From Escherichia coli (GTDB taxonomy: Bacteria > Pseudomonadota > Gammaproteobacteria > Enterobacterales > Enterobacteriaceae): a stretch of 64,000 nucleotides of DNA. Positions 1 to 64,000 of this stretch are shown here, piece by piece. The notes beneath the pieces were generated by a model. It was not told where the DNA came from. It did not search any database and saw only the letters and a list, made by a program, of their open reading frames with translations. The position numbers and the translations under genes are program-made. The stretch lies in assembly GCF_050920415.1 (NCBI RefSeq), contig NZ_CP169309.1; one strand, written 5' to 3'. Numbering within the stretch: the stretch's first letter is position 1; the number at the start of each line of letters is the position of its first letter.

Positions 1-41
1 TCGACGGCGGCTTAAGTATGCCGCGCTTCTGAGGCTGAATC

Positions 42-884
42 ATGAGAGATCTGTTACAACGCCCGGATTTATTCAGTATCAATACTGCGACACTGGGCTA
101 TAAAACGCCGCTACCTGCCATTATTGATGCCTGCGCCGCACGCGGTATTGGCGCGATTGCCCCCTGGCGCAGGGAGTTGCAGGGTGAAGATCTCCAGCAA
201 ATCGCCCGCCAGCTTGCTGCCAGTAACATGAGCGTTTCCGGTTTGTGTCGTAGCACCTATTACACCGCGCCGACGCTGACGGAACGCAAACTGGCGATTG
301 ATGATAACCGCCGGGCGCTGGACGACGCCGCTGTACTGAACGCCGCCTGTTATATGCAGGTGGTTGGCGGTCTGCCAATGGGAACAAAAGATCTGTACGA
401 AGCACGGGAACAGGTGAAACAAGGGATTCGCCAGTTGCTGCCACATTCGAAAGAGGTCGGCGTGCCAATTGCACTGGAGCCACTGCACCCGATGACTGCT
501 GCCGATCGTTCTTGTCTGTGCACATTACGTCAGGCGCTGGACTGGTGTGATGAACTCGATCCCGATGGCGAATTTGGCCTCGGCGTGGCGGTAGATGTCT
601 ACCATGTCTGGTGGGACCCGGATCTCGCCAGTCAGATCCTGCGTGCCGGAAAACGCATCCTCGCGTTTCATGTTTCCGACTGGCTGGTGCCAACCACCGA
701 TTTAGTCAATGATCGGGGAATGCCGGGAGATGGCGTCATTAATATTCCCTCTATTCGTCGGCTGGTTGAAAACGCCGGATTTAATGGCGCTATTGAACTG
801 GAAATATTCTCGCCGTACTGGTGGCAGAAAGATATTAACAGCACGCTGGATATTAGCGTCGATCGCATCGCGCATTATTGCTAA
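42..884 (+). CDS. sugar-phosphate isomerase/epimerase-like TIM-barrel protein (xylose-isomerase-like fold), 280 aa
   Basis: ORF 42-884 with GAGG 7 nt upstream of ATG. Motifs such as AFHVSDW and IELEIFSP fit the xylose-isomerase-like TIM barrel family. In-frame stop at 30-32 excludes a longer N-terminus. First gene of a tightly packed plus-strand operon. Confidence 0.7.
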   Translation: MRDLLQRPDLFSINTATLGYKTPLPAIIDACAARGIGAIAPWRRELQGEDLQQIARQLAASNMSVSGLCRSTYYTAPTLTERKLAIDDNRRALDDAAVLNAACYMQVVGGLPMGTKDLYEAREQVKQGIRQLLPHSKEVGVPIALEPLHPMTAADRSCLCTLRQALDWCDELDPDGEFGLGVAVDVYHVWWDPDLASQILRAGKRILAFHVSDWLVPTTDLVNDRGMPGDGVINIPSIRRLVENAGFNGAIELEIFSPYWWQKDINSTLDISVDRIAHYC

Positions 885-893
885 GGAATGATC

Positions 894-1670
894 ATGAGTG
901 ACCAACCCGTTCTGTTCAGCAGAGCGGCGGCTTCCTGCCGCCTGACATTGAACCGTGAAGATAAATGTCATGCTATTAATGAAGAAATGATCGAATCTCT
1001 CGACCATTATTTAAATGAAATTGAAAACGACACCACATTACGATTAGTCGAATTAACGGCAACCGGCGATAAATTCTTTTGTGCGGGCGGCGATATTAAA
1101 TCGTGGTCAGCCTATTCGCCATTAGATATGGGCAGAAAATGGATTAAACGCGGCAATGACGTTTTTAATCGCCTGCGCAATTTACCTCAATTAACGGTTG
1201 CGAATCTCAACGGTCATACTATCGGCGGTGGTATTGAACTTGCCTTGTGCTGCGATATTCGTATTGCCCGCCCCAGTGCGAAATTCTCTAATCCGGAAGT
1301 AATGCTCGGCATGGTGCCTGGCTGGATGGGCATTGAACGCGTGCTTAATCAGGTCGGTCCGGTGGTCGGTCGCCAGATGCTGATGCTGGGTAAACGCCTG
1401 ACGGCGCAGGAAGCTCAGGCGGCGAATTTAATTGATGAAGTGGTAGAAAAAGAACAGGTGGAAAGCTGGATGGCGAATCAGTTAGCGCAGCTGGAAAAAT
1501 GCGGTCCGGTGGCGCTCGCACATATCAAGCAACTGATTCTGGCTCTAGAAAATAAACATGCTGATTACCCGCACCAGTTACTGGCTGGATTAATGTCCGC
1601 CACTCAGGATTGCCAGCAGGCGACGCGCGCATTTGCCGAAAAAAGTAGCGTGAGCTTCCAAAATCAATAA
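894..1670 (+). CDS. enoyl-CoA hydratase/isomerase (crotonase) family protein, about 258 aa
   Basis: Crotonase-fold motifs FCAGGDIKSW and GHTIGGGIELALCCDIRIA. AAGGA at 883-887 sits 6 nt before the ATG at 894; the ORF-track start at 888 would leave no spacer. Confidence 0.72.
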   Translation: MSDQPVLFSRAAASCRLTLNREDKCHAINEEMIESLDHYLNEIENDTTLRLVELTATGDKFFCAGGDIKSWSAYSPLDMGRKWIKRGNDVFNRLRNLPQLTVANLNGHTIGGGIELALCCDIRIARPSAKFSNPEVMLGMVPGWMGIERVLNQVGPVVGRQMLMLGKRLTAQEAQAANLIDEVVEKEQVESWMANQLAQLEKCGPVALAHIKQLILALENKHADYPHQLLAGLMSATQDCQQATRAFAEKSSVSFQNQ

Positions 1671-1679
1671 GGAAATTGT

Positions 1680-3221
1680 ATGCGTAAGATAACAACCGCC
1701 GAGACACTGGCGGCGCAAATTCAGGACGGCGCAACCATTGCCATTAGCGGTAATGGCGGCGGCATGGTGGAAGCGGACCATATTCTGGCTGCTATTGAAG
1801 CGCGTTTCCTGCAAACCGGACACCCGCGCGATCTGACATTAATCCACTCGCTGGGCATTGGCGATCGCGACTGCAAAGGCACTAACCGCTTCGCTCATGC
1901 AGATATGCTCAAACGCATCATTGCCGGACATTTTACCTGGTCGCCCAAGATGCAGGATCTGGTGAAAAACAATGCTATTGAAGCCTACTGCTTCCCTGGT
2001 GGCGTAATTCAGGCACTGCTGCGGGAGATCGGTGCCGGACGTCCAGGGCTTTTTACCCACGTTGGACTGGGATCGTTTGTTGATCCGCGCAACGGCGGCG
2101 GTAAGTCGAACGCCAGCACCACTGAGGATCTGGTAGAACTGATTGAAATCGACGGTGAAACCAAACTTCGTTATCGCCCTTTCAAAGTGGATTACGCGAT
2201 TTTGCGTGGCACTTATGCTGATCCGCGTGGCAACGTCAGCCTCGAAGAAGAGGCGATTGATATGGATAGCTATTCCATGGCGCTGGCAGCACACAACAGC
2301 GGCGGCAAAGTGTTCGTACAGGTGCGCGATGTGCTGGAAGCTGGTGCCATTGAACCACGCCGGGTCAAATTACCGGGCATTCTGGTTGATGGCATCGTTG
2401 AACACCGCGAACAACCACAAACCTATCTTGGCGGTTACGATCTGACCATTAGCGGTCAGCATCGCCGTCTAAGTTCTAACGACGCAATTGAACTGGTTAG
2501 TCATCCGGTGCGCCGCCTGATTGCCCGTCGGGCAGCACGCGAACTGGTAGCTGGCGCTTCAACCAACTTTGGCTTTGGCATTCCCGGCGGCATTCCTGGG
2601 GTTGCACTGCGCGAAGGCGTGCCTTATCAAAGTTTATGGCTGAGCGTCGAGCAAGGCGTGCATAACGGTATGATGCTGGATGATGCTCTGTTCGGCTGCG
2701 CCCGTAACGCCGATGCCATTATTCCATCACTCGATCAATTCGAATTCTACAGTGGCGGAGGGATCGATATCACCTTCCTCGGCATGGGAGAGATGGATCA
2801 GCATGGTAACGTCAACGTCTCCCATCTCAATGGCAATCTCATTGGCCCCGGCGGATTTCTCGAAATTGCGCAAAACGCCCGTAAAGTGGTGTTCTGTGGC
2901 ACGTTCGACGCCAAAGGTAGCAAGATTGATGTAACACCAGATGGCTTGCATATCGCCCAGTCAGGTCAAATCCCTAAACTGGTTACCCAGGTGGAAAAAA
3001 TCACTTTTAGCGCCGCCTACGCACAGCAAAGCGGTCAGGAAGTGTTGTATATCACTGAACGTGCAGTATTCCAGTTAACGGCAGAAGGCGTTGAATTAAT
3101 TGAAATCGCGCCGGGTGTGGAGATTGAACGCGACATTCTGCCGCATATGGCTTTCCGTCCAATTATCAATCAGCCACGCCTGATGGAAAGTAGCCTGTTT
3201 ACGCCGATGGAGGATGCATGA
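1680..3221 (+). CDS. CoA-transferase (family I, acetyl-CoA hydrolase/transferase-like), 513 aa
   Basis: ORF with TAAGGA 6 nt upstream. Size and Gly-rich N-terminal region (ISGNGGGM) resemble YdiF-type acyl-CoA:acetate CoA-transferases. Family call from memory, not searched. Confidence 0.6.
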   Translation: MRKITTAETLAAQIQDGATIAISGNGGGMVEADHILAAIEARFLQTGHPRDLTLIHSLGIGDRDCKGTNRFAHADMLKRIIAGHFTWSPKMQDLVKNNAIEAYCFPGGVIQALLREIGAGRPGLFTHVGLGSFVDPRNGGGKSNASTTEDLVELIEIDGETKLRYRPFKVDYAILRGTYADPRGNVSLEEEAIDMDSYSMALAAHNSGGKVFVQVRDVLEAGAIEPRRVKLPGILVDGIVEHREQPQTYLGGYDLTISGQHRRLSSNDAIELVSHPVRRLIARRAARELVAGASTNFGFGIPGGIPGVALREGVPYQSLWLSVEQGVHNGMMLDDALFGCARNADAIIPSLDQFEFYSGGGIDITFLGMGEMDQHGNVNVSHLNGNLIGPGGFLEIAQNARKVVFCGTFDAKGSKIDVTPDGLHIAQSGQIPKLVTQVEKITFSAAYAQQSGQEVLYITERAVFQLTAEGVELIEIAPGVEIERDILPHMAFRPIINQPRLMESSLFTPMEDA

Positions 3222-5299
3222 GTCAGCTTGATGACACCCTCCTTGATGCGCTGACGCACGTCACTTTCCCGAAGGGTTTTGTGTCAGCAGAGCCAGCGTC
3301 AATTGTCACGGTTGAAGATGTCGATTACCCGATCTGGCAAGTTGATGCGCTAGTCGTTGGTAGCGGCGCGGCAGGGCTGCGCGCAGCGGTTGAACTTAAG
3401 CGCCGCCAGCAAAATGTGCTGATCGCCACCGCCGGGTTATATATGGGGACATCGGCATGTTCTGGTTCCGATAAACAGACGCTGTTTACCGCCGCTACCG
3501 CGGGCAACGGCGATAACTTCGCTAAACTGGCGGAAGCACTGGCGAGCGGTGGGGCGATGGATCACGACACCGCTTATGTCGAAGCGGTAGGTTCTCTGCA
3601 CACTCTTGGCGGGTTGCAATATCTTGGTCTGGAATTACCGGAAGATCGCTATGGCGCAATTCTTCGTTATCAAACCGACCATGACGAAGCCGGGCGAGCA
3701 ACCTCGTGTGGGCCGCGTACTTCTCGCCTAATGGTGAAAGTATTGCTGGAGGAAGTGCAGCGTCTTGCCATACCACTACTGACCAGTGCAACGGTGATTA
3801 AGCTCCTGCATCAGCACGGAGAGAATGGCGAAGATCGCGTTGCGGGGGCTATTCTCGCAACCGGTTCCCGCGCCTATAACCCTTGGGGGCTGGCTATTGT
3901 GACGGCGCCCAATGTGGTACTGGCAACGGGCGGACCGGGCGAGCTTTATCGCGACAGTGTTTATCCACATAAATGCTTCGGCTCGCTGGGGCTGGCGCTG
4001 GAAGAAGGTCTGACGCTAACCAATCTGACCGAAAGCCAGTTTGGTATAGGCACGCCGCGCAGCACGTTTCCGTGGAATTTGTCCGGCACCTATGTACAGG
4101 TGATCCCATATATCTATTCCGTGGATGCCGGGGGCAACGAGTATAACTTCCTCGCAGATTACTATCGCACCACCCAGGAGCTGGCTTCAAACATCTTCCG
4201 TAAAGGCTATCAGTGGCCGTTTCACGCCACACGAGTGATGGATTTTGGCTCCAGCTTGTTAGATATGGCAGTAGCGCAAGAGCAGCAATCAGGGCGTCAG
4301 GTATTTATGGATTTCAATCGCAATCCTGAACCTGTGCCGGGTGACCTGCCGTTCTCATTAGATCGACTGGACGACGACGTTCGCGCGTATCTGGAAAATA
4401 ACGACGCTCTGGCACCATCGCCCATCGAACGACTGCAACGAATGAATCCGCTGTCTATCTCGCTGTATAAGATGCACGGTTACGATCTCACCACGCAGCC
4501 ATTGCAGTTTGCCATGAATAATCAGCATATGAATGGCGGCATTGAAGTGGATATCTGGGGGCAAACCTCCCTGTCCGGCTGTTTCGCCGTGGGGGAAGTT
4601 GCTGGCACACACGGCGTCACTCGCCCTGGTGGTGCGGCATTGAATGCCGGGCAGGTTTTTGCTGTTCGTCTGGCACGTTTTATTGGTTGCACGCAAAAGC
4701 GGTCCGTTGAGGATGATGTCGCGCAGCTAGTAGCCTCACCTCTGCATACAATCAGAGAAGTTATCGCTCAGGCACTGGCAAACGAGAACGGAATGACGCT
4801 GGCAACGGTAAAAGAAAAAATCCAGGCGCGAATGTCTGATTACGCGGGATTTATTTGCCATGCTGATAAAGTTCGTCACGCCGCCCGTGACGCCATGCTG
4901 TTAAATGAATTTGCGCAGCAACATGGTCTAACTATCAACCACGCCGGTGAAATTGCCGAGCTATTTATGTGGCGGCATATGGCATTAACATCCGCTGCGG
5001 TGTTAAGCCAGCTATCACATTATATTGATGCTGGCGGTGGTAGTCGTGGAGCGCGGATGATTATTGATCCACAAGGAGAATATCTTCCACAAACTCGTCG
5101 CGGCGCAATCGAAGATTGGCGTTTTCGCTCTGAACAAGCTGAAGATAAAAATCACAGACTAACTCTCTCCTTTTCACAAGGTTTATTTATTAATGAAATT
5201 AAGTTCTTGAGAAACTTACCGCATATTAAAGGTATTTACTTTGAGAAGAATTGGCCTGATTTTCTTAACGGAACAATTTATCAGACACGGCATGAATAA
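3218..5299 (+). CDS. FAD-dependent oxidoreductase, fumarate-reductase/succinate-dehydrogenase flavoprotein-like fold, 693 aa
   Basis: Start overlaps the upstream stop (ATGA) with GGAGGA RBS. Dinucleotide-binding motif VVGSGAAGLRAAVEL near the N-terminus and an ATGGPGELY segment typical of FAD-binding-2 enzymes. No signal peptide; the last ~250 aa are not recognisable. Confidence 0.62.
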   Translation: MSQLDDTLLDALTHVTFPKGFVSAEPASIVTVEDVDYPIWQVDALVVGSGAAGLRAAVELKRRQQNVLIATAGLYMGTSACSGSDKQTLFTAATAGNGDNFAKLAEALASGGAMDHDTAYVEAVGSLHTLGGLQYLGLELPEDRYGAILRYQTDHDEAGRATSCGPRTSRLMVKVLLEEVQRLAIPLLTSATVIKLLHQHGENGEDRVAGAILATGSRAYNPWGLAIVTAPNVVLATGGPGELYRDSVYPHKCFGSLGLALEEGLTLTNLTESQFGIGTPRSTFPWNLSGTYVQVIPYIYSVDAGGNEYNFLADYYRTTQELASNIFRKGYQWPFHATRVMDFGSSLLDMAVAQEQQSGRQVFMDFNRNPEPVPGDLPFSLDRLDDDVRAYLENNDALAPSPIERLQRMNPLSISLYKMHGYDLTTQPLQFAMNNQHMNGGIEVDIWGQTSLSGCFAVGEVAGTHGVTRPGGAALNAGQVFAVRLARFIGCTQKRSVEDDVAQLVASPLHTIREVIAQALANENGMTLATVKEKIQARMSDYAGFICHADKVRHAARDAMLLNEFAQQHGLTINHAGEIAELFMWRHMALTSAAVLSQLSHYIDAGGGSRGARMIIDPQGEYLPQTRRGAIEDWRFRSEQAEDKNHRLTLSFSQGLFINEIKFLRNLPHIKGIYFEKNWPDFLNGTIYQTRHE

Positions 5300-5319
5300 T
5301 ATTGCAAAGGTTAATCACT

Positions 5320-5796
5320 ATGCGAAATATAATCAGATCTATTAATTCATTGCTTTCCACATTGAACATTACCATTTTGGCAATTATTGTGATGTGCGTT
5401 ACATGGCAAGTAGTAGCACGATTTATCTTTAAAAGCCCCAGCATTTTTACAGATGAACTTAGTCGTTTACTATTTATTTGTCTTGGACTTTTTGGTGGTG
5501 CTTATACTGCCGGACAAAACCGACATCTGGCCATTGATCTTCTGCCAATGATGCTAAAAGGAAAATCCCGACGTTATTTATTCTTATGTATTCAGGCCAT
5601 TGTTATTCTTTTTGCCTCTATCATTATGGTTTATGGTGGCGGGTTATTAACACTGGACACATTTGATTCAGGGCAAACTTCTCCGGCTTTAGGCTGGCAG
5701 ATGGGATATATTTACATGAGCATTCCAATAAGTGGCATCCTTATTATTATATACACCATAGATACAGTTTTAACCGAACTTAAACAACCACTCTAA
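5320..5796 (+). CDS. TRAP transporter small permease (DctQ-like), about 158 aa
   Basis: Small hydrophobic multi-TM protein immediately upstream of DctM-like and DctP-like genes. ATG at 5320 with AAAGG 9 nt upstream is preferred over the TTG at 5302. AT-rich coding sequence. Confidence 0.6.
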   Translation: MRNIIRSINSLLSTLNITILAIIVMCVTWQVVARFIFKSPSIFTDELSRLLFICLGLFGGAYTAGQNRHLAIDLLPMMLKGKSRRYLFLCIQAIVILFASIIMVYGGGLLTLDTFDSGQTSPALGWQMGYIYMSIPISGILIIIYTIDTVLTELKQPL

Positions 5797-5818
5797 AATA
5801 AGTAGGGATGGAGAAAAC

Positions 5819-7120
5819 ATGGATTACTGGTTACCGATCATTGTGTTATTTGGTGCTTTCTTTTTTATGTTGGCATTAGGTGTTCCTATTGTCTATGCTA
5901 TTGGTTTATCAACACTGGCATCAATTACTACACAACTCGATTTCAACTCAGCGTTAAGTGTGGTTTCCCAAAAGTTAGCCTCCGGGTTAGATAGTTTTAC
6001 GTTGTTGGCAATCCCATTTTTTATTTTGTCTGGCAACATTATGAATCACGGAGGAATAGCGCGACGATTAATCAACTTTGCCCGAATTCTCGGCGGTCGT
6101 CTGCCAGGCTCACTTGCCCACTGTAATATTCTTGCCAATATGCTGTTCGGGGCAATTTCTGGTTCAGCCGTGGCTTCGGCGGCTGCGATGGGCGGCGTCA
6201 TGCATCCGCAACAGGTTAAAGAGGGCTACGACCCGGCATTCAGTACTGCAGTTAACGTTGCCTCTGCCCCGACGGGTTTGCTTATTCCACCCAGTAATAC
6301 GTTAATCGTCTATTCACTGGTCAGTGGTGGTACTTCTATTGCCGCACTGTTCCTGGCAGGATATGTCCCGGGAATTTTATTGGGCCTGGCGCTGATGACT
6401 GTGGCTGGTATTATCGCGGTACGCCGGGGTTATCCAAAACCAGAACGTCCGACTTTGCGCCAGGCTGGAGTGGCAATATGGATGGCGATCCCCAGTATTT
6501 TCCTGATTGTATTAATTATGGGTGGTGTACTAAGCGGTATTTTTACCCCGACAGAAGCATCTGCAATTGCGGTAATTTATACCCTTTTCCTTGCACTGGT
6601 TCTTTATCGTGAAATATCAGTTAAAGATTTACCTAAGATATTTCTGGAGTCCGTCATTACCACTGCAATTGTCTTGTTGTTAATTGGTTCTTCAATGGGA
6701 ATGTCATGGGCAATGTCAAACGCTGACGTTCCCTTCCTGATTCTCGATTTGCTTAACACTATTTCTGACAATCCAATAATCATCCTGCTTATTATCAATA
6801 TTATCCTGTTGATTATCGGCACATTTATGGATATGACACCGGCAGTACTGATTTTTACGCCGATATTTTTACCCGTTGTCACCGAACTGGGTATGGACCC
6901 GATTCACTTTGGTATTGTCATGGTACTGAACATGTGTATCGGTATTTGTACTCCGCCTGTAGGCAGTGTGTTATTTGTCGGTTGTAGTGTATCTAAATTA
7001 CCGATTAATAAAATTATCAAACCTATGCTGCCATTCTATGCCGTGATGGTATTGGTGCTGGCAATGGTTACCTATATTCCGCAAATCAGTATGGCATTGC
7101 CAAGAGCACTGGGCTACTGA
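5819..7120 (+). CDS. TRAP transporter large permease (DctM-like), 433 aa
   Basis: 433-aa polytopic membrane protein with the size and hydrophobicity pattern of DctM-family permeases. GGATGGAG RBS; positioned between Q-like and P-like genes. Confidence 0.7.
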   Translation: MDYWLPIIVLFGAFFFMLALGVPIVYAIGLSTLASITTQLDFNSALSVVSQKLASGLDSFTLLAIPFFILSGNIMNHGGIARRLINFARILGGRLPGSLAHCNILANMLFGAISGSAVASAAAMGGVMHPQQVKEGYDPAFSTAVNVASAPTGLLIPPSNTLIVYSLVSGGTSIAALFLAGYVPGILLGLALMTVAGIIAVRRGYPKPERPTLRQAGVAIWMAIPSIFLIVLIMGGVLSGIFTPTEASAIAVIYTLFLALVLYREISVKDLPKIFLESVITTAIVLLLIGSSMGMSWAMSNADVPFLILDLLNTISDNPIIILLIINIILLIIGTFMDMTPAVLIFTPIFLPVVTELGMDPIHFGIVMVLNMCIGICTPPVGSVLFVGCSVSKLPINKIIKPMLPFYAVMVLVLAMVTYIPQISMALPRALGY

Positions 7121-7172
7121 TATGCATTAACTGGCGGCACCTGCCGCCATATTTATTAGAAAAGGAACATCT

Positions 7173-8144
7173 ATGAAAATAAAAGTATCCGCTGGCATTA
7201 TCGGTGCTGTTCTTATGCTATCCGCAAGCCAGTCCTGGGCAGTAACATTAAAACTTAGCCATAATCAGGATAAATCTCATCCTGTTCATAAAGCGATGGA
7301 GTTCTTTGCGAAAAAGAGCAAAGAGTACTCTAACGGTGATATTACTATTCGTATTTATCCAAATGGAACATTGGGTACTCAACGAGAAACAATGGAGCTG
7401 ATTCGTTCTGGTGCTATTCCGCTGGTAAAAACCAATGCGGCGGAGATGGAAGCCTTCGAGAGTTCGTATAAAATATTTAGCCTGCCTTATTTGTTCCGCG
7501 ATCGTGATCATTATTATCAGGTCATGCAAGGCGATATCGGAAGGAAAATCCTCGACTCAACGAAAAGCAAAGGTTATTTCGGGCTGACTTTCTATGATGG
7601 AGGCGCCCGCAGTTTCTACGGTAATAAACCGGTACTGAAACCAGACGATCTGAAAGGCATGAAAGTCCGTGTCCAGCCAAGTCCTGGCGCAGTTGAAATG
7701 ATCAAAGTCATGGGCGGTAACCCGACGCCACTGGATTACGGCGAGCTGTATACGGCCTTACAGCAGGGCGTGGTCGATATGGCAGAAAACAGCGTGATGG
7801 CACTGACCACTATGCGTCACGGTGAAGTGGCAAAATCCTTTAGCCTTGATGAGCACACCATGGTGCCCGATGTGGTTCTGATGAGTAATGCTGCATTTGA
7901 TAAACTCAGCCCTGAAAATCAGGCAGTTATATTAAAAGCAGCGAAAGAATCGATGAGTTACATGAAGGAGTTATGGAGCGAGCAAGAGAAACAAGAATTT
8001 GCAAAACTGGATAAAATGGGCGTAAAAGTCTACCCGGTTGATAAAGCACCGTTTATCGAGAAAGTACAACCGATGTACGCAAACTTCGCTAAAGATAACC
8101 CTGCCCTTGCCCCAATGCTGGCTGATATTCAGGCGGCTAAGTAA
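7173..8144 (+). CDS. TRAP transporter periplasmic substrate-binding protein (DctP-like), 323 aa
   Basis: N-terminal signal peptide (MKIKVSAGIIGAVLMLSASQSWA), size typical of DctP-family binding proteins, AAAGGA RBS. Last gene of the operon, convergent with rplI. Confidence 0.7.
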   Translation: MKIKVSAGIIGAVLMLSASQSWAVTLKLSHNQDKSHPVHKAMEFFAKKSKEYSNGDITIRIYPNGTLGTQRETMELIRSGAIPLVKTNAAEMEAFESSYKIFSLPYLFRDRDHYYQVMQGDIGRKILDSTKSKGYFGLTFYDGGARSFYGNKPVLKPDDLKGMKVRVQPSPGAVEMIKVMGGNPTPLDYGELYTALQQGVVDMAENSVMALTTMRHGEVAKSFSLDEHTMVPDVVLMSNAAFDKLSPENQAVILKAAKESMSYMKELWSEQEKQEFAKLDKMGVKVYPVDKAPFIEKVQPMYANFAKDNPALAPMLADIQAAK

Positions 8145-8201
8145 TTACCTTCATGGGGCTGCTTATTGTGGCCCTTATCGATATCAGCAAGTGCTCGCTA
8201 T

Positions 8202-8236
8202 AAAAGCAAAACGCCGACCAATGGTCGGCGTTTTTA
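8202..8236. terminator. bidirectional rho-independent terminator between the TRAP operon and rplI
   Basis: Perfect 8-bp stem CGCCGACC/GGTCGGCG (8212-8219 and 8223-8230), flanked by an A-run at 8202-8211 and TTTTT at 8231-8235. Confidence 0.8.
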
Positions 8237-8255
8237 CGTCTCGTTGAATAACGAA

Positions 8256-8717
<462 letters not shown>

Positions 8718-8746
8718 TCAAAGTCGTATTAATGGACCGTGACCGA

Positions 8747-9293
<547 letters not shown>

Positions 9294-9299
9294 CAGAAA

Positions 9300-9713
<414 letters not shown>

Positions 9714-10022
9714 TTATTCAGCCTCCTGTCTGGGTCAGCCGAATCCCGGGGAGGCAAGGAACGTGTTAAAGGTCGGCTGAAAAATGACGCGTTATAGTAC
9801 TGACATACCCCGTTAAACTCAAGGCCAGCCGACAAATAAATCTCATCTTTCACCAAATCGTACTAACACGCTGATTTGAAGTTCATCACACTTCATCATG
9901 GTGTTTTTTTGAACAACTGCATCAGAAATGGTCACCATCAACTTCTTTATCATTGATTAAAATTAAATCAGAAGATCACCACAAGAGGAGAGCACACAAA
10001 GTCAGCCGTCGAGGAGGTATCT

Positions 10023-10298
10023 ATGTTCAGCCGTGTTTTAGCCCTTCTGGCTGTGCTTTTGCTAAGTGCAAATACATGGGCAGCCATTGAAATTAATAAC
10101 CACCAGGCCAGAAATATGGACGATGTGCAAAGCTTAGGCGTGATTTATATCAATCATAATTTCGCCACTGAAAGCGAAGCGCGTCAGGCATTAAATGAAG
10201 AGACAAATGCGCAGGGCGCAACGTACTACCACGTGATTCTGATGCGGGAACCGGGGAGTAACGGCAACATGCACGCCAGCGCGGATATTTATCGCTAG
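10023..10298 (+). CDS. yjfY: DUF1471-family small secreted protein YjfY
   Basis: 91-aa ORF with signal peptide (MFSRVLALLAVLLLSANTWA); GAGGAGG RBS; K-12 position between rpsF and ulaF. Confidence 0.9.
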   Translation: MFSRVLALLAVLLLSANTWAAIEINNHQARNMDDVQSLGVIYINHNFATESEARQALNEETNAQGATYYHVILMREPGSNGNMHASADIYR

Positions 10299-10338
10299 CA
10301 CCAGGTATAACCAACGAAACATTGCCATAGTTTGCTTT

Positions 10339-10363
10339 GCCCCCTTCTCAGGGGGCTTTTTTT
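10339..10363 (+). terminator. rho-independent terminator of yjfY
   Basis: Stem GCCCCC/GGGGGC (10339-10344 and 10351-10356) with a 6-nt loop, followed by TTTTTTT at 10357-10363. Confidence 0.8.
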
Positions 10364-10426
10364 GAAAAACGGCTGCGGACTTAGACCAGTTATCTCCCGA
10401 AGAAGGAAATTTCCGCAGCGCGTGTT

Positions 10427-11113
10427 TTACTTCTGCCCGTAATAGGCGTTAGGACCGTGCTTACGCATGAAGTGTTTATTCATGAGATAGCTGTCGATGT
10501 GATTCAGTTGTGGGTTAATGCCGCGGGCAATCCACGCCATTTTCGCCACTTCTTCCATCACCACCGCGTTATGCACCGCATCGTGAGCATCTTTCCCCCA
10601 GGCGAACGGCCCGTGCTGATACACCACAATTCCCGGCGTATGCAGCGGCTCGGCGTCACCCAGCGTTTCGATAATCACTTTGCCTGTGTTTAGCTCGTAT
10701 TCCCCCTGCACTTCTTCTTCACTTAACCCACGCGTACACGGGATATCGCCAAAGAAGTAGTCAGCATGCGTGGTGCCTAATGCCGGGATCGCCAGCCCCG
10801 CTTGCGCCCATGCGGTGGCATGCGTGGAATGGGTATGGACAATGCCGCCAAGCGACGGATAACGACGGTAGAGTTCAAGATGCGTCGCAGTGTCGGAAGA
10901 CGGACGATACTCCCCTTCCACCACCTTGCCGCTAATATCAACCACCACCATATCGTCTGCTTTCATGGTTTCGTAGGCGACACCGCTGGGCTTGATCACC
11001 ACCAGCCCGCGTTCGCGGTCAATGGCGCTGACGTTACCCCAGGTAAAGGTCACCAGCCCGTAACGCGGCAGATCCATGTTGGCTTCAAATACCTGCTGTT
11101 TCAGCTTTTGCAT
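10427..11113 (-). CDS. ulaF: L-ribulose-5-phosphate 4-epimerase UlaF
   Basis: 228-aa translation [36 protein letters not shown]...; last gene of the ulaABCDEF operon. Confidence 0.95.
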
Positions 11114-11967
11114 TATGCCGCCTCCACCATGCCTGCTTTAGCCATGCGCGCTTTCACCCAATCACGCGCTTTCGCCACTTCTGCCGCCGGGTCTTCCGCC
11201 GTTTCGCTCCACATCTCAATCAGGTACGGCCCGCAATAGCCACTCTGTTTGAGCGTTTCAAAGCAACGTTCGAAATCCACCACACCCTCGCCAAACGGCA
11301 CGTTTTTGAAGACGCCTGGTTTAGTGTCTTTCACATGCACCGCGACGATATGCCCGATTCCGGCCTGCAATTCCATCTGCACGTCGTTGTCCCACGCCGA
11401 CAAGTTGCCGATATCCGGGTAGAGCTGGAACCACGGGTTGTTAAGATAGTGCGCGTAACCCAGCGCCTTGCTGATGGAGTTCATCAACGGGTAATCCATG
11501 ATCTCCATTGCCAGCGTCACCTGCGCGCGGCTCGCCATCTCAACGCTCTCTTTCAGGCCGTCACGGAAACGACGACGCGTTTCGTTATTGGCTTCCTGAT
11601 AGTAAACGTCGTAGCCCGCCAGTTGGATCACGCGAATACCGACATCCTGGGCGAACTGGATAGCTTTTCGCATAATCTCAAGCCCCTGCGCCCGCACTGC
11701 GTCATCTTCGCTGCCCAGCGGGAAACGACGATGAGCAGAAAGGCACATGGATGGTACGCGCACGCCGGTTTCAACAATCGCGTTCACCAGCGCCAGACGC
11801 TGCTCGCGGCTCCAGTCAAGGCGCGAGAGGCGATCGTCCGTTTCATCTACCGACATCTCGACAAAATCGAAGCCTAACGTTTTTGCCAGTTGCAGCCGTT
11901 CCAGCCAGCACTCCCCGGCGGGGAGCGCTTTTTCGTAGATGCCAAGCGGGATTTGTTTGGACAACAT
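11113..11967 (-). CDS. ulaE: L-ribulose-5-phosphate 3-epimerase UlaE
   Basis: 284-aa translation [44 protein letters not shown]...; stop shares one nucleotide with the ulaF start. Confidence 0.95.
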
Positions 11968-11976
11968 ATCCGCTCC

Positions 11977-12627
11977 TTAGCCCCACAGTTCGGCGATGGA
12001 ACGTTTGAACTGACGCGCGGCTTCAACCGGAGAGGCGGCATCACGGATACTACGCCCAGCGATAAACACATGAATCGGAATGCCTTTGAACAGCGGCAGG
12101 TCTTCCAGCGCCAGGCCACCGGTGACGGTGACTTTGAAGCCCATATCGGAAAGACGTTTGATCGCGGTGATATCCGCTTCGCCCCACGCCACGCCTGCGG
12201 CCTGCGCGTCACGGCTGCGGTGATAAACCACCTGCTGGATACCTGCGTCGCGCCACTGCTGCGCCTGTTCCCAGGTCCAGTAACCGGTCAGTTCGATCTG
12301 CACGTCGCCATTAAACTCTTTTGCCACGTCCAGCGCGCCTTTGGCGGTGTTGATATCTGCACAGCAAATTACGGTCACCCAGTCAGCGTTGGCTTCAAAG
12401 CACATACGAGAAAGGATTTTTCCGGCATCGGCGATTTTGGCGTCTGCCAGCACGATTTTGTGCGGATAAAGCGCTTTCAGATCGCGAACCGCACGCACAC
12501 CTTCGCCCACGCACAGAATGGTGCCCACTTCGATAATGTCGACTTCTTCGGCAATCAGGCGAGTAGTTTCGTAGGCGCTAGCCATAGTCTGGTTGTCCAG
12601 CGCGACTTGCAACATCGGTAATGACAT
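11977..12627 (-). CDS. ulaD: 3-keto-L-gulonate-6-phosphate decarboxylase UlaD
   Basis: 216-aa product starting [13 protein letters not shown]... at the ATG at 12627 (AAGGAA RBS); the longer ORF-track start at 12780 has no RBS support. Confidence 0.93.
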
Positions 12628-12640
12628 TTTCAATTCCTTC

Positions 12641-13105
12641 TTAAGCAGCCGCGTTGGTGCGGTCAATGAGATCCAGGATTTCCTGCTCGGTACGGCAGGC
12701 GCGTAAACGGTCGAAATTCTCTTCATCTTCAAACAGGTTGACGATCTGCATGATGCCCACTTCCTGATGCGTGTTGGCATCGACCGCCGCCATCGTGATG
12801 AGGATATCCACCGGGTCGTTATCTTCGTGGTTGAACTCCAGCGGCTTTTTCAGCGTCACCAGCGCAAAACCGGTTTTCTTAACGCCCTCTTCCGGGCGAC
12901 CATGCGGCATTGCCAGGCCCGGTGCGAGCACAAAGTACGGACCGTGCTGTTCAACCGCATCCAGAATCGCCTGGTAGTAACGCGGCTCTACCACATCTGC
13001 CGCCACCAGCAGGTCAACGCCGATTTTCACTGCGTCCTGCCATGTCTCAGCTTCAGCCTGCAGACGGATAGATTTATTCTCCGCCAGCGAATCACGTAAT
13101 TTCAT
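12641..13105 (-). CDS. ulaC: ascorbate-specific PTS EIIA component UlaC
   Basis: 154-aa translation [29 protein letters not shown]... Confidence 0.94.
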
Positions 13106-13114
13106 AGGGCGCCC

Positions 13115-13420
13115 TTACTTCACGTCCTGCGGGAAATGTTCTTTGATCACTTCCAGCAGTTTCGGGCCAAAGTCAGCAGGAGAGAGCATGTTGCGCACGC
13201 CAACGACATATTTGTTGCCGGTCACGGTGATCTCGCCCGCGATGTGCGTAGAAGCGATGATGATATCCGCGCCGCTCAACTCGCTTTTGTATTCACCAAC
13301 CGCGCAGCTGTTTACCGTATGGTCGATGTTCGACTGGGTTAAAAACTGGTCCACTTTCATTTTCATGATCATGGAACTGCCTTGTCCGTTACCACACACA
13401 GCCAGAATACGTACGGTCAT
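13115..13420 (-). CDS. ulaB: ascorbate-specific PTS EIIB component UlaB
   Basis: 101-aa product starting [16 protein letters not shown]... at the ATG at 13420 with AAGGAG RBS. Confidence 0.93.
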
Positions 13421-13435
13421 AATCAAAACTCCTTA

Positions 13436-15187
<1,752 letters not shown>

Positions 15188-16252
15188 ATGAGTAAAGTGA
15201 AAAGTATCACCCGTGAATCCTGGATCCTGAGCACTTTCCCGGAGTGGGGTAGCTGGCTGAATGAAGAAATTGAACAAGAACAGGTAGCTCCTGGCACATT
15301 CGCGATGTGGTGGCTAGGCTGTACCGGGATCTGGCTGAAATCTGAAGGTGGCACCAACGTTTGCGTCGATTTCTGGTGTGGTACTGGCAAACAAAGTCAC
15401 GGTAACCCACTAATGAAACAGGGTCACCAGATGCAGCGCATGGCTGGCGTGAAAAAACTGCAACCGAACCTGCGTACCACCCCATTTGTTCTTGATCCGT
15501 TTGCGATTCGCCAGATCGACGCGGTACTGGCAACTCACGATCACAACGATCATATCGACGTCAACGTCGCTGCTGCCGTGATGCAGAACTGCGCTGATGA
15601 CGTGCCATTTATCGGGCCGAAAACCTGCGTGGATTTGTGGATTGGCTGGGGTGTGCCGAAAGAACGTTGCATCGTGGTCAAACCGGGCGATGTCGTTAAA
15701 GTGAAAGACATTGAAATTCATGCCCTTGACGCGTTTGACCGTACTGCACTGATCACTTTGCCTGCCGATCAAAAAGCGGCTGGCGTACTGCCAGACGGCA
15801 TGGACGATCGCGCGGTAAACTACCTGTTCAAAACGCCGGGCGGTACCCTGTATCACAGTGGCGATTCCCACTACTCTAACTACTATGCGAAGCACGGTAA
15901 CGAGCATCAGATCGACGTGGCATTAGGTTCATACGGTGAAAACCCACGTGGTATCACCGACAAAATGACCAGTGCTGATATCCTGCGTATGGCAGAAGCG
16001 CTGAATACAAAAGTGGTTATCCCGTTCCACCATGATATCTGGTCAAACTTCCAGGCCGATCCGCAAGAGATCCGCGTACTGTGGGAGATGAAAAAAGATC
16101 GCCTGAAGTATGGCTTCAAGCCGTTTATCTGGCAGGTCGGTGGCAAATTTACCTGGCCGCTGGATAAAGACAACTTCGAGTACCACTATCCACGCGGTTT
16201 TGACGATTGCTTCACCATTGAACCGGATCTGCCGTTCAAGTCGTTCCTGTAA
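15188..16252 (+). CDS. ulaG: L-ascorbate-6-phosphate lactonase UlaG (metallo-beta-lactamase fold)
   Basis: 354-aa product [23 protein letters not shown]... with HDHNDH metal-binding motif; start taken at the ATG at 15188 (AAGG 9 nt upstream) rather than 15182. Confidence 0.94.
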
Positions 16253-16265
16253 TCTGTCGTTTATA

Positions 16266-16297
16266 CCGGATGGCGTGGAGAAGTTCGCGCTATCCGG
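16266..16297. repeat. REP-like hairpin between ulaG and ulaR
   Basis: Imperfect inverted repeat CCGGATGGCG ... CGCTATCCGG resembling a REP palindromic unit. Confidence 0.35.
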
Positions 16298-16359
16298 CGT
16301 AGTATTTCCTGGCTATTTCAAATATCATCTAAAAAAATCAAATTTTATCGGAATAGCTC

Positions 16360-17115
16360 ATGACTGAAGCACAAAGACATCAAATTCTCCTGGAAATGCT
16401 CGCACAATTGGGCTTTGTGACCGTTGAGAAAGTCGTTGAGCGTCTGGGAATTTCGCCTGCTACCGCTCGACGCGATATCAATAAACTTGACGAAAGCGGC
16501 AAACTGAAAAAAGTGCGCAATGGCGCAGAAGCCATTACCCAGCAGCGCCCACGCTGGACGCCGATGAATCTGCATCAGGCGCAGAACCATGATGAAAAAG
16601 TACGTATCGCTAAAGCAGCCTCGCAGCTGGTTAATCCGGGCGAAAGCGTCGTCATCAACTGCGGTTCCACCGCGTTTCTGCTTGGGCGGGAAATGTGTGG
16701 CAAGCCAGTGCAAATCATTACTAATTATCTACCGCTGGCGAATTACCTGATCGATCAGGAGCATGACAGCGTGATTATCATGGGCGGCCAATACAACAAA
16801 AGCCAGTCCATCACCTTAAGTCCACAGGGCAGCGAAAACAGTCTCTATGCCGGGCACTGGATGTTTACCAGCGGCAAAGGACTGACCGCAGAAGGGTTGT
16901 ATAAAACCGATATGCTGACGGCAATGGCAGAGCAGAAGATGTTGAGCGTGGTAGGGAAACTGGTGGTACTGGTTGATAGCAGTAAGATCGGCGAACGTGC
17001 GGGGATGCTCTTTAGTCGTTCAGATCAAATCGATATGCTGATCACCGGCAAAAATGCTAACCCGGAAATCCTGCAACAACTGGAAGCGCAAGGGGTCAGC
17101 ATTCTGCGTGTTTAA
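16360..17115 (+). CDS. ulaR: DeoR-family transcriptional repressor UlaR
   Basis: 251-aa translation [49 protein letters not shown]... with an N-terminal HTH. Confidence 0.95.
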
Positions 17116-17861
17116 AGATGCTGGCGGAAAAATGTCACGGCGGTCTCTAACGCCTCGGGCGTAATGCGGTGACGCACGCCTGGCTGCCATGAACAGGTTA
17201 GCTGTTTATCCCGTCCCACCTCGCTTAAGGCCTGCTGCAAACGTAGTGATTCGTCGGCGGGGACGACATCATCGTCAAGGCCATGCCATAAGAGCAGAGG
17301 TCTGTTTCCCAACTCTTCCAGGTGGTTTGTCGCTTCCCACTCTGCCAGTGGCGCGATAATGTTATTAAATTCGTTCTGCTGTCCTGTCGTTTCAGATATC
17401 AGCGGTGGAAACAGTGAACGGGCGAGTGATGTAAAATAGCCCGATCCCATCATGCTGGCGGTACATTTCACCGTGGGGTAGCGAGCGGTAATTCCCAGAG
17501 CCGTCATCGCGCCCATCGATGCACCACCGATTGCCAGACGGTCATCAAGCAGCCAGTTTTCTTCAGCTACTGCCGCACGTAAAGTAATGAATTCCTGCAT
17601 ACTTTGTAGCAAGATTTGCCAAAATTGATTTAACCGCCGCGCTGCGTCGCCCCTAAAACGGCTACCGTGATCGGGCGCATCCGGCATGATCACCCGCAAA
17701 CCAGCCTGCGCCAGCGCAACGGCAAAATAGCTATACACCAGACTGGACGAAGTAAAGCCGTGATAAAAAATCACGCACGGTAACGGGGTATCTTTTTGCC
17801 CGACAGGATAAGCATGAAGAACGGGAATATCTGCCAGCACGCGCGAGTCTATTTCAATCAT
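17112..17861 (-). CDS. yjfP: alpha/beta-hydrolase esterase YjfP
   Basis: 249-aa translation [39 protein letters not shown]...; 3' end overlaps ulaR by 4 nt, convergent. Confidence 0.92.
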
Positions 17862-18042
17862 CTGTCTCTCCTTTTTGTCTGGTATGACATGAAGAAATCC
17901 TTAGCACAAGTTTCTGCTGGCGGTATTAGTTCATAATGTTGAGATGTGGGTTACGCTTTCATCACGTTTTCATTCGAAAATCGCGTACCAGGTAACAATT
18001 CGGGAACATTCCCCCAAAGTTAAATTAATAAGGCACTACACT

Positions 18043-18372
18043 ATGGTTAGCAGGAAACGTAATAGCGTTATTTACCGGTTTGCCAGTTTATTATTGGTGT
18101 TGATGTTAAGTGCCTGTAGCGCACTGCAAGGTACGCCACAGCCAGCACCGCCAGTAACGGACCATCCGCAAGAGATTCGCCGCGACCAGACGCAAGGGTT
18201 ACAGCGAATAGGTAGCGTAAGCACGATGGTTCGGGGTTCTCCGGATGACGCATTAGCAGAAATCAGAGCGAAAGCTGTCGCTGCAAAAGCTGATTATTAC
18301 GTTGTCGTCATGGTGGACGAAACCATCGTGACAGGACAGTGGTATTCACAAGCCATTTTGTACCGTAAATAA
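18043..18372 (+). CDS. bsmA: biofilm stress and motility lipoprotein BsmA (YjfO), DUF1471 family
   Basis: 109-aa product MVSRKRNSVIYRFASLLLVLMLSACSALQG... with a lipobox (LSAC); start at the ATG at 18043 rather than the ORF-track 17944. Confidence 0.9.
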   Translation: MVSRKRNSVIYRFASLLLVLMLSACSALQGTPQPAPPVTDHPQEIRRDQTQGLQRIGSVSTMVRGSPDDALAEIRAKAVAAKADYYVVVMVDETIVTGQWYSQAILYRK

Positions 18373-18520
18373 ATCAGACAACTTACATAGTCAGCTTTAC
18401 ATTGCTTTGCGTCCCTATGCGTTTACCTGTGCACAATAAATTACCAGCTGGAAGCTCGGGCGTTTATTACCGCGATGGAATGCCCTGCAACATGTGGGGA
18501 AACGAAAAATGGAGCTGACG

Positions 18521-18796
18521 ATGAAACAATTACTTGCCTCACCCTCGCTGCAATTAGTGACTTATCCTGCGAGCACCACGGCACAGTCTGCAGAATTCGC
18601 CAGTGCTGACTGCGTAACGGGCCTGAATGAAATAGGTCAGATCTCGGTTAGCAATATTTCAGGGGATCCGCAGGACGTGGAACGTATCGTGGCGTTAAAG
18701 GCCGATGAACAAGGTGCATCATGGTACCGCATTATTACCATGTACGAAGACCAGCAGCCTGATAACTGGCGCGTACAGGCGATCCTGTATGCGTGA
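18521..18796 (+). CDS. yjfN: DUF1471-family protein YjfN
   Basis: 91-aa product MKQLLASPSLQLVTYPASTTAQSAEFASADCVTG... with GGAG 6 nt upstream of the ATG at 18521. Confidence 0.9.
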   Translation: MKQLLASPSLQLVTYPASTTAQSAEFASADCVTGLNEIGQISVSNISGDPQDVERIVALKADEQGASWYRIITMYEDQQPDNWRVQAILYA

Positions 18797-18821
18797 GTGT
18801 CATCTACAGCAAATGAACAAT

Positions 18822-18852
18822 GCCGGATGCGGCACCTGTGCCTTATCCGGCC
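18822..18852. repeat. REP element
   Basis: GCCGGATGCGGCACCTGTGCCTTATCCGGCC matches the canonical E. coli REP palindromic unit; lies between yjfN and aidB. Confidence 0.75.
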
Positions 18853-18945
18853 AACAGTTCCTGAAATTTCATTGTGTTAGTTGATAACACGTAATGCTGC
18901 TGTTGCCATTATAAGACGCGCTAGCATCACATCTGGCTGACTCGT

Positions 18946-20571
18946 TTATAAACATACTCCCCCCGTCGCCCGCAGCAATAAATCATTCTGGATCTGCTCT
19001 GACAACCGCACGCCGCCGCGCGTATCAAACATCATCTGACACCACGCCTGCGCCATTGGCGGAGAGGCATATTTCAACATTTGCGCGCCGCAACCCAGCA
19101 GGAATAGCTGACGAGTAATCTCTCGCCCCATTTCTTCAGCTGGCTTACGCAGTTGCTGCTGCAAACGACGAACCGCGCGATCAAAATAGCGATCCTGTCC
19201 TTTCACTTCCACAAATGCTTCTGTCAGCAAATCGTATACCCCAGCCTGCTTATTGAGAACGCGCAGCACATCGAGGCACATAATATTGCCAGAACCTTCC
19301 CAGATGCTGTTCACTGGCATTTCCCGATAAAGTCGCGGTAGTTCGCTCTCTTCGCAATAGCCAATACCGCCCAGCACCTCCATCGCTTCAGCCACAAACG
19401 GAATGCCACGTTTGCAGATAACAAATTTCGCCGCAGGCGTAAATAAGCGCGCCCACAGGGCTTCTTTGGCATCGGCACGCCGATCCCACGCTCGCGCAAG
19501 ACGAAACAGCAACGCTGTTTGCCCTTCAAGTTGGAGCGCCATGCGGCTTAAGACATGACGCATCAAAGGCTGTTGGATCAATGGATTACCAAAAACATGG
19601 CGTTGATGGGCATGATAAATCGCCAGCGAAAATGCACGGCGCATCATGGCATGGCTACCCAGGGCGCAATCAAAACGCGTCATCCCACCCATTTTCAGGA
19701 TCAGACGAACTCCTTCCCCTTCCTGCCCCAACAACCAGCCAATGGCATCCTGAAACTCCACTTCGCAGCTGGCGTTAGAGCGATTACCCAGCTTATCTTT
19801 CAGCCGCTCGAGGCGAATCGCGTTGCGTTGCCCGTCAGGCAAAAAGCGCGGCACAAAAAAGCAGGACAAACCGCCCGTAGTCTGCGCCAGCACCAGATGC
19901 GCATCGCTTTGCGGCACCGAGAAAAACCATTTATGCCCCACCAGCCGATAAGAGCCATCGTCCAGACGCTCTGCGCGGGTAGTGTTGCTCATCACATCGG
20001 AACCGCCCTGCTTTTCCGTCATGCCCATGCCAATCAACAAACCGCGTTTTTGCCCACCTGGCAATAAGTGGGAATCGTAGCGATCGCTCAACAGCGGCGT
20101 GGTCCAGTCCTGAAACGGCGCGGGTAACATCTGTAACAGCAATGGCGTGGCGGCAAAGGTCATGGTTATCGGACATAACGACCCTGCCTCAACCTGTGCG
20201 TGCAACATAAAACGCGCCGCGCGCGCCACAAATGCGCCGGAGCGAGCGTCTTCTTCCCAGGCAAGATTGTGCACCCGATTGGTACATAGCGCCTGCATCA
20301 GCAAGTGCCAGGCGGGGTGAAAACGCACATCGTCCAGACGGCGTCCTTGCGCATCGTAGCGCAATAATTCAGGCGGATTCACATTCGCCAGCCGCCCCAG
20401 TTCAAGAGATTCAGCCGTTCCTAACTGCTGACCAATACTGGCGAGAAAATCGCTATCCCAGCCAGCACCTTCACGCGTTACCGCTTCGCAGAGCGCGCCA
20501 TCAGACAGGTATAAGTTGCTGTTATTTAATGGTATAGGTTGATTAAAAACGGTGTGAGTTTGCCAGTGCAC
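18946..20571 (-). CDS. aidB: adaptive-response protein AidB (acyl-CoA dehydrogenase family)
   Basis: 541-aa product starting (GTG) MHWQTHTVFNQPIPLNNSNLYLSDGAL...; GTG at 20571 with GGAGGGAG RBS 7 nt upstream; the ORF-track TTG/ATG extension is rejected. Confidence 0.93.
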   Translation of the reverse strand: MHWQTHTVFNQPIPLNNSNLYLSDGALCEAVTREGAGWDSDFLASIGQQLGTAESLELGRLANVNPPELLRYDAQGRRLDDVRFHPAWHLLMQALCTNRVHNLAWEEDARSGAFVARAARFMLHAQVEAGSLCPITMTFAATPLLLQMLPAPFQDWTTPLLSDRYDSHLLPGGQKRGLLIGMGMTEKQGGSDVMSNTTRAERLDDGSYRLVGHKWFFSVPQSDAHLVLAQTTGGLSCFFVPRFLPDGQRNAIRLERLKDKLGNRSNASCEVEFQDAIGWLLGQEGEGVRLILKMGGMTRFDCALGSHAMMRRAFSLAIYHAHQRHVFGNPLIQQPLMRHVLSRMALQLEGQTALLFRLARAWDRRADAKEALWARLFTPAAKFVICKRGIPFVAEAMEVLGGIGYCEESELPRLYREMPVNSIWEGSGNIMCLDVLRVLNKQAGVYDLLTEAFVEVKGQDRYFDRAVRRLQQQLRKPAEEMGREITRQLFLLGCGAQMLKYASPPMAQAWCQMMFDTRGGVRLSEQIQNDLLLRATGGVCL

Positions 20572-20588
20572 TGTGTCTCCCTCCATCA

Positions 20589-20620
20589 ATGGCAGTCACC
20601 CTTAGTATGGTCACTGCCAT
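20589..20620 (-). promoter_or_regulatory. 12-bp near-perfect inverted repeat in the aidB upstream region
   Basis: ATGGCAGTCACC (20589-20600) and GGTCACTGCCAT (20609-20620) form an 11/12 inverted repeat with an 8-bp spacer, about 20-50 nt upstream of the aidB start. Candidate operator or 5'-UTR hairpin. Confidence 0.4.
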
Positions 20621-20654
20621 GGATTCCTGACAGAAAGAGATTGCTAAAACATTC

Positions 20655-21818
20655 TTACCCAGCAATGTAATGCGGAACGAAACGTGAGGTGTCTTTGGTG
20701 ATCAGCGTGTTATCTTCACGGATTCCCATTCCGCACGCTTCATCATCGACAATCCAGCTACCGATGAGTGTGTAGCTATCGCCAAATCGCGGCAGAGGTT
20801 GAAACGCCTGATAGATCATCGGTTCATCGGCGTAATCACCCTCAGCGTGGTCAACGACGTTATTCTGACCGTCGAAAATGGTGACGTTTCCGCCTTCGCG
20901 TGAGTAGATCGGTTTACGCACATAGCTTTCGCCAGCGGCAATCTGCGGTTTTTCGCCATCAAACCAGGATGCAAGTAGGTTAGGATGACCAGGAAAGAAG
21001 CGCCAAAGCAGCGGCATTAACCCTTTGTTGCTCAAGATACTTTTCCATAACGGCTCCACCCATTGCTCGCGGCGCTTGCGCAGCAGAGGACCGTTATCGT
21101 CACGCATCATCCATTCCAGCGGATACAGCTTAAATGCACGCTGGATGACATTATCATCAAGATCGGTCAGTACACCGCCGACGCCCAAACCGAGATCTTC
21201 AATGTAGATAAACCGTGACTCCTGCCCAGCCTGCTGAGCGCAGTCCTGCAAGTACAGCACAGTACTCCTGTCTTCGTCGGTATCCTGACAACAGCAGAAA
21301 TAAAACGGTTCCCGACTGTAAAGCTCGCTAAAACGCGAAATCAGGCGTTCCTGAATGGCATTGTACTGATCGGCATCACGCGGAATAATGCCGCTACGCC
21401 GCGCATCTTCCAGCCACAGCCACTGGAAATAAGCCGATTCATACAACGAGGTTGGCGTATCGGCGTTGTACTCCAGCAGCTTCACCGGCGCATTGCCACA
21501 CCAGGCAAAATCCATCCGACCATACAGCGAAGGATCGCGTGCGCGCCAGCTTTCAGCGATCACATCCCAGTACAGCGGGGGGATCGCCAGTTGCGTCAGG
21601 ATTTCTTCGTCTTGAACCGCACGATCCACCACCTCAAGGCACATCTGATGCAGTTCCGCAGTTGGTTTTTCGATCTGCTCTTCTATCTGACGCAGAGTAA
21701 AGCGGTAAGCCCGACTCTCATCCCAATAGATTTCATTGTCGATGATATGAAAGTCGAAACCGTTGTCGGCGGCGATCTGGTCCAGATCCCGTCGTACAGG
21801 AACGTTGTGTCTCAGCAT
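20655..21818 (-). CDS. yjfC: glutathionylspermidine-synthase-like ATP-grasp protein YjfC
   Basis: 387-aa translation MLRHNVPVRRDLDQIAADNGFDFHIIDNEIYWDESRAYRF...; last gene of the yjfI-yjfC operon. Confidence 0.92.
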   Translation of the reverse strand: MLRHNVPVRRDLDQIAADNGFDFHIIDNEIYWDESRAYRFTLRQIEEQIEKPTAELHQMCLEVVDRAVQDEEILTQLAIPPLYWDVIAESWRARDPSLYGRMDFAWCGNAPVKLLEYNADTPTSLYESAYFQWLWLEDARRSGIIPRDADQYNAIQERLISRFSELYSREPFYFCCCQDTDEDRSTVLYLQDCAQQAGQESRFIYIEDLGLGVGGVLTDLDDNVIQRAFKLYPLEWMMRDDNGPLLRKRREQWVEPLWKSILSNKGLMPLLWRFFPGHPNLLASWFDGEKPQIAAGESYVRKPIYSREGGNVTIFDGQNNVVDHAEGDYADEPMIYQAFQPLPRFGDSYTLIGSWIVDDEACGMGIREDNTLITKDTSRFVPHYIAG

Positions 21819-21820
21819 GA

Positions 21821-22459
21821 TTAGCCTCCCCAGTGCCCACGGGCGCTGGAAGAACGACCATAGCCGCCGCGAGAAACAGTTGACGCTTTTCTGGTGGTAA
21901 AGCCGCCCGAGGAGTAAGACTCTTTTTTGCCAGAACCGGAGCGCCAGGAGTAATCACCGGAAGTATTGCGCCAGACGGGGCGGGAAGCAAATGAGGATCC
22001 ACCGCTGTTATAAACGAACGGCTCATCGCGATCTTTACGAATAACCCGGCTTAATAAAAATCCAGAAATGACCGGGATCCAACTCTGTTCAACATTGTCG
22101 TAGTAGCAATTTTCGTACTTAGACTGACAATTCTGCTGAGTCATATTCTTCGGAACATCGGCATAAAATGCCGCTTTGGCATTGTTCCAGCCATGAGCAC
22201 AGATATCTGAATTATTACCGTCATCAATACAATCCTGCACTGTCGAGTAAAACGTTCCGTCACCGTCGTTATCGACATCACCACTATCGCCACAACCTTT
22301 CAATACAAAAAAAGCTGCACCGCCCATTAGCGCCAACGTTAAGTATTTTTGTGCGTAGCGATTGCGTCGCGGCTCAAAAGGATTATTAGGTCTTCCAATG
22401 CGACTGATCGCTCCGTGACCAATTTTACTGTTATTTCTTGATTTGCGTTTTCTGGCCAT
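21821..22459 (-). CDS. yjfM: DUF1190-family protein YjfM
   Basis: 212-aa ORF, Gly/Ser-rich C-terminal half; 2-nt gap to yjfC. Confidence 0.9.
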   Translation of the reverse strand: MARKRKSRNNSKIGHGAISRIGRPNNPFEPRRNRYAQKYLTLALMGGAAFFVLKGCGDSGDVDNDGDGTFYSTVQDCIDDGNNSDICAHGWNNAKAAFYADVPKNMTQQNCQSKYENCYYDNVEQSWIPVISGFLLSRVIRKDRDEPFVYNSGGSSFASRPVWRNTSGDYSWRSGSGKKESYSSGGFTTRKASTVSRGGYGRSSSARGHWGG

Positions 22460-22468
22460 GATCGTCCA

Positions 22469-22867
22469 TTACCATGTCATACAAGCTGCGTTAAAAATAC
22501 CGCCAGCCAGCGCGGCGGTTCCCATAAACATTCCTGCTGCGGTATTGTGATTAATAATTTTTTCGCTTAATGCTGGCATATAAAGTCTGACGCCAGCAAA
22601 AACGAGTAACTGAATCACCAGTGCGATCCCGCCCCAGGCAAAATAATCCGGAATACTCACCGCATTGATTGCCGCACTAGATAATGGGATCACGTAACCC
22701 AACAATGTACCACTGAACGCCAGTGCCGCCGCGGTATTATTGTTTTTAATTAACTGCCATTCGTTGTGCGGTGTAATTTTGGAGTAGATAAACAGAAAAA
22801 TAATCACCATAGCCACGCCAATAAAAAAATAGGCGCTAAAGGCAAGAAGTGAATCCAGTATATGCAT
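22469..22867 (-). CDS. yjfL: DUF350-family inner-membrane protein YjfL
   Basis: 132-aa hydrophobic ORF MHILDSLLAFSAYFFIGVAMVIIFLFIYSKITPHNEW... Confidence 0.9.
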   Translation of the reverse strand: MHILDSLLAFSAYFFIGVAMVIIFLFIYSKITPHNEWQLIKNNNTAAALAFSGTLLGYVIPLSSAAINAVSIPDYFAWGGIALVIQLLVFAGVRLYMPALSEKIINHNTAAGMFMGTAALAGGIFNAACMTW

Positions 22868-22884
22868 CGTAAACGTCCTTGTAA

Positions 22885-23544
22885 TTAACCAATAATATGA
22901 AGTGATGTCAGTGGGATATCAACACCCAGTGCGCGCGAAAATAACCACTCCGGCTCGCCGAGATCGTTAAAAGATTCCTCACCATTTAACAGCAAATATT
23001 CACAGGTATCTTCGGTCACCTGCCGTTCATAGCCCATGGTAAAATTATGCACTTCCCATTTGGCGTGGTTTTGATTTTCAACTTTTTCCAGCATATAGAC
23101 GGGTTCGATATTCCCCGGTTCTTCGCTGTTAAAAAATCGCTGCCAGCGTTTTTCCTGCCAGTTTAATGTCATTGCCCCCATCGCTTTGGCGTTGATCGCT
23201 TCGCGCCAGTGGCTCTCTTTGCTGATACCGTAGCTCTCTTCATAGACAAAGAGCTTTATATCATCAATGTCATCAATATCTTCGCCGCCGGTGGTATTGA
23301 TTTGCAGAAATTCATCGCCCGAAGTGTAGTAGCGGAAAATCTGACTACCGCCGCCCAGATCGATGTGGCTGACAGCGGCTACCGTAAATTCTTCACCCGG
23401 CAGCGCAATCAGCAATTCATCTTCCAGCAAACGAAACGCTAACGTGTCGAGCGTAAAGCCGCTATTGAGATGAAGTCCCAGCGGGCCACGTGCGGTTACA
23501 GGTTTATCATCCTTACCAAACAGACGCTTGAAAAAACTTGTCAT
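22885..23544 (-). CDS. yjfK: DUF2491-family protein YjfK
   Basis: 219-aa translation MTSFFKRLFGKDDKPVTARGPLGLHLNSGF...; start ATG overlaps the stop of the upstream channel-like gene (ATGA) with GAGGGAAG RBS. Confidence 0.9.
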   Translation of the reverse strand: MTSFFKRLFGKDDKPVTARGPLGLHLNSGFTLDTLAFRLLEDELLIALPGEEFTVAAVSHIDLGGGSQIFRYYTSGDEFLQINTTGGEDIDDIDDIKLFVYEESYGISKESHWREAINAKAMGAMTLNWQEKRWQRFFNSEEPGNIEPVYMLEKVENQNHAKWEVHNFTMGYERQVTEDTCEYLLLNGEESFNDLGEPEWLFSRALGVDIPLTSLHIIG

Positions 23545-24611
23545 ATGCTTCCCTCAATGTCCTGCCATACCACTTCTTCAGCCAAAATACGGTTATTGCC
23601 AATAAGATGCAGCCACATACCGCCTTTAACTTCCGTTGCAATGACTGGATTCAGTTCCATTCCCCTACCATTTTTACAACTGCTTATTCCCAGGACGGTG
23701 GCATCATGATGAAGTTTCATATAATGCATCAATGCGCCATAACGCATCGAGGTAACCCGTTCAGGAATCGGTAAAACAAACCCCGTATCCCCCAGCATTG
23801 GATTCATAATCGATGCCACTGATTGAGATGAACCGGGATCTTGTATTGAACGGGAAAGTTGTTCTGCTGAAATATTTCGCACTATTTCAATACGTTGACA
23901 ATGAACCTCTAATAAACGAGCGTAGCGTTCATCTTCCAGATAAGCGACGATATGGCATCTTTCAGGAATAAAATCCGCCAGGGATAGTGCGGTCGTGAAC
24001 GTCTGCTCATCTGTTTGCGAAAAGATGATGACACTTTGGCAATTTGCCAGTCCCATGCGGGTATGTTCATGCGGATCATTAAAATTACTAATACGAATGA
24101 AATCGACCCAATTATTTCCAGGCATCGGATGTTGAATATCATCCCGCTCACACAAAAGTACCCGGCCAAATGCTCTTCGGGAATCAAACAACAATAATGA
24201 AATCATCTTTTCAGTCTGATGCCCGCGCCATCCAATGACCAGCATATGGTTGCGCAAATTGCTGTAGTCGCCCATTCCCGTCATTCCTTTCGCCAATATG
24301 TCTTGCACTAATGCAATGACTTTTCCCATTAAAGCGCCAAATAAACCAACACTCACAGGAATCTGCCAGAGCGCTGTGAACAGACGTCCCCCAACCGTTT
24401 GGGGTGTGATATCACCAAACCCCAGCGTTGATCCCACAACCGAGCAGTAATAAATAAAATTACTCAGTTGACCTACCAACGCCTCTTCATGCAACGCAGT
24501 TAACACCAGATAACAAAACAGATACTGTCCTGTAAATAATCCAGTCAATGCCGGCCAGGTAAGCCTGGAAAGGTGACGTCGGCAGGTTTTAATGATCCAG
24601 GAGAAGAACAT
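23541..24611 (-). CDS. putative 2-TM potassium-channel-like protein with a C-terminal RCK/TrkA-N-like domain, 356 aa; not in the K-12 gene order as I recall it
   Basis: Uninterrupted 1071-nt ORF between yjfJ and yjfK. Contains TM1 (residues ~21-45), a pore helix and K+-selectivity-filter-like TLGFGD (residues 62-67, nt 24411-24428), TM2 (~74-100), then a Rossmann-like HMLVIGWRGHQ... segment. Start overlaps the yjfJ stop (TAATG) and stop overlaps the yjfK start (ATGA). Appears AT-richer than its neighbours. Confidence 0.75.
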   Translation of the reverse strand: MFFSWIIKTCRRHLSRLTWPALTGLFTGQYLFCYLVLTALHEEALVGQLSNFIYYCSVVGSTLGFGDITPQTVGGRLFTALWQIPVSVGLFGALMGKVIALVQDILAKGMTGMGDYSNLRNHMLVIGWRGHQTEKMISLLLFDSRRAFGRVLLCERDDIQHPMPGNNWVDFIRISNFNDPHEHTRMGLANCQSVIIFSQTDEQTFTTALSLADFIPERCHIVAYLEDERYARLLEVHCQRIEIVRNISAEQLSRSIQDPGSSQSVASIMNPMLGDTGFVLPIPERVTSMRYGALMHYMKLHHDATVLGISSCKNGRGMELNPVIATEVKGGMWLHLIGNNRILAEEVVWQDIEGSI

Positions 24612-25309
24612 TACTCGCCCTGTTGGCGTTGCAGTCTTGCTAATACATCCTGGGCGCTACTTTTGTTGCTACCGCCAATTCCGGCTTCCGCCAGTTTTTC
24701 ATCAAGATCGCGACCATCTGCCACTTTTTCCAGCTGTGCGGCAGCATCCAGGCGAGCTTGACGTTCGGCCTGACGCGTTTGCAGACGCTTTAAGGATTCT
24801 GCCGCTGTCGAAACGCTGGAAGATGCGCCAACAGTAGAGGTCGTTACGGCCTGTTGTGCACGCTGCATGGCTTCAGTAGCTTTAACGACTTCCATTTGTT
24901 GCTCAAATTGAGCGATACGCTGTGCTGTCGCTGTAACCGCTTTTTCCACACCATCGCGAGAGACCTCCAGATTCGACAACACTTGCTCTTCAGCGGTAAT
25001 GAGATTCTCAAGACGGGCGATTTCTTCAGCAACTTCGTTAATCAACGACGGATTAACATTCTTGCTTAACGCTTCCAGCGCGCGAGCTTCCAGACTGGCT
25101 TTACGCTCACGTAAATCTTTCAGTTTATCGTTGCTCAATTTCACTCTTGCCAGTAGATCGACACGTGATTTACCGGCCTTATCCAGTTCTGCTTTGGCAT
25201 CGCGTATATGCTGTTCAAGCATTCTAACGCCCTGTGCTTCTTCAATGGATTCTTCCGCTTGCGAGATCACCGATTTACCCAGCGTAAATAAAGTTTTTAA
25301 AATTCCCAT
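24611..25309 (-). CDS. yjfJ: PspA/IM30-family protein YjfJ
   Basis: 232-aa coiled-coil-rich translation MGILKTLFTLGKSVISQAEESIEEAQGVRMLEQHIRDAKAELD... characteristic of the PspA/Vipp1 family. Confidence 0.93.
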   Translation of the reverse strand: MGILKTLFTLGKSVISQAEESIEEAQGVRMLEQHIRDAKAELDKAGKSRVDLLARVKLSNDKLKDLRERKASLEARALEALSKNVNPSLINEVAEEIARLENLITAEEQVLSNLEVSRDGVEKAVTATAQRIAQFEQQMEVVKATEAMQRAQQAVTTSTVGASSSVSTAAESLKRLQTRQAERQARLDAAAQLEKVADGRDLDEKLAEAGIGGSNKSSAQDVLARLQRQQGE

Positions 25310-25327
25310 AAATACCTGTCCTTGTAA

Positions 25328-25729
25328 TTAGTGTGAATATTCTTCTGTAATTTCAGCAAGATCCAAAGCGTTATCTACCAGCGTGGTTATTTCCAGCAGG
25401 ATATCTTCAAGAGAAGATTTAAGCGATAACGCCCCGAAAACAATGTAATACTCTTCCTCTTGCACGCTGGAGATCCCTACCGATGACAACGGCATCATCT
25501 TCTGATTTCTTAATAAGAAGGTATTAAATTCATCTGGATTGCTGATACTACTTACCGGACAAATAAAGGTTTCGATAATCATTTGGCGGGAAGTAAAAAG
25601 AATATTGATTTGCAAATCGCCATAATCATTCATTTTAATAATTAATGCGTTTTCATTATTTGTTATATCAATATTTTGTTCAGGTACAGTTTGCAGCGCC
25701 GTCGCCAGCGCCAACGGATTCCATGTCAT
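25328..25729 (-). CDS. yjfI: DUF2170-family protein YjfI
   Basis: 133-aa ORF MTWNPLALATALQTVPEQNIDITNNENALIIK...; first gene of the yjfI-yjfC operon, with an AT-rich promoter region upstream (25730-25808). Confidence 0.9.
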   Translation of the reverse strand: MTWNPLALATALQTVPEQNIDITNNENALIIKMNDYGDLQINILFTSRQMIIETFICPVSSISNPDEFNTFLLRNQKMMPLSSVGISSVQEEEYYIVFGALSLKSSLEDILLEITTLVDNALDLAEITEEYSH

Positions 25730-25808
25730 ATATTATTCCATATAAATTAAGTTTAAATATTAATAAAATGAATATTTGTAGTACGTAATTATCTTACCAG
25801 CTATAGAC

Positions 25809-25840
25809 AAAAAAAAACCATCCAAATATGGATGGTTTTT
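25809..25840 (-). terminator. rho-independent terminator downstream of rlmB (bidirectional form)
   Basis: Stem CCATCCA/TGGATGG (25818-25824 and 25829-25835), with a 9-nt A-run on one side (25809-25817) and TTTTT on the other (25836-25840). Confidence 0.8.
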
Positions 25841-25855
25841 CATAATTCAGAGAAA

Positions 25856-26587
25856 TTAGCTACGCTGGCGTACCGCTTCAAATAAGCAAATGCCTGTCGC
25901 CACAGAAACGTTCAGCGAAGAAACACTTCCTGCCATTGGGATGCTGATCAACTCATCGCAATGTTCACGGGTCAGGCGACGCATGCCTTCACCTTCTGCG
26001 CCCATCACCAGTGCCAGCCGTCCGGTCATTTTGCTCTGATAGAGCGTATGATCCGCCTCTCCTGCCGTACCGACGATCCAAATATTCTCTTCCTGCAACA
26101 TACGCATGGTGCGCGCCAGGTTAGTCACCCGAATCAGCGGAACGCTTTCTGCCGCGCCGCAGGCCACTTTTTTCGCCGTGGCGTTGAGCTGTGCGGAGCG
26201 ATCTTTCGGCACAATCACCGCATGAACGCCAGCGGCGTCCGCGCTGCGCAGGCACGCGCCGAGGTTGTGCGGATCGGTCACACCGTCGAGGATCAGCAGG
26301 AACGGTTGATCGAGCGAAGCGATCAGATCCGGCAGATCGTTTTCCTGATACTGACGTCCTGGCTTCACACGGGCGATAATGCCCTGATGCACGGCACCGT
26401 CGCTTTTCTCGTCGAGATATTGGCGGTTTGCCAGCTGGATAACCACGCCCTGGGACTCAAGGGCGTGAATCAGCGGCAACAGACGTTTATCTTCACGGCC
26501 TTTTAAAATAAAGACTTCCTGAAAACGTTCAGGGGCGCGCTCCAGCAGGGCCTGCACTGCGTGGATGCCGTAAATCATTTCACTCAT
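25856..26587 (-). CDS. rlmB: 23S rRNA (guanosine2251-2'-O)-methyltransferase RlmB
   Basis: 243-aa SpoU/TrmH-family translation [44 protein letters not shown]... Confidence 0.95.
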
Positions 26588-26611
26588 TAATGTACTCGTT
26601 GTTTACGTTTT

Positions 26612-26640
26612 GCCTGATGCGCTACGCTTATCAGGCCTAC
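26612..26640. repeat. REP element (first copy of a BIME-like pair)
   Basis: GCCTGATGCGCTACGCTTATCAGGCCTAC, in the rnr-rlmB intergenic region. Confidence 0.7.
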
Positions 26641-26675
26641 ATGATCCCTGCAATGTATTGAATTTGCGTGATTAT

Positions 26676-26710
26676 GTAGGCCGGATAAGGCGTTCACGCC
26701 GCATCCGGCA
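26676..26710. repeat. REP element (second, inverted copy)
   Basis: GTAGGCCGGATAAGGCGTTCACGCCGCATCCGGCA, inverted relative to the first copy. Confidence 0.7.
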
Positions 26711-26767
26711 TGAACAAAGCGCATTTTGTCAGCAATCTGACCCTCTTCTGTTTGAAGGGGGTAATGA

Positions 26768-29209
26768 TCACTCTGCCACTTTTTTCTTCGCCGCACGCTT
26801 CGCTTTAGTTGCAGCGGCTATTTTCTGCGTTTTCGCCGATGGCTTTTTCGCTTTTCTCGCGTCTTTCTTCGCCGCTTTCGGCTTCGGTTTTTTCTCGCCA
26901 CGGAAGGCGCTGTCTGGCTCAAAGTTTACCTTTTTACCGACCTGGCGACGCTTGCCACCTTTTTTACCTGCATCGCCTTTTTTCGCTTTCTCGCGCGCGG
27001 TTTTACCGACGTTGCGCGGTGCGCGTTCGCTGGAGATCAGGCTAAAGTCGATTTTGCGCTCGTCCATATTAACCGCTTCGACGCGCACTTCCACGCGATC
27101 GCCCAGGCGATAAGTCTGGCCGCTGGATTCACCCATCAGGCGTTGTCCTACCTGGTCAAAGCGATAGTAGTCATTGTCCAGAGAAGAGACATGGACCAGA
27201 CCATCGATGAACAAGTCATCCAGGCGAACAAAGAAGCCAAAACCAGTGACGCTGGAAATCACGCCTTTAAAGACGTTACCTACCTGGTCGAGCATGAAGT
27301 CACACTTCAGCCAGTCAGCCACATCGCGCGTTGCTTCGTCGGCACGACGTTCCGCCATCGAACAGTGCTGACCCAGTTGCAGCATTTCTTCCATCGAATA
27401 ATGGTAGCCGCCGGTTTCAGTGGTGTTGCCCTGATGCCCCTGCTCTTTCGCCAGCAGATACTTAATGGCGCGGTGTAGCGTCAGATCAGGATAACGACGA
27501 ATCGGCGAAGTAAAGTGCGCATAGGACTGCAATGCCAGACCGAAGTGACCGCGGTTTTCCGGATCGTAAATCGCTTGTTTCATCGAGCGCAACAGCATGG
27601 TTTGCAGCATTTCTGCGTCAGGACGGTCAGCAACCGATTCCAGCAGTTCCGCGTAGTCACGCGGTTCCGGCTTGTTACCGCCAGGCAATTCCAGCCCCAG
27701 TTCCGCCAGCACTGAACGGAAAGAGGTTATCGCTTCAGTGCTCGGCTTGTCGTGAATACGGAACAGTGCCGGTTCTTTGGCCTTCTCAACGAAACGCGCC
27801 GCCGAGATATTCGCCAGAATCATGCACTCTTCAATTAACTTGTGTGCGTCGTTACGCTGGGTCTGTTCGATACGCTCAATACGGCGTTCAGCGTTGAAAA
27901 TGAACTTCGCTTCTTCGCTCTCAAACGAGATCCCGCCGCGTTCTTCACGGGCTTTATCCAGCACTTTATAGAGGTTATGCAGCTCTTCGAGGTGCTTAAC
28001 CAGCGGGGAGTACTGCTCGCGCAGATCCTGATCGCCCTGCAGAATATGCCAGACTTTGGTGTAGGTCAGACGCGCGTGAGAGCTCATCACCGCTTCATAG
28101 AATTTGTAGCCCGTCAGGCGACCTTTCGACGAAATGGTCATCTCACACACCATACACAGGCGGTCTACCTGCGGGTTGAGCGAGCACAGGCCGTTAGAGA
28201 GCACTTCCGGCAGCATCGGGATAACCTGCGAAGGGAAGTACACCGACGTGCCACGGTTACGCGCTTCCCTGTCCAGCGGCGTTGGCGGACGCACATAGTA
28301 GCTGACGTCGGCAATCGCGACCCATAAACGCCAGCCGCCGCCGCGTTTTTTCTCGCAGTAAACTGCATCGTCAAAGTCACGGGCGTCTTCGCCATCAATG
28401 GTGACCAGCGGTAAATCGCGCAGATCGACACGGCCAGCTTTCGCCTCTTCCGGCACTTCTTCTTTCAGCCCGGCAACCTGTTGCTCAACAGCCTGCGGCC
28501 AGATGTACGGAATTTCATGGGTACGCAGGGCGATATCAACCGCCATGCCGGTGCCCATATTATCGCCCAGCACTTCGACGATTTTACCCACTGCTTTGGT
28601 ACGGCGAGTCGGGCGTTGGGTCAGTTCAACCACCACCACAAAGCCCATCCGCGCGCCCATGATCTGATCGGGCGGGATTAAGATATCGAAGCTCAAACGA
28701 CTGTCGTCAGGAACCACAAAGCCGACACCCGCTTCGGTAAAGTAGCGACCAACAATCTGGCTGGTTTTTGGCACCAGTACGCGGACAATACGCGCTTCAC
28801 GGCGGCCTTTACGGTCAGCGCCCAGCGGCTGCGCCAGCACCTGATCGCCATGAATGCATGTTTTCATCTGCTCGCTGGAGAGATACAAATCATCTTTACG
28901 TCCTTCAACCCGCAGAAAGCCGTAGCCATCACGGTGGCCAATAACGGTACCTTTCACCAGGTCGAGGCGTTCCGGCAGCGCATAGCACTGACGGCGAGTA
29001 AAGACCAGTTGACCATCGCGCTCCATCGCGCGCAGGCGGCGACGCAGGCCTTCAAGCTGCTCTTCGCCTTCAATGTGCAGTTCTACCGCCAGCTCATCAC
29101 GGCTGGCCGGTTTTTCACGTTTGGTTAAATGTTCGAGGATAAATTCCCGACTAGGGATGGGATTCGCGTATTTTTCAGCTTCGCGTTCCTGGAAAGGATC
29201 TTGTGACAT
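26768..29209 (-). CDS. rnr: ribonuclease R
   Basis: 813-aa product starting [23 protein letters not shown]... at the ATG at 29209 (GGAGG RBS), with a Lys-rich basic C-terminal tail. The ORF-track start at 29251 would overlap nsrR and is rejected. Confidence 0.95.
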
Positions 29210-29247
29210 CTCGGTTCCTCCGTTGTCATCTCTGATGAAGATTTTCG

Positions 29248-29673
29248 TCACTCCACCAGCAATAATTTATAAAGCGGTTGATTCTCTTCAACCAAATCGG
29301 CAAGCGTGTAGTTATCCAGTTCCGTAAGAAAACTTTGCACGGCCTTAGAAAGTGCCTGTTTCAACCGACAGGCAGGTGTAATGTGGCAAAACTCACTGCT
29401 GCAATTCACCAGCGATAAGGGCTCCAGCTCGCGCACCACATCACCAATACGTATCGCACTCGCCGGTTTACCCAGACGAATGCCGCCATTTTTTCCACGA
29501 ACAGCAGTCACGTAGCCGGCACGACTAAGTTGATTGATTATTTTGACCATATGATTACGGGAGACGCCGTAGACGTCAGTCACTTCAGAAATACTGGTCA
29601 TCCGCCCTTCTGGCAATGACGCCATGTAGATCAGCGCACGTAATCCGTAATCAGTGAAACTCGTTAACTGCAC
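29248..29673 (-). CDS. nsrR: nitric-oxide-sensing Rrf2-family repressor NsrR
   Basis: 141-aa translation [60 protein letters not shown]... Confidence 0.95.
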
Positions 29674-29877
29674 ATCAACCTCAAAAGGGAAAGCGGGAAA
29701 AAATACATTTATATTGATGATAAACCAGCCACAAGCTGTGTCGCTAATTTATTTCAGTTCGGGGAAGGAAAAAAGCGAGGATTTAACACTGTGTCGGATA
29801 GCATAATGGCTAACCCGACACAGCAATGTATCACACTGTTAGCCCGGCAGGCAAAATATCTGCCAGGCGTACCAGAA

Positions 29878-31179
<1,302 letters not shown>

Positions 31180-31279
31180 TCAAAATCACCGTTTGCTTAA
31201 AAATGGATTCTACCATCGCTTTTTCAGAGTTACAGCACTTTTTGCACTCAAAAATGACCTCGATCAGTCTGTTTTTTGT

Positions 31280-31477
31280 TCAGCCAATCGTTTTCCTCAA
31301 CATGTAGTAGACCACAACGCCCGCAACCACAAGTCCACCGCCAAAACGACGTAAAATATTATCGGGCAAATTGGTCATCGCAGCGATCATCTTCTTCCAT
31401 GCCTTCGGGTAAAGCATCGGCCCTAAACCTTCCAGCACCAAAACCAGGGCAAGCGCCAGCCAGATTGTCGAATTCAT
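31280..31477 (-). CDS. yjeT: DUF2065-family small membrane protein YjeT
   Basis: 65-aa hydrophobic ORF MNSTIWLALALVLVLEGLGPMLYPKAWKKMIAAM... Confidence 0.88.
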   Translation of the reverse strand: MNSTIWLALALVLVLEGLGPMLYPKAWKKMIAAMTNLPDNILRRFGGGLVVAGVVVYYMLRKTIG

Positions 31478-31558
31478 TCATTATCCTTATAGAAAAAGAA
31501 AACCACCGACATCCCTGAGGATGCGGTGGCTTTATTGACCTGTACCGCAGTCGTTATA

Positions 31559-32563
31559 TTAACGCGTTGCGGAAGTCGGCGTCTTCATGTAGCGGAAGAA
31601 ATCGCTGTCCGGGCTCATGACCATCACGTCCTGATTGCCGGAGAAGCTGTTCTCATAAGCACGCAGGCTACGGATGAATGCGTAGAAGTCCGGATCTTTA
31701 CTGAATGCATCAGCAAACAGTTTAGCTGCTTCTGCATCGCCTTCACCACGCATGATGCGGCCCTGACGCTCAGCTTCTGCCAACGTTCTGGTCACTTCAT
31801 AGTCGGCAGTCGCGCGCAGTTTTTCCGCTTCTTCCTGACCTTGTGAACGGTGACGACGTGCTACCGCTTCACGCTCGGCGCGCATACGGTTGTAGATCGC
31901 TTCAGACACCTCGGTCGGCAGGTTGATCTGCTTGATACGCACATCGACAACTTCAATACCCAGCGCCGCCATACTGTTCGGGTTGATGACCGGTACTTTA
32001 CCCTTCGTCTCAGCCGTTACGCGCTCTGCCGCTTCGGCAATGGCGTTATCTGCCGCCGGGGTAGTAACTTCATCTTCTGTACCCGCAGAACCGGAGTTCA
32101 GCGCGTCACGTACTTCCAGGGTCAGACGACCACGAGAATCGGTGACGATGTCTTTCACATCCAGACGACCAATTTCAGAACGCAGACGGTCAGAGAACTT
32201 ACGTTTCAACAGCACTTCCGCTTGCGAAATGTCGCCACCGCCCGTTGCCAGGTAGTAACGGCTAAAATCACTGATGCGCCATTTGATGTAAGAGTCGACG
32301 ATCAGGTCTTTCTTCTCTTTAGTCACAAAGCGGTCGGCCTGGTTGTCCATGGTCTGAATACGTGCATCAAGCATTTTCACCGTTTCAATGAACGGTATCT
32401 TGAAATGCAGACCCGGCTCATAAACCAGAGGTTTGTTGTCATCGTCACGCAGTACCTTACCAAAACGCAGCGTAATACCGCGCTCACCTTCTTTGACGAC
32501 AAAGACAGACATGTAAAGCACTACCAGCACGATGATGATAATCGCGATAACTGACTTACGCAT
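31559..32563 (-). CDS. hflC: FtsH protease modulator HflC
   Basis: 334-aa SPFH-domain protein MRKSVIAIIIIVLVVLYMSVFVVKEGERGITLRFGKVLRDD... Confidence 0.96.
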   Translation of the reverse strand: MRKSVIAIIIIVLVVLYMSVFVVKEGERGITLRFGKVLRDDDNKPLVYEPGLHFKIPFIETVKMLDARIQTMDNQADRFVTKEKKDLIVDSYIKWRISDFSRYYLATGGGDISQAEVLLKRKFSDRLRSEIGRLDVKDIVTDSRGRLTLEVRDALNSGSAGTEDEVTTPAADNAIAEAAERVTAETKGKVPVINPNSMAALGIEVVDVRIKQINLPTEVSEAIYNRMRAEREAVARRHRSQGQEEAEKLRATADYEVTRTLAEAERQGRIMRGEGDAEAAKLFADAFSKDPDFYAFIRSLRAYENSFSGNQDVMVMSPDSDFFRYMKTPTSATR

Positions 32564-32565
32564 CG

Positions 32566-33825
32566 TTATTCCCCCTGACGCTGGTAGTCGTTACGCTGCG
32601 CGTTAGCGCGGCGTTGGTCCATAATATCGCCCTGACTGGTGGACGACGTGTTGCTTGCACCACTGGTTGTGGAGGAAGAGGCTGGCGGCAGACGCAGCAG
32701 ATTGCTGGCACCGTTATCGCTCTTCGCCGCAGGGGCATTGCCACCTTTCAGCATCTGGTCTAACGGCAGAACCATCAGGTTGCCACCTTTATCGTTAACC
32801 AGCACTTTGCGGGTGTTGCCCAACACTTTTTCCATCGTCTCGATATACAGACGCTCGCGGGTAATTTCCGGCGCAGCTTTATATTCCGGCAGAAGTTTAG
32901 CAAAGCGTGCCACTTCACCCTGGGCTTCCAGGATAGTCTGAGCCTTGTACGCACGCGCCTCTTCGAGGATACGTTGCGCCTGACCGTTCGCACGCGGCTG
33001 AACTTCGTTGGTATACGCTTCTGCTTCACGAATGTATTGCTGTTCGTTTTCACGCGCGGCAATCGCATCGTCAAACGCCGCTTTTACTTCTTCCGGCGGA
33101 CGAGCTGCCTGGAAGTTGACGTCCAGCAGAGTGATACCCATGTCATACGGACGAATCGTCTCTTCCAGTTCGCGCTGAGTATCGCTACGAATCACGGTAC
33201 GACCTTCCGTCAGAATGCGGTCCATGGTGTATTTACCGATAACCCCACGCAGGGCGCTGTCGGTAGCCTGACGCAGGCTGTCATCCGGACTGGTCACGCT
33301 ATACAGATATTTTTCCGGATTGGTGACGCGGTACTGTACGTTCATCTCAACGCGCACCACGTTTTCGTCCGACGTCAGCATCACACCGGAAGCAGCCAGT
33401 TCACGCACGGCTTCCACGTTCACCGGTTTGACTTCGTCGATAAACGTCGGTTTCCAGTTCAGACCCGGCTCAACCAGATGGCTGAATTTACCAAAGCGTG
33501 TTACCACGCCGCGTTCGGCTTCTTTAATGGTGTAGAAACCACTGGCCGCCCAAATAATGACAATCGCTGCCGCTGCGATGGTAACGACACGACCGCCAAG
33601 CTGCGGGCGCGGGCCTTGCGATGAATTACCACCGCCAGATCCGGTGCCTTTACCGCCGCCCAGACCACCGAGCTTTTTGCTCAGTTTGCGGAAGATATCA
33701 TCTAAATCAGGTGGCCCTTGATCGCGACCGCCTTTGTTTCCATTTCCCTCAGAGTTGCCGCCAGGTTTGCTGCTTCCCCACGGGTCGCGGTCTTGTCCGT
33801 TATTACCGGGCTGATTCCACGCCAT
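32566..33825 (-). CDS. hflK: FtsH protease modulator HflK
   Basis: 419-aa SPFH-domain protein with a Gly-rich N-terminus; 2-nt gap to hflC. Confidence 0.96.
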   Translation of the reverse strand: MAWNQPGNNGQDRDPWGSSKPGGNSEGNGNKGGRDQGPPDLDDIFRKLSKKLGGLGGGKGTGSGGGNSSQGPRPQLGGRVVTIAAAAIVIIWAASGFYTIKEAERGVVTRFGKFSHLVEPGLNWKPTFIDEVKPVNVEAVRELAASGVMLTSDENVVRVEMNVQYRVTNPEKYLYSVTSPDDSLRQATDSALRGVIGKYTMDRILTEGRTVIRSDTQRELEETIRPYDMGITLLDVNFQAARPPEEVKAAFDDAIAARENEQQYIREAEAYTNEVQPRANGQAQRILEEARAYKAQTILEAQGEVARFAKLLPEYKAAPEITRERLYIETMEKVLGNTRKVLVNDKGGNLMVLPLDQMLKGGNAPAAKSDNGASNLLRLPPASSSTTSGASNTSSTSQGDIMDQRRANAQRNDYQRQGE

Positions 33826-33910
33826 GTTTGTGCTCCATATTTGTTATGCGGTGATCCCTGTTGTCTTTCGACGCCAGAGGATATGACTCCACGCTTCAGA
33901 CGCTACGCCG

Positions 33911-35191
33911 TTAGATCAAGTAATCGATCAACGCCGGTTCTTGTTTGCAGAGGCGACGCCAGTCAACGATCGGCATACGAACTTGCAGACTTACGCTGCC
34001 GTCCTCCTCCATCCACTCTTTTTCTATTGCCTGAAGCTGATAAAAACGACTTCTCAGACGCCCTTCCTGCGGCGGCAGACGCAATGTATGCTGCGCCACC
34101 TCGCCGGAAAGACGCTCCGTCAAAGCCTGAAAAAGCTGTGGTATCCCCGCTCCGGTCTGCGCAGAAAGCCAGACACGGATCGGTTTGTTCTCTTCGTCCC
34201 GATCAATACGCGGTTCAAAATCTTCCAGCATATCGATCTTGTTCATCACCAGCAGGGTTGGGATCTCGTGAGCATCGATCTCTTCAAGAACCGTATTCAC
34301 CGCTTCGATGTTTTCTTGTACTCGCACATCTGCCGCGTCAATGACGTGCAGCAGCAATGTGGCTTGCCGCGTCTCTTGTAACGTGGCTTTAAATGCCGCC
34401 ACCAGATCGTGCGGCAGGTGGCGAATAAACCCTACGGTATCTGCCAGCACGGTTTCACCGACATCCGCGACGTCAATACGCCGCAACGTCGGGTCGAGGG
34501 TGGCAAACAACTGGTCTGCCGCATAGACCCGCGCTTCGGTGATGCGATTGAAAAGGGTAGATTTACCGGCGTTGGTATATCCCACCAGCGAAACAGTAGG
34601 AACGTCGGCTTTGATACGCGATTGCCGCCCCTGCTCACGCTGTTTTTCAACTCTTTCCAGGCGCGACTGTATCTGCACGATGCGATTACGCAACAAACGA
34701 CGGTCGGTTTCGAGCTGGGTTTCACCCGGACCACGCAAACCGATCCCGCCTTTCTGTCTTTCAAGGTGGGTCCAGCCACGCACCAGGCGCGTAGCCAGAT
34801 GGCGCAACTGCGCCAGCTCAACCTGCAACTTACCCTCATGGGTACGCGCACGTTGGGCGAAAATATCTAAAATAAGGCCGGTGCGGTCGATAACACGACA
34901 CTCGCACAAACGCTCCAGGTTACGCTCTTGCGCCGGGCTCAGGGCATGGTCAAAAAGAACGACCGAAGCACCCGTCGCTTTGACAGCTTCCGCAATTTCA
35001 ACTGCTTTACCTTCACCTACAAAATACTTTGGGTGCGGCGCTTTACGGCTACCGGTAATCACCTGCAATGCTTCGACACCGGCGGAAGAGACCAGAGATT
35101 CAAACTCCTGGAGGTCTTCCATATCTTTGTCTTGCGTAAAATAGATGTGTACCAGTACCGCCTGCTCACCAGCATCATAACGGTCAAACAA
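33911..35191 (-). CDS. hflX: ribosome-associated GTPase HflX
   Basis: 426-aa translation with G-domain motifs ([21 protein letters not shown]). Confidence 0.96.
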
Positions 35192-35267
35192 GCGTATAAC
35201 CCTCTAAATAGATCAGCGGGGAACGCAGGATCGCTGGCTCCCCGTGTAAAAAAAACAGCATGAAACC

Positions 35268-35588
<321 letters not shown>

Positions 35589-35661
35589 TTATATGCTTAT
35601 TTGTACTTTGAACCTTTCGATTCTGAAAAAATTGCGCACGATACGTCTCAATTGTACACAT

Positions 35662-36612
35662 TCAGCCTGCGATAGCACCAACAACCTGTAATACTTCGTC
35701 ACGCGCCTGTTCTGGTTTTTCACTGTCAAGCCAGTGAACCCCTTCCCAACCACGCAGCCAGGTTATCTGCCGCTTCGCCAACTGTCTCGTGGCGCAAACA
35801 CCTCGATAAACCATTTCATCGTATGAGATTTCGCCTTCAAGGTAAGACCACATCTGGCGATAACCCACACAACGAATGGAAGGCAAGTCCGTATGCAAAT
35901 CTCCTCGGGCAAAAAGCGCCCGGACTTCTGCTTCAAAACCTGAAGCCAACATCTGATGAAAACGCTGCTCAATTCGTTGATGGAGCAGTTCACGGCTCGC
36001 CGGGGCGATGGCGAACTGATGCACCTGATACGGTAGAGCGTCTCCTGACGTTTGCGTCAGTTCCGTTAAAGTTTTACCCGAAATGAAAAAAACTTCCAGT
36101 GCCCGGGAAAGCCTTTGTGGATCATTTGGATGAATCCTTGCTGCCGCAACCGGATCTACCTCCTGAAGTTGACGATGCAATGACTCCCAACCTTGCTCTG
36201 CCGCCTGTTGCTCAATTCTGGCCCGTACTTCGGGGTCTGCCGACGGTAGCGGCGACAACCCTTCCAGCAATGCCTTGAAATACAACATCGTACCGCCCAC
36301 TAATAGTGGGATCCGCCCCGCCGCGGTGATATCGGCCATTTCCGCCAGCGCATCGCGGCGAAAATCAGCGGCCGAATAAGCCTGCGACGGATCGCGAATA
36401 TCCAGCAATCGGTGCGGCGCGGCGAGTAACTCTTCAGCGTTCGGCTTCGCCGTCCCGATATCCATCCCTTTGTAAATAAGGGCAGAATCAACGCTTATCA
36501 ACTCTACTGGTAAAATTTTACGCAGCTCAATGGCTAACGCCGTTTTACCGGAGGCCGTCGGCCCCATCAAAAAAATCGCCTTAGGCAGGCTCGCCTTACT
36601 GATATCACTCAT
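35662..36612 (-). CDS. miaA: tRNA dimethylallyltransferase MiaA
   Basis: 316-aa translation with P-loop GPTASGKT; the 3' part of the gene is known to carry hfq promoters, not individually resolved here. Confidence 0.96.
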
Positions 36613-38452
36613 CTTTCAGGGCTTTTATCGCCGGATGTAAATCAACAGATTGTAACAGCCCACCCGGCGGCGTTTTCACAAGTTGCGGACATAACCGTTC
36701 CACGTCCGCCAGCAGGGTGATGGCCTGTGCCATTGACCACTGCGCATGTTCGCTCATCAGATTTCGTGCAATCCACTGCGCAATATTGCCAGGTTCGAAT
36801 ACGGACTGCTTCGCCAGGTAGCCTATCAGTTCAGGAATCAAGATTTGTAAATTTTGTTGGCGTAAGGGTAAAGGCACGGCCCTGATGGTCACATACTGTG
36901 CATCGGACTGGAAATCAATACCCAATTCCGCCAGGGCAGACTGCGCTTTTTCTAATGCCGATTTTTCTTCGCCAGAAACTTTTAGCCGCAACGGAATAAG
37001 CAACGGCTGGGCGCAAACTGGCGTTTCACCCGGCGTCAACTGCGCCTGACGCAGCCAACGTTCTGCCACTGGCAGGGCTAAAAGTGAAATGTTGCCGTCG
37101 CGCTCCAGCAACGCACAGTCGGAATGGACGATAGTCAGTACCCGACCAAAACTCTGACTGTTCGCCGCAAGCGCTGGCTCCTGCGGTTCAGGTGCTTTTG
37201 GTTTTTGCATCGGCGCAGGCGTTTGCAAAAGCTGGCGATACACTTCACCTTGCTGTTTCTGGTAGCCTGGCTGCGCATTTGGCCAGGGGGCAGCCGGACG
37301 ACTGCCTGAGGCGGGCGCAGGAGTGTAGCGCGGAGCTACTGGCTCACGAACTGCCGGTTCAGCAAAATGATTGCGCCCCGCCGCCACGCGGTTTTCCGGG
37401 ATGGCGCGCGGTGCGGGTTGTGGTTCATCGTCCAGCGGTAGCGGCGTTTCCAGTTGCTGTTGTAGCACGCTCAGCACGCCCTGATAGATAAAGTCATGCA
37501 CCAGACGCGACTGATGGAAACGCACTTCGTGTTTGGCAGGGTGCACGTTGACGTCCACCTGATGTGGGTCGATCTCCAGATACAGCACAAATGCCGGTTG
37601 CTGATCGGCCCCCAGTTTGTCTTCACAGGCCTGGCGGATCGCGTGATTGATCAGGCGATCGCGCATCATGCGACCATTCACGTAGCAATACTGAATTTCT
37701 GCCAGTGTGGGCGTGGTGTGGTTTGGATCTGCCACCCAACCGCGCAGCGTGAGATCGCCGTGCTGCCATTCAATCGCCAGCGCATGTTCGAGAAAAGCGG
37801 TGCCGCAAATCGCGCCTAAACGCCGTTCTTTTTGCCCGCCTTCCGGCACTGCGCGGTACTGGCGAACTATTTTGCCGTTATGCGACAGATTGATAGTGAC
37901 GTCGAAACGCGCCAGCGCAATGCGGCGGATGATTTCATCAATATGGTTAAATTCGGTTTTCTCGGTACGCAGGAATTTGCGCCGCGCCGGGGTATTGTAG
38001 AACAGATCCAGCACTTCCAGCGTCGTTCCCACCGGATGCGCCGCCGGTTTAACCGTCACGTCCATATCGCGCCCTTCGGCATACGCTTGCCATGCCTCCT
38101 GCTGCTCTGCGGTGCGCGAAGTGAGCGTCAGACGGGAAACTGAACTGATACTCGCCAGCGCCTCACCGCGGAACCCCAGGCTGATAATAGCTTCGAGATC
38201 GTCCAGAGAGGCGATCTTACTGGTAGCATGACGCGCCAGCGCCAGCGCCAGTTCATCTTTTTTGATACCGCAGCCGTTATCACGAATGCGGATAAGTTTC
38301 GCCCCACCGCGTTCGATATCAATATCAATACGCGTCGCACCCGCATCGAGGCTGTTTTCCACCAGTTCTTTGACTACCGACGCAGGTCGCTCGACCACCT
38401 CACCTGCGGCAATCTGGTTCGCCAGTTGTGGCGGTAAGACCTGAATTGGCAT
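36605..38452 (-). CDS. mutL: DNA mismatch repair protein MutL
   Basis: 615-aa product starting [39 protein letters not shown]... at the ATG at 38452; 3' end overlaps miaA by 8 nt. Confidence 0.96.
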
Positions 38453-38461
38453 CAATCATCC

Positions 38462-39799
38462 TTAGTTTGGCAGCGTGCGATCTGGCGTCGTCACCGTGCT
38501 GGCCGTTTGTGCCGTTGCCCCCTGCGGCGCAGATTGCATCGGATGCGCAAGGAAATAATTGCGCAGGCCTTTGTAAATGGCTTCTGCCAGCTGTTGTTGG
38601 TAATCGTCGCTCGCCAGCAAACGTTCTTCGCTGTTGTTGCTGATAAAACCGGTTTCGACCAGTACTGATGGGATATCCGGCGAACGCAGAACGCCAAGGC
38701 TGGCATGTTCTGGTCGACGTTTATGAATTTCGCCGATGCGTTGCAACTGACTGATCATACTGGTCGCCACATCATACCCTACCCGCTGGGAATGACCGAA
38801 CTGTAAATCCAGCACCGCCTGGCTTAAATAGGGGTCAGACTGACTGTTCGCCAGCACATCGCCCGCTCCGCCCAGCAGCTCCGACTGTTTCTCATGCTGC
38901 TCCAGCCAGCTGGCCATTTCGCTGTTGGCGCGACGGTTAGAGAGCACCCATACGGAAGCGCCAGTCGCACTGCGGTTCGGTGCGGCATCAGCGTGAATCG
39001 AGACGAGGAAATTGGCGTTTTGCTTACGTGCCACATCGCTGCGCCCCATTACCGAGATAAAGTAATCCCCGTCACGGGTTAAAACGCCCTTAAACATCGG
39101 ATCATCATTGAGTAAAGTACGCAATTTACGTGCGATGGCGATGGTGACATTTTTCTCCCGCGTACCACCAGGGCCGATAGCGCCAGGATCCTGACCGCCG
39201 TGTCCGGCATCAATAGCGATGATAATTTTATCGCCTGTGTTAGCCGTCGCGCGCGCTGCCGGACGCGTTACCGTATTACTGCTGATAACACCCGTAGTGC
39301 GGTTACTTTCCGTTTTAAACGGATTGCGCGCCGGTTCGCTGACGCGCGGTGCGACAACCGCAGGCGTTTCAACGCGCTTCGCAACCACTGGCGGCGGTGG
39401 AGGCGGTGGCGGCGCATCAGCGTTAATCGTAAAGACGACAGTGTAATTGCTACCATTCTGCCGCTTCACCGCTTCGGTTTTACCGTTTTCGGTGAGATCG
39501 ACCACCAGCCGTAGCGTTTGTGCATCTTTAGGCGTTCCAGAGCGAATCGCCTTCACCAGATTATTACCGCTGAACAACAACGGTAGCCCCTGAATCACGC
39601 CCGTTTGTTTGATATCGAGCGCCACGGTGCGTTTGTTTTGATGGCTAAACGCGTAATCAGGATCGCCAGTAAAACTCAATGTTATTCGCGCCTGTTGATT
39701 ACCGTTAGAAACCTGAATATCAGAGAGCGTAGCGGCGCCAGCCTGCGCGCACAGCAGCAGCAACGTCGCTACCAACCAATTTCTGATGCGATACATCAT
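38462..39799 (-). CDS. amiB: N-acetylmuramoyl-L-alanine amidase AmiB
   Basis: 445-aa product starting [29 protein letters not shown]... (signal peptide), with an eight-proline run at residues 130-137 (nt 39389-39412). Confidence 0.95.
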
Positions 39800-39817
39800 C
39801 CCGCCACCTTTCAAAGG

Positions 39818-41796
<1,979 letters not shown>

Positions 41797-41798
<2 letters not shown>

Positions 41799-42936
41799 GT
41801 CAGAGCCCCTCGATCTCAATCAGTTAGCGCAAAAAATTAAACAGTGGGGGCTGGAACTGGGCTTTCAGCAGGTAGGTATTACCGATACCGATCTCAGCGC
41901 GTCCGAGCCCAAACTGCAAGCATGGCTGGACAAACAATACCACGGCGAAATGGACTGGATGGCGCGTCACGGTATGCTGCGCGCTCGCCCCCATGAGTTA
42001 TTGCCTGGTACGCTGCGCGTCATCAGCGTGCGGATGAATTACCTTCCTGCTAACGCCGCATTTGCCAGCACGCTGAAAAACCCCAAACTCGGCTATGTAA
42101 GTCGTTATGCGTTGGGCCGTGACTATCACAAACTTCTGCGCAACCGACTCAAAAAGCTGGGCGAGATGATTCAGCAACATTGTGTTTCGCTGAATTTTAG
42201 ACCGTTTGTCGATTCTGCGCCTATTCTCGAGCGCCCGTTAGCTGAAAAAGCAGGTCTTGGCTGGACAGGTAAGCACTCACTTATCCTCAATCGCGAGGCC
42301 GGTTCGTTCTTCTTTTTAGGTGAATTACTGGTCGATATTCCGCTGCCCGTGGATCAACCGGTCGAGGAAGGATGCGGTAAATGCGTGGCCTGTATGACGA
42401 TTTGCCCGACCGGCGCCATCGTCGAGCCATATACCGTCGATGCTCGCCGCTGTATCTCTTATCTCACCATTGAACTGGAAGGGGCGATCCCGGAAGAGCT
42501 GCGTCCATTGATGGGAAACCGTATTTACGGTTGCGATGACTGCCAGCTTATCTGCCCGTGGAATCGCTATTCGCAACTCACTAAAGAAGACGATTTCAGC
42601 CCGCGCAAACCACTACACGCACCGGAACTCATTGAGTTATTCGCCTGGAGTGAAGAGAAGTTTTTAAAAGTCACGGAAGGTTCGGCGATTCGCCGTATAG
42701 GTCACCTGCGTTGGCTGCGTAATATCGCCGTGGCATTAGGCAATGCCCCCTGGGATAAAACGATTTTGACAGCGCTGGAAAGTCGTAAAGGTGAGCACCC
42801 ACTTCTTGATGAGCACATAGCGTGGGCGATTGCGCAGCAAATCGAGAGGCGAAATGCGTGCGTCGTAGAGGTACAACTACCGAAAAAACAGCGTCTGGTT
42901 CGGGTGATTGAAAAAGGGTTACCGCGTGACGCCTGA
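41797..42936 (+). CDS. queG: epoxyqueuosine reductase QueG
   Basis: 379-aa product starting MSEPLDLNQLAQKIKQWGLELGF... with 4Fe-4S Cys motifs (CGKCVACMTICP, CDDCQLICPWN); ATG at 41797 is divergent from nnr and overlaps its start codon. Confidence 0.93.
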
Positions 42937-43205
42937 TTCATCCACAGCTTGTGAATAAAAATAAAAACGCATTGCAATTCAAGGCGAATAAAATCGTCAA
43001 GTGATCGACTCGACAAAACGAGATCTTAATTTTCAACCTATATATCAATAAGTTAAAAAAATACTATTCACCGTGCGAAGTTTCTTTGAAATTAAGATTA
43101 CGACATGAGGCTGTGGATAACTCTGTTTACAAGAGTTTGTCAGAGACAACAAAAACCAGCAATAACGCATCGCGTCGCTGTGGATATTTTATTGAGAGAA
43201 GAATT

Positions 43206-43281
<76 letters not shown>

Positions 43282-43316
43282 TTGGGTGGTCTGTGCTTTG
43301 CAGCACTTTCAAATTT

Positions 43317-43392
<76 letters not shown>

Positions 43393-43449
43393 GTACTGCT
43401 TAATTTTGCTTTCGTAATTTTCGCATTTCTGCGTCGTTACGGGAGGCGC

Positions 43450-43477
43450 ATTATACGAGAAATCTTTCCCTCTGCAA
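43450..43477 (-). promoter_or_regulatory. candidate sigma70 promoter of the tRNA-Gly operon
   Basis: On the minus strand, TTGCAG (43472-43477), a 16-nt spacer, then a perfect TATAAT (43450-43455) followed by a GC-rich discriminator (GCGCCTCCC); an A/T tract lies upstream. Confidence 0.55.
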
Positions 43478-43602
43478 CCCCCCTAAAAAAATTTTTTTGA
43501 GTTTTTATCTCAAGTGCTGAAATTATCAGCAAGACGTTCAATTTAGCGTCAAAATCACGCCGCCGCAAGTGGATTCCGGCGCTTACGTGACCAGGAAAAA
43601 TT

Positions 43603-44148
43603 TTACAGCTTGATAAAATGCTCGCGGTAGTAAGCCAGTTCTGCCACCGACTCACGGATATCATCCATCGCCTGATGCGTCCCCTGCTTGGTAAAGCCGT
43701 CAAGAATTTCCGGCTTCCAGCGGCGCGCCAGCTCTTTCAGTGTGCTGACATCCAGATAACGGTAGTGGAAGTAGGCTTCCAGCTCCGGCATGTATTTAAA
43801 CAGGAAGCGACGATCCTGGCCGATGCTGTTACCGCAAATCGGCGATTTTCCCGCAGGCACCCACTGTTTTAAGAATTCGAGCGTTGCCAGTTCAGCTTCA
43901 CGATCGCCCATTGTGCTCGCTTTCACGCGCTCCACCAGCCCGCTGGCGGTATGGGTGCGCACGTTCCAGTCATCCATCAGCGCCAGCTGTTCATCAGACT
44001 GGTGTACTGCAATGGTCGGCCCTTCTGCCAGAATATTCAGGTTGGCATCGGTCACCAGCGTGGCAATCTCAATAATGCGATCGCGCTCGGGATCCAGACC
44101 GGTCATCTCAAGATCGATCCAAATCAGGTTGTTTTCATTGGCACTCAT
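43603..44148 (-). CDS. orn: oligoribonuclease
   Basis: 181-aa product starting [29 protein letters not shown]... at the ATG at 44148; the ORF-track extension is rejected. Confidence 0.95.
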
Positions 44149-44242
44149 GCTATTTTCCACCCATTCACAGTGACTATATTGATCCACAATTGCGTGTATC
44201 ATAGATGTTTTGCCCATCAGGGGCGACCAGGAGTCAGTACGA

Positions 44243-45295
44243 TTGAGTAAAAATAAACTCTCCAAAGGCCAGCAGCGCCGCGTGAACGCCAATCACCAGC
44301 GTCGTCTTAAAACGTCTAAGGAGAAGCCCGACTACGACGACAATCTGTTTGGCGAGCCTGATGAAGGTATCGTCATCAGCCGCTTTGGTATGCACGCTGA
44401 TGTGGAATCCGCCGATGGCGACGTTCACCGCTGCAATATTCGCCGTACCATCCGTTCGCTGGTGACCGGCGATCGCGTAGTCTGGCGTCCGGGTAAACCG
44501 GCGGCAGAAGGCGTAAATGTCAAAGGGATCGTGGAAGCGGTGCATGAGCGCACCTCAGTGTTGACGCGCCCGGATTTCTACGACGGTGTGAAACCCATTG
44601 CTGCCAACATCGACCAGATTGTCATTGTCTCCGCGATTTTGCCGGAGCTGTCGCTCAATATTATCGACCGTTACCTGGTGGCCTGCGAAACCTTGCAGAT
44701 TGAGCCGATTATTGTGCTCAACAAGATAGACCTGCTGGACGACGAAGGCATGGAATTCGTCAACGAGCAGATGGATATCTACCGCAATATCGGTTATCGC
44801 GTATTGATGGTTTCCAGCCATACTCAGGATGGACTGAAACCGCTGGAAGAGGCGTTGACCGGGCGCATCAGTATTTTTGCCGGGCAGTCTGGCGTCGGCA
44901 AATCCAGCCTGCTGAACGCGTTGCTGGGGCTGCAAAAAGAGATCCTGACCAACGACGTCTCGGATAACTCGGGGCTTGGTCAGCACACCACGACTGCCGC
45001 GCGGCTGTATCACTTCCCGCACGGCGGTGATGTGATTGATTCCCCAGGTGTGCGTGAGTTTGGTCTCTGGCATCTGGAACCGGAACAAATTACTCGGGGT
45101 TTTGTCGAATTCCATGACTACTTAGGTCTGTGTAAATATCGCGATTGCAAACACGATACCGATCCGGGCTGCGCTATCCGGGAAGCAGTTGAGGAAGGGA
45201 AAATCGCGGAAACCCGTTTCGAAAACTATCACCGTATTCTGGAAAGCATGGCGCAGGTAAAAACGCGTAAAAACTTTTCTGATACGGATGACTGA
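44243..45295 (+). CDS. rsgA: small-subunit ribosome biogenesis GTPase RsgA
   Basis: 350-aa product (TTG start) [23 protein letters not shown]... with CCAGGAG RBS upstream of the TTG at 44243; Walker [10 protein letters not shown]. Confidence 0.92.
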
Positions 45296-45338
45296 CAATT
45301 AAGCTAACCGTCGTTAGAATCGTCCCCTTTTTTTCAGG

Positions 45339-45358
45339 ATCCGGCATGTAGGCCGGAT
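45339..45358. repeat. REP-like palindrome between rsgA and psd
   Basis: ATCCGGCATGTAGGCCGGAT, a near-perfect palindrome with the CCGGATC-type ends of REP units. Confidence 0.45.
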
Positions 45359-45391
45359 CAGGAACGACAAAACAATGGCCTGGAGGCTACC

Positions 45392-46360
45392 TTGTTAAAT
45401 TCATTTAAACTTTCGCTACAGTACATTCTGCCGAAATTATGGCTTACTCGCCTGGCGGGTTGGGGCGCAAGCAAGCGGGCAGGATGGCTGACAAAACTGG
45501 TTATCGATCTGTTCGTTAAATACTACAAGGTCGACATGAAAGAGGCGCAAAAGCCGGACACCGCCAGCTACCGCACCTTTAACGAATTCTTTGTCCGTCC
45601 GCTGCGTGACGAAGTACGCCCAATCGATACCGATCCTAATGTACTGGTCATGCCTGCCGATGGCGTTATCAGCCAGTTAGGTAAAATCGAAGAAGATAAA
45701 ATCCTGCAAGCTAAAGGCCACAACTACAGCCTCGAAGCTCTGCTGGCAGGGAACTATCTGATGGCGGATCTTTTCCGTAACGGTACGTTTGTGACCACTT
45801 ACCTCTCTCCGCGTGACTACCACCGCGTGCACATGCCGTGCAACGGTATTCTGCGTGAGATGATCTATGTGCCGGGCGATCTCTTCTCCGTTAACCATCT
45901 CACCGCTCAGAACGTGCCGAATCTGTTTGCCCGTAACGAACGCGTGATCTGCCTGTTCGATACCGAATTTGGCACGATGGCGCAGATTCTGGTCGGGGCG
46001 ACGATTGTTGGCAGCATTGAAACTGTCTGGGCGGGCACCATTACGCCGCCGCGCGAAGGCATCATCAAGCGCTGGACCTGGCCTGCCGGAGAAAACGACG
46101 GTTCAGTGGCGCTGCTGAAAGGCCAGGAAATGGGTCGCTTTAAACTCGGCTCTACCGTTATCAACCTGTTTGCACCGGGTAAAGTTAATCTGGTTGAGCA
46201 ACTGGAAAGCCTGTCTGTCACGAAAATTGGTCAGCCGCTGGCAGTATCTACCGAAACCTTTGTTGCGCCAGACGCAGAACCTGCCCCGCTTCCTGCCGAA
46301 GAGATCGAGGCAGAACACGACGCCAGCCCATTGGTTGACGACAAAAAAGACCAGGTCTAA
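45392..46360 (+). CDS. psd: phosphatidylserine decarboxylase proenzyme
   Basis: 322-aa product [32 protein letters not shown]...; apparent TTG start at 45392 with TGGAGG RBS. Confidence 0.94.
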
Positions 46361-46381
46361 TCCATCAAAGGAAACGCTGAC

Positions 46382-49300
46382 GTGCGCCTGATTATCACTT
46401 TTCTGATGGCCTGGTGCCTCAGTTGGGGGGCGTACGCCGCGACGGCCCCCGATAGTAAACAAATCACCCAGGAACTGGAGCAGGCAAAAGCGGCGAAACC
46501 CGCGCAGCCGGAAGTCGTAGAGGCACTCCAGTCCGCCTTAAATGCGCTTGAGGAACGAAAAGGTTCCCTTGAGCGCATCAAGCAATATCAAGAAGTCATT
46601 GATAATTACCCGAAACTTTCCGCTACTCTGCGCGCGCAATTAAACAACATGCGTGACGAGCCGCGCAGCGTATCGCCGGGAATGTCTACCGACGCGCTGA
46701 ATCAGGAAATTCTCCAGGTCAGCAGCCAGTTGCTGGATAAGAGCCGTCAGGCCCAGCAGGAACAGGAACGTGCCCGCGAGATTGCCGATTCGCTGAATCA
46801 ATTACCGCAACAGCAAACCGACGCTCGCCGTCAGTTGAATGAAATCGAGCGGCGGCTGGGAACACTTACCGGCAATACCCCGCTTAATCAGGCACAAAAT
46901 TTCGCGTTGCAATCTGACTCTGCACGACTGAAGGCGCTCGTTGATGAACTGGAATTGGCGCAGCTGTCTGCCAATAACCGCCAGGAATTAGCGCGTTTAC
47001 GCTCAGAGCTGGCGGAAAAAGAGAGCCAGCAGCTGGATGCATATTTGCAGGCCTTGCGTAATCAGTTGAACAGCCAACGTCAGCTTGAGGCGGAGCGGGC
47101 GCTGGAAAGCACCGAACTTCTGGCGGAAAACAGTGCCGATTTGCCGAAAGATATCGTCGCGCAATTCAAAATTAACCGCGAGCTGTCGGCGGCGTTGAAT
47201 CAACAGGCGCAGCGGATGGATCTCGTTGCCTCGCAACAGCGTCAGGCTGCCAGCCAGACGTTACAGGTCCGGCAGGCGTTGAATACGCTGCGTGAACAAT
47301 CACAATGGCTGGGATCGTCCAACCTACTCGGTGAAGCGTTGCGGGCGCAGGTGGCACGGCTGCCGGAAATGCCAAAACCACAACAGCTTGATACCGAAAT
47401 GGCGCAGTTGCGTGTGCAACGGTTACGTTATGAGGATCTGCTCAATAAACAGCCGCTGCTACGGCAAATCCATCAGGCAGACGGTCAGCCGCTGACCGCC
47501 GAGCAAAACCGTATTCTGGAAGCACAGCTACGCACTCAGCGTGAGTTGCTGAACTCATTGTTGCAGGGTGGTGACACGTTACTGCTGGAGCTGACCAAGT
47601 TGAAAGTCTCCAACGGGCAACTGGAAGATGCGCTGAAAGAAGTGAATGAAGCGACGCACCGCTACCTGTTCTGGACTTCTGACGTGCGCCCGATGACCAT
47701 CGCCTGGCCGCTGGAGATCGCTCAGGATCTGCGTCGTCTCATTTCGCTGGACACCTTCAGTCAGTTGGGCAAAGCCAGCGTAATGATGCTGACCAGCAAA
47801 GAGACGATTTTGCCGCTGTTTGGCGCGTTGATTCTGGTCGGTTGCAGTATTTACTCACGCCGCTATTTCACCCGTTTTCTTGAACGTTCGGCGGCGAAAG
47901 TCGGCAAAGTGACTCAGGATCACTTCTGGCTGACGTTGCGCACCCTTTTCTGGTCGATTCTCGTCGCATCACCGCTACCGGTGCTGTGGATGACGCTGGG
48001 TTACGGCTTGCGCGAGGCGTGGCCTTATCCGCTGGCGGTCGCAATTGGTGATGGCGTAACGGCCACCGTACCGCTGCTGTGGGTAGTGATGATTTGCGCC
48101 ACCTTTGCCCGTCCGAACGGCTTGTTTATCGCTCATTTCGGCTGGCCACGCGAACGGGTTTCCCGGGGGATGCGTTACTACCTGATGAGCATCGGGCTTA
48201 TTGTGCCGCTGATTATGGCGCTGATGATGTTCGATAACCTCGACGACCGTGAATTCTCCGGTTCGCTGGGACGGCTTTGTTTTATCCTCATTTGCGGTGC
48301 GCTGGCGGTGGTCACCCTCAGCCTGAAAAAGGCCGGCATTCCGTTGTATCTCAACAAAGAAGGCAGCGGCGACAACATTACCAACCATATGCTGTGGAAC
48401 ATGATGATTGGCGCGCCGTTGGTTGCCATTCTGGCGTCGGCGGTGGGTTATCTGGCAACGGCGCAGGCGCTGTTAGCGAGGCTTGAAACCTCGGTTGCCA
48501 TCTGGTTCCTGCTACTGGTGGTTTATCACGTTATCCGCCGCTGGATGCTGATCCAACGCCGCAGGCTGGCGTTTGACCGGGCGAAGCATCGCCGGGCAGA
48601 GATGTTAGCGCAGCGTGCGCGTGGCGAAGAGGAAGCGCATCATCACAGTAGCCCGGAAGGGGCAATTGAAGTCGATGAAAGTGAAGTCGATCTCGATGCC
48701 ATCAGTGCACAATCCTTGCGGCTGGTGCGCTCAATCCTGATGTTGATCGCCCTACTTTCAGTCATTGTGCTGTGGTCAGAAATCCATTCCGCTTTCGGCT
48801 TCCTCGAAAATATTTCGCTGTGGGATGTCACTTCCACGGTACAGGGCGTGGAAAGCCTGGAGCCGATTACCCTCGGTGCGGTGCTAATTGCCATTCTGGT
48901 GTTTATCATCACCACGCAGCTGGTGCGCAACCTGCCCGCGCTGCTGGAACTGGCGATTTTGCAGCACCTCGATTTAACGCCGGGTACCGGCTACGCCATC
49001 ACCACCATCACCAAATATCTATTGATGCTGATTGGCGGGCTGGTAGGTTTCTCGATGATTGGTATTGAGTGGTCGAAATTACAGTGGCTGGTCGCCGCGC
49101 TCGGTGTTGGTCTGGGCTTTGGTTTGCAGGAAATTTTCGCCAACTTTATCTCTGGCCTGATCATCCTGTTCGAAAAACCGATTCGCATTGGCGATACGGT
49201 GACGATCCGCGATCTCACCGGTAGTGTGACGAAAATTAACACCCGCGCCACCACCATCAGCGACTGGGACCGCAAAGAAATTATCGTGCCGAACAAGGCG

Positions 49301-49705
49301 TTTATTACCGAGCAGTTTATCAACTGGTCGCTCTCTGACTCGGTCACGCGCGTGGTGTTGACGATTCCGGCCCCTGCCGATGCCAACAGTGAAGAAGTGA
49401 CGGAAATCCTGCTCACCGCAGCGCGTCGCTGCTCGCTGGTGATCGACAACCCGGCGCCGGAAGTCTTCCTGGTGGATCTGCAGCAGGGGATTCAGATTTT
49501 CGAGCTGCGTATTTACGCCGCTGAGATGGGTCACCGTATGCCGCTACGCCATGAGATCCACCAGCTGATTCTGGCTGGCTTCCACGCCCACGGTATCGAT
49601 ATGCCATTCCCGCCCTTCCAGATGCGTCTGGAAAGCCTCAACGGTAAACAAACGGGGAGAACATTAACTTCTGCGGGCAAAGGTCGTCAGGCAGGAAGTT
49701 TGTAA
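46382..49705 (+). CDS. mscM: miniconductance mechanosensitive channel MscM (YjeP)
   Basis: 1107-aa product with signal peptide, long Gln-rich coiled-coil periplasmic region, multi-TM domain and MscS-like C-terminal domain; GTG start at 46382 with AAGGA RBS. Confidence 0.94.
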   Translation: MRLIITFLMAWCLSWGAYAATAPDSKQITQELEQAKAAKPAQPEVVEALQSALNALEERKGSLERIKQYQEVIDNYPKLSATLRAQLNNMRDEPRSVSPGMSTDALNQEILQVSSQLLDKSRQAQQEQERAREIADSLNQLPQQQTDARRQLNEIERRLGTLTGNTPLNQAQNFALQSDSARLKALVDELELAQLSANNRQELARLRSELAEKESQQLDAYLQALRNQLNSQRQLEAERALESTELLAENSADLPKDIVAQFKINRELSAALNQQAQRMDLVASQQRQAASQTLQVRQALNTLREQSQWLGSSNLLGEALRAQVARLPEMPKPQQLDTEMAQLRVQRLRYEDLLNKQPLLRQIHQADGQPLTAEQNRILEAQLRTQRELLNSLLQGGDTLLLELTKLKVSNGQLEDALKEVNEATHRYLFWTSDVRPMTIAWPLEIAQDLRRLISLDTFSQLGKASVMMLTSKETILPLFGALILVGCSIYSRRYFTRFLERSAAKVGKVTQDHFWLTLRTLFWSILVASPLPVLWMTLGYGLREAWPYPLAVAIGDGVTATVPLLWVVMICATFARPNGLFIAHFGWPRERVSRGMRYYLMSIGLIVPLIMALMMFDNLDDREFSGSLGRLCFILICGALAVVTLSLKKAGIPLYLNKEGSGDNITNHMLWNMMIGAPLVAILASAVGYLATAQALLARLETSVAIWFLLLVVYHVIRRWMLIQRRRLAFDRAKHRRAEMLAQRARGEEEAHHHSSPEGAIEVDESEVDLDAISAQSLRLVRSILMLIALLSVIVLWSEIHSAFGFLENISLWDVTSTVQGVESLEPITLGAVLIAILVFIITTQLVRNLPALLELAILQHLDLTPGTGYAITTITKYLLMLIGGLVGFSMIGIEWSKLQWLVAALGVGLGFGLQEIFANFISGLIILFEKPIRIGDTVTIRDLTGSVTKINTRATTISDWDRKEIIVPNKAFITEQFINWSLSDSVTRVVLTIPAPADANSEEVTEILLTAARRCSLVIDNPAPEVFLVDLQQGIQIFELRIYAAEMGHRMPLRHEIHQLILAGFHAHGIDMPFPPFQMRLESLNGKQTGRTLTSAGKGRQAGSL

Positions 49706-49735
49706 GGTCTTTGTGGCCGGATGAACCCATCCGGC

Positions 49736-50050
49736 TCACAAGCAAAACTGATAGCGCAGAAAAAACTGCCACAACCAGTAGCCGAAAATAGCCAGGGCGG
49801 TGGCGTACATAAACCAGCCGCGTTTTTTTCGCCACAAAGCGAACCAGAGAAAAGGGAAAAAGAGCGGTAACGTCATTATCACACCGACATCGCGAGTATC
49901 GTCATCTTCGAGATACATCAAAACATCACAGACGTTGTTAATCCCGCGTCCATCAATCATCCACTCTTTGTCCAGCGCGGAGGTAATGGTTATCCAGAGG
50001 AACGCCACAATGAACCAGATGCAGCACAAGACAAACATGCGCGCACTCAT
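49736..50050 (-). CDS. yjeO: inner-membrane protein YjeO
   Basis: 104-aa hydrophobic ORF MSARMFVLCCIWFIVAFLWITITSALDKEWMIDGRG... Confidence 0.88.
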   Translation of the reverse strand: MSARMFVLCCIWFIVAFLWITITSALDKEWMIDGRGINNVCDVLMYLEDDDTRDVGVIMTLPLFFPFLWFALWRKKRGWFMYATALAIFGYWLWQFFLRYQFCL

Positions 50051-50147
50051 GAGATAATCGGTCGCTTAATTTCGCTATAGCGCATACGAAATCCCGCTAA
50101 TTCCCTGTCATTGCGCCCTATCGTCAGGCAGACGATAGGGCATCGGG

Positions 50148-51650
50148 TTATTCCACCGCCCACTGCGGATTTTTTGCCACTCTGCTGCAATAGTTCTGGT
50201 AAATCGCCATCGCTAACAGCGAGAAGAAGACAGGGCCGCCAATCATCCACAATGTGCTGTCCCAGTCTCCGGCTTCAACCACAGGTTGAATGATGGTGAA
50301 GACGTTCGCAAATGTCACCACCAGTACGACAACCACTGTCGCAATCATTGCCGACATATGTGTTTTGAAAATCACAAACGGTCTGTCGAGATCCTGACGT
50401 GCTTTAAAGAACGGGAAAGCCAGTGCAAGGAACAGGTAAGGAAGCGTCATAGACACGTTCGCCATCAGCGTTAGCTTGTTAAAGAATGCCGATGCGGTGC
50501 CACCACCAAACGAAACCAGCAGGATGAAGACAGTAACCAACCCGCACTGCATCCACATGGCGATAGACGGCATGCCCATCGCATTCAGCCGCGTCATCGG
50601 TTCCGGCCACAACGCTTTCGGCGTCCCCTGGATGATAGCTTTCAACGGTGAATAGCAAAGCGTAAAGAACGCGCCAGTGTAAGCGAGGAACATCGAAAGC
50701 CCGGTAATACGCGCAAACCATACACCCAGCGACAATGACGCTTCAGGTGACAAATGCAGTGCGTTACCCAGCGTCAACCCGAGGCTCTTCATCAGCACAT
50801 AGGTAATATTGCCAAGGTTAACGGAACCATTACTTAATACCTGCTGCCAGTTTGTGCTGACGCCCCATAAAAATATTGCCAGCGAATAACCGATTGAAAT
50901 AACAATAGCGGCAAAAACAATACCTTTGGCAAAGTTCTTTTCTGGATTTTCCGTTTTATCGACCAGACCACCAACCGCTTCAATTCCGCCATAGGCAAAA
51001 ATAGCAAATACCACAAACGATAGCATTGCCAGACCGGACTGATAACCTGGATTCGGTGATGTCAGGAAATTAATATCCTGCGCGAAATGCCCACCATTTA
51101 ATAACAAAATAGTAATGCTTACTAACAGCAATACTAAATTAAGACACATTACTGCAATACCGCCCACCGCAGTAATACGGGCAATTTTATTAATCCCTTT
51201 TGAAGCAACGACGGTGACCAGAATCATCCATGCCACTGCCAGCAGACCAACCACCTGCGTAGGTTCCAGTCCGGCAATACGCCAGTGCTGGGTCATGTCG
51301 CTACCGTAGAGAAATGTTGAGAACGGTACCCAAACTTTCGCGGAGGTGCTCACCATCCAGATGATATAAGAGGAAAACCACATAAACGTACCAATGAAGG
51401 CAAAACGTGGTCCGACACTATTATTCATCCAGGAATAGATACCGCCTTCTTCTTTGCGATACGCAGCGCCCATTTCAGCCATCATTAAGGCGAATGGAAT
51501 AAAGAATAACAATGCAGAAAATATATAAAAGGGAATCGCACTATAACCCATTAAGTAATAAGCCGATGGGCTATTGGCAAATCCAAATACAGAAGTAAAG
51601 ATCATCAATATGAGCCCTATCAGACTCATCTTTTTTATCGTGTGAGGCAT
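50148..51650 (-). CDS. yjeM: APC-family amino-acid transporter YjeM
   Basis: 500-aa polytopic membrane protein starting MPHTIKKMSLIGLILMIFTSVFGF... at the ATG at 51650. Confidence 0.93.
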   Translation of the reverse strand: MPHTIKKMSLIGLILMIFTSVFGFANSPSAYYLMGYSAIPFYIFSALLFFIPFALMMAEMGAAYRKEEGGIYSWMNNSVGPRFAFIGTFMWFSSYIIWMVSTSAKVWVPFSTFLYGSDMTQHWRIAGLEPTQVVGLLAVAWMILVTVVASKGINKIARITAVGGIAVMCLNLVLLLVSITILLLNGGHFAQDINFLTSPNPGYQSGLAMLSFVVFAIFAYGGIEAVGGLVDKTENPEKNFAKGIVFAAIVISIGYSLAIFLWGVSTNWQQVLSNGSVNLGNITYVLMKSLGLTLGNALHLSPEASLSLGVWFARITGLSMFLAYTGAFFTLCYSPLKAIIQGTPKALWPEPMTRLNAMGMPSIAMWMQCGLVTVFILLVSFGGGTASAFFNKLTLMANVSMTLPYLFLALAFPFFKARQDLDRPFVIFKTHMSAMIATVVVVLVVTFANVFTIIQPVVEAGDWDSTLWMIGGPVFFSLLAMAIYQNYCSRVAKNPQWAVE

Positions 51651-51869
51651 GAAACCATCCTTCATTTCAGCGCGTGTCTAAAACGCGCCCACTGAACTGC
51701 ACTACCCTATCATTGAGTGGGCAGCGTAAAAACCAATACAGAATTGATACCTGGATGATATCAAATATCCAGTCTTAAATTGTGGCCTTTAGCGGAAAAA
51801 TGAAAACATATGCTACAGAATGGCGCTCATCACGCCATTCTTCGCGGTTAATTCAGTAATTTTTCAGAA

Positions 51870-52847
51870 TTATGCCCGGTCAACGCTAAAGGCGATGACT
51901 TCAGCCAGTGTCTCCGCACCCAGCGCCAACATCACCAGACGATCAACGCCTAATGCCACGCCGGAACAGTCAGGCATACCGACTTTCAAGGCTTCAATAA
52001 GATTCTCGTCAATGGGGTGCTGCGGCAAACCGCGCGCCGCGCGCTTACGGTTATCTTGTTCAAAACGTTGTTGCTGCTCACGGGCATCCGTCAATTCATG
52101 GAAACCATTCGCCAGCTCAATACCTTTATAATAAACCTCAAAGCGTTCAGCGACCCGATGATCTTCGGTACTGATTTGCGCCAGTGATGCCTGGCTGGCC
52201 GGAAAGTGGTACACAAAGGTCGGTTTTTCTTTGCCAATATTTGGCTCTACGCCAAAGGTAAACAGCAGTTGTAGCAGCGTGTCGCGGTCTTCTTCGGTAT
52301 CGGCAACGTTGCTCAAATCCAGTTTCGCTGCCACTTCCCGCAGTTGCGTTTTGTCGGCAGAGAGCGGGTCAATTTCCAGATAACGCAAGAAAGCTTGTTG
52401 ATAAGAAAGACTTTCTGCTGCCGGGCAGTCCAGCACCTGTTGCAAGAGATCGTCCACCTCGTTCATCAACCGGTACATATCATAGTGCGGTCGATACCAC
52501 TCAAGCATAGTGAACTCAGGGTTGTGATAACGCCCCATCTCTTCATTACGGAAGCTGCGGCACAGCTGGAATACCGGCCCACAACCGGCAACCAGCAGGC
52601 GTTTCATGTGGTATTCCGGGCTGGTCATTAACCAGAGATTCATCCCCTGCGAATGCCCGGGGCCAACGAAACGCGTCTCAAACGGGACCAAATGAATATC
52701 GGTTACCGTCGCCTGGCTCATACAAGGCGTCTCCACCTCCAGCACTCCACGATCGGCAAAGAAACGACGGATCTCCGCCATAATCGCCGCGCGTTTTAAT
52801 AAGTTAGGAATGGATGCGCTCGGCTGCCAGGATGCCGTTTCGCTCAT
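51870..52847 (-). CDS. epmA: EF-P lysine-34 lysyltransferase EpmA (PoxA)
   Basis: 325-aa class-II LysRS-like product starting [41 protein letters not shown]... at the ATG at 52847. Confidence 0.94.
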
Positions 52848-53025
52848 AGTTAAATCTCCATTTTTTGACAAGGGCACGAAGTCTACTCGCAACGCGGCGG
52901 CAAGACAAATTTTACGCAGGTATCAATCAACGGTGGGCGGTGACTAAAAAAAGCACGATCTGATGGTTTAGTAATTAAATTAATCATCTTCAGTGATAAT
53001 TTAGCCCTCTTGCGCACTAAAAAAA

Positions 53026-53039
53026 TCGATCTCGTCAAA
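53026..53039 (+). promoter_or_regulatory. FNR binding site of the frdABCD promoter
   Basis: TCGATCTCGTCAAA matches the FNR consensus TTGAT-N4-ATCAA and is centred about 41 bp upstream of the predicted start site; a -10-like TATACT lies at 53061-53066. Confidence 0.7.
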
Positions 53040-53171
53040 TTTCAGACTTATCCATCAGACTATACTGTTGTACCTATAAAGGAGCAGTGGAATAGCGTTC
53101 GCAGACCGTAACTTTCAGGCACTTACCCTGAAGTACGGGGCTGTGGGATAAAAACAATCTGGAGGAATGTC

Positions 53172-54972
53172 GTGCAAACCTTTCAAGCCGATCTTGCCAT
53201 TGTAGGCGCCGGTGGCGCGGGATTACGTGCTGCAATTGCTGCCGCGCAGGCAAATCCAAATGCAAAAATCGCACTAATCTCAAAAGTATACCCTATGCGT
53301 AGCCATACCGTTGCTGCAGAAGGGGGCTCCGCCGCTGTCGCGCAGGATCATGACAGCTTCGAATATCACTTTCACGATACAGTAGCGGGTGGCGACTGGT
53401 TGTGTGAGCAGGATGTCGTGGATTATTTCGTCCACCACTGCCCAACCGAAATGACCCAACTGGAACTGTGGGGATGCCCATGGAGCCGTCGCCCGGATGG
53501 TAGCGTCAACGTACGTCGCTTCGGCGGCATGAAAATCGAGCGTACCTGGTTCGCCGCCGATAAGACCGGCTTCCATATGCTGCACACGCTGTTCCAGACC
53601 TCTCTGCAATTCCCGCAGATCCAGCGTTTTGACGAACATTTCGTGCTGGATATTCTGGTTGATGATGGTCATGTTCGCGGCCTGGTAGCAATGAACATGA
53701 TGGAAGGCACGCTGGTGCAGATCCGTGCTAACGCGGTCGTTATGGCTACCGGCGGTGCAGGTCGCGTTTATCGTTACAACACCAACGGCGGCATCGTTAC
53801 CGGTGACGGTATGGGTATGGCGCTAAGCCACGGCGTTCCGCTGCGTGACATGGAATTCGTTCAATATCACCCAACTGGTCTGCCAGGTTCCGGTATCCTG
53901 ATGACCGAAGGCTGCCGCGGTGAAGGCGGTATTCTGGTCAACAAAAATGGCTACCGTTATCTGCAAGATTACGGCATGGGTCCGGAAACTCCACTGGGCG
54001 AGCCGAAAAACAAATATATGGAACTGGGTCCACGCGACAAAGTTTCTCAGGCCTTCTGGCACGAATGGCGTAAAGGCAACACCATCTCCACACCGCGTGG
54101 CGATGTGGTTTATCTCGACCTGCGTCACCTCGGCGAGAAAAAACTGCATGAACGTCTGCCGTTCATCTGCGAACTGGCGAAAGCGTACGTTGGCGTCGAT
54201 CCGGTTAAAGAACCGATTCCAGTACGTCCGACCGCACACTACACCATGGGCGGTATCGAAACCGATCAGAACTGTGAAACCCGCATTAAAGGTCTGTTCG
54301 CCGTGGGTGAATGTTCCTCTGTTGGTCTGCACGGCGCAAACCGTCTGGGCTCCAACTCCCTGGCGGAACTGGTGGTCTTCGGTCGTCTGGCCGGTGAACA
54401 AGCGACAGAACGTGCAGCAACTGCCGGTAATGGCAACGAAGCGGCAATTGAAGCGCAGGCAGCTGGCGTTGAACAACGTCTGAAAGATCTGGTTAACCAG
54501 GATGGCGGCGAAAACTGGGCGAAGATCCGCGACGAAATGGGCCTGGCAATGGAAGAAGGTTGCGGTATCTACCGTACGCCGGAACTGATGCAGAAAACCA
54601 TCGACAAGCTGGCTGAGCTACAGGAACGCTTCAAGCGCGTGCGCATCACCGACACCTCCAGCGTGTTCAACACCGACCTGCTCTACACCATTGAACTGGG
54701 CCACGGTCTGAACGTTGCTGAATGTATGGCGCACTCTGCAATGGCACGTAAAGAGTCTCGCGGCGCGCACCAGCGCCTGGACGAAGGTTGCACCGAGCGT
54801 GACGACGTCAACTTCCTCAAACACACCCTCGCCTTCCGCGATGCTGATGGCACTACTCGCCTGGAGTACAGCGACGTGAAGATTACTACGCTGCCGCCAG
54901 CTAAACGCGTTTACGGTGGCGAAGCGGATGCAGCCGATAAGGCGGAAGCAGCCAATAAGAAGGAGAAGGCGA

Positions 54973-54980
<8 letters not shown>
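53172..54980 (+). CDS. frdA: fumarate reductase flavoprotein subunit
   Basis: 602-aa product (GTG start, GGAGGA RBS) [29 protein letters not shown]... Confidence 0.97.
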
Positions 54981-56113
<1,133 letters not shown>

Positions 56114-56123
56114 GGAGCCTGAG

Positions 56124-57679
<1,556 letters not shown>

Positions 57680-57690
57680 AATTTCATCGG

Positions 57691-57713
57691 GTCCGAATTT
57701 TCGGACATTTTTC
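57691..57713 (+). terminator. rho-independent terminator of ampC
   Basis: Stem GTCCGA/TCGGAC with a 4-nt loop (57691-57706), followed by ATTTTT. Confidence 0.75.
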
Positions 57714-57768
57714 TCCGCTTTTCCTTGCTGTCATCTACACTTAGAAAAAAACCAGTAAGGAAACATTT

Positions 57769-58302
57769 ATGCGCCTGCTCCCTCTCGTTGCCGCAGCGAC
57801 AGCTGCATTCCTGGTCGTTGCCTGCAGTTCTCCTACGCCGCCGCGTGGCGTGACAGTAGTGAATAATTTCGACGCCAAACGTTATCTCGGTACCTGGTAT
57901 GAGATTGCCCGTTTTGATCACCGCTTTGAACGTGGACTGGAAAAAGTCACCGCAACATACAGTCTGCGGGATGATGGCGGCCTGAATGTCATTAATAAAG
58001 GCTATAATCCTGACAGAGAAATGTGGCAGCAGAGTGAAGGGAAAGCGTACTTTACCGGCGCACCAACTCGCGCTGCGCTGAAAGTGTCATTCTTTGGTCC
58101 TTTCTATGGCGGTTATAACGTTATTGCACTCGATCGGGAATACCGCCATGCGCTGGTTTGCGGCCCGGACCGCGACTACCTGTGGATACTCTCCCGCACG
58201 CCAACCATTTCTGACGAAGTGAAACAGGAAATGCTGGCAGTCGCGACCCGGGAAGGGTTTGATGTCAGTAAGTTTATTTGGGTACAGCAGCCCGGTAGTT
58301 AG
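57769..58302 (+). CDS. blc: outer-membrane lipocalin Blc
   Basis: 177-aa ORF with lipoprotein signal peptide (LVVACSS lipobox) [35 protein letters not shown]... Confidence 0.95.
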
Positions 58303-58616
58303 TGAGTGCTGAGTTTCAGACCAATAATCCCCAATACGATTAACGCCAGGCTCGCCAGGCGCATCGGGTTAGCGGACTCACCGAGCAGCACAATACCGGT
58401 GATGGCCGCGCCGACTGCGCCAATACCCGTCCACACGGCATAAGCTGTCCCTACTGGTAACGATTTCATCGCCCAGGCAAGTAGCGCCATACTGACAATC
58501 ATCGCCGTCACGGTAATAACACTTGGCGTCAAACGACTAAAGCCGTGGGTATATTTCAGGCCAACGGCCCATACCACTTCCAGCAGGCCAGCAATAACTA
58601 AGATAATCCAGGACAT
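58299..58616 (-). CDS. gdx: SMR-family guanidinium exporter Gdx (SugE)
   Basis: 105-aa product starting [26 protein letters not shown]... at the ATG at 58616 (GGAG RBS); convergent 4-nt overlap with blc. The ORF-track N-terminal extension is actually the riboswitch leader. Confidence 0.94.
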
Positions 58617-58634
58617 ATCAGGCTCCGGAGAATT

Positions 58635-58677
58635 GGGGCCGTCCCCGGTGAAAAGAGGCGTTTGCAGGTCGTCCTGC
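58635..58677 (-). promoter_or_regulatory. guanidine-II riboswitch (mini-ykkC motif) in the gdx leader
   Basis: Two tandem hairpins with ACGR loops on the minus-strand RNA: GCAGG-ACGA-CCUGC (58664-58677) and GGGG-ACGG-CCCC (58635-58646), separated by 17 nt and sitting just upstream of the gdx RBS. Confidence 0.8.
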
Positions 58678-58748
58678 AAAGCTGATGGTTGAACGGGTAT
58701 TTTGCCAGGTGGCAGGGGAATTTCAACTATTACCTTAGTGACTATCGC

Positions 58749-58783
58749 AAAAAAACAAACGGCACGACACAGCTGTCGTACCG
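58749..58783 (-). terminator. rho-independent terminator downstream of ecnB
   Basis: Stem CGGCACGACA/TGTCGTACCG with one mismatch (58760-58769 and 58774-58783), followed on the minus strand by a U-run (plus-strand A-run 58749-58756). Confidence 0.7.
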
Positions 58784-58790
58784 TTATTGC

Positions 58791-58937
58791 TTATTGCTGT
58801 GCTTTTGTTGCTGCACCAGAAATCGCGTTACCGCCATCAGAGATATCTTCACCAACGCCACGCGTGGTGTTGCAGGCAGTTAATACTGTTGAAAGCACCA
58901 GAACAGAAAAGATCGCTGCAATTGTCTTCTTCACCAT
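58791..58937 (-). CDS. ecnB: entericidin B (bacteriolytic small lipoprotein)
   Basis: Hand-translated 48-aa [51 protein letters not shown] with lipobox LTAC; absent from the ORF track (shorter than its cutoff). Confidence 0.9.
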
Positions 58938-59047
58938 AACGTCTTCCTTTTAGGTAATGTTATTTATGTTTGCCTATAGCAAATTAATAATAGACAACAT
59001 CGCCAAAAATGATGGAAATCTGATGATTTTTCGGAAGAGAAGAAAAA

Positions 59048-59173
59048 TTAGCTGGCAGCGCGGGAGATGGAGTTGCCGAGATGTTTGATATCTTCGCCGA
59101 AACCGCGAGCGGTGTTACAGCCCGTGAGCAGCGTGCTGGCAAGCAAAACAAGAACGATAAGGCGTTTCATCAT
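59048..59173 (-). CDS. ecnA: entericidin A (antidote small lipoprotein)
   Basis: Hand-translated 41-aa [44 protein letters not shown] with lipobox LTGC; absent from the ORF track. Confidence 0.9.
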
Positions 59174-59228
59174 CTCTGACCAGAATAAGTGAGTGATGGT
59201 GCAGCCAACAGGCCGCACCAAAACCGCA

Positions 59229-59795
59229 TTACTTCACGCGAGAGACGTATTCACCAGAGCGGGTATCCACTTTGATGACTTCGCCGATCTGCACGAACAG
59301 CGGAACTTTAACCACAGCGCCAGTAGACAGGGTAGCCGGTTTGCCGCCAGTACCTGCGGTATCCCCTTTCAGGCCTGGATCGGTATCAACGATTTCCAGT
59401 TCAACAAAGTTCGGCGGAGTAACGGAGATCGGCTGACCATTCCACAGAGTTACGATACACTCTGCCTGATCCAGCAACCATTTAGCGTTGTCGCCAATTG
59501 CTTTTGCATCAGCAGACAGTTGCTCGAAAGTTTCGTTGTTCATGAAGTGCCAGAACTCACCGTCGTTGTACAGGTAAGTCAGGTTCATATCGACAACATC
59601 AGCGCCTTCAGCGGAATCAGTAGATTTGAAGGTTTTTTCTACGCGAGTACCGGTCAGCAGACGACGCAGTTTAACGCGAGCAAATGCCTGGCCTTTACCC
59701 GGTTTTACGAATTCACTCGCTTCAACCGCGTAAGGTTCGCCGTCTAACATGATTTTAAGACCAGCACGAAAATCGTTGCTATAGTACGTTGCCAT
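59229..59795 (-). CDS. efp: elongation factor P
   Basis: 188-aa translation [46 protein letters not shown]... (Lys34 modification site in KPGKGQA). Confidence 0.97.
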
Positions 59796-59836
59796 AAGGC
59801 CCTCTGAAATTTGTTAATTGGTAGCTAAGCCACAAA

Positions 59837-60865
59837 ATGGCGCATATTGTAACCCTAAATACCCCATCCAGAGAAGATTGGTTAACGCAACTTGCCGATG
59901 TTGTGACCGATCCTGATGAACTTCTGCGTCTTTTGAATATAGACGCGGACGAAAAACTGTTGGCCGGACGCAGCGCCAAAAAGCTGTTTGCCCTGCGTGT
60001 TCCCCGCTCATTTATCGATCGCATGGAGAAAGGCAATCCGGACGATCCACTTTTGCGTCAGGTACTTACCTCGCAAGATGAGTTTGTCGTCGCGCCCGGA
60101 TTCTCCACCGACCCGCTGGAAGAACAGCACAGCGTAGTGCCTGGTTTGTTGCATAAATACCACAACCGGGCGCTATTGCTGGTCAAAGGCGGCTGTGCGG
60201 TAAATTGCCGTTATTGCTTTCGTCGCCATTTCCCGTATGCCGAAAATCAGGGCAACAAGCGAAACTGGCAGACGGCACTTGAGTATGTTGCAGCGCATCC
60301 GGAACTGGACGAGATGATTTTCTCCGGCGGCGATCCGCTGATGGCGAAAGATCACGAGCTGGACTGGTTGCTCACACAACTGGAAGCCATCCCGCATATC
60401 AAACGTCTGCGGATTCACAGCCGTCTGCCGATTGTGATCCCGGCACGCATCACAGATGCGCTGGTCGAACGCTTTTCACATTCTACGCTGCAAATCTTGC
60501 TGGTGAATCACATCAACCATGCCAATGAGGTAGATGAAACATTCCGCCAGGCGATGGCTAAGTTGCGCCGGGTAGGCGTTACTTTGCTGAACCAGAGCGT
60601 TCTGTTACGTGGTGTGAACGATAACGCACAAACGCTGGCAAACCTGAGTAATGCGTTGTTCGATGCGGGCGTGATGCCGTATTACCTGCATGTGCTCGAT
60701 AAAGTACAGGGCGCGGCGCATTTTATGGTGAGTGATGACGAAGCACGGCAGATTATGCGTGAGCTGCTGACGCTGGTATCTGGATATATGGTGCCGAAAC
60801 TGGCGCGCGAGATTGGCGGCGAACCCAGCAAAACGCCGCTGGATCTCCAGCTACCCCAGCAGTAA
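59837..60865 (+). CDS. epmB: EF-P beta-lysylation enzyme EpmB (lysine 2,3-aminomutase-like radical SAM protein)
   Basis: 342-aa translation with radical-SAM CxxxCxxC motif (CAVNCRYCFRRH); divergent from efp. Confidence 0.95.
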   Translation: MAHIVTLNTPSREDWLTQLADVVTDPDELLRLLNIDADEKLLAGRSAKKLFALRVPRSFIDRMEKGNPDDPLLRQVLTSQDEFVVAPGFSTDPLEEQHSVVPGLLHKYHNRALLLVKGGCAVNCRYCFRRHFPYAENQGNKRNWQTALEYVAAHPELDEMIFSGGDPLMAKDHELDWLLTQLEAIPHIKRLRIHSRLPIVIPARITDALVERFSHSTLQILLVNHINHANEVDETFRQAMAKLRRVGVTLLNQSVLLRGVNDNAQTLANLSNALFDAGVMPYYLHVLDKVQGAAHFMVSDDEARQIMRELLTLVSGYMVPKLAREIGGEPSKTPLDLQLPQQ

Positions 60866-61099
60866 CTGATTAAACAGGGAAGTTTAATCTTTGCACGTTG
60901 CATAACCTTTAATTATTCATATACATTGCTGTTATTACTTTTTATATAACCAACACCAATAATTAACCTTTCTTTTCTGTTTATATAGAGTGAGCACGGC
61001 TATTTATGTTATTTTAACAACTATTACTACCAAGCCCATTTATCTGGCTTATAAATTAAAATTAATTATTTAATTGAGAAATGGTTAGGGAGAACCTAC

Positions 61100-61969
61100 A
61101 TGGCCATAAGCATCAAGGGTGTTAATACCGGTGTTATTCGCAAGAGTAATAATTTCATTGCACTGGCGCTGAAAATTAAAGAGCCTCGCAATAAAGAATC
61201 GTTGTTCTTTCTGTCTGTCATGGAACTGCGCGACCTGCTGATTGCGCTGGAAAGCCGTCTGCATCAAAAGCATAAACTGGATGCTGCAGCACGCCTTCAG
61301 TATGAGCAAGCTCGCGATAAAGTCATTAAGAAAATGGCAGAAAATATCCCAGAAATTCTGGTTGATGAGCTTAAAAATGCCGATATTAATCGTCGAGTTA
61401 ACACGCTGGAACTTACCGATAATCAGGGTGAAAATCTTACCTTCGTATTAACGCTACATGACGGTAGCAAATGTGAGTTAGTCATCAATGAGTTGCAGAT
61501 TGAAATGCTGGCGCGAGCAATCATTCATGCAATTAATAATGCGGAAATGCGTGAACTGGCATTACGTATTACCTCACTGTTAGATTTCCTGCCGTTATAC
61601 GACGTTGACTGCCAGGACAATGGCAATCTGGAATATGACACCTATTCCCAACCAGAATGGAAACATAACTTGTTCAACCATTATCTGGCAGTGCTTTATC
61701 GCTTTAAAGATGAAAATGGCAAAGAGCAATTTAGCGGCGCGGTGGTGAAAACGCGTGAAGCAACGCCGGGTAAAGAAGTGGAGGCGATCACTCGCCGAAT
61801 GCTTGATTTCAGCCCTAGACTGAAAAAACTCGCGGGTGTGCCATGTCAGGTCTATGTTCGCACCGTAGCGGCAAATAACACCCAACCGCTAACCCAGGAT
61901 CAATGCTTACGCGCGCTGCATCACTTACGTGTTCAGTCCATCAGCAAAAGTGCACCACAAGCGAAATAA
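61100..61969 (+). CDS. yjeJ: uncharacterized protein YjeJ
   Basis: 289-aa ORF MAISIKGVNTGVIRKSNNFIALALKIKEPRNKESLFF...; AT-rich gene preceded by a very AT-rich 234-bp intergenic region. Confidence 0.88.
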   Translation: MAISIKGVNTGVIRKSNNFIALALKIKEPRNKESLFFLSVMELRDLLIALESRLHQKHKLDAAARLQYEQARDKVIKKMAENIPEILVDELKNADINRRVNTLELTDNQGENLTFVLTLHDGSKCELVINELQIEMLARAIIHAINNAEMRELALRITSLLDFLPLYDVDCQDNGNLEYDTYSQPEWKHNLFNHYLAVLYRFKDENGKEQFSGAVVKTREATPGKEVEAITRRMLDFSPRLKKLAGVPCQVYVRTVAANNTQPLTQDQCLRALHHLRVQSISKSAPQAK

Positions 61970-62018
61970 TCTCATCTTTGCTAATGCGAGGCTGGAGTCA
62001 TCCAGCCTCTGAATCACA

Positions 62019-62372
62019 TCAATTCGGGCACTTATATACCTGGCCGATAATCTGGCTATCCGTCGGGACAAAACTGGACAACATTCCCTGCGACGGGCTG
62101 CTGATACCATAAATCACGTTACCACCCATTGCCGCTGCCTGGTTGCGCAGATCGTTTGCCGCACCACGCATAGAACCGCCTTCTTCACCGTGTTGCCCGG
62201 AAAGCCAGTTACTTTGCTTACCTGTCGCAGTACCAATCAACTGGCACTCTGCGCCTGGCTGCTCGTCCACAATGCGTACACTCTGACCGGCAGCACTCAA
62301 TTCGTTGCTGGAGCTACAACCCGCCATCAGTAGCGCGGCACCGACAATCCCTGCTAAGTATTTTACGTGCAT
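62019..62372 (-). CDS. yjeI: lipoprotein YjeI (DUF4156)
   Basis: 117-aa product starting MHVKYLAGIVGAALLMAGCSSSN... (lipobox LMAGC) at the ATG at 62372. Confidence 0.9.
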   Translation of the reverse strand: MHVKYLAGIVGAALLMAGCSSSNELSAAGQSVRIVDEQPGAECQLIGTATGKQSNWLSGQHGEEGGSMRGAANDLRNQAAAMGGNVIYGISSPSQGMLSSFVPTDSQIIGQVYKCPN

Positions 62373-62446
62373 GTTATTCCCCATAATCAATGAGCTGGAC
62401 GCCACTCGCGTCGTCCGTGTCTGAATCTTATACTAGAAAGATGACC

Positions 62447-62480
62447 AAAAGAAAAACCCCCAGACATTTCTGCCCGGGGG
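62447..62480 (-). terminator. rho-independent terminator of the groES-groEL operon
   Basis: GC-rich hairpin (CCCCCAG ... CTG-CCC-GGGGG, 62457-62480) followed on the minus strand by a U-rich tract (plus-strand AAAAGAAAAA, 62447-62456), directly after the groL stop codon. Confidence 0.75.
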
Positions 62481-62509
62481 TTTGTTTATTTCTGCGAGGT
62501 GCAGGGCAA

Positions 62510-64000
<1,491 letters not shown>

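Follow-up and report, generated by a model that had tools for sequence, protein, structure and literature searches.

The inverted repeat located between yjfC and aidB in the analyzed window (the whole stretch of 64,000 nt of Escherichia coli DNA) is, as deduced from RNA folding, the upper stem of one long RNA hairpin of approximately 25 bp that is predicted to extend across the 83-nt yjfC-aidB spacer, and not a stand-alone operator. For this hairpin, fold-back insulation as in IS10/IS50 is tentatively favored, with a confidence slightly short of even: in RNA reading through from yjfC the aidB ribosome-binding site would be masked, and in RNA initiated at the aidB promoter it would not.

Organization of the yjfC-aidB Spacer

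Gene yjfC is the co-directional gene located immediately upstream of aidB, and the spacer between the two genes comprises 83 nt. The features of this region, all on the minus strand, are as follows.

20655..21818, minus strand: yjfC, encoding a protein of the glutathionylspermidine synthase family (387 aa), with the stop codon TAA at 20657-20655 (ORF list and RefSeq annotation of identical loci)
20641..20653, minus strand: Ada box AATGTTTTAGCAA, composed of the A box AAT, N6 and the B box GCAA, at -56 to -44 from +1 and 5' of the hairpin
20628..20640, minus strand: 5' strand of the lower stem, UCUCUUUCUGUCA (anti-SD tract), forming 13 pairs in the folds, 100% paired in nine distinct Escherichia sequences
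20621..20627, minus strand: internal loop GGAAUCC of 7 nt in the folds, with a G/T polymorphism at 20627
20609..20620, minus strand: 5' arm of the repeat, AUGGCAGUGACC (upper stem), the last two bases of which are -13C and -12C of the promoter
20604..20609, minus strand: -10 hexamer CATACT of aidB (-12 to -7), lying across the end of the 5' arm and the apical loop
20608-20601, minus strand: apical loop AUACUAAG of 8 nt, holding five of the six -10 bases
20597, minus strand: transcription start of aidB (+1 = G), the fourth base of the 3' arm, leading to a 5' UTR of 26 nt
20589..20600, minus strand: 3' arm of the repeat, GGUGACUGCCAU (upper stem), invariant in all Escherichia sequences sampled
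20576..20588, minus strand: 3' strand of the lower stem, UGAUGGAGGGAGA, containing the aidB Shine-Dalgarno (SD) sequence
20584-20579, minus strand: SD sequence GGAGGG of aidB, as read from the sequence
18946..20571, minus strand: aidB coding sequence with the GTG start codon at 20571-20569, encoding 541 aa (translation and annotation)

On the sense strand, the spacer and its bordering codons read TAA-G-AATGTTTTAGCAA-TCTCTTTCTGTCA-GGAATCC-ATGGCAGTGACC-ATACTAAG-GGTGACTGCCAT-TGATGGAGGGAGA-CACA-GTG. The yjfC-aidB locus is single-copy and was found in 5424 of 5426 complete E. coli genomes. Occurring at one place per genome, the repeat lacks the multi-copy character of REP/BIME elements, and no Rfam family matched at the spacer. 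Elsewhere in the window, Rfam matches at gathering score were obtained for the RpsF leader (9693-9777, minus strand), for two tRNA genes with equal scores located approximately 110 nt apart (43209-43281 and 43320-43392, minus strand) and for a guanidine-II (mini-ykkC) riboswitch (58634-58680, minus strand).

Furthermore, a 25-codon ORF (MAVTILRVTAIDGGRHSALANSHRF; 20543-20620, minus strand) opens at the ATG of the 5' arm (20620) and overlaps the aidB start out of frame. This ORF of 25 aa is probably spurious: its start lies upstream of +1 and is either ATG or GTG with the A/G polymorphism of the stem.

The Inverted Repeat and the Predicted Long Hairpin

On the plus strand, the repeat is composed of ATGGCAGTCACC (20589-20600), the spacer cttagtat and GGTCACTGCCAT (20609-20620). 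It was described in an earlier note on this DNA as a near-perfect 12-bp inverted repeat, and it is real: 11 of 12 positions are complementary across a spacer of 8 nt, and the repeat finder extended it to 16 nt at 88% (20585-20624). It is located 18-49 nt upstream of the GTG of aidB, which is encoded on the minus strand. The earlier note was right in placing it before aidB, but the site is the aidB core promoter itself and not a position upstream of the promoter. Considered as a bare 12-mer, the repeat is statistically unremarkable, about one being expected by chance per 64 kb; repeats of 11/12 or better gave eight matches at five loci in the 64-kb window, shuffled sequences leading to an expectation of 1.5. 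Further copies of its half-site in the window do not exceed chance. The other inverted repeats of at least 11/12 in the window were detected at 8207-8233, 25812-25839, 50114-50142 and 58758-58785; those at 8207-8233 and 25812-25839 have A-runs and T-runs at their flanks and look like bidirectional intrinsic terminators.

In a 101-nt fold (-36 kcal/mol), a lower stem of 13 bp is followed by an internal loop of 7 nt, an upper stem of 12 bp and an apical loop of 8 nt. One G.G mismatch reduces the upper stem to 11 pairs, giving 24 pairs for the whole hairpin. Within the lower stem, UCUCUUUCUGUCA (20640-20628) is paired with UGAUGGAGGGAGA (20588-20576) by means of nine Watson-Crick and four G.U pairs, and the SD sequence is included in this pairing. 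Folded from stop to start codon, the spacer reaches -33.1 kcal/mol (z -4.06) for the window allele and -35.3 kcal/mol (z -5.55) for the K-12 allele, and none of 500 shuffles was as good in either case. As background, z-scores of -4 or lower were obtained for 2 of 400 random 83-nt windows. The raw minimum free energy (MFE) is not exceptional, 369 of 25,568 windows (top 1.4%) being at -33 kcal/mol or lower; only the composition-corrected z-scores of the spacer are exceptional, and the larger structure is not a product of chance. At approximately 34000-41500, the window contains on both strands a cluster of its most stable 83-nt folds (-38 to -46 kcal/mol), and no Rfam family was reported there.

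Moreover, the two strands of the E. coli spacer fold differently, with -33/-35 kcal/mol for the sense strand versus -22/-25 kcal/mol for the antisense strand. This advantage of approximately 10 kcal/mol results from the G.U pairs, and the better folding of the sense strand points to RNA rather than to duplex-DNA symmetry.

Promoter and Transcription Start Site Relative to the Repeat

The first base of the aidB -10 element was reported to be a C (-12C) (PMC3141248), and the only -10 hexamer in the spacer beginning with C as described is CATACT at 20609-20604. In the supplement of bioRxiv 10.1101/2020.02.05.936344, the aidB start is given as NC_000913.2 4412272 (+) with the -10 at 4412260. Position 4412272 maps to G20597 of the window, 12 nt after the C of CATACT, and the register was cross-checked by the remark in the same supplement that 4412248 is a C, corresponding to c20621 of the window. 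The Ada-box consensus for ada and aidB is AAT(N)6GCAA (PMC3788762, PMC4437013); the Ada box AAT-N6-GCAA and the -10 CATACT are both present exactly as published. The likely -35 element of aidB is CTGTCA at 20633-20628, within the anti-SD tract and with an 18-nt spacer. Promoter function could account for the conservation of this pyrimidine tract, which overlaps the -35 region.

Mapping of the aidB start relative to the repeat, a check proposed in the earlier note, placed the published +1 (G20597) in the 3' arm and the -10 across the junction of 5' arm and loop. Because +1 sits in the 3' arm, the mRNA of aidB itself cannot form the hairpin: the promoter-initiated mRNA has a 26-nt leader with only 9 nt of one arm. 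A fold of 52 nt (20591-20540), covering most of this leader and beginning 6 nt short of +1, gave -7.9 kcal/mol and a z-score of 0.07, which is like that of shuffled sequences. A 5'-UTR hairpin affecting translation, as the same note had suggested, is impossible for the promoter-initiated mRNA on these grounds; the idea was right in kind, but only for read-through RNA from yjfC. An SD-sequestering leader of the rpoS-leader or RNA-thermometer type was likewise rejected, the two arms not lying together within aidB's own mRNA.

Regarding further transcriptional signals, a simple sigma-70-like promoter scan found none, the real aidB promoter itself scoring 8/12. A terminator scan of 20300-21000 returned no terminator-like sites, thus none between yjfC and aidB. 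Genome-wide start-site and 3'-end supplements contain no aidB or yjfC entry at the locus. Published 3'-end data (PMC7815308 supplement) list a 3' end at NC_000913.3 4415796 (-), which corresponds to approximately 19050 on the plus strand of the window and is antisense to the 3' part of aidB.

Predicted Accessibility of the aidB Ribosome-Binding Site

For E. coli, the predicted unpaired probability of the SD sequence amounts to 0.00 in read-through RNA versus 0.58-0.78 in native RNA. Corresponding values are 0.00 versus 0.59-0.77 for the C. sedlakii group and 0.00 versus 0.29 for S. salamae, and the contrast predicted for S. enterica is small (0.23 versus 0.30). When the upstream half was shuffled, the G-rich SD sequence was still mostly paired (mean unpaired probability of 0.29). 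Since shuffled partners also pair the SD sequence, its masking alone barely exceeds the chance level in E. coli (fraction 0.02-0.06), and in most of approximately 25 genera it is not significant against shuffled upstream halves. An anti-SD tract as a general feature across these genera, which was striking at first, was largely gone in the same comparison and was dropped.

Variation of the Hairpin within Escherichia

Ten Escherichia sequences (nine of them distinct), including divergent clades and E. albertii, were compared. None of the ten differs in the 3' arm or in the SD strand. Four substitutions were observed in the stem (20628, 20620, 20615 and 20611), all of them A to G opposite U and all keeping a G.U pair; the other three changes (20627, 20603 and 20601) are located in the internal loop or in the apical loop. 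Counted as pair-by-sequence cells, 24 pairs in nine distinct sequences are paired in 216 of 216 cases. This substitution pattern fits an RNA constraint, the events being few and all one-sided.

The window carries a minority allele with G at both 20601 and 20627; of 5151 matching genomes, 359 share it. In K-12 and the majority of E. coli, these two positions, neither of which is paired in the hairpin, are occupied by T. In K-12, the T in the loop allows extra pairing (CCAUA/UAUGG-like), adding 2 kcal/mol of stability.

Predicted Hairpins in Other Genera

To cover a broader taxonomic range, aidB loci from approximately 30 Enterobacterales were compared. The -10 motif CCATACTTA is kept upstream of aidB in most of these loci, and the 5' arm and the Ada box were found only in Escherichia. 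E. coli, Salmonella and the C. sedlakii group have a common synteny consisting of yjfM-yjfC, a spacer of 83-84 nt and aidB. At the same place, Salmonella features a hairpin composed of UCAAUGGCGC-AGUCA, the loop UGACCAUACU and then UGACU-uca-GCGCCAUUGA, and the hairpin of the C. sedlakii group is made up of UUCAA/GGC/GCGAC paired with GUCGC/GCC/UUGAA. Both hairpins have an anti-SD:SD stem at their base, with CATACT placed within or at the loop. The spacer z-scores are -5.19 for S. enterica, -4.86 for S. salamae and -2.63 for member L093 of the C. sedlakii group; for member L096, a value of -4.11 was obtained over 72 nt.

Results obtained with RNAalifold revealed a 9-bp anti-SD:SD stem kept in 8 of 8 aligned sequences. 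Changes in its left strand are mostly U to C or C to U opposite G, with U opposite every A, and S. enterica has one G.G mismatch in this stem. The flanking parts (from the anti-SD tract to the -10 and from the -10 to the SD sequence) are only about 50% identical between E. coli and Salmonella. No clean double compensatory change in register was found at any pair, either in the Escherichia rows or in the alignment of eight sequences. Among six arm-swap chimeras, four were weaker by 7-15 kcal/mol and two were as stable as the natives. Two further loci in which yjfC adjoins aidB, namely Siccibacter (z -0.84) and the MAG L017 (z -0.03), have no significant hairpin, and 17 sampled lineages with another gene upstream of aidB (an intrinsic terminator being present in several of those checked for one) reach z-scores of only +0.5 to -2.25. 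The three positive lineages are related and hence do not represent independent samples. With respect to conservation across E. coli and relatives, a point raised in the earlier note, the repeat is kept in Escherichia, and a predicted hairpin is located at the corresponding site in Salmonella and the C. sedlakii group, although the arm sequences differ in the latter two.

Several other properties of these loci were noticed. In Citrobacter amalonaticus (L094) and in L006, L007, L012, L016 and L034, no yjfI-yjfC block is present, and the gene preceding aidB is rlmB (SpoU methylase) or a different one. These yjfC-less lineages usually feature a clear intrinsic terminator (AAGCCATCC...GGATGGCTTTTTT) before aidB. 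In C. amalonaticus, the -10 CATACT is also gone and the CTGCCATTGAAGGAGGG leader is still there. Moreover, the leader motif tGCCAtTGAnGGAGGG (20589-20576 in the window, between +1 and the start codon) is conserved in a large number of genera, and better so than the remaining spacer; it could act as a signal for translation or as a target of an sRNA or a protein.

At the place of the Escherichia Ada box, TTTTGTGAYC is present in Salmonella, Citrobacter, Enterobacter, Yersinia, Rahnella, Hafnia and others (compared in loci L088, L093, L006-L013, L015, L023-L028, L032 and L073). A 16-bp site built on the TGTGA would be centered at -40.5 to -42.5 from the predicted start, which is the class II CRP position, although conservation is limited to one half-site. 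Regulation of aidB by Ada may have arisen within Escherichia (TTTTGTGATC to TTTTAGCAATC).

Comparison with Known Systems and Proposed Mechanism

Davis, Simons and Kleckner (1985) and Schulz and Reznikoff (1991) reportedly described fold-back inhibition, that is, protection from outside activation, in IS10/Tn10 and IS50/Tn5. The aidB spacer resembles IS10/IS50 in having an inverted repeat with the ribosome-binding site in its 3' arm and an own promoter starting between or inside the arms, so that only external transcripts can fold, which in IS10/IS50 are translationally silent. In E. coli, Salmonella and the C. sedlakii group, the 3' arm of the long hairpin includes the ribosome-binding site of the gene that would be protected, and the E. 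coli start at G20597 lies inside the repeat, so that the own mRNA is devoid of the 5' arm. Unlike the IS10/IS50 case, aidB is a chromosomal stress gene beside a co-directional host operon and not a transposase gene at the end of an element; furthermore, its -10 box itself is located in the apical loop, and the aidB case is known from sequence and predicted folds.

A related SD-masking stem is known from the left end of IS200 tnpA (PMC4513863). There, the stem-loop is located inside the tnpA mRNA's own 5' UTR, and protection from outside transcription is provided by a separate terminator (PMC4513863), whereas aidB's own mRNA lacks the 5' half of the hairpin and no terminator is present. Like an intrinsic terminator, the aidB structure is a stable hairpin directly following a stop codon, that of yjfC. 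Unlike a terminator, it has no U-tract, the tail UGAUGGAGGG... being within the stem and followed by CACAGUG, and it features an 8-nt loop and a stem broken by a 7-nt internal loop. The known regulators of the aidB promoter (Ada box, sigma-S -10 with -13C/-12C, AidB at the UP element) act in the same 83-nt region, and the hairpin is not among the described features that were found. In the searchable literature, to which the primary promoter papers do not belong, no description of the hairpin/repeat architecture of the aidB spacer was found.

Based on this architecture, fold-back insulation would proceed as follows. The 3' half of the predicted hairpin would be the aidB leader with its SD sequence, and the 5' half would lie upstream of the aidB start site. 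RNA started at the aidB promoter (G20597) would lack the 5' half and therefore have its ribosome-binding site open. RNA entering from yjfC, no terminator being located in between, would carry both halves, fold back and mask the aidB ribosome-binding site. Synthesis of AidB would thus depend solely on initiation at its own promoter, which is controlled by Ada and sigma-S. We infer that Rho would then probably terminate the untranslated read-through RNA, which would be shortened as far as the hairpin.

Alternative Explanations for the Hairpin

Double-stranded RNA of about 25 bp is of sufficient length for RNase III, and the same RNA hairpin might serve the upstream operon instead, as a 3'-end stabilizer, as a processing site for RNase III or another enzyme, or as the point at which trimming stops once the yjf...C transcript has been terminated by Rho; the SD sequence would then be in the stem only since the 3' half of the short spacer is the aidB leader. 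A strong, conserved hairpin at the end of yjfC that is not a U-tract terminator, found in three of five sampled lineages with yjfC next to aidB, speaks in favor of such a role. It is nevertheless considered rather unlikely, as the base of the stem covers the SD sequence to within a few nucleotides of the start codon in all three lineages and, within the 5' half, conservation is highest in the anti-SD tract, which fits masking of the ribosome site better. Both roles are compatible, and a processing hairpin could be a linked or an alternative function. A palindrome without any selected function, arising by chance or as a by-product of halves that are constrained separately (promoter spacer on the left, leader on the right), is judged quite unlikely. 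It would be in accordance with the chance level of 11/12 repeats, the unexceptional raw MFE, the common pairing of the SD sequence with shuffled partners and the missing hairpin in Siccibacter and L017, but it is at odds with z-scores of -4 to -5.5 at the homologous site in E. coli and Salmonella despite the divergent flanks, and with the fact that all stem substitutions seen keep a wobble pair. A regulated leader, in which an unmapped promoter in yjfC would produce a long aidB mRNA with an SD-masking hairpin that, like the rpoS leader, opens in response to an sRNA, temperature or a protein, would explain why a conserved structure masks the SD sequence; however, the only start on record (4412272) is located inside the hairpin, the promoter scan found nothing upstream and no Rfam family matches, rendering this explanation very improbable.

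Two further explanations address the repeat at the DNA level. The repeat is not known to fit the consensus sequences of LexA, CRP, FNR, NtrC/sigma-54, PdhR or FadR. A palindromic operator over -10/+1 for a dimeric repressor, either AidB itself, Lrp or another factor, would occupy the classic repressor position over the core promoter; AidB represses its own gene according to the literature, and Lrp represses sigma-S-dependent aidB transcription according to the title of a cited paper. Against it, the preferred targets of AidB described in the literature are UP elements upstream of -35, the variation of the stem is of the G.U type and breaks DNA symmetry, and the window holds no additional half-site copies beyond chance. 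In addition, the spacing of ATGGC..GCCAT changes from 27 bp in E. coli to 32 bp in Salmonella and the left ATGGC is lost in the C. sedlakii group, which argues against a rigid dimer operator. Such an operator is thus improbable, and the suggestion of the earlier note that AidB binds the repeat found no support, AidB being placed at UP elements upstream of -35 in the literature and the half-sites not being conserved. Supercoiling-driven extrusion of a cruciform around the -10, switching the promoter off or on, would be suggested by an inverted repeat bracketing this element. Artificial promoters with a -10-bracketing inverted repeat were reportedly built by Horwitz and Loeb in 1988. Cruciform formation at aidB is, however, extremely improbable: the loop of 8-10 nt and the mismatches disfavor extrusion, and the lower stem leans on four G.U pairs that are absent in DNA, the antisense strand being weaker by 10 kcal/mol.

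Implications for aidB and Chromosomal Operon Boundaries

It is conceivable, although rather doubtful, that the nesting of the aidB promoter within an SD-masking hairpin is deliberate and that this arrangement constitutes an operon boundary without a terminator, in which silenced read-through RNA would be a substrate for Rho and Ada/sigma-S RNA would be fully translatable; this would represent the first chromosomal example outside transposons. The promoter of aidB is a textbook promoter for studies on Ada and sigma-S, and in reporter work on aidB, fragments including or excluding 20640-20609 could change the translation of transcripts initiated upstream. If the hairpin insulates, it would explain how a damage- and stationary-phase-specific gene can be located 83 nt behind another operon without a terminator, and a mechanism of insertion sequences would be extended to ordinary chromosomal genes. 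The arrangement also provides a simple sequence signature for genome scans, in which transcription starts within the 3' arm of a hairpin masking the ribosome-binding site, and, if the nested arrangement is true, the device may be common between tightly packed co-directional genes.

Follow-up and report, generated by a model that had tools for sequence, protein, structure and literature searches.

The yjf locus of this Escherichia coli genome is probably, though not overwhelmingly so, a complete ancestral seven-gene operon encoding an inner-membrane stress module that would couple PspA-type membrane stabilization, K+ flux, and polyamine conjugation. It lies between rlmB and aidB in the 64,000-nt stretch of DNA analysed here (the window). 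The architecture of the operon is already known. A computational study by Ravi et al. 2024 (mSystems, PMC11237479) described this seven-gene type, K+ channel included, in its "third group" of operons combining a CesT/Tir-PspA pair with a polyamine ATP-grasp enzyme, for which it offered a polyamine/membrane hypothesis; the window shows no architectural difference from it and is an instance in E. coli, a species that normally lacks the channel.

A compact operon behind the rlmB terminator

All seven ORFs are encoded on the minus strand and, according to the ORF list, follow one another with spacings of exactly 18, −1, −4, 17, 9, and 2 nt, so that both the spacings and the coordinates given in the earlier note are correct. 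The first gene, yjfI (25328-25729, 133 aa), encodes a DUF2170 protein (Pfam, 4e-45) with a subthreshold NCBIfam match to BacA and, according to the literature, a CesT/Tir-like chaperone fold and a PspA-like partner; a crystal structure exists for its homologue BacA (PMC10948618). The product of yjfJ (24611-25309, 232 aa) is a coiled-coil PspA/IM30 protein of the ESCRT-III superfamily, matched over its full length by Pfam PspA_IM30 (4e-56). The stop codon of yjfJ overlaps the start of the gene for an MthK-type K+ channel (23541-24611, 356 aa; Pfam Ion_trans_2, 1.7e-10, plus a weak TrkA_N match) in a TAATG motif, and the channel stop overlaps by 4 nt, in an ATGA motif, the start of yjfK (22885-23544, 219 aa), which codes for a soluble beta-rich protein probably coupled translationally to the channel. 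All YjfK homologues carry PF10679 (DUF2491). The next gene, yjfL (22469-22867, 132 aa; DUF350, Pfam 5e-34), specifies a small inner-membrane protein with four transmembrane segments, and yjfM (21821-22459, 212 aa; DUF1190, Pfam 2e-17) a Cys-rich paralogue of YgiB with a lipoprotein-like signal (…FFVLKGC, the lipobox being read by eye). Finally, yjfC (20655-21818, 387 aa) encodes an ATP-grasp enzyme (Pfam GSP_synth, 5e-149), a homologue of the synthetase but not the amidase domain of glutathionylspermidine synthetase (GspS); its NCBIfam match is best toward the C-terminus of that protein (profile positions 487-613 of 619). Pfam agrees with the earlier assignments of DUF2170, PspA/IM30, ion channel, DUF350, DUF1190, and GSP_synth, as do the YjfK homologues with that of DUF2491.

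Upstream of yjfI, an AT-rich leader (25730..25811, minus strand; GC 0.34-0.39) constitutes a putative promoter region. It follows the strong intrinsic terminator of rlmB (25812..25841, minus strand), a 13-bp stem and a T-run detected by a terminator scan and sequence reading, at which the yjf transcription unit most likely has its 5′ limit. E. coli MFDS1022581 (NZ_CP169399.1) matches the window with 100% identity, and its RefSeq annotation likewise lists these seven CDS. Compared with a divergent Escherichia lineage, all seven genes are under purifying selection (dN/dS 0.02-0.08; 0.083 for the channel). Sequence comparison supports a module whose genes are closely spaced, share one orientation, and have been conserved in evolution.

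Parts of this set are found in other systems. The module shares a PspA/IM30-family effector with the canonical Psp system (PspF-PspABCDE), but the yjf locus contains no PspB, PspC, or PspF and no sigma-54 activator gene nearby, and the partner of YjfJ is a CesT-like protein instead. The Pseudomonas aeruginosa bac cluster (PA3732-PA3729) is described as containing the same dyad, formed by BacA (DUF2170) and the PspA-like BacB, and the E. coli tolC-ygiB-ygiC locus as encoding paralogues of YjfM and YjfC, namely the DUF1190 protein YgiB and the peptide-spermidine ligase YgiC. Each holds only part of the seven-gene set, and the accessible portions of their descriptions mention no channel for either.

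The potassium channel

The channel protein comprises a first transmembrane helix (residues ~19-39), a pore helix (49-61), a second transmembrane helix plus linker (73-111), and an RCK domain (120-350). Its selectivity filter, T62-L-G-F-G-D67, conforms to the T-x-G-[YF]-G-D motif invariant among 54 channel homologues. When compared with the PDB, the family profile matched the whole length of the Methanothermobacter Ca2+-gated K+ channel MthK (E 2e-31). The AF2 model (pLDDT 92.6) had MthK and Slo1 as top Foldseek matches, the best being MthK structures, with TM-scores of up to 0.67 (query-normalized) and 0.74 (target-normalized). Both proteins thus share a two-transmembrane pore, the same filter motif, and a single RCK domain that follows it, in a full-length alignment with matching fold, although identity is only ~17-18% in structural alignments. 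The family is also enriched in Met at the linker position corresponding to the internal start M107 of MthK. By contrast, the Ca2+-binding triad of MthK (D184/E210/E212) is not conserved, being replaced by F197/Y224/E226 in the window, the family possesses its own signature (Q-D-P-G-S-S, residues 257-262), and the gene is embedded in a PspA/polyamine operon.

It is hardly credible that this ORF survives in these E. coli as a mere remnant, decaying or non-functional. The rarity of the channel in the species would fit, as would the operon decay visible in Salmonella diarizonae and Enterobacter sp. EA-1; such frequent degradation of the yjf operon means that it is dispensable. However, the 356-aa ORF is full-length and aligns end-to-end with its orthologues, the residues of the filter and of the family signature are preserved, and its dN/dS is the low value given above. 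All 18 E. coli copies, annotated as "potassium channel family protein", are at least 99.3% identical. Sequence and structural model together indicate an intact MthK-type 2TM+RCK K+ channel under purifying selection, which makes the pseudogene that the earlier note had considered very unlikely.

Conservation of the operon in other genera

The earlier note regarded the channel as an addition to the operon, and the strong version of this idea, in which the channel is a lineage-specific insertion into an older six-gene operon, finds some support in its presence in just 18 of 5,426 complete E. coli genomes. Nevertheless, the rlmB-aidB locus holds the channel gene at the same place, flanked by yjfJ and yjfK, in Citrobacter (three loci), Buttiauxella (two), Atlantibacter (two), Enterobacter sp. 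ENT03, Serratia microhaemolytica, and a divergent Escherichia, and also in Salmonella enterica; the channel protein cluster comprises 1,960 sequences. In Salmonella enterica and Citrobacter, all seven genes lie between rlmB and aidB in an unchanged order, with channel proteins 78-87% identical to that of the window, and only species-level divergence separates these operons from it, the channel being the norm there and a rare allele in E. coli. The TAATG and ATGA overlaps recur in a divergent Escherichia (locus L004). Even in metagenomic contigs with channel homologues only 30-34% identical the seven-gene order is the same, and in three of them (L031, L032, and L035) the channel gene extends at its 3′ end 4-11 nt into the DUF2491 gene. 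Across loci, identity to the window channel tracks that of YjfK, YjfJ, YjfL, and YjfC (Spearman 0.91-0.98). The tightly coupled module described in the earlier note is supported from Enterobacteriaceae to these distant contigs.

There are exceptions. Kosakonia and Phytobacter lack the channel, in Endozoicomonas an opposite-strand LysE-like gene replaces it and splits the cluster, and one remote channel homologue adjoins DUF1190 alone.

Channel-bearing and channel-less alleles in Escherichia

As stated earlier, K-12 lacks the channel. Its yjfI-yjfJ-yjfK-yjfL-yjfM-yjfC genes (b4181-b4186) occupy the same locus with ~94-95% nucleotide identity, but where the window has the 1,071-bp channel gene, K-12 has a 50-nt spacer that includes a 10-bp hairpin and a separate Shine-Dalgarno sequence, so the tight yjfJ-channel-yjfK overlaps are absent in K-12. 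The junction and spacer are identical in K-12, E. whittamii, and Escherichia sp. MOD1-EC7003. This novel spacer, common to three Escherichia lineages, indicates that the channel-less junction is one derived allele resulting from a single-origin loss. Because of its orthologous position across genera, its co-divergence with its neighbors, and this shared derived junction, the channel is best counted not as added but as an ancestral member of the operon, lost by most Escherichia. The de novo addition of the channel is refuted by the same evidence, together with the conservation of gene order at long distance. Nor do the junctions of the channel gene show any mobile-element features, consisting simply of the TAATG and ATGA overlaps.

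A softer form of the insertion idea holds that homologous recombination with a different Escherichia lineage gave the channel back to E. coli. Sliding identity reveals that the locus lies in a segment of ~19 kb (~9800..29100, boundaries approximate) ~5% diverged from K-12, between flanks ~99% identical. Over yjfK-yjfC, identity to the window is 98.6-100% in the 18 genomes with the channel and 96.0% in the next best genome, which is channel-less. Between the window and L004 the locus is a patchwork of tracts, and the dS of the channel (0.146) is low compared with that of the flanking genes (0.30-1.64), which fits recombinational movement of the channel tract between Escherichia lineages. Insertion or re-import is a very improbable account of the channel; the E. 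coli channel haplotype is distinct and recombinationally mosaic. Naturally occurring E. coli alleles with and without the channel provide a useful experimental handle.

PspA was first found as a phage-shock protein, and membrane-depolarizing effectors occur in some defense systems. By loose analogy, and given the presence/absence polymorphism of the channel within E. coli, the operon could be imagined as an abortive-infection-like anti-phage system whose PspA-like sensor and channel collapse membrane potential upon infection. This is very improbable: PADLOC gave no meaningful matches, just two coiled-coil noise matches for YjfJ (E ~1e-3), the rlmB-aidB site is a conserved core-genome location across genera rather than a defense island, and divergence follows species relationships.

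Transcription and cohesion of the operon

In K-12, a 1-nt deletion ~80 bp upstream turns the yjf operon on, and yjfIJKL form an iModulon upregulated in heat-evolved/heat-adapted E. coli, with yjfMC outside it (PMC12492005). This restricted iModulon, the citation of yjfIJ in the literature as an operon of its own, and the hairpin between yjfJ and yjfK of K-12 would suit a set of juxtaposed, separable sub-modules, maybe with separate transcripts: the YjfI-YjfJ dyad, a lone K+ channel, YjfK-YjfL, and the YjfM-YjfC polyamine pair. So would the clean loss of the channel while the other genes persist, the ygiB-ygiC paralogues sitting with tolC, the stand-alone CesT-PspA dyad and dyad-less operon variants reported by Ravi et al. 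(PMC11237479), and the split Endozoicomonas cluster and remote homologue beside DUF1190. Against this, yjfJ, the channel gene, and yjfK overlap in both the window and L004, as do the channel and DUF2491 genes in the three distant contigs, all seven genes keep a constant order from E. coli to ~30% identical homologues, and a scan within the operon found promoter-like and terminator-like matches no more often than expected by chance. We consider separable sub-modules a real but rather doubtful possibility and retain the single ancestral operon as our preferred reading.

A predicted role at the inner membrane

The earlier statement that none of these proteins has a settled function is outdated, given the peptide-spermidine ligase activity attributed to YjfC (Pederick 2023, as cited in PMC11762307 and PMC10948618), the fold of YjfI (PMC10948618), the yjfIJKL iModulon (PMC12492005), and the published description of the operon (PMC11237479). 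Its proposal of a membrane-integrity or ion-homeostasis stress role was reasonable and agrees with the published one, the physiological role itself being still a prediction. Our best guess is that the operon combines PspA-type membrane stabilization, regulated K+ flux, and polyamine conjugation as an inner-membrane stress module, each mechanistic step being drawn from gene content and family knowledge. YjfI would be a chaperone that holds or delivers YjfJ, which may, like PspA/Vipp1, polymerize where the inner membrane is damaged or curved and so limit the leakage of ions. As a tetramer with gating by a cytoplasmic RCK ring, the channel would adjust K+ flux and membrane potential under stress, probably in response to a ligand different from that of the MthK Ca2+ site. 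By ligating spermidine to a carboxylate of a peptide or protein, YjfC may change the local polyamine state; since polyamines block the MthK pore (PMC7335011), this could conceivably relieve or impose pore block, or else make the RCK ligand. YjfK, YjfL, and YjfM would be cytoplasmic, membrane, and periplasmic accessory partners, respectively. K-12-type strains would run the system without the channel. K-12 keeps the other six genes, and the module is possibly not obligatorily integrated.

Gene content and organization of the yjf operon

The seven yjf genes occupy 20655-25729 on the minus strand. A list of ORFs between positions 18500 and 28000, combined with Pfam searches, gives in the direction of transcription yjfI (25328-25729; DUF2170, E-value 4e-45), yjfJ (24611-25309; PspA_IM30, 4e-56), a gene for a 356-aa channel (23541-24611; Ion_trans_2 and a weak TrkA_N match), yjfK (22885-23544; DUF2491, with PF10679 found on all YjfK homologues), yjfL (22469-22867; DUF350), yjfM (21821-22459; DUF1190), and yjfC (20655-21818; 387 aa, matched over its full length by GSP_synth at 5e-149). 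From yjfI to yjfC, successive genes are separated by 18, -1, -4, 17, 9, and 2 nt. Strain MFDS1022581, 100% identical to the window, has the same seven CDS in RefSeq, where the extra one is named 'potassium channel family protein'. The ORF list, Pfam, and RefSeq together confirm the seven co-oriented genes and gaps proposed in the earlier note from the sequence alone, and K-12 indeed lacks the channel while possessing the six other yjf genes. Against NCBIfam, all seven proteins yielded exclusively sub-threshold matches (BacA, Kch, PRK11653, GspS), to be read as family pointers and not as names, and a search of Rfam over 18500-27000 retrieved no RNA family.

Upstream of the operon, the strong intrinsic terminator of rlmB (25841-25812), the sole convincing one in our scan, is followed by an AT-rich leader of 80 nt before yjfI. 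Promoter- and terminator-like matches inside the operon were at or below shuffled expectation. Downstream of yjfC, the scan detected no terminator before aidB, so that read-through into aidB is possible. The overlaps of the channel gene with yjfJ (TAATG) and yjfK (ATGA) also occur in a divergent Escherichia (L004), and in three distant contigs the 3' end of the channel gene runs 4-11 nt into the DUF2491 gene. These overlaps fit a single predicted transcription unit in which the genes around the channel are translationally coupled. Published expression data favour the main rival explanation, namely that the genes form separable sub-modules, since the K-12 iModulon is limited to yjfIJKL; it is silent in all other samples of the dataset, and a 1-nt deletion in the promoter activated it in strains evolved to grow at 45 °C (PMC12492005). 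The region of yjfI and its leader (25200-25999) has a GC content of 0.34-0.39, compared with ~0.5 nearby. Such AT-richness would fit the near-complete silence of the operon across K-12 transcriptome compendia, which nucleoid proteins, for example, might impose.

A MthK-type potassium channel

A profile of the channel family (54 homologues) aligns through positions 2-335 with residues 2-321 of MthK, over the full length (E-value 2e-31), and gives weaker matches to the pore and RCK1 of BK/Slo channels. The AlphaFold2 model (mean pLDDT 92.6) has MthK structures as its best PDB neighbours in Foldseek, with TM-scores of up to 0.67 (query-normalised) and 0.74 (target-normalised). In this model, residues ~19-39 form TM1 and residues 49-61 the pore helix; the filter is T62-L-G-F-G-D67, and a long helix at 73-111, made up of TM2 and linker, leads into an alpha/beta domain that matches the MthK RCK domain. 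As in other MthK-type channels, there is therefore a two-TM pore with a TVGYG-like K+ selectivity filter and one C-terminal RCK domain, alignable over its full length. Within the filter, G64, G66, and D67 are conserved in 54/54 homologues and T62 in at least 90%; the family also has a near-invariant motif of its own, Q-D-P-G-S-S, at residues 257-262. In contrast, the Ca2+-coordinating triad of MthK (D184/E210/E212) corresponds to F197/Y224/E226 in the window channel, according to the profile alignment rather than a structure superposition, and lacks conservation across the family, with Asp at position 197 in 14 of the 54 homologues and Glu at position 226 in 23 of them; at position 224, the six most frequent residues, accounting for 53/54, do not include Glu. 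In the earlier note, a channel-like gene that proved to be a pseudogene would have counted against the proposed module. The ORF is full-length against all orthologues and its dN/dS relative to the divergent Escherichia lineage (0.083) is close to that of neighbouring genes; judged by these comparisons, the gene is not a pseudogene.

The linker between TM2 and the RCK domain contains a candidate internal start, with AAAGGA located 9 nt upstream of Met113 (24273-24290, channel codons 108-113). AAAGGN precedes codon 113 at this distance in all ten Enterobacteriaceae sequences (the window and nine orthologues), the codon being ATG in eight and TTG in two, and 43 of the 54 homologues have a Met within linker positions 107-114 compared with ~20% expected, both patterns being confounded by amino-acid conservation. 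In MthK, an internal translation start at M107 provides soluble RCK for the octameric gating ring, and the putative start near codon 113 may similarly produce a soluble RCK.

The channel as an old member of the operon

We scanned one genome per species, using YjfK and not the channel as anchor, and then ran tblastn with all seven proteins. Because its peptide patterns are narrow, the scan gave only 27 loci, and presence or absence across genera represents a sample, not a census. tblastn located the channel between yjfJ and yjfK in three Citrobacter species, two Buttiauxella, two Atlantibacter, Enterobacter sp. ENT03, Serratia microhaemolytica, and the divergent Escherichia representative, and most channel-bearing loci of the scan have the operon flanked by rlmB and aidB. 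Salmonella enterica, whose channel cluster contains 1,960 sequences, shows the identical order nsrR-rnr-rlmB-(seven genes)-aidB. Across nine loci, identity of the channel to the window protein closely follows that of its neighbours (Spearman rho 0.98 for YjfK, 0.95 for YjfJ, 0.94 for YjfL, and 0.91 for YjfC). A library-wide search recovered 108 clusters at E ≤1e-30. Three homologues only 30-34% identical to the channel (P0156, P0160, and P0190), encoded on metagenomic/MAG contigs, retain the order DUF2170-PspA-channel-DUF2491-DUF350-DUF1190-GSP_synth. Remote homologues (~26% identity, one 36%) are found in unrelated gene contexts, so linkage to the operon does not extend to every member of the wider 2TM-RCK family.

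The orthologous position, the co-divergence with neighbouring genes, and the order kept in distant homologues argue that the channel is an old, vertically inherited member of the operon. By this comparative evidence, the description of the ion channel as "added" in the earlier note has the direction reversed, and it is the K-12 operon that represents the reduced form.

A channel polymorphism within a recombination mosaic

The channel is present in 18 of 5,426 complete E. coli genomes, in all 18 at this site and with at least 99.3% identity. Over yjfK-yjfC, these genomes are 98.6-100% identical to the window, as against 96.0% for the best channel-less genome, a gap indicating that the channel marks a distinct haplotype. 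A segment of ~19 kb (~9800-29100), comprising the ula operon, yjfP, bsmA, yjfN, aidB, the yjf operon, rlmB, and rnr, is ~5% diverged from K-12, compared with flanks that are ~99% identical. A second short patch diverged from K-12 lies at ~36900-37500.

K-12, E. whittamii, and Escherichia sp. MOD1-EC7003 have the same channel-less junction, which indicates a single origin for the channel-less state now present in several Escherichia lineages. At this junction, a spacer of ~50 nt (14891-14940 of the K-12 locus; absent from the window) forms a 10-bp hairpin, GCCAGCCT-n7-AGGCTGGC, with a T-rich stretch behind it, and provides yjfK with a new Shine-Dalgarno sequence; in E. whittamii and MOD1-EC7003, the hairpin has single substitutions that fall at the same stem pair. 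It could be an attenuator separating yjfIJ from yjfKLMC. Both this hairpin between yjfJ and yjfK and the clean loss of a channel from an operon whose other genes persist favour the view of separable sub-modules. The K-12 spacer had no match in the window with up to 3 mismatches allowed and therefore cannot be recognised as a remnant of that gene. Kosakonia and Phytobacter also lack the channel, and their different, very short junctions indicate independent losses.

Between the window and the divergent Escherichia lineage, dS is 0.146 for the channel and 0.30-1.64 for flanking genes (yjfI 1.64, yjfJ 0.52). In 150-nt windows along the locus, the nearest relative alternates between K-12-like and L004-like; for instance, 25286-25137 (5' yjfJ) differs by 4% from L004 and by 17% from K-12. 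Variability is unusually high in yjfI and 5' yjfJ, with nucleotide divergence between lineages of up to ~25%. Taken together, these patterns identify 23541-25729 as a recombination mosaic between Escherichia lineages. The mosaic reflects either re-import by homologous recombination or a long-maintained polymorphism, and either way both allelic states cross Escherichia species boundaries.

Relationship to known systems and possible function

The yjf operon corresponds to the polyamine-linked PspA-CesT/Tir operon (third group) of Ravi et al. 2024 (PMC11237479), whose components are found in the window: adjacent genes for a CesT/Tir-like DUF2170 protein and a YjfJ-family PspA (here 18 nt apart), a GspS-related ATP-grasp ligase (GSP_synth, 5e-149), a K+ channel with an intracellular ligand-sensing domain (Ion_trans_2 and RCK), and DUF2491, DUF350, and DUF1190 genes. 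The system type is thus already described and annotated, and is not a new one. The interpretation in the earlier note holds in part: a PspA-like module with an ion channel is present, although one of known type and with an ancestral channel. With the canonical Psp response (PspF/PspABC), in contrast, the PspA-family domain is the sole common feature, and PspB, PspC, and the sigma-54 activator PspF were absent from the ORFs and annotation of the yjf locus and its flanks. YjfC also differs from bifunctional GspS, which joins an N-terminal CHAP amidase to a C-terminal synthetase, in consisting of GSP_synth alone; the NCBIfam GspS model scores it at 162 bits against a cutoff of 882, with the best stretch at profile positions 487-613 of 619. 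Peptide-spermidine ligase activity is attributed to YgiC and YjfC (Pederick 2023, as cited in PMC11762307/PMC10948618), and YgiC is reported to be devoid of glutathionylspermidine synthetase activity, a 2012 study having compared GspS with YgiC and YjfC. That ygiBC exist as a separate paralogue pair again fits separable sub-modules. According to PMC10948618, the YjfI homologue BacA has a CesT-like fold in its crystal structure and P. aeruginosa bac mutants have defects in biofilm, rhamnolipid, and virulence. A phage-defence role of the cluster found no support and was rejected: PADLOC defence-system models gave no matches for six yjf proteins and coiled-coil noise alone (E ~1e-3) for YjfJ.

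The identity and ancestry of the operon parts, as described here, are very probably right. How the operon works as a whole we can sketch only tentatively, as a possible rather than a probable scheme. YjfI, with its chaperone fold, would hold or target YjfJ, and YjfJ (ESCRT-III/PspA fold) would assemble on the stressed inner membrane and limit ion leak. Under the same stress, the RCK-gated channel would respond to a cytoplasmic ligand by adjusting K+ flux and membrane potential. YjfC would ligate spermidine to a carboxylate substrate, changing the polyamine state, and this change could modulate the gating of the channel or its block by polyamines. The soluble YjfK, the four-TM YjfL, and YjfM, a probable lipoprotein, would be accessory partners. 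Ravi et al. proposed a link between PspA-based membrane dynamics and the concentration of polyamines (PMC11237479), and the MthK pore is blocked by polyamines (PMC7335011). A more specific version, which we consider quite unlikely, would have the operon act as a potassium valve that is tuned by polyamines and coupled to membrane repair of an ESCRT-III-like kind. Peptide-spermidine ligation by YjfC would control gating through the RCK or block of the pore, either using up free spermidine or making the ligand, YjfJ and YjfI would seal the stressed inner membrane, the gating ring would, as in MthK, be completed by soluble RCK translated from a conserved internal start around codon 113, and Escherichia would keep a trans-specific channel+/channel- polymorphism because the valve helps in some niches only.

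YjfJ-type PspA systems are widespread, and the contribution of the window is not a new system but a practical handle. E. coli has both alleles at one locus, channel-bearing (the 18 complete genomes, e.g., MFDS1022581 and 2013C-4282) and channel-less, and the published promoter-up mutation can activate the otherwise silent operon; the contribution of the channel is thus directly testable in a model organism. Since K-12 carries the reduced form, K-12-based conclusions on 'yjfIJKL' miss a component that is routine in Salmonella and Citrobacter.

Variation and decay of the operon in other lineages

In Endozoicomonas and Salinisphaera (L021-L029), the slot between yjfJ and yjfK is filled by an opposite-strand gene and contains no K+ channel. 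The gene (for example, L029, 3487-4116) encodes a 209-aa multi-TM protein that by eye resembles a LysE/RhtB-type exporter, and one of these loci (L025) has a further 347-aa ORF. The presence of such a LysE-like gene in place of the channel in Endozoicomonas is one more point in favour of separable sub-modules. Two distant seven-gene contigs have a small, divergently transcribed DUF6471 gene just upstream of the DUF2170 gene (L032, 4443-4715; L035, 4437-4739), which may be a dedicated regulator; in the E. coli window and the Salmonella locus, yjfI has rlmB as its upstream neighbour and no gene of this type. A remote channel homologue with 26% identity (L036, 47-1861) immediately precedes a DUF1190 gene at a locus lacking the other operon genes, and this arrangement hints at a specific channel-DUF1190 link. 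Finally, the operon of S. diarizonae CCUG 30040T consists of gene fragments between yjfI and aidB (L020, 6399-7538) and that of Enterobacter sp. EA-1 appears degraded, which marks the module as dispensable and prone to repeated decay.

Follow-up and report, generated by a model that had tools for sequence, protein, structure and literature searches.

Escherichia coli K-12 MG1655 has the genes yjfJ (b4182) and yjfK (b4183) next to each other, with a 50-bp spacer and no channel gene between them. In the stretch of DNA analysed here (64,000 nucleotides of contig NZ_CP169309.1 from the E. coli assembly GCF_050920415.1, hereafter the window), the space between these two genes is filled by an open reading frame (ORF) for a protein of 356 amino acids. 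A preliminary description, made from the letters of the window, had given the K-12 arrangement correctly and interpreted the ORF as an extra gene for a small K+ channel, embedded in an operon for a PspA-like protein, a combination that it could not match to a described system. The locus thus raises the questions of what this protein is, whether the gene was gained by this lineage or lost by K-12, and what the protein could contribute to the operon. We conclude with good confidence that the protein is a K+ channel of the MthK type, and that its gene belongs to the ancestral, vertically inherited content of the yjf operon and was lost by mainstream E. coli.

Results

Position and junctions of the channel gene

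The ORF list and the nucleotide sequence agree with the preliminary description that the gene, which begins with ATG, overlaps both of its neighbours (Table 1). In the TAATG upstream, one base is common to the stop codon TAA of yjfJ and the start codon of the channel gene; in the ATGA downstream, the start codon of yjfK overlaps the stop codon TGA of the channel gene. The TAATG junction is kept in 9 of 11 orthologous loci, and the ATGA overlap recurs in most of them, including a distant operon on a metagenomic contig (L030). Apart from these overlapping codons the junctions are featureless, with neither mobile-element features nor repeats. A promoter and terminator scan of positions 20400-26000 gave counts at the level of shuffled sequence and no notable internal promoter or terminator in or beside the channel gene. 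The overlapping stop and start codons support the view that the channel gene is embedded in the yjf operon and would be translationally coupled to yjfJ and yjfK.

Table 1. Features of the yjf operon and of the channel gene, in positions of the window; residue numbers refer to the channel protein
Feature	Coordinates	Strand	Basis
yjfI (DUF2170, CesT/Tir-like), first gene of the operon	25328..25729	-	ORF list, RefSeq, Pfam, PMC11237479
yjfJ (PspA/IM30 family), 232 aa	24611..25309	-	ORF list, RefSeq, Pfam
TAATG junction, yjfJ stop over channel start	24609..24613	-	window sequence
Channel gene, 356 aa plus stop	23541..24611	-	ORF list, identical to RefSeq WP_000466339.1
TM1 outer helix, residues 19-39	24495..24557	-	AF2 model, pLDDT 95.8; aligned to MthK TM1
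Pore helix, residues 49-61	24429..24467	-	AF2 model; Ion_trans_2 over residues 42-103
Selectivity filter TLGFGD, residues 62-67	24411..24428	-	family alignment, n=77
TM2 inner helix and linker to RCK, residues 73-111	24279..24395	-	AF2 model
RCK Rossmann-type lobe, residues 122-257	23841..24248	-	profile alignment, AF2 model, Foldseek
RCK crossover turn with family-wide QDPGSS, residues 257-269	23805..23843	-	aligned to MthK SIDDGYEA
RCK C-terminal peripheral subdomain, residues 276-356	23544..23786	-	MthK-aligned to residue 319; beta-rich in model
ATGA junction, channel stop over yjfK start	23541..23544	-	window sequence
yjfK (DUF2491), 219 aa	22885..23544	-	ORF list, RefSeq, Pfam
yjfL (DUF350 membrane protein)	22469..22867	-	ORF list, RefSeq, Pfam
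yjfM (DUF1190 lipoprotein)	21821..22459	-	ORF list, RefSeq
yjfC (glutathionylspermidine-synthase-like ATP-grasp)	20655..21818	-	ORF list, RefSeq

The earlier remark that the gene looks AT-richer than its neighbours is only partly right. With a GC content of 44.7%, it is AT-richer than the window (51.4% GC), but within its own operon the GC content ranges from 37.6 to 49.2% (yjfI 37.6, yjfL 43.6, yjfK 47.0, yjfJ 49.2), so that the composition of the channel gene does not set it apart from the genes beside it.

Based on the ORFs of the window, RefSeq annotation, Pfam searches with the Salmonella orthologues and a published operon table (PMC11237479), the genes follow each other on one strand in the order DUF2170 (a CesT-like chaperone), PspA, K+ channel, DUF2491, DUF350, DUF1190 and glutathionylspermidine-synthase-like ATP-grasp. 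In K-12, yjfIJKL behave as one transcriptional unit, the 'YjfJ iModulon', which is switched on in heat-evolved E. coli (PMC12492005). According to a 2024 paper on the Pseudomonas BacA/YjfI homologue, the six-gene operon lacks experimental data (PMC10948618). PADLOC defence models gave no match for the channel protein, YjfI, YjfK or YjfL; their matches to YjfJ stayed below threshold and were coiled-coil noise. The RefSeq name of YjfC in K-12 is peptide--spermidine ligase, which reportedly goes back to a study by Pederick et al. from 2023.

Architecture of the channel protein

Pfam identified an Ion_trans_2 domain over residues 42-103 (E 1.7e-10), as the preliminary description had expected. The TrkA_N domain that it had also expected was matched only marginally (E 0.039); the assignment of the RCK domain thus rests on profile and structure comparisons, which support it. 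The protein has the succession of a P-loop K+ channel, namely a transmembrane (TM) helix, a pore helix, the motif T-x-G-[YF]-G-D and a second TM helix, with the filter TLGFGD precisely where it had been reported. All 77 aligned family members have a filter of the form T/S-x-G-Y/F-G-D, without any variation at G64, G66 and D67.

A search of 1.84 billion representative proteins yielded a channel family of 179 representatives at E < 1e-30, nearly all of them 340-360 amino acids long and matching from end to end. The best match in the PDB for a profile of 22 enterobacterial orthologues was MthK (E 4e-7), and positions 1-334 of 353 in a profile of 77 family sequences matched MthK residues 1-319 of 336 (E 1.6e-41). 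A structural model predicted by AF2 from the alignment of 77 sequences (mean pLDDT 95.8, pTM 0.86) replaced an initial model from 22 close sequences, which had a mediocre pLDDT of 73.6. It consists of TM1, the pore helix, an extended filter, a long inner helix, a beta-alpha Rossmann lobe, a crossover turn and a beta-rich C terminus, in this order. In a Foldseek comparison of this model with the PDB, the top matches were all full-length MthK (6u68_A: TM 0.67/0.73, rmsd 4.2 A over 337 columns). Against 2aef_B, which comprises just the RCK domain of MthK, the TMt was 0.76 and the rmsd 3.1 A. A single C-terminal RCK domain follows directly after the inner helix of a 2-TM pore, and there is no voltage sensor. 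The earlier reading of the protein as a 2-TM/1-pore K+ channel with an RCK domain is thereby confirmed.

MthK is the Ca2+-gated channel of Methanothermobacter thermautotrophicus (PDB 1LNQ, 3RBZ, 6U68). It is 336 amino acids long, compared to 356 for the channel protein, and both comprise TM1, a pore helix, a TxGxGD filter, TM2 and a single RCK with a C-terminal subdomain. Both have a GW motif where the Rossmann lobe begins (residues 127-128 here, within the segment HMLVIGWRGHQ at residues 122-132), and MthK likewise lacks a GxGxxG motif. In addition, the lobe of the channel protein holds D201 and, where MthK has E210/E212, the acidic cluster E226-D227-E228. By contrast, sequence identity with MthK is only 17-19%, the filter of the channel protein has F in place of Y (GFG), F197 stands in the position of MthK D184, and the crossover turn carries the family-specific QDPGSS, of which D258 is present in 73 of 77 and G260 in 74 of 77 family sequences. 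Moreover, MthK is archaeal, whereas the channel protein is bacterial and its subfamily is embedded in a PspA-type operon.

Other channels are less similar. E. coli Kch (PRK10537) shares the K+ filter and a C-terminal RCK domain and is matched weakly (E 1.2e-8), but it has six TM helices rather than two, and the proteins are not orthologues. Identity with Kch is also rejected by the NCBIfam model NF007828, which scores 34.4 bits against a curated cut-off of 425. BK/Slo1 and GsuK, with profile matches of E 1e-21 to 1e-24, employ the same principle of a pore with an RCK gating ring, but contain two RCK domains per chain, and in BK also voltage-sensor helices, compared to the one RCK domain of the channel protein. 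Some database records use the name 'two-pore-domain' (K2P) channel. This can be ruled out based on the presence of one filter motif and one Ion_trans_2 match, and the name is a misnomer carried over from the name of the Pfam family.

Distribution within Escherichia coli

Among 5,426 complete E. coli genomes, 18 carry the channel gene. In each of the 18 it lies between yjfJ and yjfK, with an intact ORF that is 99.3-100% identical. The channel-less arrangement of K-12 is found in ATCC 98082 and in approximately 5,325 of 5,343 matching complete genomes. With a 24-kb query around the locus, the 18 carriers match in one piece at 98.5-100% identity, whereas the others reach at most 97.3% and typically 96.4%, indicating that the carriers constitute one divergent lineage and not a set of sporadic recipients. 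Elsewhere in the window, identity to typical E. coli is approximately 96.5% over a stretch of 12 kb. The window, which matches the chromosome of E. coli strain MFDS1022581 at 100% identity, thus belongs to a divergent Escherichia lineage labelled E. coli. Accession names in the protein cluster ('EsCd1...', Escherichia sp. KS167_9B) suggest that this lineage may be cryptic clade I.

In the spacer of K-12, TTTTTTTGCCAGCCTCGCTAAAAGGCTGGCAACTATTTTAAGGATAAAAT, there is a hairpin, along with the Shine-Dalgarno sequence of yjfK. We detected no remnant of the channel gene in these 50 bp (local alignment score 17, compared to a mean of 16.9 for shuffled sequences), so that the course of a deletion in K-12 cannot be reconstructed. 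Given that most E. coli lack the channel gene, the other genes of the operon can do without it.

Conservation in other genera

The proteins of the operon in the window were compared by tblastn with loci from species-representative genomes. The scan of these genomes returned 20 loci, which included spurious short matches in Nitrosomonas and missed Salmonella; synteny in Salmonella was taken from an exact look-up. The order rlmB-yjfI-yjfJ-channel-yjfK-yjfL-yjfM-yjfC was found in two Citrobacter species, in C. sedlakii, in an Enterobacter, in two Atlantibacter, in Buttiauxella, in 'Serratia microhaemolytica' and in a second Escherichia lineage. The same arrangement, channel gene included, is present in Salmonella enterica. 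The metagenomic contig L030 shares the operon order, although its channel protein is only 33-34% identical, and at another locus (L031) a distant channel homologue directly follows a PspA gene. Alteromonas addita has the same gene order (Table S3 of PMC11237479). The same gene in the same position across genera indicates that the state of K-12 is derived, by deletion, and not ancestral. The designation 'extra' can therefore not be upheld, given the operons of Salmonella, Citrobacter, Enterobacter, Atlantibacter, Buttiauxella and the metagenomic contig.

Full-length orthologues share 56-87% identity with the channel protein. Identity to Salmonella is 82% for the channel protein, compared to 65% for YjfI, 70% for YjfM, 79% for YjfK and 88% for YjfJ. 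The dN/dS ratio relative to the closest Escherichia orthologue is 0.083. Taken together with the full-length orthologues, this identifies the ORF as a real gene, under purifying selection. From these sequence comparisons, the absence of the channel gene from K-12 is best understood as a loss in mainstream E. coli of an old, vertically inherited gene.

The position between yjfJ and yjfK recurs in the enterobacterial loci listed above and in all 18 carriers, but it does not extend to the whole family: of seven distant homologues examined, five stand by themselves among unrelated genes. The family is thus not tied to the PspA operon. It consists of general gammaproteobacterial MthK-like channels, one branch of which became fixed in the yjf operon. 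An apparent fusion of channel and YjfK that could have marked a deletion intermediate (P0033) proved to be an artefact of a frameshift-ridden assembly (L032).

Candidate gating sites and internal start

Where MthK has the Ca2+ ligand D184, the channel protein has F197; every enteric member has F or Y there, and D occurs in only 23 of 77 family sequences. The counterpart of MthK E212 is E226. All members of the enteric group keep this residue, and the sequence in which it lies, EDERY, resembles EAERY of MthK; the position of MthK E210 corresponds to either Y224 or E226, depending on the alignment. The triad D184/E210/E212 is thus incomplete in the channel protein at the position of D184. Because this ligand is replaced by F or Y in the enteric members, gating by Ca2+ is not to be assumed. 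As judged from the alignment, the RCK site does not appear to be a straightforward MthK-style Ca2+ site, even though the equivalent of E212 and the EDE cluster are kept. The GxGxxG dinucleotide-binding motif typical of KTN/TrkA_N domains is absent from the RCK domain, with GWRGHQ (127-132) in its place, which renders a nucleotide ligand improbable; the gating ligand is probably not a nucleotide. It is tempting to speculate that the ligand could be a cation or a polyamine-related molecule rather than Ca2+. We note that a changed ligand would be in keeping with the replacement of D184 in the enteric subfamily, whose genes are embedded in the operon.

In MthK, a soluble RCK subunit that starts at an internal Met107 completes an octameric gating ring. 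Codon 113 of the channel gene is ATG, with an AAAGGA motif 9 nt upstream, near the position of MthK Met107. In 11 of 11 close orthologues this codon is ATG or TTG (TTG in two). The candidate Shine-Dalgarno codon is GGA in six of eight lineages, a synonymous conservation no stronger than that of other invariant glycines, and Met113 is not conserved across the wider channel family. A putative soluble-only RCK homologue (P0125) was dismissed as a gene call truncated at the edge of a contig.

Discussion

The system in the window is not new. RefSeq had already named WP_000466339.1 a 'potassium channel family protein', and Ravi et al. 2024 (mSystems, PMC11237479) described a 'third group' of CesT/Tir-PspA operons with a polyamine ATP-grasp ligase, for example, that of Alteromonas addita (AMJ95269.1). 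The gene order of this group equals that of the window, which does not differ in kind and constitutes its Escherichia instance, whereas the E. coli example given in the same publication is the six-gene version without the channel gene. The suggestion that a PspA operon with a channel gene had not been described is thus not supported: the gene is already annotated and has already been described computationally. A literature search with Salmonella locus tags, and with clade I combined with the channel, found nothing functional.

Two alternatives to an ancestral channel gene lost by mainstream E. coli concern the gene itself. A recent horizontal insertion between yjfJ and yjfK of this lineage, with K-12 representing the ancestral state, would account for the small number of carriers among complete E. 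coli genomes and for a GC content below the average of the window. Yet this GC content is like that of the operon, the junctions bear no sign of a mobile element or repeat, divergence of the channel gene is in line with that of the neighbouring genes, and over 24 kb the carriers group as a single divergent lineage. Given in addition the same position and order in at least six other enterobacterial genera, in the distant 33-34% identical operon and in Alteromonas, an insertion is largely refuted, and we consider it extremely improbable. It is also very improbable that the channel gene is a functionless, decaying relic heading for the same loss as in mainstream E. coli. Its absence from more than 99% of sequenced E. 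coli carries no obvious penalty, and some Enterobacter contain truncated copies (P0031, 195 amino acids). Against decay argue the intact, nearly identical ORFs of all 18 carriers, the low dN/dS ratio, the invariance of the filter and RCK motifs, and the preservation of the overlapping start and stop codons.

Accepting an ancestral and functional channel gene, the protein could operate exactly as MthK does, that is, be activated by Ca2+ or another divalent cation and have its ring completed by a soluble RCK subunit from an internal start. Homology with MthK from end to end, the alignment of E226 with E212 within similar motifs, and the AAAGGA sequence ahead of ATG113, with TTG as an alternative codon in two orthologues, are consistent with this. 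On the other side stand the replacement of D184 by F197 and the small proportion of the family with D at this position, a GGA codon no better conserved than those of other invariant glycines, the lack of conservation of Met113 in the wider family and the contig-edge origin of the soluble-only homologue. On balance, we regard gating exactly as in MthK as unlikely.

By homology with MthK, each subunit would contribute two TM helices flanking a pore helix and the canonical K+ filter TLGFGD, followed by a cytoplasmic RCK domain, and four subunits would assemble into a tetramer with the RCK domains as a cytoplasmic ring. Binding of an intracellular ligand would then cause the RCK ring to open the gate at the inner helices, and K+ would be conducted. 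Speculatively, during a response of the PspA-like/polyamine module to membrane stress, the channel would carry K+ through the inner membrane. A more specific, rather doubtful proposal is that the RCK ring is gated by spermidine, by the peptidyl-spermidine product of YjfC or through contact with the YjfJ polymer or YjfK. The channel would then take an active part in the PspA-like module and convert membrane damage into a controlled K+ flux, which would reset turgor or the membrane potential during repair of the bilayer by YjfJ.

In conclusion, the practical value of these observations is modest, and they leave knowledge of K+ channels or Psp systems unchanged. They do bear on the choice of organism. 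K-12 has a reduced operon without the K+ channel, whereas Salmonella, Citrobacter and divergent Escherichia keep the seven-gene form, and these complete versions of the operon are preferable for dissecting the PspA-like system. The presence/absence polymorphism within 'E. coli' provides a ready-made natural comparison. If the channel is a working part of the module, studies of yjfIJKLMC in K-12 would be missing one of its components.

Sequence signature and candidate internal start of the channel

The QDPGSS turn in the RCK domain of the 356-aa MthK-type K+ channel is kept throughout the 77-member family of aligned channel homologues, with D258 present in 73 and G260 in 74 of the 77 sequences. 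At the corresponding position MthK, the archaeal Ca2+-gated K+ channel, instead has SIDDGYEA. QDPGSS is a family-specific signature.

A Shine-Dalgarno-like AAAGGA is positioned 9 nt upstream of the in-frame ATG113 of the channel gene, close to where MthK has the internal start (Met107) that yields its soluble RCK subunit. ATG113 is replaced by TTG in two orthologues, and a conservation test on the putative Shine-Dalgarno/ATG113 internal start was not significant.

Two database proteins with the look of variants were rejected as artefacts. P0033, apparently a channel-YjfK fusion, comes from an assembly riddled with frameshifts (L032, GCA_030710735.1), and P0125, apparently an RCK-only protein, is a gene call truncated by a contig edge (L033).

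Features of the channel gene and its surroundings (window coordinates unless indicated)
Feature	Position	Strand	Location or context
yjfJ-yjfK spacer, 50 bp	L002 (comparison locus) 8661-8710; K-12 NC_000913.3 4411252-4411301		mainstream E. coli
QDPGSS turn	23826-23843 (channel residues 257-262)		between two RCK helices
AAAGGA/ATG113, putative internal start	24273-24293 (codons 107-113)	minus	channel gene
yjfI	25328-25729		yjf operon
Terminator-like hairpin	25812-25841	minus	between rlmB and yjfI
rnr (RNase R)	26768-29251		
Alignable segment with the greatest divergence near the locus	18852-19050		yjfN-aidB intergenic

Organization of the yjf operon

In place of the channel gene, mainstream E. 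coli has a spacer containing a hairpin (GCCAGCCT...AGGCTGGC), after which come a T-rich run and the Shine-Dalgarno sequence of yjfK. These 50 bp show no sequence similarity to that gene. The spacer might serve as an attenuator or an RNA-stability element.

At the upstream end of the operon, the strong terminator-like hairpin (a 13-bp stem, then a T run) makes it probable that the yjf operon is transcribed from a promoter of its own, located between 25730 and 25811. YjfI matched the C-terminal part of the NCBIfam BacA model, below the cut-off (E 3e-27). BacA is a Pseudomonas aeruginosa biofilm regulator encoded beside the PspA-like BacB in the bac cluster (PMC10948618). For rnr, the mechanical ORF comprises 827 aa from a GTG and the RefSeq gene 2,442 nt (813 aa), a mismatch of start-codon choice only.

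Divergence and ancestry

Compared with a K-12-like genome, identity per 200 bp is about 90-97% across 15250-29000 (ulaR/yjfP through rnr), noticeably more diverged than 29000-33300 (97-100%), which suggests that the yjf region either has a mosaic ancestry or evolves faster. The yjfN-aidB intergenic stretch is 83% identical to the same genome, with 35 gapped columns.

In a genome comparison, 12000-52000 of the window was only ~96.4-96.5% identical to typical E. coli, and 98.5-100% identical to the 18 complete genomes labelled E. coli that carry the channel gene. Accession names in the protein cluster, which include EsCd1... and Escherichia sp. KS167_9B, hint that this lineage is affiliated with cryptic clade I.

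Follow-up and report, generated by a model that had tools for sequence, protein, structure and literature searches.

The cell-division N-acetylmuramoyl-L-alanine amidase AmiB of an Escherichia coli genome carries a run of eight consecutive prolines, and the explanation we prefer, with a probability of about 0.6, is that these prolines are kept as a short stiff spacer at the junction of the AMIN domain and the interdomain linker, with dependence on elongation factor P (EF-P) as a tolerated cost. The tract, its stalling and its EF-P dependence are already known for the K-12 allele. The analysis adds the position of the tract at the AMIN/linker junction, its apparent restriction to Enterobacteriaceae, a probable selection on proline, the length alleles found within E. 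coli, and a gene neighbourhood that is older than the tract. These additions are modest and evolutionary, and the significance beyond confirmation is little.

The proline tract and its place in AmiB

The amiB gene occupies 38462..39799 on the minus strand of the window, the 64,000-nucleotide stretch of E. coli DNA that was analysed, and encodes 445 amino acids plus a stop codon. The protein matches the NCBIfam equivalog model NF007751 at 976.3 bits (cutoff 532) over residues 1-445 of 445, and the identical allele, WP_000990284.1, is annotated as amiB in E. coli NZ_CP169399.1 (RefSeq). The gene order tsaE-amiB-mutL is found here, by the annotation of the identical allele, and in most of the 40 amiB-containing loci.

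Eight consecutive proline codons lie in frame in amiB at 39389..39412 (minus strand) and encode Pro130 to Pro137. The codons CCG CCA CCG CCT CCA CCG CCG CCA (CCGCCACCGCCTCCACCGCCGCCA, the reverse complement of window 39389-39412) agree exactly with the codons, coordinates and residue numbers given for the run by a sequence-only reading of the window. K-12 amiB is the same gene with eight prolines at the same residues, 130-137, and differs by synonymous codons and by Val129 (V-P8-VVAKRVE) in place of the Ala129 found here (A-P8-VVAKRVE). A stalling motif consists of at least three consecutive proline codons in a translated ORF, and amiB has eight, all of the form CCN. Proline accounts for 4.3% of the residues in the proteins of the window; at this composition the expected number of runs of eight or more is 2.4e-7 per window and about 2e-5 per proteome of 1.4 million residues, and the tract is far beyond the composition-only expectation. 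Of the window's 63 ORFs, 19 contain at least one PP, and only AmiB reaches PPP or more.

The DNA of the tract has an imperfect 9-nt period (2.9 copies, 88% match) built of mixed synonymous codons. A phase-variable simple-sequence locus was considered and rejected, given the mixed codons, the lack of a homogeneous repeat and the reading of all alleles in frame. An antisense ORF of 104 amino acids at 39200-39514 on the plus strand, containing WRRWRRWRR, was also set aside as the mere reverse-frame image of CCN codons in a well-supported gene.

AmiB begins with a signal peptide region at approximately residues 1-22 (39734..39799, minus strand), assigned from the sequence and an AlphaFold2 helix at residues 2-17 with an inferred cleavage site; inspection of these residues revealed no twin-arginine motif. 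The AMIN domain, a septal peptidoglycan-binding and targeting domain, spans residues 27-127 (39419..39721, minus strand) by its match to Pfam PF11741 (residues 27-112, 24.9 bits against a cutoff of 20.5) and by the AlphaFold2 strands. It is followed by an interdomain linker at residues 128-191 (39227..39418, minus strand), delimited by the AlphaFold2 model and by variation among homologues, of which the proline tract is the first element. The Amidase_3 catalytic domain covers residues 192-418 (38546..39226, minus strand) and matches Pfam PF01520 over residues 194-413 at 164.7 bits. His200, Glu215 and His269 are invariant in an alignment of 52 homologues and are the residues that we take to be the zinc ligands from knowledge of the Amidase_3 family. 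The 234-residue chain of PDB 8c0j, an AmiB catalytic domain, aligns to residues 190-422 and is near-identical; it is the only closely matching AmiB structure among those solved, begins at residue 190, and no solved structure covering the linker was found.

The AlphaFold2 model of AmiB was built on the 52-sequence alignment. The AMIN β-strands fall within residues 24-127 at pLDDT 85-96, the final strand being 118-127, residues 128-191 have no secondary structure, and the catalytic domain is modelled with confidence from residue 192. The pLDDT drops from 92 (residues 121-130) to 53 (131-140) and then to below 50 (141-190). The model thus places the tract directly after the last AMIN strand, where it is predicted to open a disordered interdomain linker, and the approximately 55 disordered residues that follow it are not proline-rich. 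In the FtsEX-EnvC-AmiB complex of Pseudomonas aeruginosa the AMIN domain relocates via a flexible linker that was left unbuilt (PMC10214136), and the linker region of AmiB is treated here as a tether on the basis of that complex.

Two features elsewhere in the protein were noted. The pLDDT falls below 50 at residues 308-314 and 318-320 (window ~38840-38875), inside the otherwise confident catalytic domain, and this low-confidence 308-320 segment is possibly the counterpart of the regulatory segment that occludes the active site in cell-division amidases. AmiB proteins of 420 and 414 amino acids from E. coli/Shigella have in-frame linker deletions of 25 or 31 residues that lie downstream of the tract, at approximately residues 154-185 (window ~39245-39340), apparently between short ...PAR/...AAR repeats. 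Short variants of 428 and 412 amino acids have their deletions within the catalytic-domain region instead.

Eight residues in a polyproline-II conformation would form a spacer of about 2.5 nm right after the AMIN domain, and such a spacer could help to keep the catalytic domain at a distance from the AMIN domain or to point it away. A comparable element exists in TonB, where (Glu-Pro)n/(Lys-Pro)n repeats form a proline-rich, extended, non-globular periplasmic spacer between functional parts. The AmiB tract resembles it as an extended proline segment separating two parts of an envelope protein, but the TonB spacer is much longer, with prolines and charged residues in alternation, whereas the AmiB tract is a short homopolymer. 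Against a spacer stand the low AlphaFold2 confidence at the tract, the many AmiB orthologues, a majority, that work without any polyproline, and the shortened tract in a part of the E. coli genomes.

Distribution of the tract and constraint on its prolines

The species distribution was surveyed by scanning around psd in one genome per species and then running tblastn. Runs of six to nine prolines (P6-P9) stand at the same AmiB position in 14 Enterobacteriaceae loci from Enterobacter, Citrobacter, Pseudocitrobacter, Pluralibacter and relatives, and Mangrovibacter AmiB has PPP at the site. The longest AmiB proline run is only 1-2 in 25 loci from the Erwiniaceae, Yersiniaceae, Hafniaceae, Budviciaceae, Morganellaceae and Vibrionaceae. 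The genera without the tract are Erwinia, Pantoea, Rosenbergiella, Tatumella, Acerihabitans, Yersinia, Serratia, Hafnia, Budvicia, Proteus, Arsenophonus, Moellerella, Vibrio and Salinivibrio. Among 51 representatives with both domains (50% identity clusters), 36 have no adjacent prolines in the linker, nine have a longest run of 2 and three of 3; runs of 4, 5 and 6 occur in one representative each, and none is longer than 6. The tract therefore appears on these sequences to be an Enterobacteriaceae-specific, family-level innovation.

The longest runs were seen in individual proteins. Nine prolines are present in Enterobacter cloacae DSM 26481 (L015) and in Enterobacteriaceae RIT691 (L023), and ten in one protein (P0118) that is 88% identical to the query and has a Citrobacter-like linker.

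All 107 tract codons in 15 tract-bearing sequences are CCN, the third positions are G in 53, T in 26, A in 25 and C in 3, and no two of the 15 codon series are alike. Invariant CCN with scrambled third positions is a signature that points to purifying selection on proline rather than to a recent slippage product. The same data bear on the distinctly unlikely alternative that the run is a functionless slippage product in a fast-evolving disordered linker, tolerated owing to the presence of EF-P and to AmiB being needed only at a low level. Such an origin would fit the linker varying more among homologues, in both length and sequence, than any other part of AmiB, the length differences in whole codons (P6, P7, P8, P9 and P10), the imperfect 9-nt tandem repeat at the tract, and the natural large in-frame deletions elsewhere in the linker. 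A functionless run would nevertheless be expected to decay through first and second codon positions, yet only the third positions are randomised. The flanking FTINAD and VVAKRVE segments are conserved too, and a run produced entirely by recent slippage is hard to reconcile with the mixed codons. Eight prolines are retained in the E. coli/Shigella variants that lack 25 or 31 downstream linker residues.

Within E. coli, amiB was found in 5425 of 5426 complete genomes. Variation of tract length among strains, proposed as a check by the sequence-only reading, does occur and comes in whole codons, with P8 the commonest form and P7, P6 and PPSPPP also present. Twelve E. coli amiB alleles were read directly. 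Seven of the 12, among them those of the window, HS, K-12 and O157:H7, encode eight prolines and do so with no fewer than four different synonymous codon series; P7 is encoded by two with differing flanking residues, P6 by one and PPSPPP by two. Among 59 full-length genes sampled at even intervals, 49 are 1338 bp, 1 is 1335 bp and 9 are 1332 bp long, and 558 genomes have at least 99% identity to the PPSPPP allele. A 6-codon tract, mostly PPSPPP, is present in roughly 10-15% of complete E. coli genomes, a figure derived from the 59-gene sample and identity bands and not from a full allele census, and eight uninterrupted prolines are therefore not required. The natural P8, P7, P6 and PPSPPP alleles are ready material for relating tract length to EF-P dependence.

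At the DNA level the window allele shares about 96-97% identity with most E. coli amiB sequences. The window itself, judged over positions 36605-46360, belongs to an uncommon E. coli lineage: of 5,425 genomes, only 3 reach 99% identity in amiB, 2 in mutL and 14 in psd; the best match is strain MFDS1022581, in which amiB and psd are 100% and mutL is 99.9% identical. The 90-95% identity band holds 717 genomes for amiB compared to 2 for mutL and 3 for psd, and amiB is much more polymorphic than its neighbours.

Stalling at the tract and its possible consequences

The published stalling data concern the K-12 (BW25113) allele, which has the same P8, and not the allele of the window. Martens 2015 ranks the amiB run as the longest stretch of prolines in E. 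coli, and ribosome footprints peak at amiB codons 130-138 in the wild type, where EF-P is present (PMC4402525). Ribosome profiling by Sieber 2024 scored the six PPP motifs and the PPV motif of amiB (PMC11611912, Supplementary Data 3B), with asymmetry scores of 1.0-1.24 in the wild type, 6.7-10.5 in Δefp, 1.0-2.9 in ΔefpL and 3.8-6.7 in Δefp overproducing EfpL. The footprint peak and the Δefp scores, in vivo data for K-12, bear out the earlier claim that the run is a strong stalling motif needing EF-P. The further suggestion that AmiB expression is a sensitive readout of EF-P function is plausible in that the rise in asymmetry score (up to 9.5) ranks near the top of the published table, although it is exceeded by those of cpxA (32), ybjD (12.6) and uvrA (11.2) (PMC11611912).

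Ribosomes pile up at the tract, far more so without EF-P, and efficient completion of AmiB therefore depends on EF-P. AmiB was reportedly translated in vitro with and without EF-P by Doerfel in 2013. A protein-level measurement of AmiB in EF-P pathway mutants (efp, epmA, epmB) was not found in the literature, and amiB is absent from the supplements of Elgamal 2014 and Qi 2018. In this genome EF-P is activated by EpmA and EpmB; the genes for all three proteins are intact in the window and score above their equivalog cutoffs, and epmC lies outside the window.

The tract resembles the PPPIP motif of CadC, as both are consecutive prolines in an E. coli protein that stall ribosomes without EF-P. 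The CadC motif sets the copy number of a regulator, a demonstrated regulatory role, whereas the AmiB tract lies in a periplasmic interdomain linker and has no known regulatory role. CadC PPPIP is the founding example of EF-P-dependent expression (Ude et al. 2013), and the Δefp asymmetry scores of the two are similar, 10.8 for cadC PPP and up to 10.5 for amiB (PMC11611912).

The run could instead be retained as a translational governor, since the ribosome pause itself is useful; we consider this unlikely. A pause here could buy time for export of the freshly made signal peptide and AMIN domain; alternatively, it could make AmiB output follow EF-P activity and, through it, translation capacity. 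Conservation of uninterrupted proline, beyond mere proline-richness, would equally fit a selected translational pause: P6-P9 persists without interruption across Enterobacteriaceae genera despite the translational cost, with synonymous turnover only. The footprint peak is present even in the wild type with EF-P (PMC4402525), the pause falls exactly at a domain boundary, and regulatory roles for E. coli polyproline motifs are argued in general terms by Qi et al. 2018 (PMC5811046). The wild-type asymmetry score of ~1.0-1.24, however, means little net ribosome loss when EF-P is present, the tract length ranges from 6 to 10 with the PPSPPP allele common in E. coli, and AmiB of other families lacks the motif with the same domain order and need for export. 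No condition is known in which EF-P activity tunes AmiB. In the explanation we prefer, a spacer at the AMIN/linker junction, EF-P dependence would be a cost that is tolerated and not a selected function.

A stall in amiB might also act on the genes downstream. In such a polarity switch, stalling under limiting EF-P would uncouple transcription from translation and cause termination inside amiB, lowering expression of mutL-miaA-hfq. We regard it as very unlikely. The mutL start lies 9 nt past the amiB stop on the same strand, and the mutL-miaA-hfq superoperon has internal promoters, which would buffer polarity. In reporters, transcription beyond a polyproline motif is terminated by Rho or at intrinsic terminators when EF-P is lost (Elgamal, Artsimovitch and Ibba 2016; PMC5021804), and amiB is alike in having polyproline upstream of the co-directional genes mutL, miaA and hfq. 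The reporter effect differs in that it used engineered rut sites or terminators and cadA, whereas the amiB tract is without a downstream rut-like sequence; the main text of that paper is without amiB, by full-text search, and without mutL (PMC5021804). Scanning the amiB mRNA beyond the tract turned up no rut-like sequence rich in C and poor in G; the C/G ratio peaks at 1.4, over the tract. There is a yet fainter chance that Enterobacteriaceae fixed the uninterrupted run as a valve gated by EF-P, in which low EF-P would stall ribosomes at the AMIN/linker boundary and reduce AmiB and also, as transcription and translation lose their coupling, the mismatch-repair and RNA-chaperone genes mutL-miaA-hfq. 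Such a valve, if real, would link translation capacity to septal cell-wall cleavage and mutation rate.

Gene neighbourhood of amiB and the EF-P genes

The window also encodes EF-P and both of its β-lysylation enzymes. The EF-P--(R)-β-lysine ligase gene epmA is at 51870..52847 on the minus strand (NF006828 equivalog, 604 bits), efp is at 59229..59795 on the minus strand (TIGR00038 equivalog, 253.6 bits), and epmB, encoding the radical-SAM aminomutase of EF-P β-lysylation, is divergently adjacent to efp at 59837..60865 on the plus strand (TIGR03821 equivalog, 532.6 bits). The three genes are annotated likewise in the near-identical RefSeq genome NZ_CP169399.1. Measured from the tract, epmA is 12.5 kb, efp 19.8 kb and epmB 20.4-21.5 kb away, which accords with the distance of 12-21 kb first given for EF-P, EpmA and EpmB. 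By annotation, about 10 unrelated genes separate amiB from epmA and about 20 separate it from efp, on both strands; they include frdABCD, ampC, blc, sugE, ecnAB, yjeM, mscM, psd, rsgA, orn, tRNA-Gly, queG and nnr.

This arrangement follows a conserved order, mutL-amiB-tsaE … orn-rsgA-psd-(mscM)-epmA-frdABCD … efp-epmB (window ~36600-60900). The distance between amiB and epmA is 8.7-12.8 kb in 18 sampled species without AmiB polyproline, three Vibrionaceae included, and amiB and efp are 9.9-18.2 kb apart in tract-less species where the locus extends far enough. Vibrio gelatinilyticus has amiB 9.5 kb from epmA and 14.1 kb from efp, and amiB-epmA linkage is also found in V. penaeicida and Salinivibrio costicola. 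An expectation that amiB of Vibrio is far from efp and epmA was dropped, as the genes are linked in these three Vibrionaceae loci (L076, L080 and L084), the only three long enough to judge linkage in a sample that does not include V. cholerae.

The neighbourhood is kept in taxa without the tract, and the linkage is therefore older than the tract and independent of it. The judgement that the linkage was probably coincidental holds for the tract, given the 18 linked tract-less species, and can be refined from chance placement to an old inherited gene order. The tract arose in a gene already near the EF-P genes, and their proximity reflects inherited order with no mechanistic link.

We give next to no credence to the idea that amiB lies near efp, epmA and epmB because it is the most demanding client of the EF-P system and is co-inherited or co-regulated with it. 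[quoted passage not shown] By annotation, amiB is neither co-transcribed with nor directly next to any of efp, epmA and epmB, and linkage does not co-occur with the polyproline tract across the taxa (18 species). The closeness of these three genes to amiB comes from inherited synteny and is not to be mistaken for functional clustering.

Several departures from the common gene order were seen around psd. The epmA gene is missing beside psd/mscM in Morganellaceae loci (Proteus, Arsenophonus, Moellerella, Xenorhabdus, Photorhabdus and Morganella) and in four Pantoea loci. Pasteurellaceae loci have none of the genes of the mutL/amiB/tsaE/epmA/efp/epmB order near psd.

By annotation, the region at window ~26700-60900 appears unusually dense in translation and RNA genes. 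These genes are rlmB, rnr, hflX, hfq, miaA, tsaE, queG, two tRNA-Gly, orn, rsgA, epmA, efp and epmB. EF-P itself (window 59229-59795, minus strand) has one diproline, at residues 127-128 (…SVTPPNFV…).

Follow-up and report, generated by a model that had tools for sequence, protein, structure and literature searches.

The stem-loop located directly downstream of yjeM in Escherichia coli is probably an exonuclease barrier, which would act as the 3′-terminal protective stem-loop of the yjeM mRNA and would belong to the class of structures described by Dar and Sorek (2018). The hairpin was analyzed in a stretch of E. coli DNA of 64,000 nucleotides, and "the window" in the following text means this whole stretch, numbered from its first letter. 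The reading draws on the structure of the hairpin and its non-random strength, a 3′ end mapped in K-12, selection on the pairing of the stem, and positional analogues in other genera. From these observations we infer exonuclease stalling as the mechanism, as well as the candidate origins of the initial 3′ end.

Structure and strength of the hairpin

The plus strand of the window at 50115-50141 reads GCCCTATCGTC AGGCA GACGATAGGGC, an inverted repeat whose two arms match perfectly over 11 bp and enclose a 5-nt loop. The tail past the stem is GCAAUGACAG (also written GCAAUGACAGGGAAU) on the minus strand and AUCGGGUUAU on the plus strand, with a U/T run on neither side, and the first 8 nt after the stem contain a single U (GCAAUGAC in the window, GUAAAGAC in K-12). 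The sequence upstream of the stem, UAACCCGAU, contains no A-tract, and a scan with promoter and terminator consensus sequences called no terminator at the hairpin. A first-pass annotation of this DNA had described a perfect 11-bp stem with a 5-nt loop, situated downstream of yjeM and upstream of yjeO with both genes on the minus strand, and without a flanking U-run on either strand. The stem and loop were found as described and lie well above chance, the gene order matches the annotation of a 99.9%-identical RefSeq genome, and both tails are free of U-runs. Its statement that the element is not a canonical intrinsic terminator also holds, since there is no U-tract and the terminator scan made no call. 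The features of the locus are listed in Table 1.

Table 1. Position of the hairpin and the neighboring features in the window
Feature	Position	Strand	Description and basis
Core hairpin	50115..50141	(-)	11-bp perfect stem GCCCUAUCGUC / GACGAUAGGGC, loop UGCCU on yjeM-sense RNA
Extended stem	50114..50142	(-)	12th pair via U(50142).G(50114) wobble, on the yjeM-sense strand only
Predicted steady-state yjeM mRNA 3′ end	50106..50113, dominant near 50109	(-)	predicted for the window strain by homology transfer from the K-12 Term-seq peak
yjeM CDS	50148..51650	(-)	500 aa, glutamate/GABA-family transporter; RefSeq annotation of a 99.9%-identical genome
yjeM stop codon UAA	50150-50148	(-)	ORF listing
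yjeN remnant	50047..50106	(-)	deletion junctions near 50106/50105 and 50092/50091
yjeO CDS	49736..50050	(-)	104 aa, DUF2645 inner-membrane protein; gene reached by read-through transcripts
mscM 3′ end	49705	(+)	convergent to yjeM/yjeO; RefSeq annotation of a 99.9%-identical genome

A search of the 64 kb for perfect hairpins (stem ≥11 bp, loop ≤9 nt) yielded only three distinct examples, compared with 0.12 expected from dinucleotide shuffles. The RNA of the hairpin folds with -21.9 kcal/mol (z = -6.2), a value that was equaled by none of the 200 shuffled sequences, and the plus-strand RNA of the palindrome folds with -21.2 kcal/mol. When up to three mismatches were allowed, one match to the hairpin was obtained within the 64-kb window. 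The Rfam scan proposed in the first-pass annotation matched no family: with the Rfam 15 covariance models at E <= 10 over positions 48000-52500, no hit overlapped 50115-50141, and chance snoRNA-like matches were obtained elsewhere.

The other two perfect hairpins of the window, at 8208-8234 and 25813-25840, have 12-bp stems placed between an A-run and a T-run (AAAACGCCGACC...GGTCGGCGTTTT and AAAAACCATCCA...TGGATGGTTTTT, respectively). Judged by their sequence, they look like canonical bidirectional intrinsic terminators and, unlike the yjeM hairpin, have both tracts.

Gene neighborhood

Counted along the minus strand, the hairpin begins 7 nt beyond the initial base of the yjeM stop codon, and 64 nt lie between its end and the ATG of yjeO. 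The gene order in K-12 is yjeM-yjeN-yjeO, with the hairpin between the yjeM stop and the ATG of yjeN, which is placed 18 nt beyond the stem. In the window, yjeN was lost through a deletion that begins about 9 nt past the stem; compared with K-12, 253 nt and 12 nt are missing. The leftover open reading frame of yjeN comprises 12 codons (ATG at 50085-50083, TGA at 50049-50047) and keeps the ATGA overlap with the start of yjeO, by which translational coupling to yjeO may be preserved.

Other forms of the locus were found in related strains. E. whittamii (L006) lost yjeN via another junction than the window, while about 2400 E. coli genomes are missing both yjeN and yjeO and keep the first ~13 codons of yjeN. 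The hairpin was kept in all locus forms, i.e., through three different deletions of downstream genes, the junctions of which differ by lineage and stop 7-12 nt or more short of the stem.

A second hairpin without a U-tract is located at 49722-49751 (GUGAGCCGGAUG-GGUU-CAUCCGGCCAC on the minus strand). It extends over the yjeO stop, lies 17 nt after the stop of the convergent mscM, and is probably a 3′ stem-loop common to yjeO and mscM.

Over the 1.1 kb from 49600 to 50700, the window shares at least 99% identity with only one of 5425 complete E. coli genomes (strain MFDS1022581), and 95-99% with nearly all the others. Given this single match, the window therefore carries a rare haplotype at the yjeM locus.

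Mapped 3′ end and extent of the yjeM transcript

The orthologous hairpin in K-12 is located at NC_000913.3 4385348-4385374, or at 4385346-4385376 (13 bp) if A-U and U.G pairs are counted. Its stem is identical to that in the window and one base of the loop is different. A published Term-seq 3′ terminus assigned to yjeM, of the class "Primary", lies on the plus strand at 4385376-4385383 with the dominant position at 4385380 (PMC10687069), which is 6 nt past the 11-bp stem and 4 nt past the extended 13-bp stem. The R value of this terminus, defined as 1 minus the local read-through of 3′-end reads, or the proportion of these reads at the peak compared with the 67 nt that follow, was 0.974, with adjusted p values of 0, 2.7e-9, and 0 in the three replicates (PMC10687069). 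The terminus comes from a TRS re-analysis (PMC10687069) of the term-seq data of Dar and Sorek (PMC6061677) for strain BW25113, which is the only dataset in which the yjeM 3′ end was found, and yjeM is weakly expressed. The Term-seq check named in the first-pass annotation thus yielded a significant "Primary" terminus right after the stem, in the K-12 orthologue rather than the window strain.

Among the entries listed in the same table (PMC10687069), there was no plus-strand 3′ terminus between that of yjeM and the end of yjeO in K-12, and no 3′ end on the opposite strand at the hairpin. The yjeM 3′ end was not found among the entries listed in the supplements of Adams 2021 and the TERMITe paper (PMC12207403), or among those listed in the RNAtag-seq sheets. 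Likewise, yjeM was not found among the supplement entries of Dar and Sorek in PLoS Genetics 2018 (PMC5927463).

An assembled K-12 RNA-seq transcript covers yjeM-yjeN-yjeO (PMC4168707), and some transcription therefore reads through past the hairpin. According to RegulonDB, yjeM and yjeNO constitute separate operons (PMC4168707). Any promoter of yjeNO would have to sit in the 3′ end of yjeM or within the 52-nt spacer around the hairpin, where none was identified. The expression of yjeO increased 2.6-fold under sigmaE overexpression (PMC2731931).

The mapped end might itself be primary, if the hairpin ended transcription as an intrinsic terminator lacking a U-tract, perhaps with help from NusA/NusG or with Rho as a backup, which we consider unlikely. 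In stem length, loop size, and folding energy, the hairpin is indistinguishable from canonical intrinsic terminators, its stem equals theirs in strength, and the 3′ end 4-6 nt past the stem is near the usual intrinsic release point. However, the defining 7-8-nt U-tract and the upstream A-tract are absent, only one U is present in 8 nt, and the consensus scan made no call. For efficient intrinsic release, E. coli RNA polymerase needs a U-rich RNA:DNA hybrid. The assembled transcript that reads through into yjeN/yjeO (PMC4168707) also speaks against termination by the hairpin itself, although Dar and Sorek grant such structures possible direct roles in termination, with mixed or transition states (PMC6061677), and the abstract of a preprint reports that intrinsic and Rho termination co-operate at 3′ UTRs.

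The two strands of the palindrome fold almost equally well, and in genera without yjeN/yjeO the hairpin is situated between the convergent genes yjeM and mscM. The element could accordingly be imagined as a barrier or 3′ end for transcripts leaving mscM, antisense to yjeO, but such an opposite-strand role is highly improbable. The published 3′ end belongs to the yjeM strand, with no opposite-strand end among the entries listed, mscM has its own hairpin at 49722-49751 with the studied hairpin lying 410 nt further on, and the wobble pairs of the stem favor the yjeM-sense strand.

Two alleles with conserved pairing

The distribution of the hairpin in 5426 complete E. coli genomes was determined using an 80-nt query around the window hairpin, whose matches were designated type A, and a query around the alternative allele, whose matches were designated type B. 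Type A (GCCCUAUCGUC-N5-GACGAUAGGGC) was found in 2756 of the 5426 genomes and type B (GCAACUCAUCGUC-UCUCC-GGCGAUGAGUUGU) in 2670, a split of about 51%/49%. Together, they account for all 5425 complete genomes with the locus, as one O157:H7 strain, which carries a chimera of the two types, matched both queries. The conservation analysis suggested in the first-pass annotation consequently placed the hairpin in 5425/5425 locus-carrying genomes, as two alleles with compensatory changes, and the stem is intact in 5423 or more of them. The hairpin is single-copy, occurring at one place per genome in the 2756 genomes. Among other Escherichia species, E. albertii has type B and E. whittamii has type A, and both alleles are therefore old.

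Two strains depart from this pattern. E. coli O157:H7 TR01 (L087, 719-790) carries a chimera of types A and B that is joined at the common AUCGUCU and has its stem destroyed, and in E. coli BS-04 (L089, 735-790) a 5-nt deletion cuts the type B stem to 9 bp. Both could be real variants or assembly errors.

The two alleles share the inner core AUCGUC-N5-G(A/G)CGAU, and in each arm the five outermost positions differ through paired substitutions that keep the complementarity. When nine distinct Escherichia alleles were aligned, 99.1% of the cells were paired (standard pairs) and both sides had changed in 5 of 13 pairs. By comparison, a control structure slid by 1-3 columns gave 22-55% pairing and at most one pair with changes on both sides. 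Type A has U.G at columns 5/33, where type B has C-G, and type B has a U.G pair at columns 15/23; the G.U wobbles are possible on the yjeM-sense strand only. In five of seven alleles, the sense RNA is the more stable strand. The wobbles and the stability of the sense strand suggest, though weakly, that the functional strand is the yjeM transcript.

The alleles lie in a dimorphic patch of ~130 bp with sharp edges, which takes in the hairpin, the final ~12 codons of yjeM, and the 5′ end of yjeN, and spans ~50100-50190 of the window. Within this patch, the haplotypes are only 47-78% identical (L005 4290-4420 vs. L091 680-810), and the C-terminal tails of yjeM differ accordingly (...SRVAKNPQWAVE vs. 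...SRMANKPELALD), whereas the flanks are 93-100% identical. Since the hairpin is intact in spite of this divergence, it is the structure that was kept and not the sequence.

This pattern also bears on functions at the DNA level. A perfect 27-bp palindrome directly upstream of yjeN in K-12 could be the operator of a dimeric regulator of yjeN/yjeO, for which the response of yjeO to sigmaE overexpression (PMC2731931) might be cited, or a cruciform or recombination site at the edge of the variable yjeN-yjeO segment, whose genes are present or absent depending on the strain. Either function is scarcely plausible. The half-site sequence of a palindromic transcription-factor operator would be conserved, but here the outer five arm positions are replaced between the alleles with only the pairing kept, which a sequence-specific operator would not tolerate, and the G.U pairs of type B are A.C mismatches in a DNA palindrome. 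The protein binding site that the first-pass annotation had listed as one option is unsupported for the same reason, since the arms are replaced between alleles. As for recombination, the divergent patch begins about 50 nt inside yjeM, such that the hairpin is not at its boundary, the deletion junctions vary by lineage, and the element is single-copy per genome. A role as a recombination boundary or cassette site was therefore rejected, given the start of the patch inside yjeM and the differing junctions 7-12 nt or more beyond the stem. The paper on the boundaries of ampC amplicons, which was also considered in this connection, deals with breakpoints inside yjeM; it reports that they have no genomic site in common and says nothing of a hairpin or palindrome.

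The covariation represents only two or three evolutionary events, and template-switch "quasi-palindrome correction" could have produced it in the absence of selection. A palindrome that is a mutational by-product of this kind, with the Term-seq end as an incidental exonuclease stall and no selected function, would fit with covariation that amounts to a few events between two haplotypes, with the broken stem of L087 and the shortened stem of L089 as natural exceptions, and with the weak expression and non-essentiality of yjeM. Nevertheless, it is distinctly unlikely, considering that at least 5423 of 5425 genomes have an intact stem within a patch diverged to 47-78% identity, that the three independent downstream deletions each leave 7-12 nt or more next to the stem untouched, and that about 50 other species have hairpins of unrelated sequence at this position, as described below.

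Hairpins downstream of yjeM in other genera

Fifty other species of Enterobacteriaceae were collected via the YjeM protein. In these species, a stable hairpin (median -19 kcal/mol) starts at a median of 11 nt past the yjeM stop, and at least five U within the next 8 nt after the hairpin were found in only 3 of the 50. The sequences of the hairpins are unrelated from genus to genus. For example, that of Enterobacter is CCCCUCCC-N4-GGGAGGGG, while Citrobacter, Salmonella, and Kluyvera have palindromes after yjeM which, going by the REP consensus, we take to be REP-like. In genera without yjeN/yjeO, the hairpin is placed between the convergent yjeM and mscM. By contrast, many yjeM homologues of Firmicutes are followed by classical terminators with a hairpin and a U-run. 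The occurrence of U-less hairpins after yjeM in the 50 species thus makes them a conserved positional feature of the family.

Comparison with known systems

In the study of Dar and Sorek (2018; NAR 46:6797, PMC6061677), Rho-dependent E. coli transcripts were found to end precisely just 3′ of stable stem-loops without a U-tract, and these ends are made by PNPase and RNase II, which trim diffuse primary ends back to the structure (PMC6061677). The yjeM hairpin resembles this class in being a stable G+C-rich 3′ stem-loop with neither a U-rich tail nor an upstream A-tract, and in having a precise steady-state end a few nt past the stem, the latter in the K-12 orthologue only. The assignment is made from the stem, the absence of the tracts, and the mapped end; further traits of the class are a rise of read-through under bicyclomycin and an extension of the 3′ tails in pnp/rnb mutants. 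There are two differences. The mild downstream enrichment of C over G, which is a tendency of the class and not a strict requirement, is absent at yjeM, and in K-12 a translated gene begins 18 nt after the stem, so that the tail belongs to the interior of an operon and is not an untranslated 3′ UTR.

A comparison can also be made with intercistronic stabilizing elements, which cause differential decay within an operon. The malE-malF REP, reportedly described by Newbury et al. in 1987, is one such element, and the intercistronic stabilizing hairpin of the Rhodobacter puf operon is another. Intercistronic stabilizing hairpins have been described genome-wide (Dar & Sorek 2018, PLoS Genet; PMC5927463). 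The yjeM hairpin is like these hairpins and REPs in separating an upstream cistron from downstream cistrons that are weakly expressed, and in that the yjeM message ends at the hairpin, yet read-through transcripts exist. Its position is moreover that of the REP-like elements following yjeM in Citrobacter, Salmonella, and Kluyvera. Unlike REP/BIME elements, however, it occurs once per genome and does not fit any REP consensus, and its identity as a REP or mobile repeat was consequently rejected. Processing by RNase III was rejected as well, because a stem of 11-13 bp is too short for this enzyme.

Proposed mechanism

In the proposed mechanism for the protective stem-loop, RNA polymerase would copy yjeM together with the hairpin and, at least sometimes, continue onward into yjeN/yjeO in K-12, or into the yjeN remnant and yjeO in the window. 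PNPase and RNase II would then digest the RNA back in the 3′-to-5′ direction and stall a few nt 3′ of the G+C-rich stem of 11-13 bp, which would leave a discrete, stable yjeM transcript ending about 4-6 nt past the stem. The hairpin would in this way set the 3′ boundary of yjeM, stabilize the message, and make the abundance of yjeM independent of that of the genes downstream, which are poorly expressed. The primary 3′ end could stem from Rho termination inside yjeN/yjeO, from endonucleolytic cleavage of the polycistronic RNA, or from inefficient termination induced by the hairpin.

A rut-like bias of C over G was absent downstream of the hairpin: within the first 200 nt, the C/G ratio was 0.5-0.9 in K-12 as well as in the window, and only the allele without yjeN/yjeO had a downstream C/G above 1. 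The Rho step in particular is therefore unsupported. As regards the wider proposal of the first-pass annotation that the hairpin may be an RNA stability or processing element, the Term-seq end in K-12, the kept pairing, and the analogues in other genera all back it. A more specialized version, in which the hairpin is specifically recognized (e.g., by ProQ or another chaperone that binds 3′ ends) or is a processing determinant, and sets the expression ratio of yjeM to yjeN/yjeO, with types A and B as a balanced dimorphism of functional significance that comprises the C-terminal tail of yjeM and its 3′ structure, appears very unlikely.

Significance

The yjeM hairpin is an ordinary further example of a class that has been described genome-wide in E. 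coli, and its 3′ end in K-12 was already contained in a published table, so that the importance of the finding extends little beyond annotation. In terms of annotation, yjeM gains a defined 3′ boundary, with a UTR of about 39-42 nt ending just past the hairpin, and the mapped boundary supports the division into yjeM and yjeNO units made in RegulonDB. The compensatory A and B alleles offer a convenient natural test case for selection on structure and not on sequence. Finally, yjeM provides a clean example of how U-less stem-loops, besides intrinsic terminators, define the 3′ ends of E. coli mRNAs.

Follow-up and report, generated by a model that had tools for sequence, protein, structure and literature searches.

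Guanidine-II (mini-ykkC) riboswitch in the chromosomal gdx (sugE) leader of Escherichia coli and a tentative P2-based model of its OFF state

The guanidine-II riboswitch of the Escherichia coli gdx gene has been known since the first mini-ykkC report and has been validated from 2017 onward. In this class, each ACGR hairpin loop binds one guanidinium, kissing between the C and G residues of the two loops brings hairpins P1 and P2 head to head, and the linkers are mostly at least 13 nt long (PMC5486947). Huang, Wang, and Lilley crystallized with guanidine an RNA named “E. coli P1_8bp UUUGCAGGACGACCUGCAAA” and written UUUGCAGGACGACCUG(BrC)AAA (PDB 5NDI; PMC5486947). The 49-nt E. coli sugE aptamer was analyzed by Schamber et al. 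using NMR and SAXS, with P1 (loop ACGA) described as the stronger binding site and the P2 loop, ACGG, as a weaker, lower-activity “tuning” variant (PMC9300104), while Fuks et al. reported intramolecular kissing in a 47-mer studied by smFRET (PMC9094411). [quoted passage not shown] Finally, Kojima and Ito described a Cs+-resistant E. coli strain, ZX-1, with a 20-bp deletion, AGAATTGGGGCCGTCCCCGG (plus strand), that removes P2 and accompanies constitutive expression of gdx, as judged by an RNA-seq experiment (n = 1 per condition) on a strain that also carries other mutations (PMC13064478). In that work, Gdx-dependent Cs+ resistance was enhanced by guanidinium, and the GGAG motif was marked as the SD sequence in Fig. 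1 (PMC13064478).

The stretch of DNA analyzed here (referred to as the window) comprises 64,000 nucleotides of an E. coli chromosome (contig NZ_CP169309.1 of RefSeq assembly GCF_050920415.1). The gdx locus in the window consists of the following features.

58785..58758, minus strand: terminator-like hairpin after ecnB, a 12-bp stem followed by a T-run, TGTTTTTTTG
58726..58699, minus strand: promoter-like sequence TTGAAA-16 nt-(TG)CAAAAT, found in a consensus scan
58680..58634, minus strand: guanidine-II aptamer as delineated by Rfam RF01068, model positions 1 to 48 of 48
58682 to 58658, minus strand: 2-bp extension of P1, in which G58682 and C58681 pair with G58659 and C58658 across the bulged C58660
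58680-58661, minus strand: P1 hairpin, UUUGCAGG-ACGA-CCUGCAAA, 8 bp, with the ACGA loop at 58672-58669
58660-58647, minus strand: linker L1/2, CGCCUCUUUUCACC, 14 nt, pyrimidine-rich
58646-58635, minus strand: P2 hairpin, GGGG-ACGG-CCCC, 4 bp, with the ACGG loop at 58642-58639
58626-58623, minus strand: SD sequence GGAG, 8 nt 3' of P2 and 6 nt 5' of the ATG
58616-58614, minus strand: ATG start codon of gdx
58616..58299, minus strand: gdx (sugE) coding sequence, 105 amino acids plus stop, a guanidinium/H+ antiporter of the SMR family

In the 5'-to-3' direction, the minus-strand leader reads ...UCAACCAUCAGC-UUUGCAGG-ACGA-CCUGCAAA-CGCCUCUUUUCACC-GGGG-ACGG-CCCC-AAUUCUCC-GGAG-CCUGAU-AUG. The two GG-ACGR-CC cores lie in GC-rich stems (GGACGACC and GGACGGCC), and the gdx ATG is found 18 nt 3' of the end of the element on the coding strand. 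The original prediction, which was made from the sequence alone, described the two hairpins without stating their strand, and both are indeed present on the minus strand. Its P2, GGGG-ACGG-CCCC, is found exactly as written at 58646-58635. For P1, given there as GCAGG-ACGA-CCUGC, the loop and the core pairs stand, but the stem has 8 bp and a 2-bp extension rather than 5 bp. Likewise, of the proposed span of 58677 to 58635, the 58635 end is retained, whereas the far end moves to about 58682, so that the whole element with the P1 extension covers approximately positions 58682-58635 (minus strand). The RNA in PDB 5NDI is identical to the minus strand of the window at positions 58680-58661, and the aptamer is the one examined in the NMR/SAXS and smFRET studies.

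The gene downstream of this leader encodes a product that scores 193.5 bits against the NCBIfam SugE equivalog NF008512 (cut-off, 126 bits) over residues 1 to 104. In the K-12 MG1655 record, gdx (b4148) is annotated as “guanidinium exporter,” and in the listed E. coli genomes the PGAP gene name is “quaternary ammonium compound efflux SMR transporter SugE.” The gene order at the locus is efp-ecnA-ecnB-sugE(gdx)-blc-ampC. The genes gdx (minus strand) and blc (plus strand, 57769-58302) are convergent, with a 4-nt overlap of their 3' ends at positions 58299-58302. The gdx transcription unit is bounded upstream by the terminator-like hairpin at 58785..58758. Transcription of gdx probably starts near position 58692, roughly 12 nt 5' of P1, judging from consensus scans that detected the promoter-like site at 58726..58699 and a similar site in Citrobacter werkmanii (locus L006), TTGAAA-17-AAAAAT, at an equal distance (19 nt) from P1.

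The 511-nt locus (positions 58290-58800) was found in 5,424 of the 5,426 complete E. coli genomes. Its 79-nt leader (58614-58692) is 100% identical in K-12 and B-derived laboratory strains and was matched by 5,412 genomes, with at least 95% identity in all but one of them. At least 80% coverage of this leader was seen in 5,406 genomes, compared to the 5,424 that matched the 511-nt locus; up to about 18 E. coli genomes, of which one (strain 167, see below) was inspected, may carry disrupted or divergent gdx leaders. No riboswitch feature was present at this locus in the inspected records, which included the PGAP/RefSeq annotations and the curated record of K-12 MG1655.

Two other features of the window were recorded. 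The RpsF leader (RF02893) at positions 9693-9777 (minus strand) is a full-length Rfam match with 110.1 bits. Two tandem tRNA-Gly(GCC) genes, at positions 43206-43281 and 43317-43392 (minus strand), have identical Rfam-aligned sequences; K-12 presumably has three tRNA-Gly copies (glyVXY) at the corresponding locus, and the window strain may have one copy fewer.

The original prediction read the gdx leader as a guanidine-II riboswitch, suggested a search with the Rfam mini-ykkC model, and named the lack of an Rfam match and of hairpin conservation in orthologous leaders as grounds for refuting it; neither was observed. In the Rfam scan of the whole window, RF01068 (Guanidine-II) was the single riboswitch match, with a score of 50.4 bits, well above the gathering score of 32 (E = 5.2e-7). 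Neither the window nor the 40 scanned homologous loci gave a match to the guanidine-I, -III, or -IV families. The sequence motif itself is less telling: the octamer GGACGRCC taken singly occurs at the chance level (3 in the window compared to 3.4 expected), so the composite pattern is required as evidence. That pattern, GGACGRCC-N(5-35)-GGACGRCC, has a single occurrence in the window and is absent from all 100 dinucleotide-preserving shuffles. The total folding energy of the leader is not unusual compared to shuffled sequences (z = -1.4), although such a whole-leader score is uninformative for so small a switch. The chance frequency of the lone octamer and the unremarkable folding energy are what could be expected if the hairpins were a fortuitous occurrence or part of a generic structured leader without a ligand-sensing role. 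With the composite motif absent from all 100 shuffles, the E-value of the Rfam match, the conservation and covariation across genera described below, and the published structures and binding data for the identical sequence, that explanation is vanishingly improbable, and it was rejected.

The orthologous set consisted of 80 loci that encode a Gdx protein, taken from a scan of the genome collection. Rfam was run on the 20 Enterobacterales loci and on 20 more distant ones (L023-L042), and the loci L043-L081 were covered by an ACGR-hairpin regular expression only. RF01068 matches above the gathering score were found directly 5' of gdx in all 20 Enterobacterales loci (38.3 to 48.8 bits), including a plasmid-borne one, and in 8 of the 20 more distant loci from Alpha-, Beta-, and Gammaproteobacteria; these matches end 13 to 45 nt 5' of the start codon. 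The conservation anticipated in the original prediction is therefore seen throughout the Enterobacterales sample. At least two ACGR-capped hairpins within 200 nt upstream of the gene were detected in 50 of the 80 loci and in none of the 80 on the reverse complement of these segments. In the other 12 of the 20 more distant loci (L024, L026, L028, L030-L035, L038, L041, and L042), no Rfam family reached its gathering score. Three of these, L024, L030, and L033, have two ACGR hairpins despite the lack of an Rfam match, in two cases with long spacers of 49 to 63 nt, and may represent variants of guanidine-II that the model fails to detect.

In the alignment of 20 leaders (alignment A1), the GGACGRCC cores are invariant and the stems vary; the linker is 12 to 17 nt long and variable in sequence, and GGAG is aligned in most orthologs. 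Standard base pairs occupy 92.3% of the cells, compared to 31 to 52% when the pairing partners are slid by 1 to 3 columns. Compensatory changes were found in 8 of the 10 P1 pairs, counting the 2-bp extension, and the covariation score of 0.481 (mean of shuffled alignments, 0.189) was reached in none of 500 shuffles; RNAalifold recovered the same two hairpins from the ortholog alignment. The GGGG/CCCC stem of P2 is invariant in the 20 Enterobacterales leaders, so that within this order P2 provides conservation but no covariation. Compensatory variants of P2 are seen in distant loci, e.g., GCGGGG/CCCTGC, GCAGG/CCTGC, and CGGG/CCCG.

Alignment A1 also records the variation of the extension and the loops. 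The 2-bp extension of P1 across the bulged C58660, which lies outside the Rfam model, is conserved and covarying, with GC:GC in E. coli and AC:GU in six further genera. Only the RIT691 isolate departs from an ACGA loop in P1. In P2, the leaders of Escherichia, Citrobacter, and Enterobacter have an ACGG loop, and an ACGA loop is seen in those of Pluralibacter, Shimwellia, the RIT691 isolate, Hafnia, Serratia, Providencia, Budvicia, Photorhabdus, and Yersinia.

Taken with the SugE/Gdx gene located downstream and the prior literature, the Rfam match and the conservation in orthologs bear out the guanidine-II reading of the gdx leader. We consider it nearly certain that this element is the chromosomal guanidine-II (mini-ykkC) riboswitch of E. 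coli, residing in the ∼76-nt 5' leader of gdx (sugE); its proposed mode of action is that of a translational ON switch. The finding is correct but already known and is not a discovery.

The mechanical open reading frame at this locus starts at the TTG codon at position 58679 and runs uninterrupted to the gdx stop codon, encoding 126 amino acids. If gdx indeed started at this TTG, the leader would encode a 21-residue N-terminal extension and the hairpins would be incidental; the upstream frame is in fact open in E. coli for 58 codons. However, positions 1 to 104 of the SugE profile align with residues 22 to 125 of the long product and with residues 1 to 104 of its short counterpart, with no gain in score from the extra residues (192.6 bits for the long form versus 193.5 bits for the short form). 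Both the RefSeq and the curated K-12 coding sequences begin at the ATG at 58616, which is preceded by the SD sequence GGAG 6 nt upstream. Among the 19 orthologs, 4 have an in-frame stop at most 21 codons upstream and 7 lack any in-frame alternative start. Moreover, the GGACGRCC cores are found in different frames (GDGP, GTAP, and RGRP), covering all three relative to the ATG, which places their conservation at the level of RNA, not protein. A coding extension is thus extremely improbable, and the 21 codons were rejected as coding sequence on the strength of the profile alignment, the RefSeq start, and the ortholog frame evidence. As the original prediction had maintained, the apparent N-terminal extension is leader RNA: the profile starts at residue 22, RefSeq uses the ATG start, and the upstream frames of orthologs are broken.

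The way in which this leader controls gdx expression was explored by RNA folding. According to the mechanism proposed for the translational ON switch, the weak P2 would be mostly unfolded in the absence of the ligand, with the ribosome-binding site (RBS) sequestered; guanidinium would promote formation of the P1-P2 kissing complex that locks the P2 hairpin and frees the SD sequence and the AUG; and the exposed RBS would then allow synthesis of Gdx and export of guanidinium. In the folding model of the free leader, P1 stays folded, with pair probabilities of 0.94 to 1.0, and P2 is marginal (P = 0.11 to 0.18). In the minimum free energy (MFE) structure of the free leader, the GGGAC segment of P2 pairs with G-UCC-U of the start region (G58645-C58641 with G58614-U58610), GGC pairs with the GCC after the SD sequence (G58640-C58638 with G58623-C58621), and CC pairs with the GG of the SD sequence (C58636-C58635 with G58626-G58625). 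This alternative helix between P2 and the RBS is also seen in roughly half of the orthologous leaders, namely, those whose genes begin with AUG-UCC-UGG.

Pairing of P2 with the RBS region had a mean energy of -11.1 kcal/mol in 19 leaders and was better than in shuffled sequences (z = -0.99; t-test p = 2e-4, without phylogenetic correction). The corresponding values for the linker with the SD sequence in the same number of leaders were -4.3 kcal/mol and z = -0.37 (t-test p = 0.16, also not phylogeny-corrected), i.e., anti-SD pairing of the linker was no better than in shuffles across the 19 leaders. In E. coli, pairing of CUCU with GGAG adds only about -1.6 kcal/mol over P1 and P2. These values speak neither for nor against an anti-SD role of the linker.

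To represent the bound state in ViennaRNA, P1 and P2 were enforced and their loops blocked in the leaders of E. coli and 19 orthologs. The opening energy of the region from -13 to +9 was 8.1 kcal/mol in the free leader versus 7.3 kcal/mol in the bound mimic, a difference of less than 1 kcal/mol. The mean unpaired probability at the RBS across the 20 leaders was 0.46 in the free state versus 0.49 in the bound mimic (Wilcoxon p = 0.02). With ddG values of 0.1 to 4.1 kcal/mol for the bound mimic, the direction of the change fits an ON switch, but the effect is small and is not taken to establish the mechanism.

The ZX-1 deletion corresponds verbatim to positions 58629-58648 of the plus strand of the window. 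Its modeled opening energy is 7.1 kcal/mol, ∼1 kcal/mol below that of the wild type, a change so small that ViennaRNA alone does not explain the reported constitutive phenotype. With P2 gone and the linker retained, the ZX-1 leader is reportedly in the ON state, which fits P2 better than the linker as the repressing strand. Based on the MFE and ensemble folds, the complementarity of P2 to the RBS above that of shuffles, and the ON state of the ZX-1 deletion, we tentatively suggest that in the OFF state of E. coli and its closest relatives the P2 strand, including the ACG nucleotides of its loop, might unfold and pair with the GG of the SD sequence, the GCC that follows it, and the start codon together with codon 2; this is a possible model, which we hold with less than even confidence. 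If it is true, guanidinium would act simply by trapping the P2 hairpin in the kissing complex.

A natural counterpart of the laboratory deletion was found in E. coli strain 167, isolated from human urine (NZ_CM132950.1; L082:2501-2548). This strain has lost 29 nt, GCCTCTTTTCACCGGGGACGGCCCCAATT, which correspond to positions 58659-58631 of the minus strand of the window, so that the linker and P2 are gone and P1 is followed by CTCCGGAG-ATG. The deletion resembles the laboratory-selected ZX-1 allele reported as constitutive. Its junction is unique among the 5,426 complete genomes; the other junction matches with at least 80% coverage are alignments at 90% identity, consistent with P1 aligning onto the similar P2. 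The loss of P2 in both ZX-1 and strain 167 suggests that constitutive expression of Gdx is easily reached by evolution.

The translational reading has to be weighed against one in which P1 and the U-rich linker form an intrinsic terminator or attenuator, making the control at least partly transcriptional. A terminator scan flagged P1 followed by CGCCTCTTTT in E. coli (58661-58651, minus strand) and, likewise, its equivalent in C. werkmanii, TTTGCAGGACGACCTGCAAA CGCTTCTTTC (L006:1138-1167), and the effect of the ZX-1 deletion was seen as raised gdx mRNA in RNA-seq. Higher mRNA levels are, however, expected indirectly from translation-coupled stabilization or from the relief of Rho-dependent polarity. 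The U-run is also short (4 U) and separated by 6 nt from the 8-bp stem, or by 3 nt from the extended one, and the linkers of other orthologs, such as CGCAUCACUCAUC and UCACGCAUCUGUUAUUC, are not rich in U. Further, the ligand-bound ON state requires a folded P1, so that a terminator built on P1 would oppose the switch, and ZX-1 retains both P1 and the U-run yet shows increased expression. Guanidine-II riboswitches are classed as translational in the literature (PMC5558903 and PMC12186494). We therefore regard a role of P1 in termination as very unlikely; the terminator-like flag on P1 and the pyrimidine- and U-rich linker is probably a coincidence or a reflection of the anti-SD character of the linker.

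The practical value of delineating this element is modest and lies in annotation: RefSeq/PGAP records have no riboswitch feature here and most E. coli genomes still use the gene name SugE, and recovering the element in a scan therefore improves the annotation. The details of RBS occlusion matter for engineering so small a switch into a guanidine-inducible part.

Among the related systems, the guanidine-I (ykkC), -III, and -IV riboswitches share with guanidine-II the ligand and the controlled gene families (gdx/sugE and guanidine carboxylase) but have unrelated folds; guanidine-I and -IV control transcription termination, and guanidine-III relies on a pseudoknot. The gdx (sugE) genes with guanidine-II leaders that are found beside blaCMY-2 and blc on conjugative plasmids have the same gene and architecture as the window copy. 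Copies of gdx and its leader with 60 to 80% identity are carried by approximately 680 plasmids, most of them conjugative, in Escherichia, Salmonella, Klebsiella, Providencia, and other genera, and in the Providencia plasmid p8538-NDM-1 (L007:1138-1182) the leader matches Guanidine-II with 47.2 bits. These plasmid copies are of the Citrobacter type and mobile, whereas the copy in the window is the native chromosomal one, located between ecnB and blc. The guanidine-II riboswitch of Pseudomonas aeruginosa (Reiss and Strobel 2017; PMC5558903) belongs to the same class and has the same architecture, a SugE-like gene, and a proposed translational ON mechanism, in which the suggested partners of the SD sequence are a portion of the linker together with the 5' end of P1 (PMC5558903). 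In contrast, the complementarity between the linker and the SD sequence in E. coli is weak (-3.5 kcal/mol; z = +0.2), and the P2 loop is ACGG rather than ACGA. The closest described system is the E. coli sugE/gdx representative of the guanidine-II class itself: given the 100% match of the 79-nt leader to K-12, the element in the window is the same one, and the sole addition made here is the suggestion that P2, and not the linker, could be the partner that sequesters the RBS.

Follow-up and report, generated by a model that had tools for sequence, protein, structure and literature searches.

The chromosomal entericidin locus of Escherichia coli K-12 MG1655 holds two genes, ecnA (b4410), whose product is named "entericidin A lipoprotein, antidote to entericidin B", and ecnB (b4411), whose product is named "bacteriolytic entericidin B lipoprotein". 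The toxin/antidote label reportedly rests on one over-expression study, Bishop et al. 1998 (J Mol Biol 280:583). The ecnB gene of K-12 is read from a promoter ("ecnB P") that is used by the sigma-38 RNA polymerase and poorly recognised by sigma-70, with an overlapping OmpR site (PMC5389655). Expression is induced in stationary phase by sigma-S and repressed by OmpR (PMC5389655; PMC12529367; bioRxiv 10.1101/2025.05.13.653802), and osmotic induction has been reported as well (bioRxiv 10.1101/2025.05.13.653802). Repression of the ecnB mRNA by MicA has been demonstrated experimentally in E. coli K-12 (PMC3551931). Both the abundance of EcnB and its link to RpoS have been described (PMC12529367); EcnA is absent from the small proteins reported in the same study (PMC12529367).

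Small lipobox proteins from other Proteobacteria that have been assigned to the entericidin family include Atu8019 of Agrobacterium, EcnB of Enterobacter sp. C6-6, and EcnAB of Xanthomonas citri (PMC7296081). Atu8019 is encoded by a single gene; the protein is surface-exposed, associated with OMVs, non-lytic, and has a role in vesicle docking (PMC7296081). EcnB of Enterobacter sp. C6-6, in the account given by PMC7296081, is secreted and acts as a bacteriolytic factor. Neither of these reported roles matches the toxin/antidote model of K-12 (PMC7296081).

In this study, a stretch of E. coli DNA of 64,000 nucleotides (hereafter the window, always at its full length) was analysed. It had been predicted to encode, on its minus strand, two small lipoproteins of 41 and 48 amino acids with the lipoboxes LTGC and LTAC and the common core NT(A/T)RG(F/V)GEDI, and these had been assigned to entericidins A and B. 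Reading of the sequence together with the list of open reading frames (ORFs) bore out the genes and their positions (Table 1), and the lipoboxes and the core are present as claimed.

Table 1. Features of the entericidin locus and of other parts of the window (positions are those of the window).
Feature	Position	Strand	Basis or remark
ecnA coding sequence, 41 aa + stop	59173..59048	minus	ATG at 59173
ecnB coding sequence, 48 aa + stop	58937..58791	minus	ORF list and sequence reading
Post-efp hairpin GGUGCGGCC-UGUU-GGCUGCACC, 9-10 bp	59219..59198	minus	strong by folding; no U-tract after it
Tandem 4-bp duplication, CACTCACT where other E. coli have CACT	59188-59191	minus	alignment
ecnA-ecnB spacer, 110 nt	59047..58938	minus	holds the sigma-S ecnB promoter in K-12
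Candidate -10 element C-TATTAT	58993..58987	minus	placement inferred from the description in PMC5389655
Candidate -10-like sigma-38 pause element TGCTATAGG	58981..58973	minus	placement inferred from the description in PMC5389655
ecnB Shine-Dalgarno AAGGAAG	58949..58943	minus	good, -5.6 kcal/mol
Predicted MicA pairing site, ecnB codons 1-11	58936..58906	minus	RNAduplex
ecnB intrinsic terminator, 12-pair stem, 4-nt loop, T-run	58785..58748	minus	scan and folding
sugE/gdx promoter-like site	58726..58699	minus	consensus scan
Guanidine-II (mini-ykkC) riboswitch, RF01068	58680..58634	minus	50.4 bits, gathering score 32
Two tRNA-Gly(GCC) genes, 35 nt apart	43206-43392	minus	
RpsF leader, RF02893	9693-9777	minus	110.1 bits; 5' of rpsF-priB-rpsR-rplI, as expected
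Accessory gene block adjoining rplI	1-8150	plus	

The window almost certainly carries an intact, standard-type copy of the chromosomal entericidin locus ecnAB of E. coli. The original prediction had been made to hang on uninterrupted reading frames and on a peptide comparison with entericidins. Both reading frames are intact, and the comparison gave 100% protein identity of EcnA to its K-12 MG1655 counterpart (b4410) and of EcnB to b4411. The Pfam family PF08085 was matched by EcnA with 26.4 bits and by EcnB with 30.2 bits (gathering score 23.3), and profile positions 1-20 of 20 were covered by both proteins. EcnA scored 114.9 bits against the NCBIfam equivalog for the lipoprotein antitoxin entericidin A (NF007319; cut-off 86, positions 1-41 of 41), and EcnB scored 121.9 bits against that for the lipoprotein toxin entericidin B (NF007487; cut-off 94, positions 1-48 of 48). 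Cross-scores were much lower: 44.5 bits for EcnA on the EcnB model and 46.5 bits for EcnB on the EcnA model. The coding sequences of ecnA and ecnB together differ from those of K-12 at seven nucleotides, and all seven differences are synonymous, which is the pattern expected for translated genes under purifying selection. The assignment to entericidins A and B is thus supported by identity to K-12, by PF08085, by NF007319 and NF007487, and by conserved synteny, and no observation speaks against it. The finding is correct but ordinary, the pair having been described since 1998 and being already known.

The EcnA precursor consists of an 18-residue signal peptide ending in the LTGC lipobox (Cys19) and a mature peptide of 23 residues; in EcnB the signal peptide has 21 residues, the LTAC lipobox places the cysteine at position 22, and the mature peptide has 27 residues. 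Both lipoboxes agree with L-x-[GA]-C and are preceded by a basic n-region and a hydrophobic core. The two mature peptides are identical at 15 of 23 residues, including the common core. Helical hydrophobic moments calculated at 100 degrees were 0.617 for EcnA and 0.431 for EcnB, as compared with shuffle means of 0.21 and 0.16, and the observed values, which are a computed property, were reached by at most 0.02% of 5000 shuffles. Both mature peptides would be strongly amphipathic if helical. PDB sequence searches with EcnA and EcnB found no solved structure of any relative.

By analogy with the established lipoprotein pathway, the precursors would be exported by Sec, receive a diacylglyceryl group from Lgt, be cleaved before the cysteine by LspA, and be N-acylated by Lnt. 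Asp at residue +2 is a retention signal of lipoproteins. The +2 residue here is Asn, not Asp, so sorting to the outer membrane is likely, and the mature peptides would probably be passed to the Lol pathway and on to the outer membrane. PMC12529367 quotes UniProt curation as asserting lipidation of EcnB at Cys22.

The gene order around the locus is epmB / efp-ecnA-ecnB-sugE(gdx) / blc-ampC, the same as in K-12 and in two other annotated genomes. In the window, efp (59795..59229) is followed by ecnA, ecnB, and sugE (58616..58299), with ecnA and ecnB lying as tandem paralogues on one strand. With a 701-base query the locus was detected in 5425 of the 5426 complete genomes of E. coli, which makes ecnA and ecnB core genes. 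K-12 MG1655 shares with the window the gene order, the 110-nt spacer between the two genes, the terminator, the flanking efp and sugE/gdx genes, and the MicA target. Apart from the seven synonymous changes, the window and K-12 differ at one base of the ecnA-ecnB spacer (59016) and at a few flanking positions, and of the two only the window has four duplicated base pairs between efp and ecnA. The nearest complete genome is that of E. coli MFDS1022581 (NZ_CP169399.1; ecnA WP_000977757.1, ecnB WP_000239596.1). Between positions 44000 and 64000 the window differs from this genome by two SNPs (49755 and 56819) and one indel, the 4-bp duplication. Over the 20 kb around ecnAB, one of 5426 complete genomes was at least 99% identical to the window, and the others were 95-99% identical. 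Judged from positions 44000-64000 and 1-8200 of the window, the lineage of E. coli to which the source strain belongs has been sparsely sampled.

The spacer upstream of ecnB differs from that of K-12 at one of 110 bases, a T at 59016 in place of C. As this lone change lies upstream of the -10 region, the promoter elements should be retained. With the candidate elements placed as in Table 1, transcription of ecnB would start near 58981-58979. A sigma-70 consensus scan found no match in the spacer, which fits the poor recognition of ecnB P by sigma-70 that has been reported. No match to an OmpR-like tandem AACAT-N5-AACAT was found in the window; two copies of AACAT are present downstream of the promoter, 4 nt apart. 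No insertion sequence or amplification was found at the ecnB promoter and ORF region (window positions ~58791-59047).

MicA is a sigma-E dependent sRNA. Nucleotides 1-28 of K-12 MicA, from its 5' domain, were predicted by RNAduplex to pair with the 5' region of ecnB at -24.2 kcal/mol; 500 shuffled targets gave -12.5 +/- 2.9 kcal/mol, and none of them reached the observed value. The target in the window is identical to that of K-12, and MicA targeting is predicted in the source strain also. The original prediction had noted a clean terminator after ecnB, and this was confirmed: the stem (58785..58758) is followed by TGTTTTTTTG, and the structure has a folding energy of -21.4 kcal/mol (z = -4.55 against shuffles).

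The expression signals of ecnA are weaker than those of ecnB. No sigma-70-like promoter was detected 5' of ecnA in the consensus scan, and Shine-Dalgarno pairing was weak (-2.2 to -2.9 kcal/mol). The only terminator-like site that the consensus scan detected there overlaps the efp stop and is weak, with 6 pairs (59241..59224). The strong hairpin that follows efp is probably a leaky terminator or an RNA stabiliser that lets efp transcripts enter ecnA. Most ecnA transcripts would then arise by read-through from efp, and their translation would be low. A longer form of ecnA, encoding 57 amino acids from a TTG at 59221, was offered by the ORF list and was rejected in favour of the annotated start, ATG 59173. 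The TTG adjoins the efp stop, the extension crosses the post-efp hairpin, and the frame exists only by virtue of the 4-bp duplication; moreover, the NF007319 model aligns over its full length from the ATG.

The original prediction also gave EcnB as bacteriolytic and EcnA as its antidote. This is the published label, derived from the over-expression work of 1998, but it has been questioned by later work. If the label is taken at its word, ecnAB would be a genuine toxin-antitoxin or programmed-death module, in which EcnB kills in stationary phase unless neutralised by EcnA. Over-production of EcnB is reported to cause lysis, which ecnA in cis counteracts (Bishop et al. 1998, as summarised in PMC5389655 and PMC7296081), and PMC7296081 also cites an EcnB homologue, secreted by Enterobacter C6-6, as bacteriolytic against Flavobacterium. 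The RefSeq product names, "lipoprotein toxin" and "lipoprotein antitoxin", are in line with such a module. However, the Keio deletion of ecnA is viable, and the Agrobacterium protein of the entericidin family is neither lytic nor pore-forming (PMC7296081). EcnB ranks with the most abundant small proteins and, in minimal medium, has been reported at up to ~70,000 copies per cell with no lysis (PMC12529367). The weaker ribosome-binding site of ecnA and its lack of a promoter-like site of its own are the opposite of what an antitoxin made in excess would have, and PADLOC defence models gave no match at E <= 0.1 for either protein. We consider a toxin-antitoxin module of this kind doubtful on these grounds; given the viable ecnA deletion and the abundance of EcnB in healthy cells, the pair is not filed here as a proven toxin-antitoxin system.

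Our reading is that EcnA and EcnB do not form a classical addiction module. EcnB would be a membrane-active lipopeptide of the envelope, abundant and induced by stress, that lyses cells only when over-produced, and EcnA a low-level paralogue that tempers it. The choice between a true toxin-antidote pair and a stress-induced pair of envelope lipopeptides is a family-wide question, to which the window adds only the 4-bp variant.

This duplication is the lone unusual feature of the locus. The four extra bases sit 15-18 nt 5' of the ecnA ATG, in the interval after the post-efp hairpin, and their placement is ambiguous within 59188-59196. An 86-base query matched 5396 complete E. coli genomes, not one of which has the duplication; the best identity was 95.3% (82 of 86 bases), and E. 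coli MFDS1022581 is without it. The duplication allele also had no match in metagenome_contigs, in an exact-pattern scan run without a positive control; the count over 5396 genomes is the stronger evidence. The duplication is probably a neutral slippage event, or else an artefact of sequencing or assembly. An effect on read-through into ecnA or on its translation, with a shift of the EcnA:EcnB balance in the source strain, has in its favour this absence from complete genomes, the position of the duplication between the hairpin and the weak Shine-Dalgarno region, and the greater distance of the U-rich UUAUUCU from the hairpin upstream of it (10 nt in place of 6). We regard such an effect as improbable, however, since neither the hairpin nor the stretch from -14 to the ATG is altered, the predicted folds are nearly isoenergetic (-32.4 vs -31.6 kcal/mol), and neutral slippage or an assembly error could account for the change. 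Should the effect be real, the allele would be a natural variant for testing whether EcnA tempers EcnB at native expression.

It had further been claimed that the pair was missed by the ORF track. This is true of the track, through its length cut-off, but ecnA and ecnB are present in the RefSeq/PGAP annotation of all records inspected. Short ORFs are common by chance, with 19 ORFs of 20 aa or longer overlapping the surrounding 1 kb (58500-59500), and the case for ecnA and ecnB rests on comparisons, not on the ORFs themselves. That the two are chance ORFs or decayed remnants, and unexpressed, could be argued from how little shortness alone tells in such a region, but this is next to impossible given full protein identity to K-12, scores above the curated family cut-offs, differences that are synonymous without exception, a good ribosome-binding site and a terminator at ecnB, and the repeated detection of EcnB in E. 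coli by mass spectrometry (PMC12529367). The K-12 identity, the family scores and the synonymous-only differences lead us to take ecnA and ecnB as real genes. Few small proteins of E. coli are detected as often as EcnB. Genuine and abundant small proteins of this sort are lost from view when an ORF track has a length floor, and short ORFs with a lipobox merit a systematic check.

Several other features of the window were recorded. A guanidine-II riboswitch with two ACGR-loop hairpins lies directly 5' of sugE/gdx (ATG 58616) and after a promoter-like site; such a layout is known for this guanidinium exporter gene. Two tRNA-Gly genes are present where K-12 has three (glyV, glyX, and glyY). E. 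coli MFDS1022581 likewise has two, but with an extra 121-bp element between them that is lacking in the window; this element is presumably ERIC-like.

In the psp-like yjfIJKLMC cluster of MFDS1022581, a gene for a "potassium channel family protein" is annotated between yjfK and yjfJ. By offset from its position on the side of that genome (23473-24543), the gene would lie at ~23540-24610 of the window, on the minus strand. K-12 presumably has no gene between yjfK and yjfJ.

The accessory block at the start of the window encodes a sugar-phosphate isomerase, an enoyl-CoA hydratase, a CoA transferase, an FAD-dependent oxidoreductase, and a three-gene TRAP transporter. We take it to lie outside the K-12 layout. 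Of 5426 complete E. coli genomes, only 1445 have the block at full length; identity to the window is mostly 90-95%, and it is 99% or more in only two genomes.
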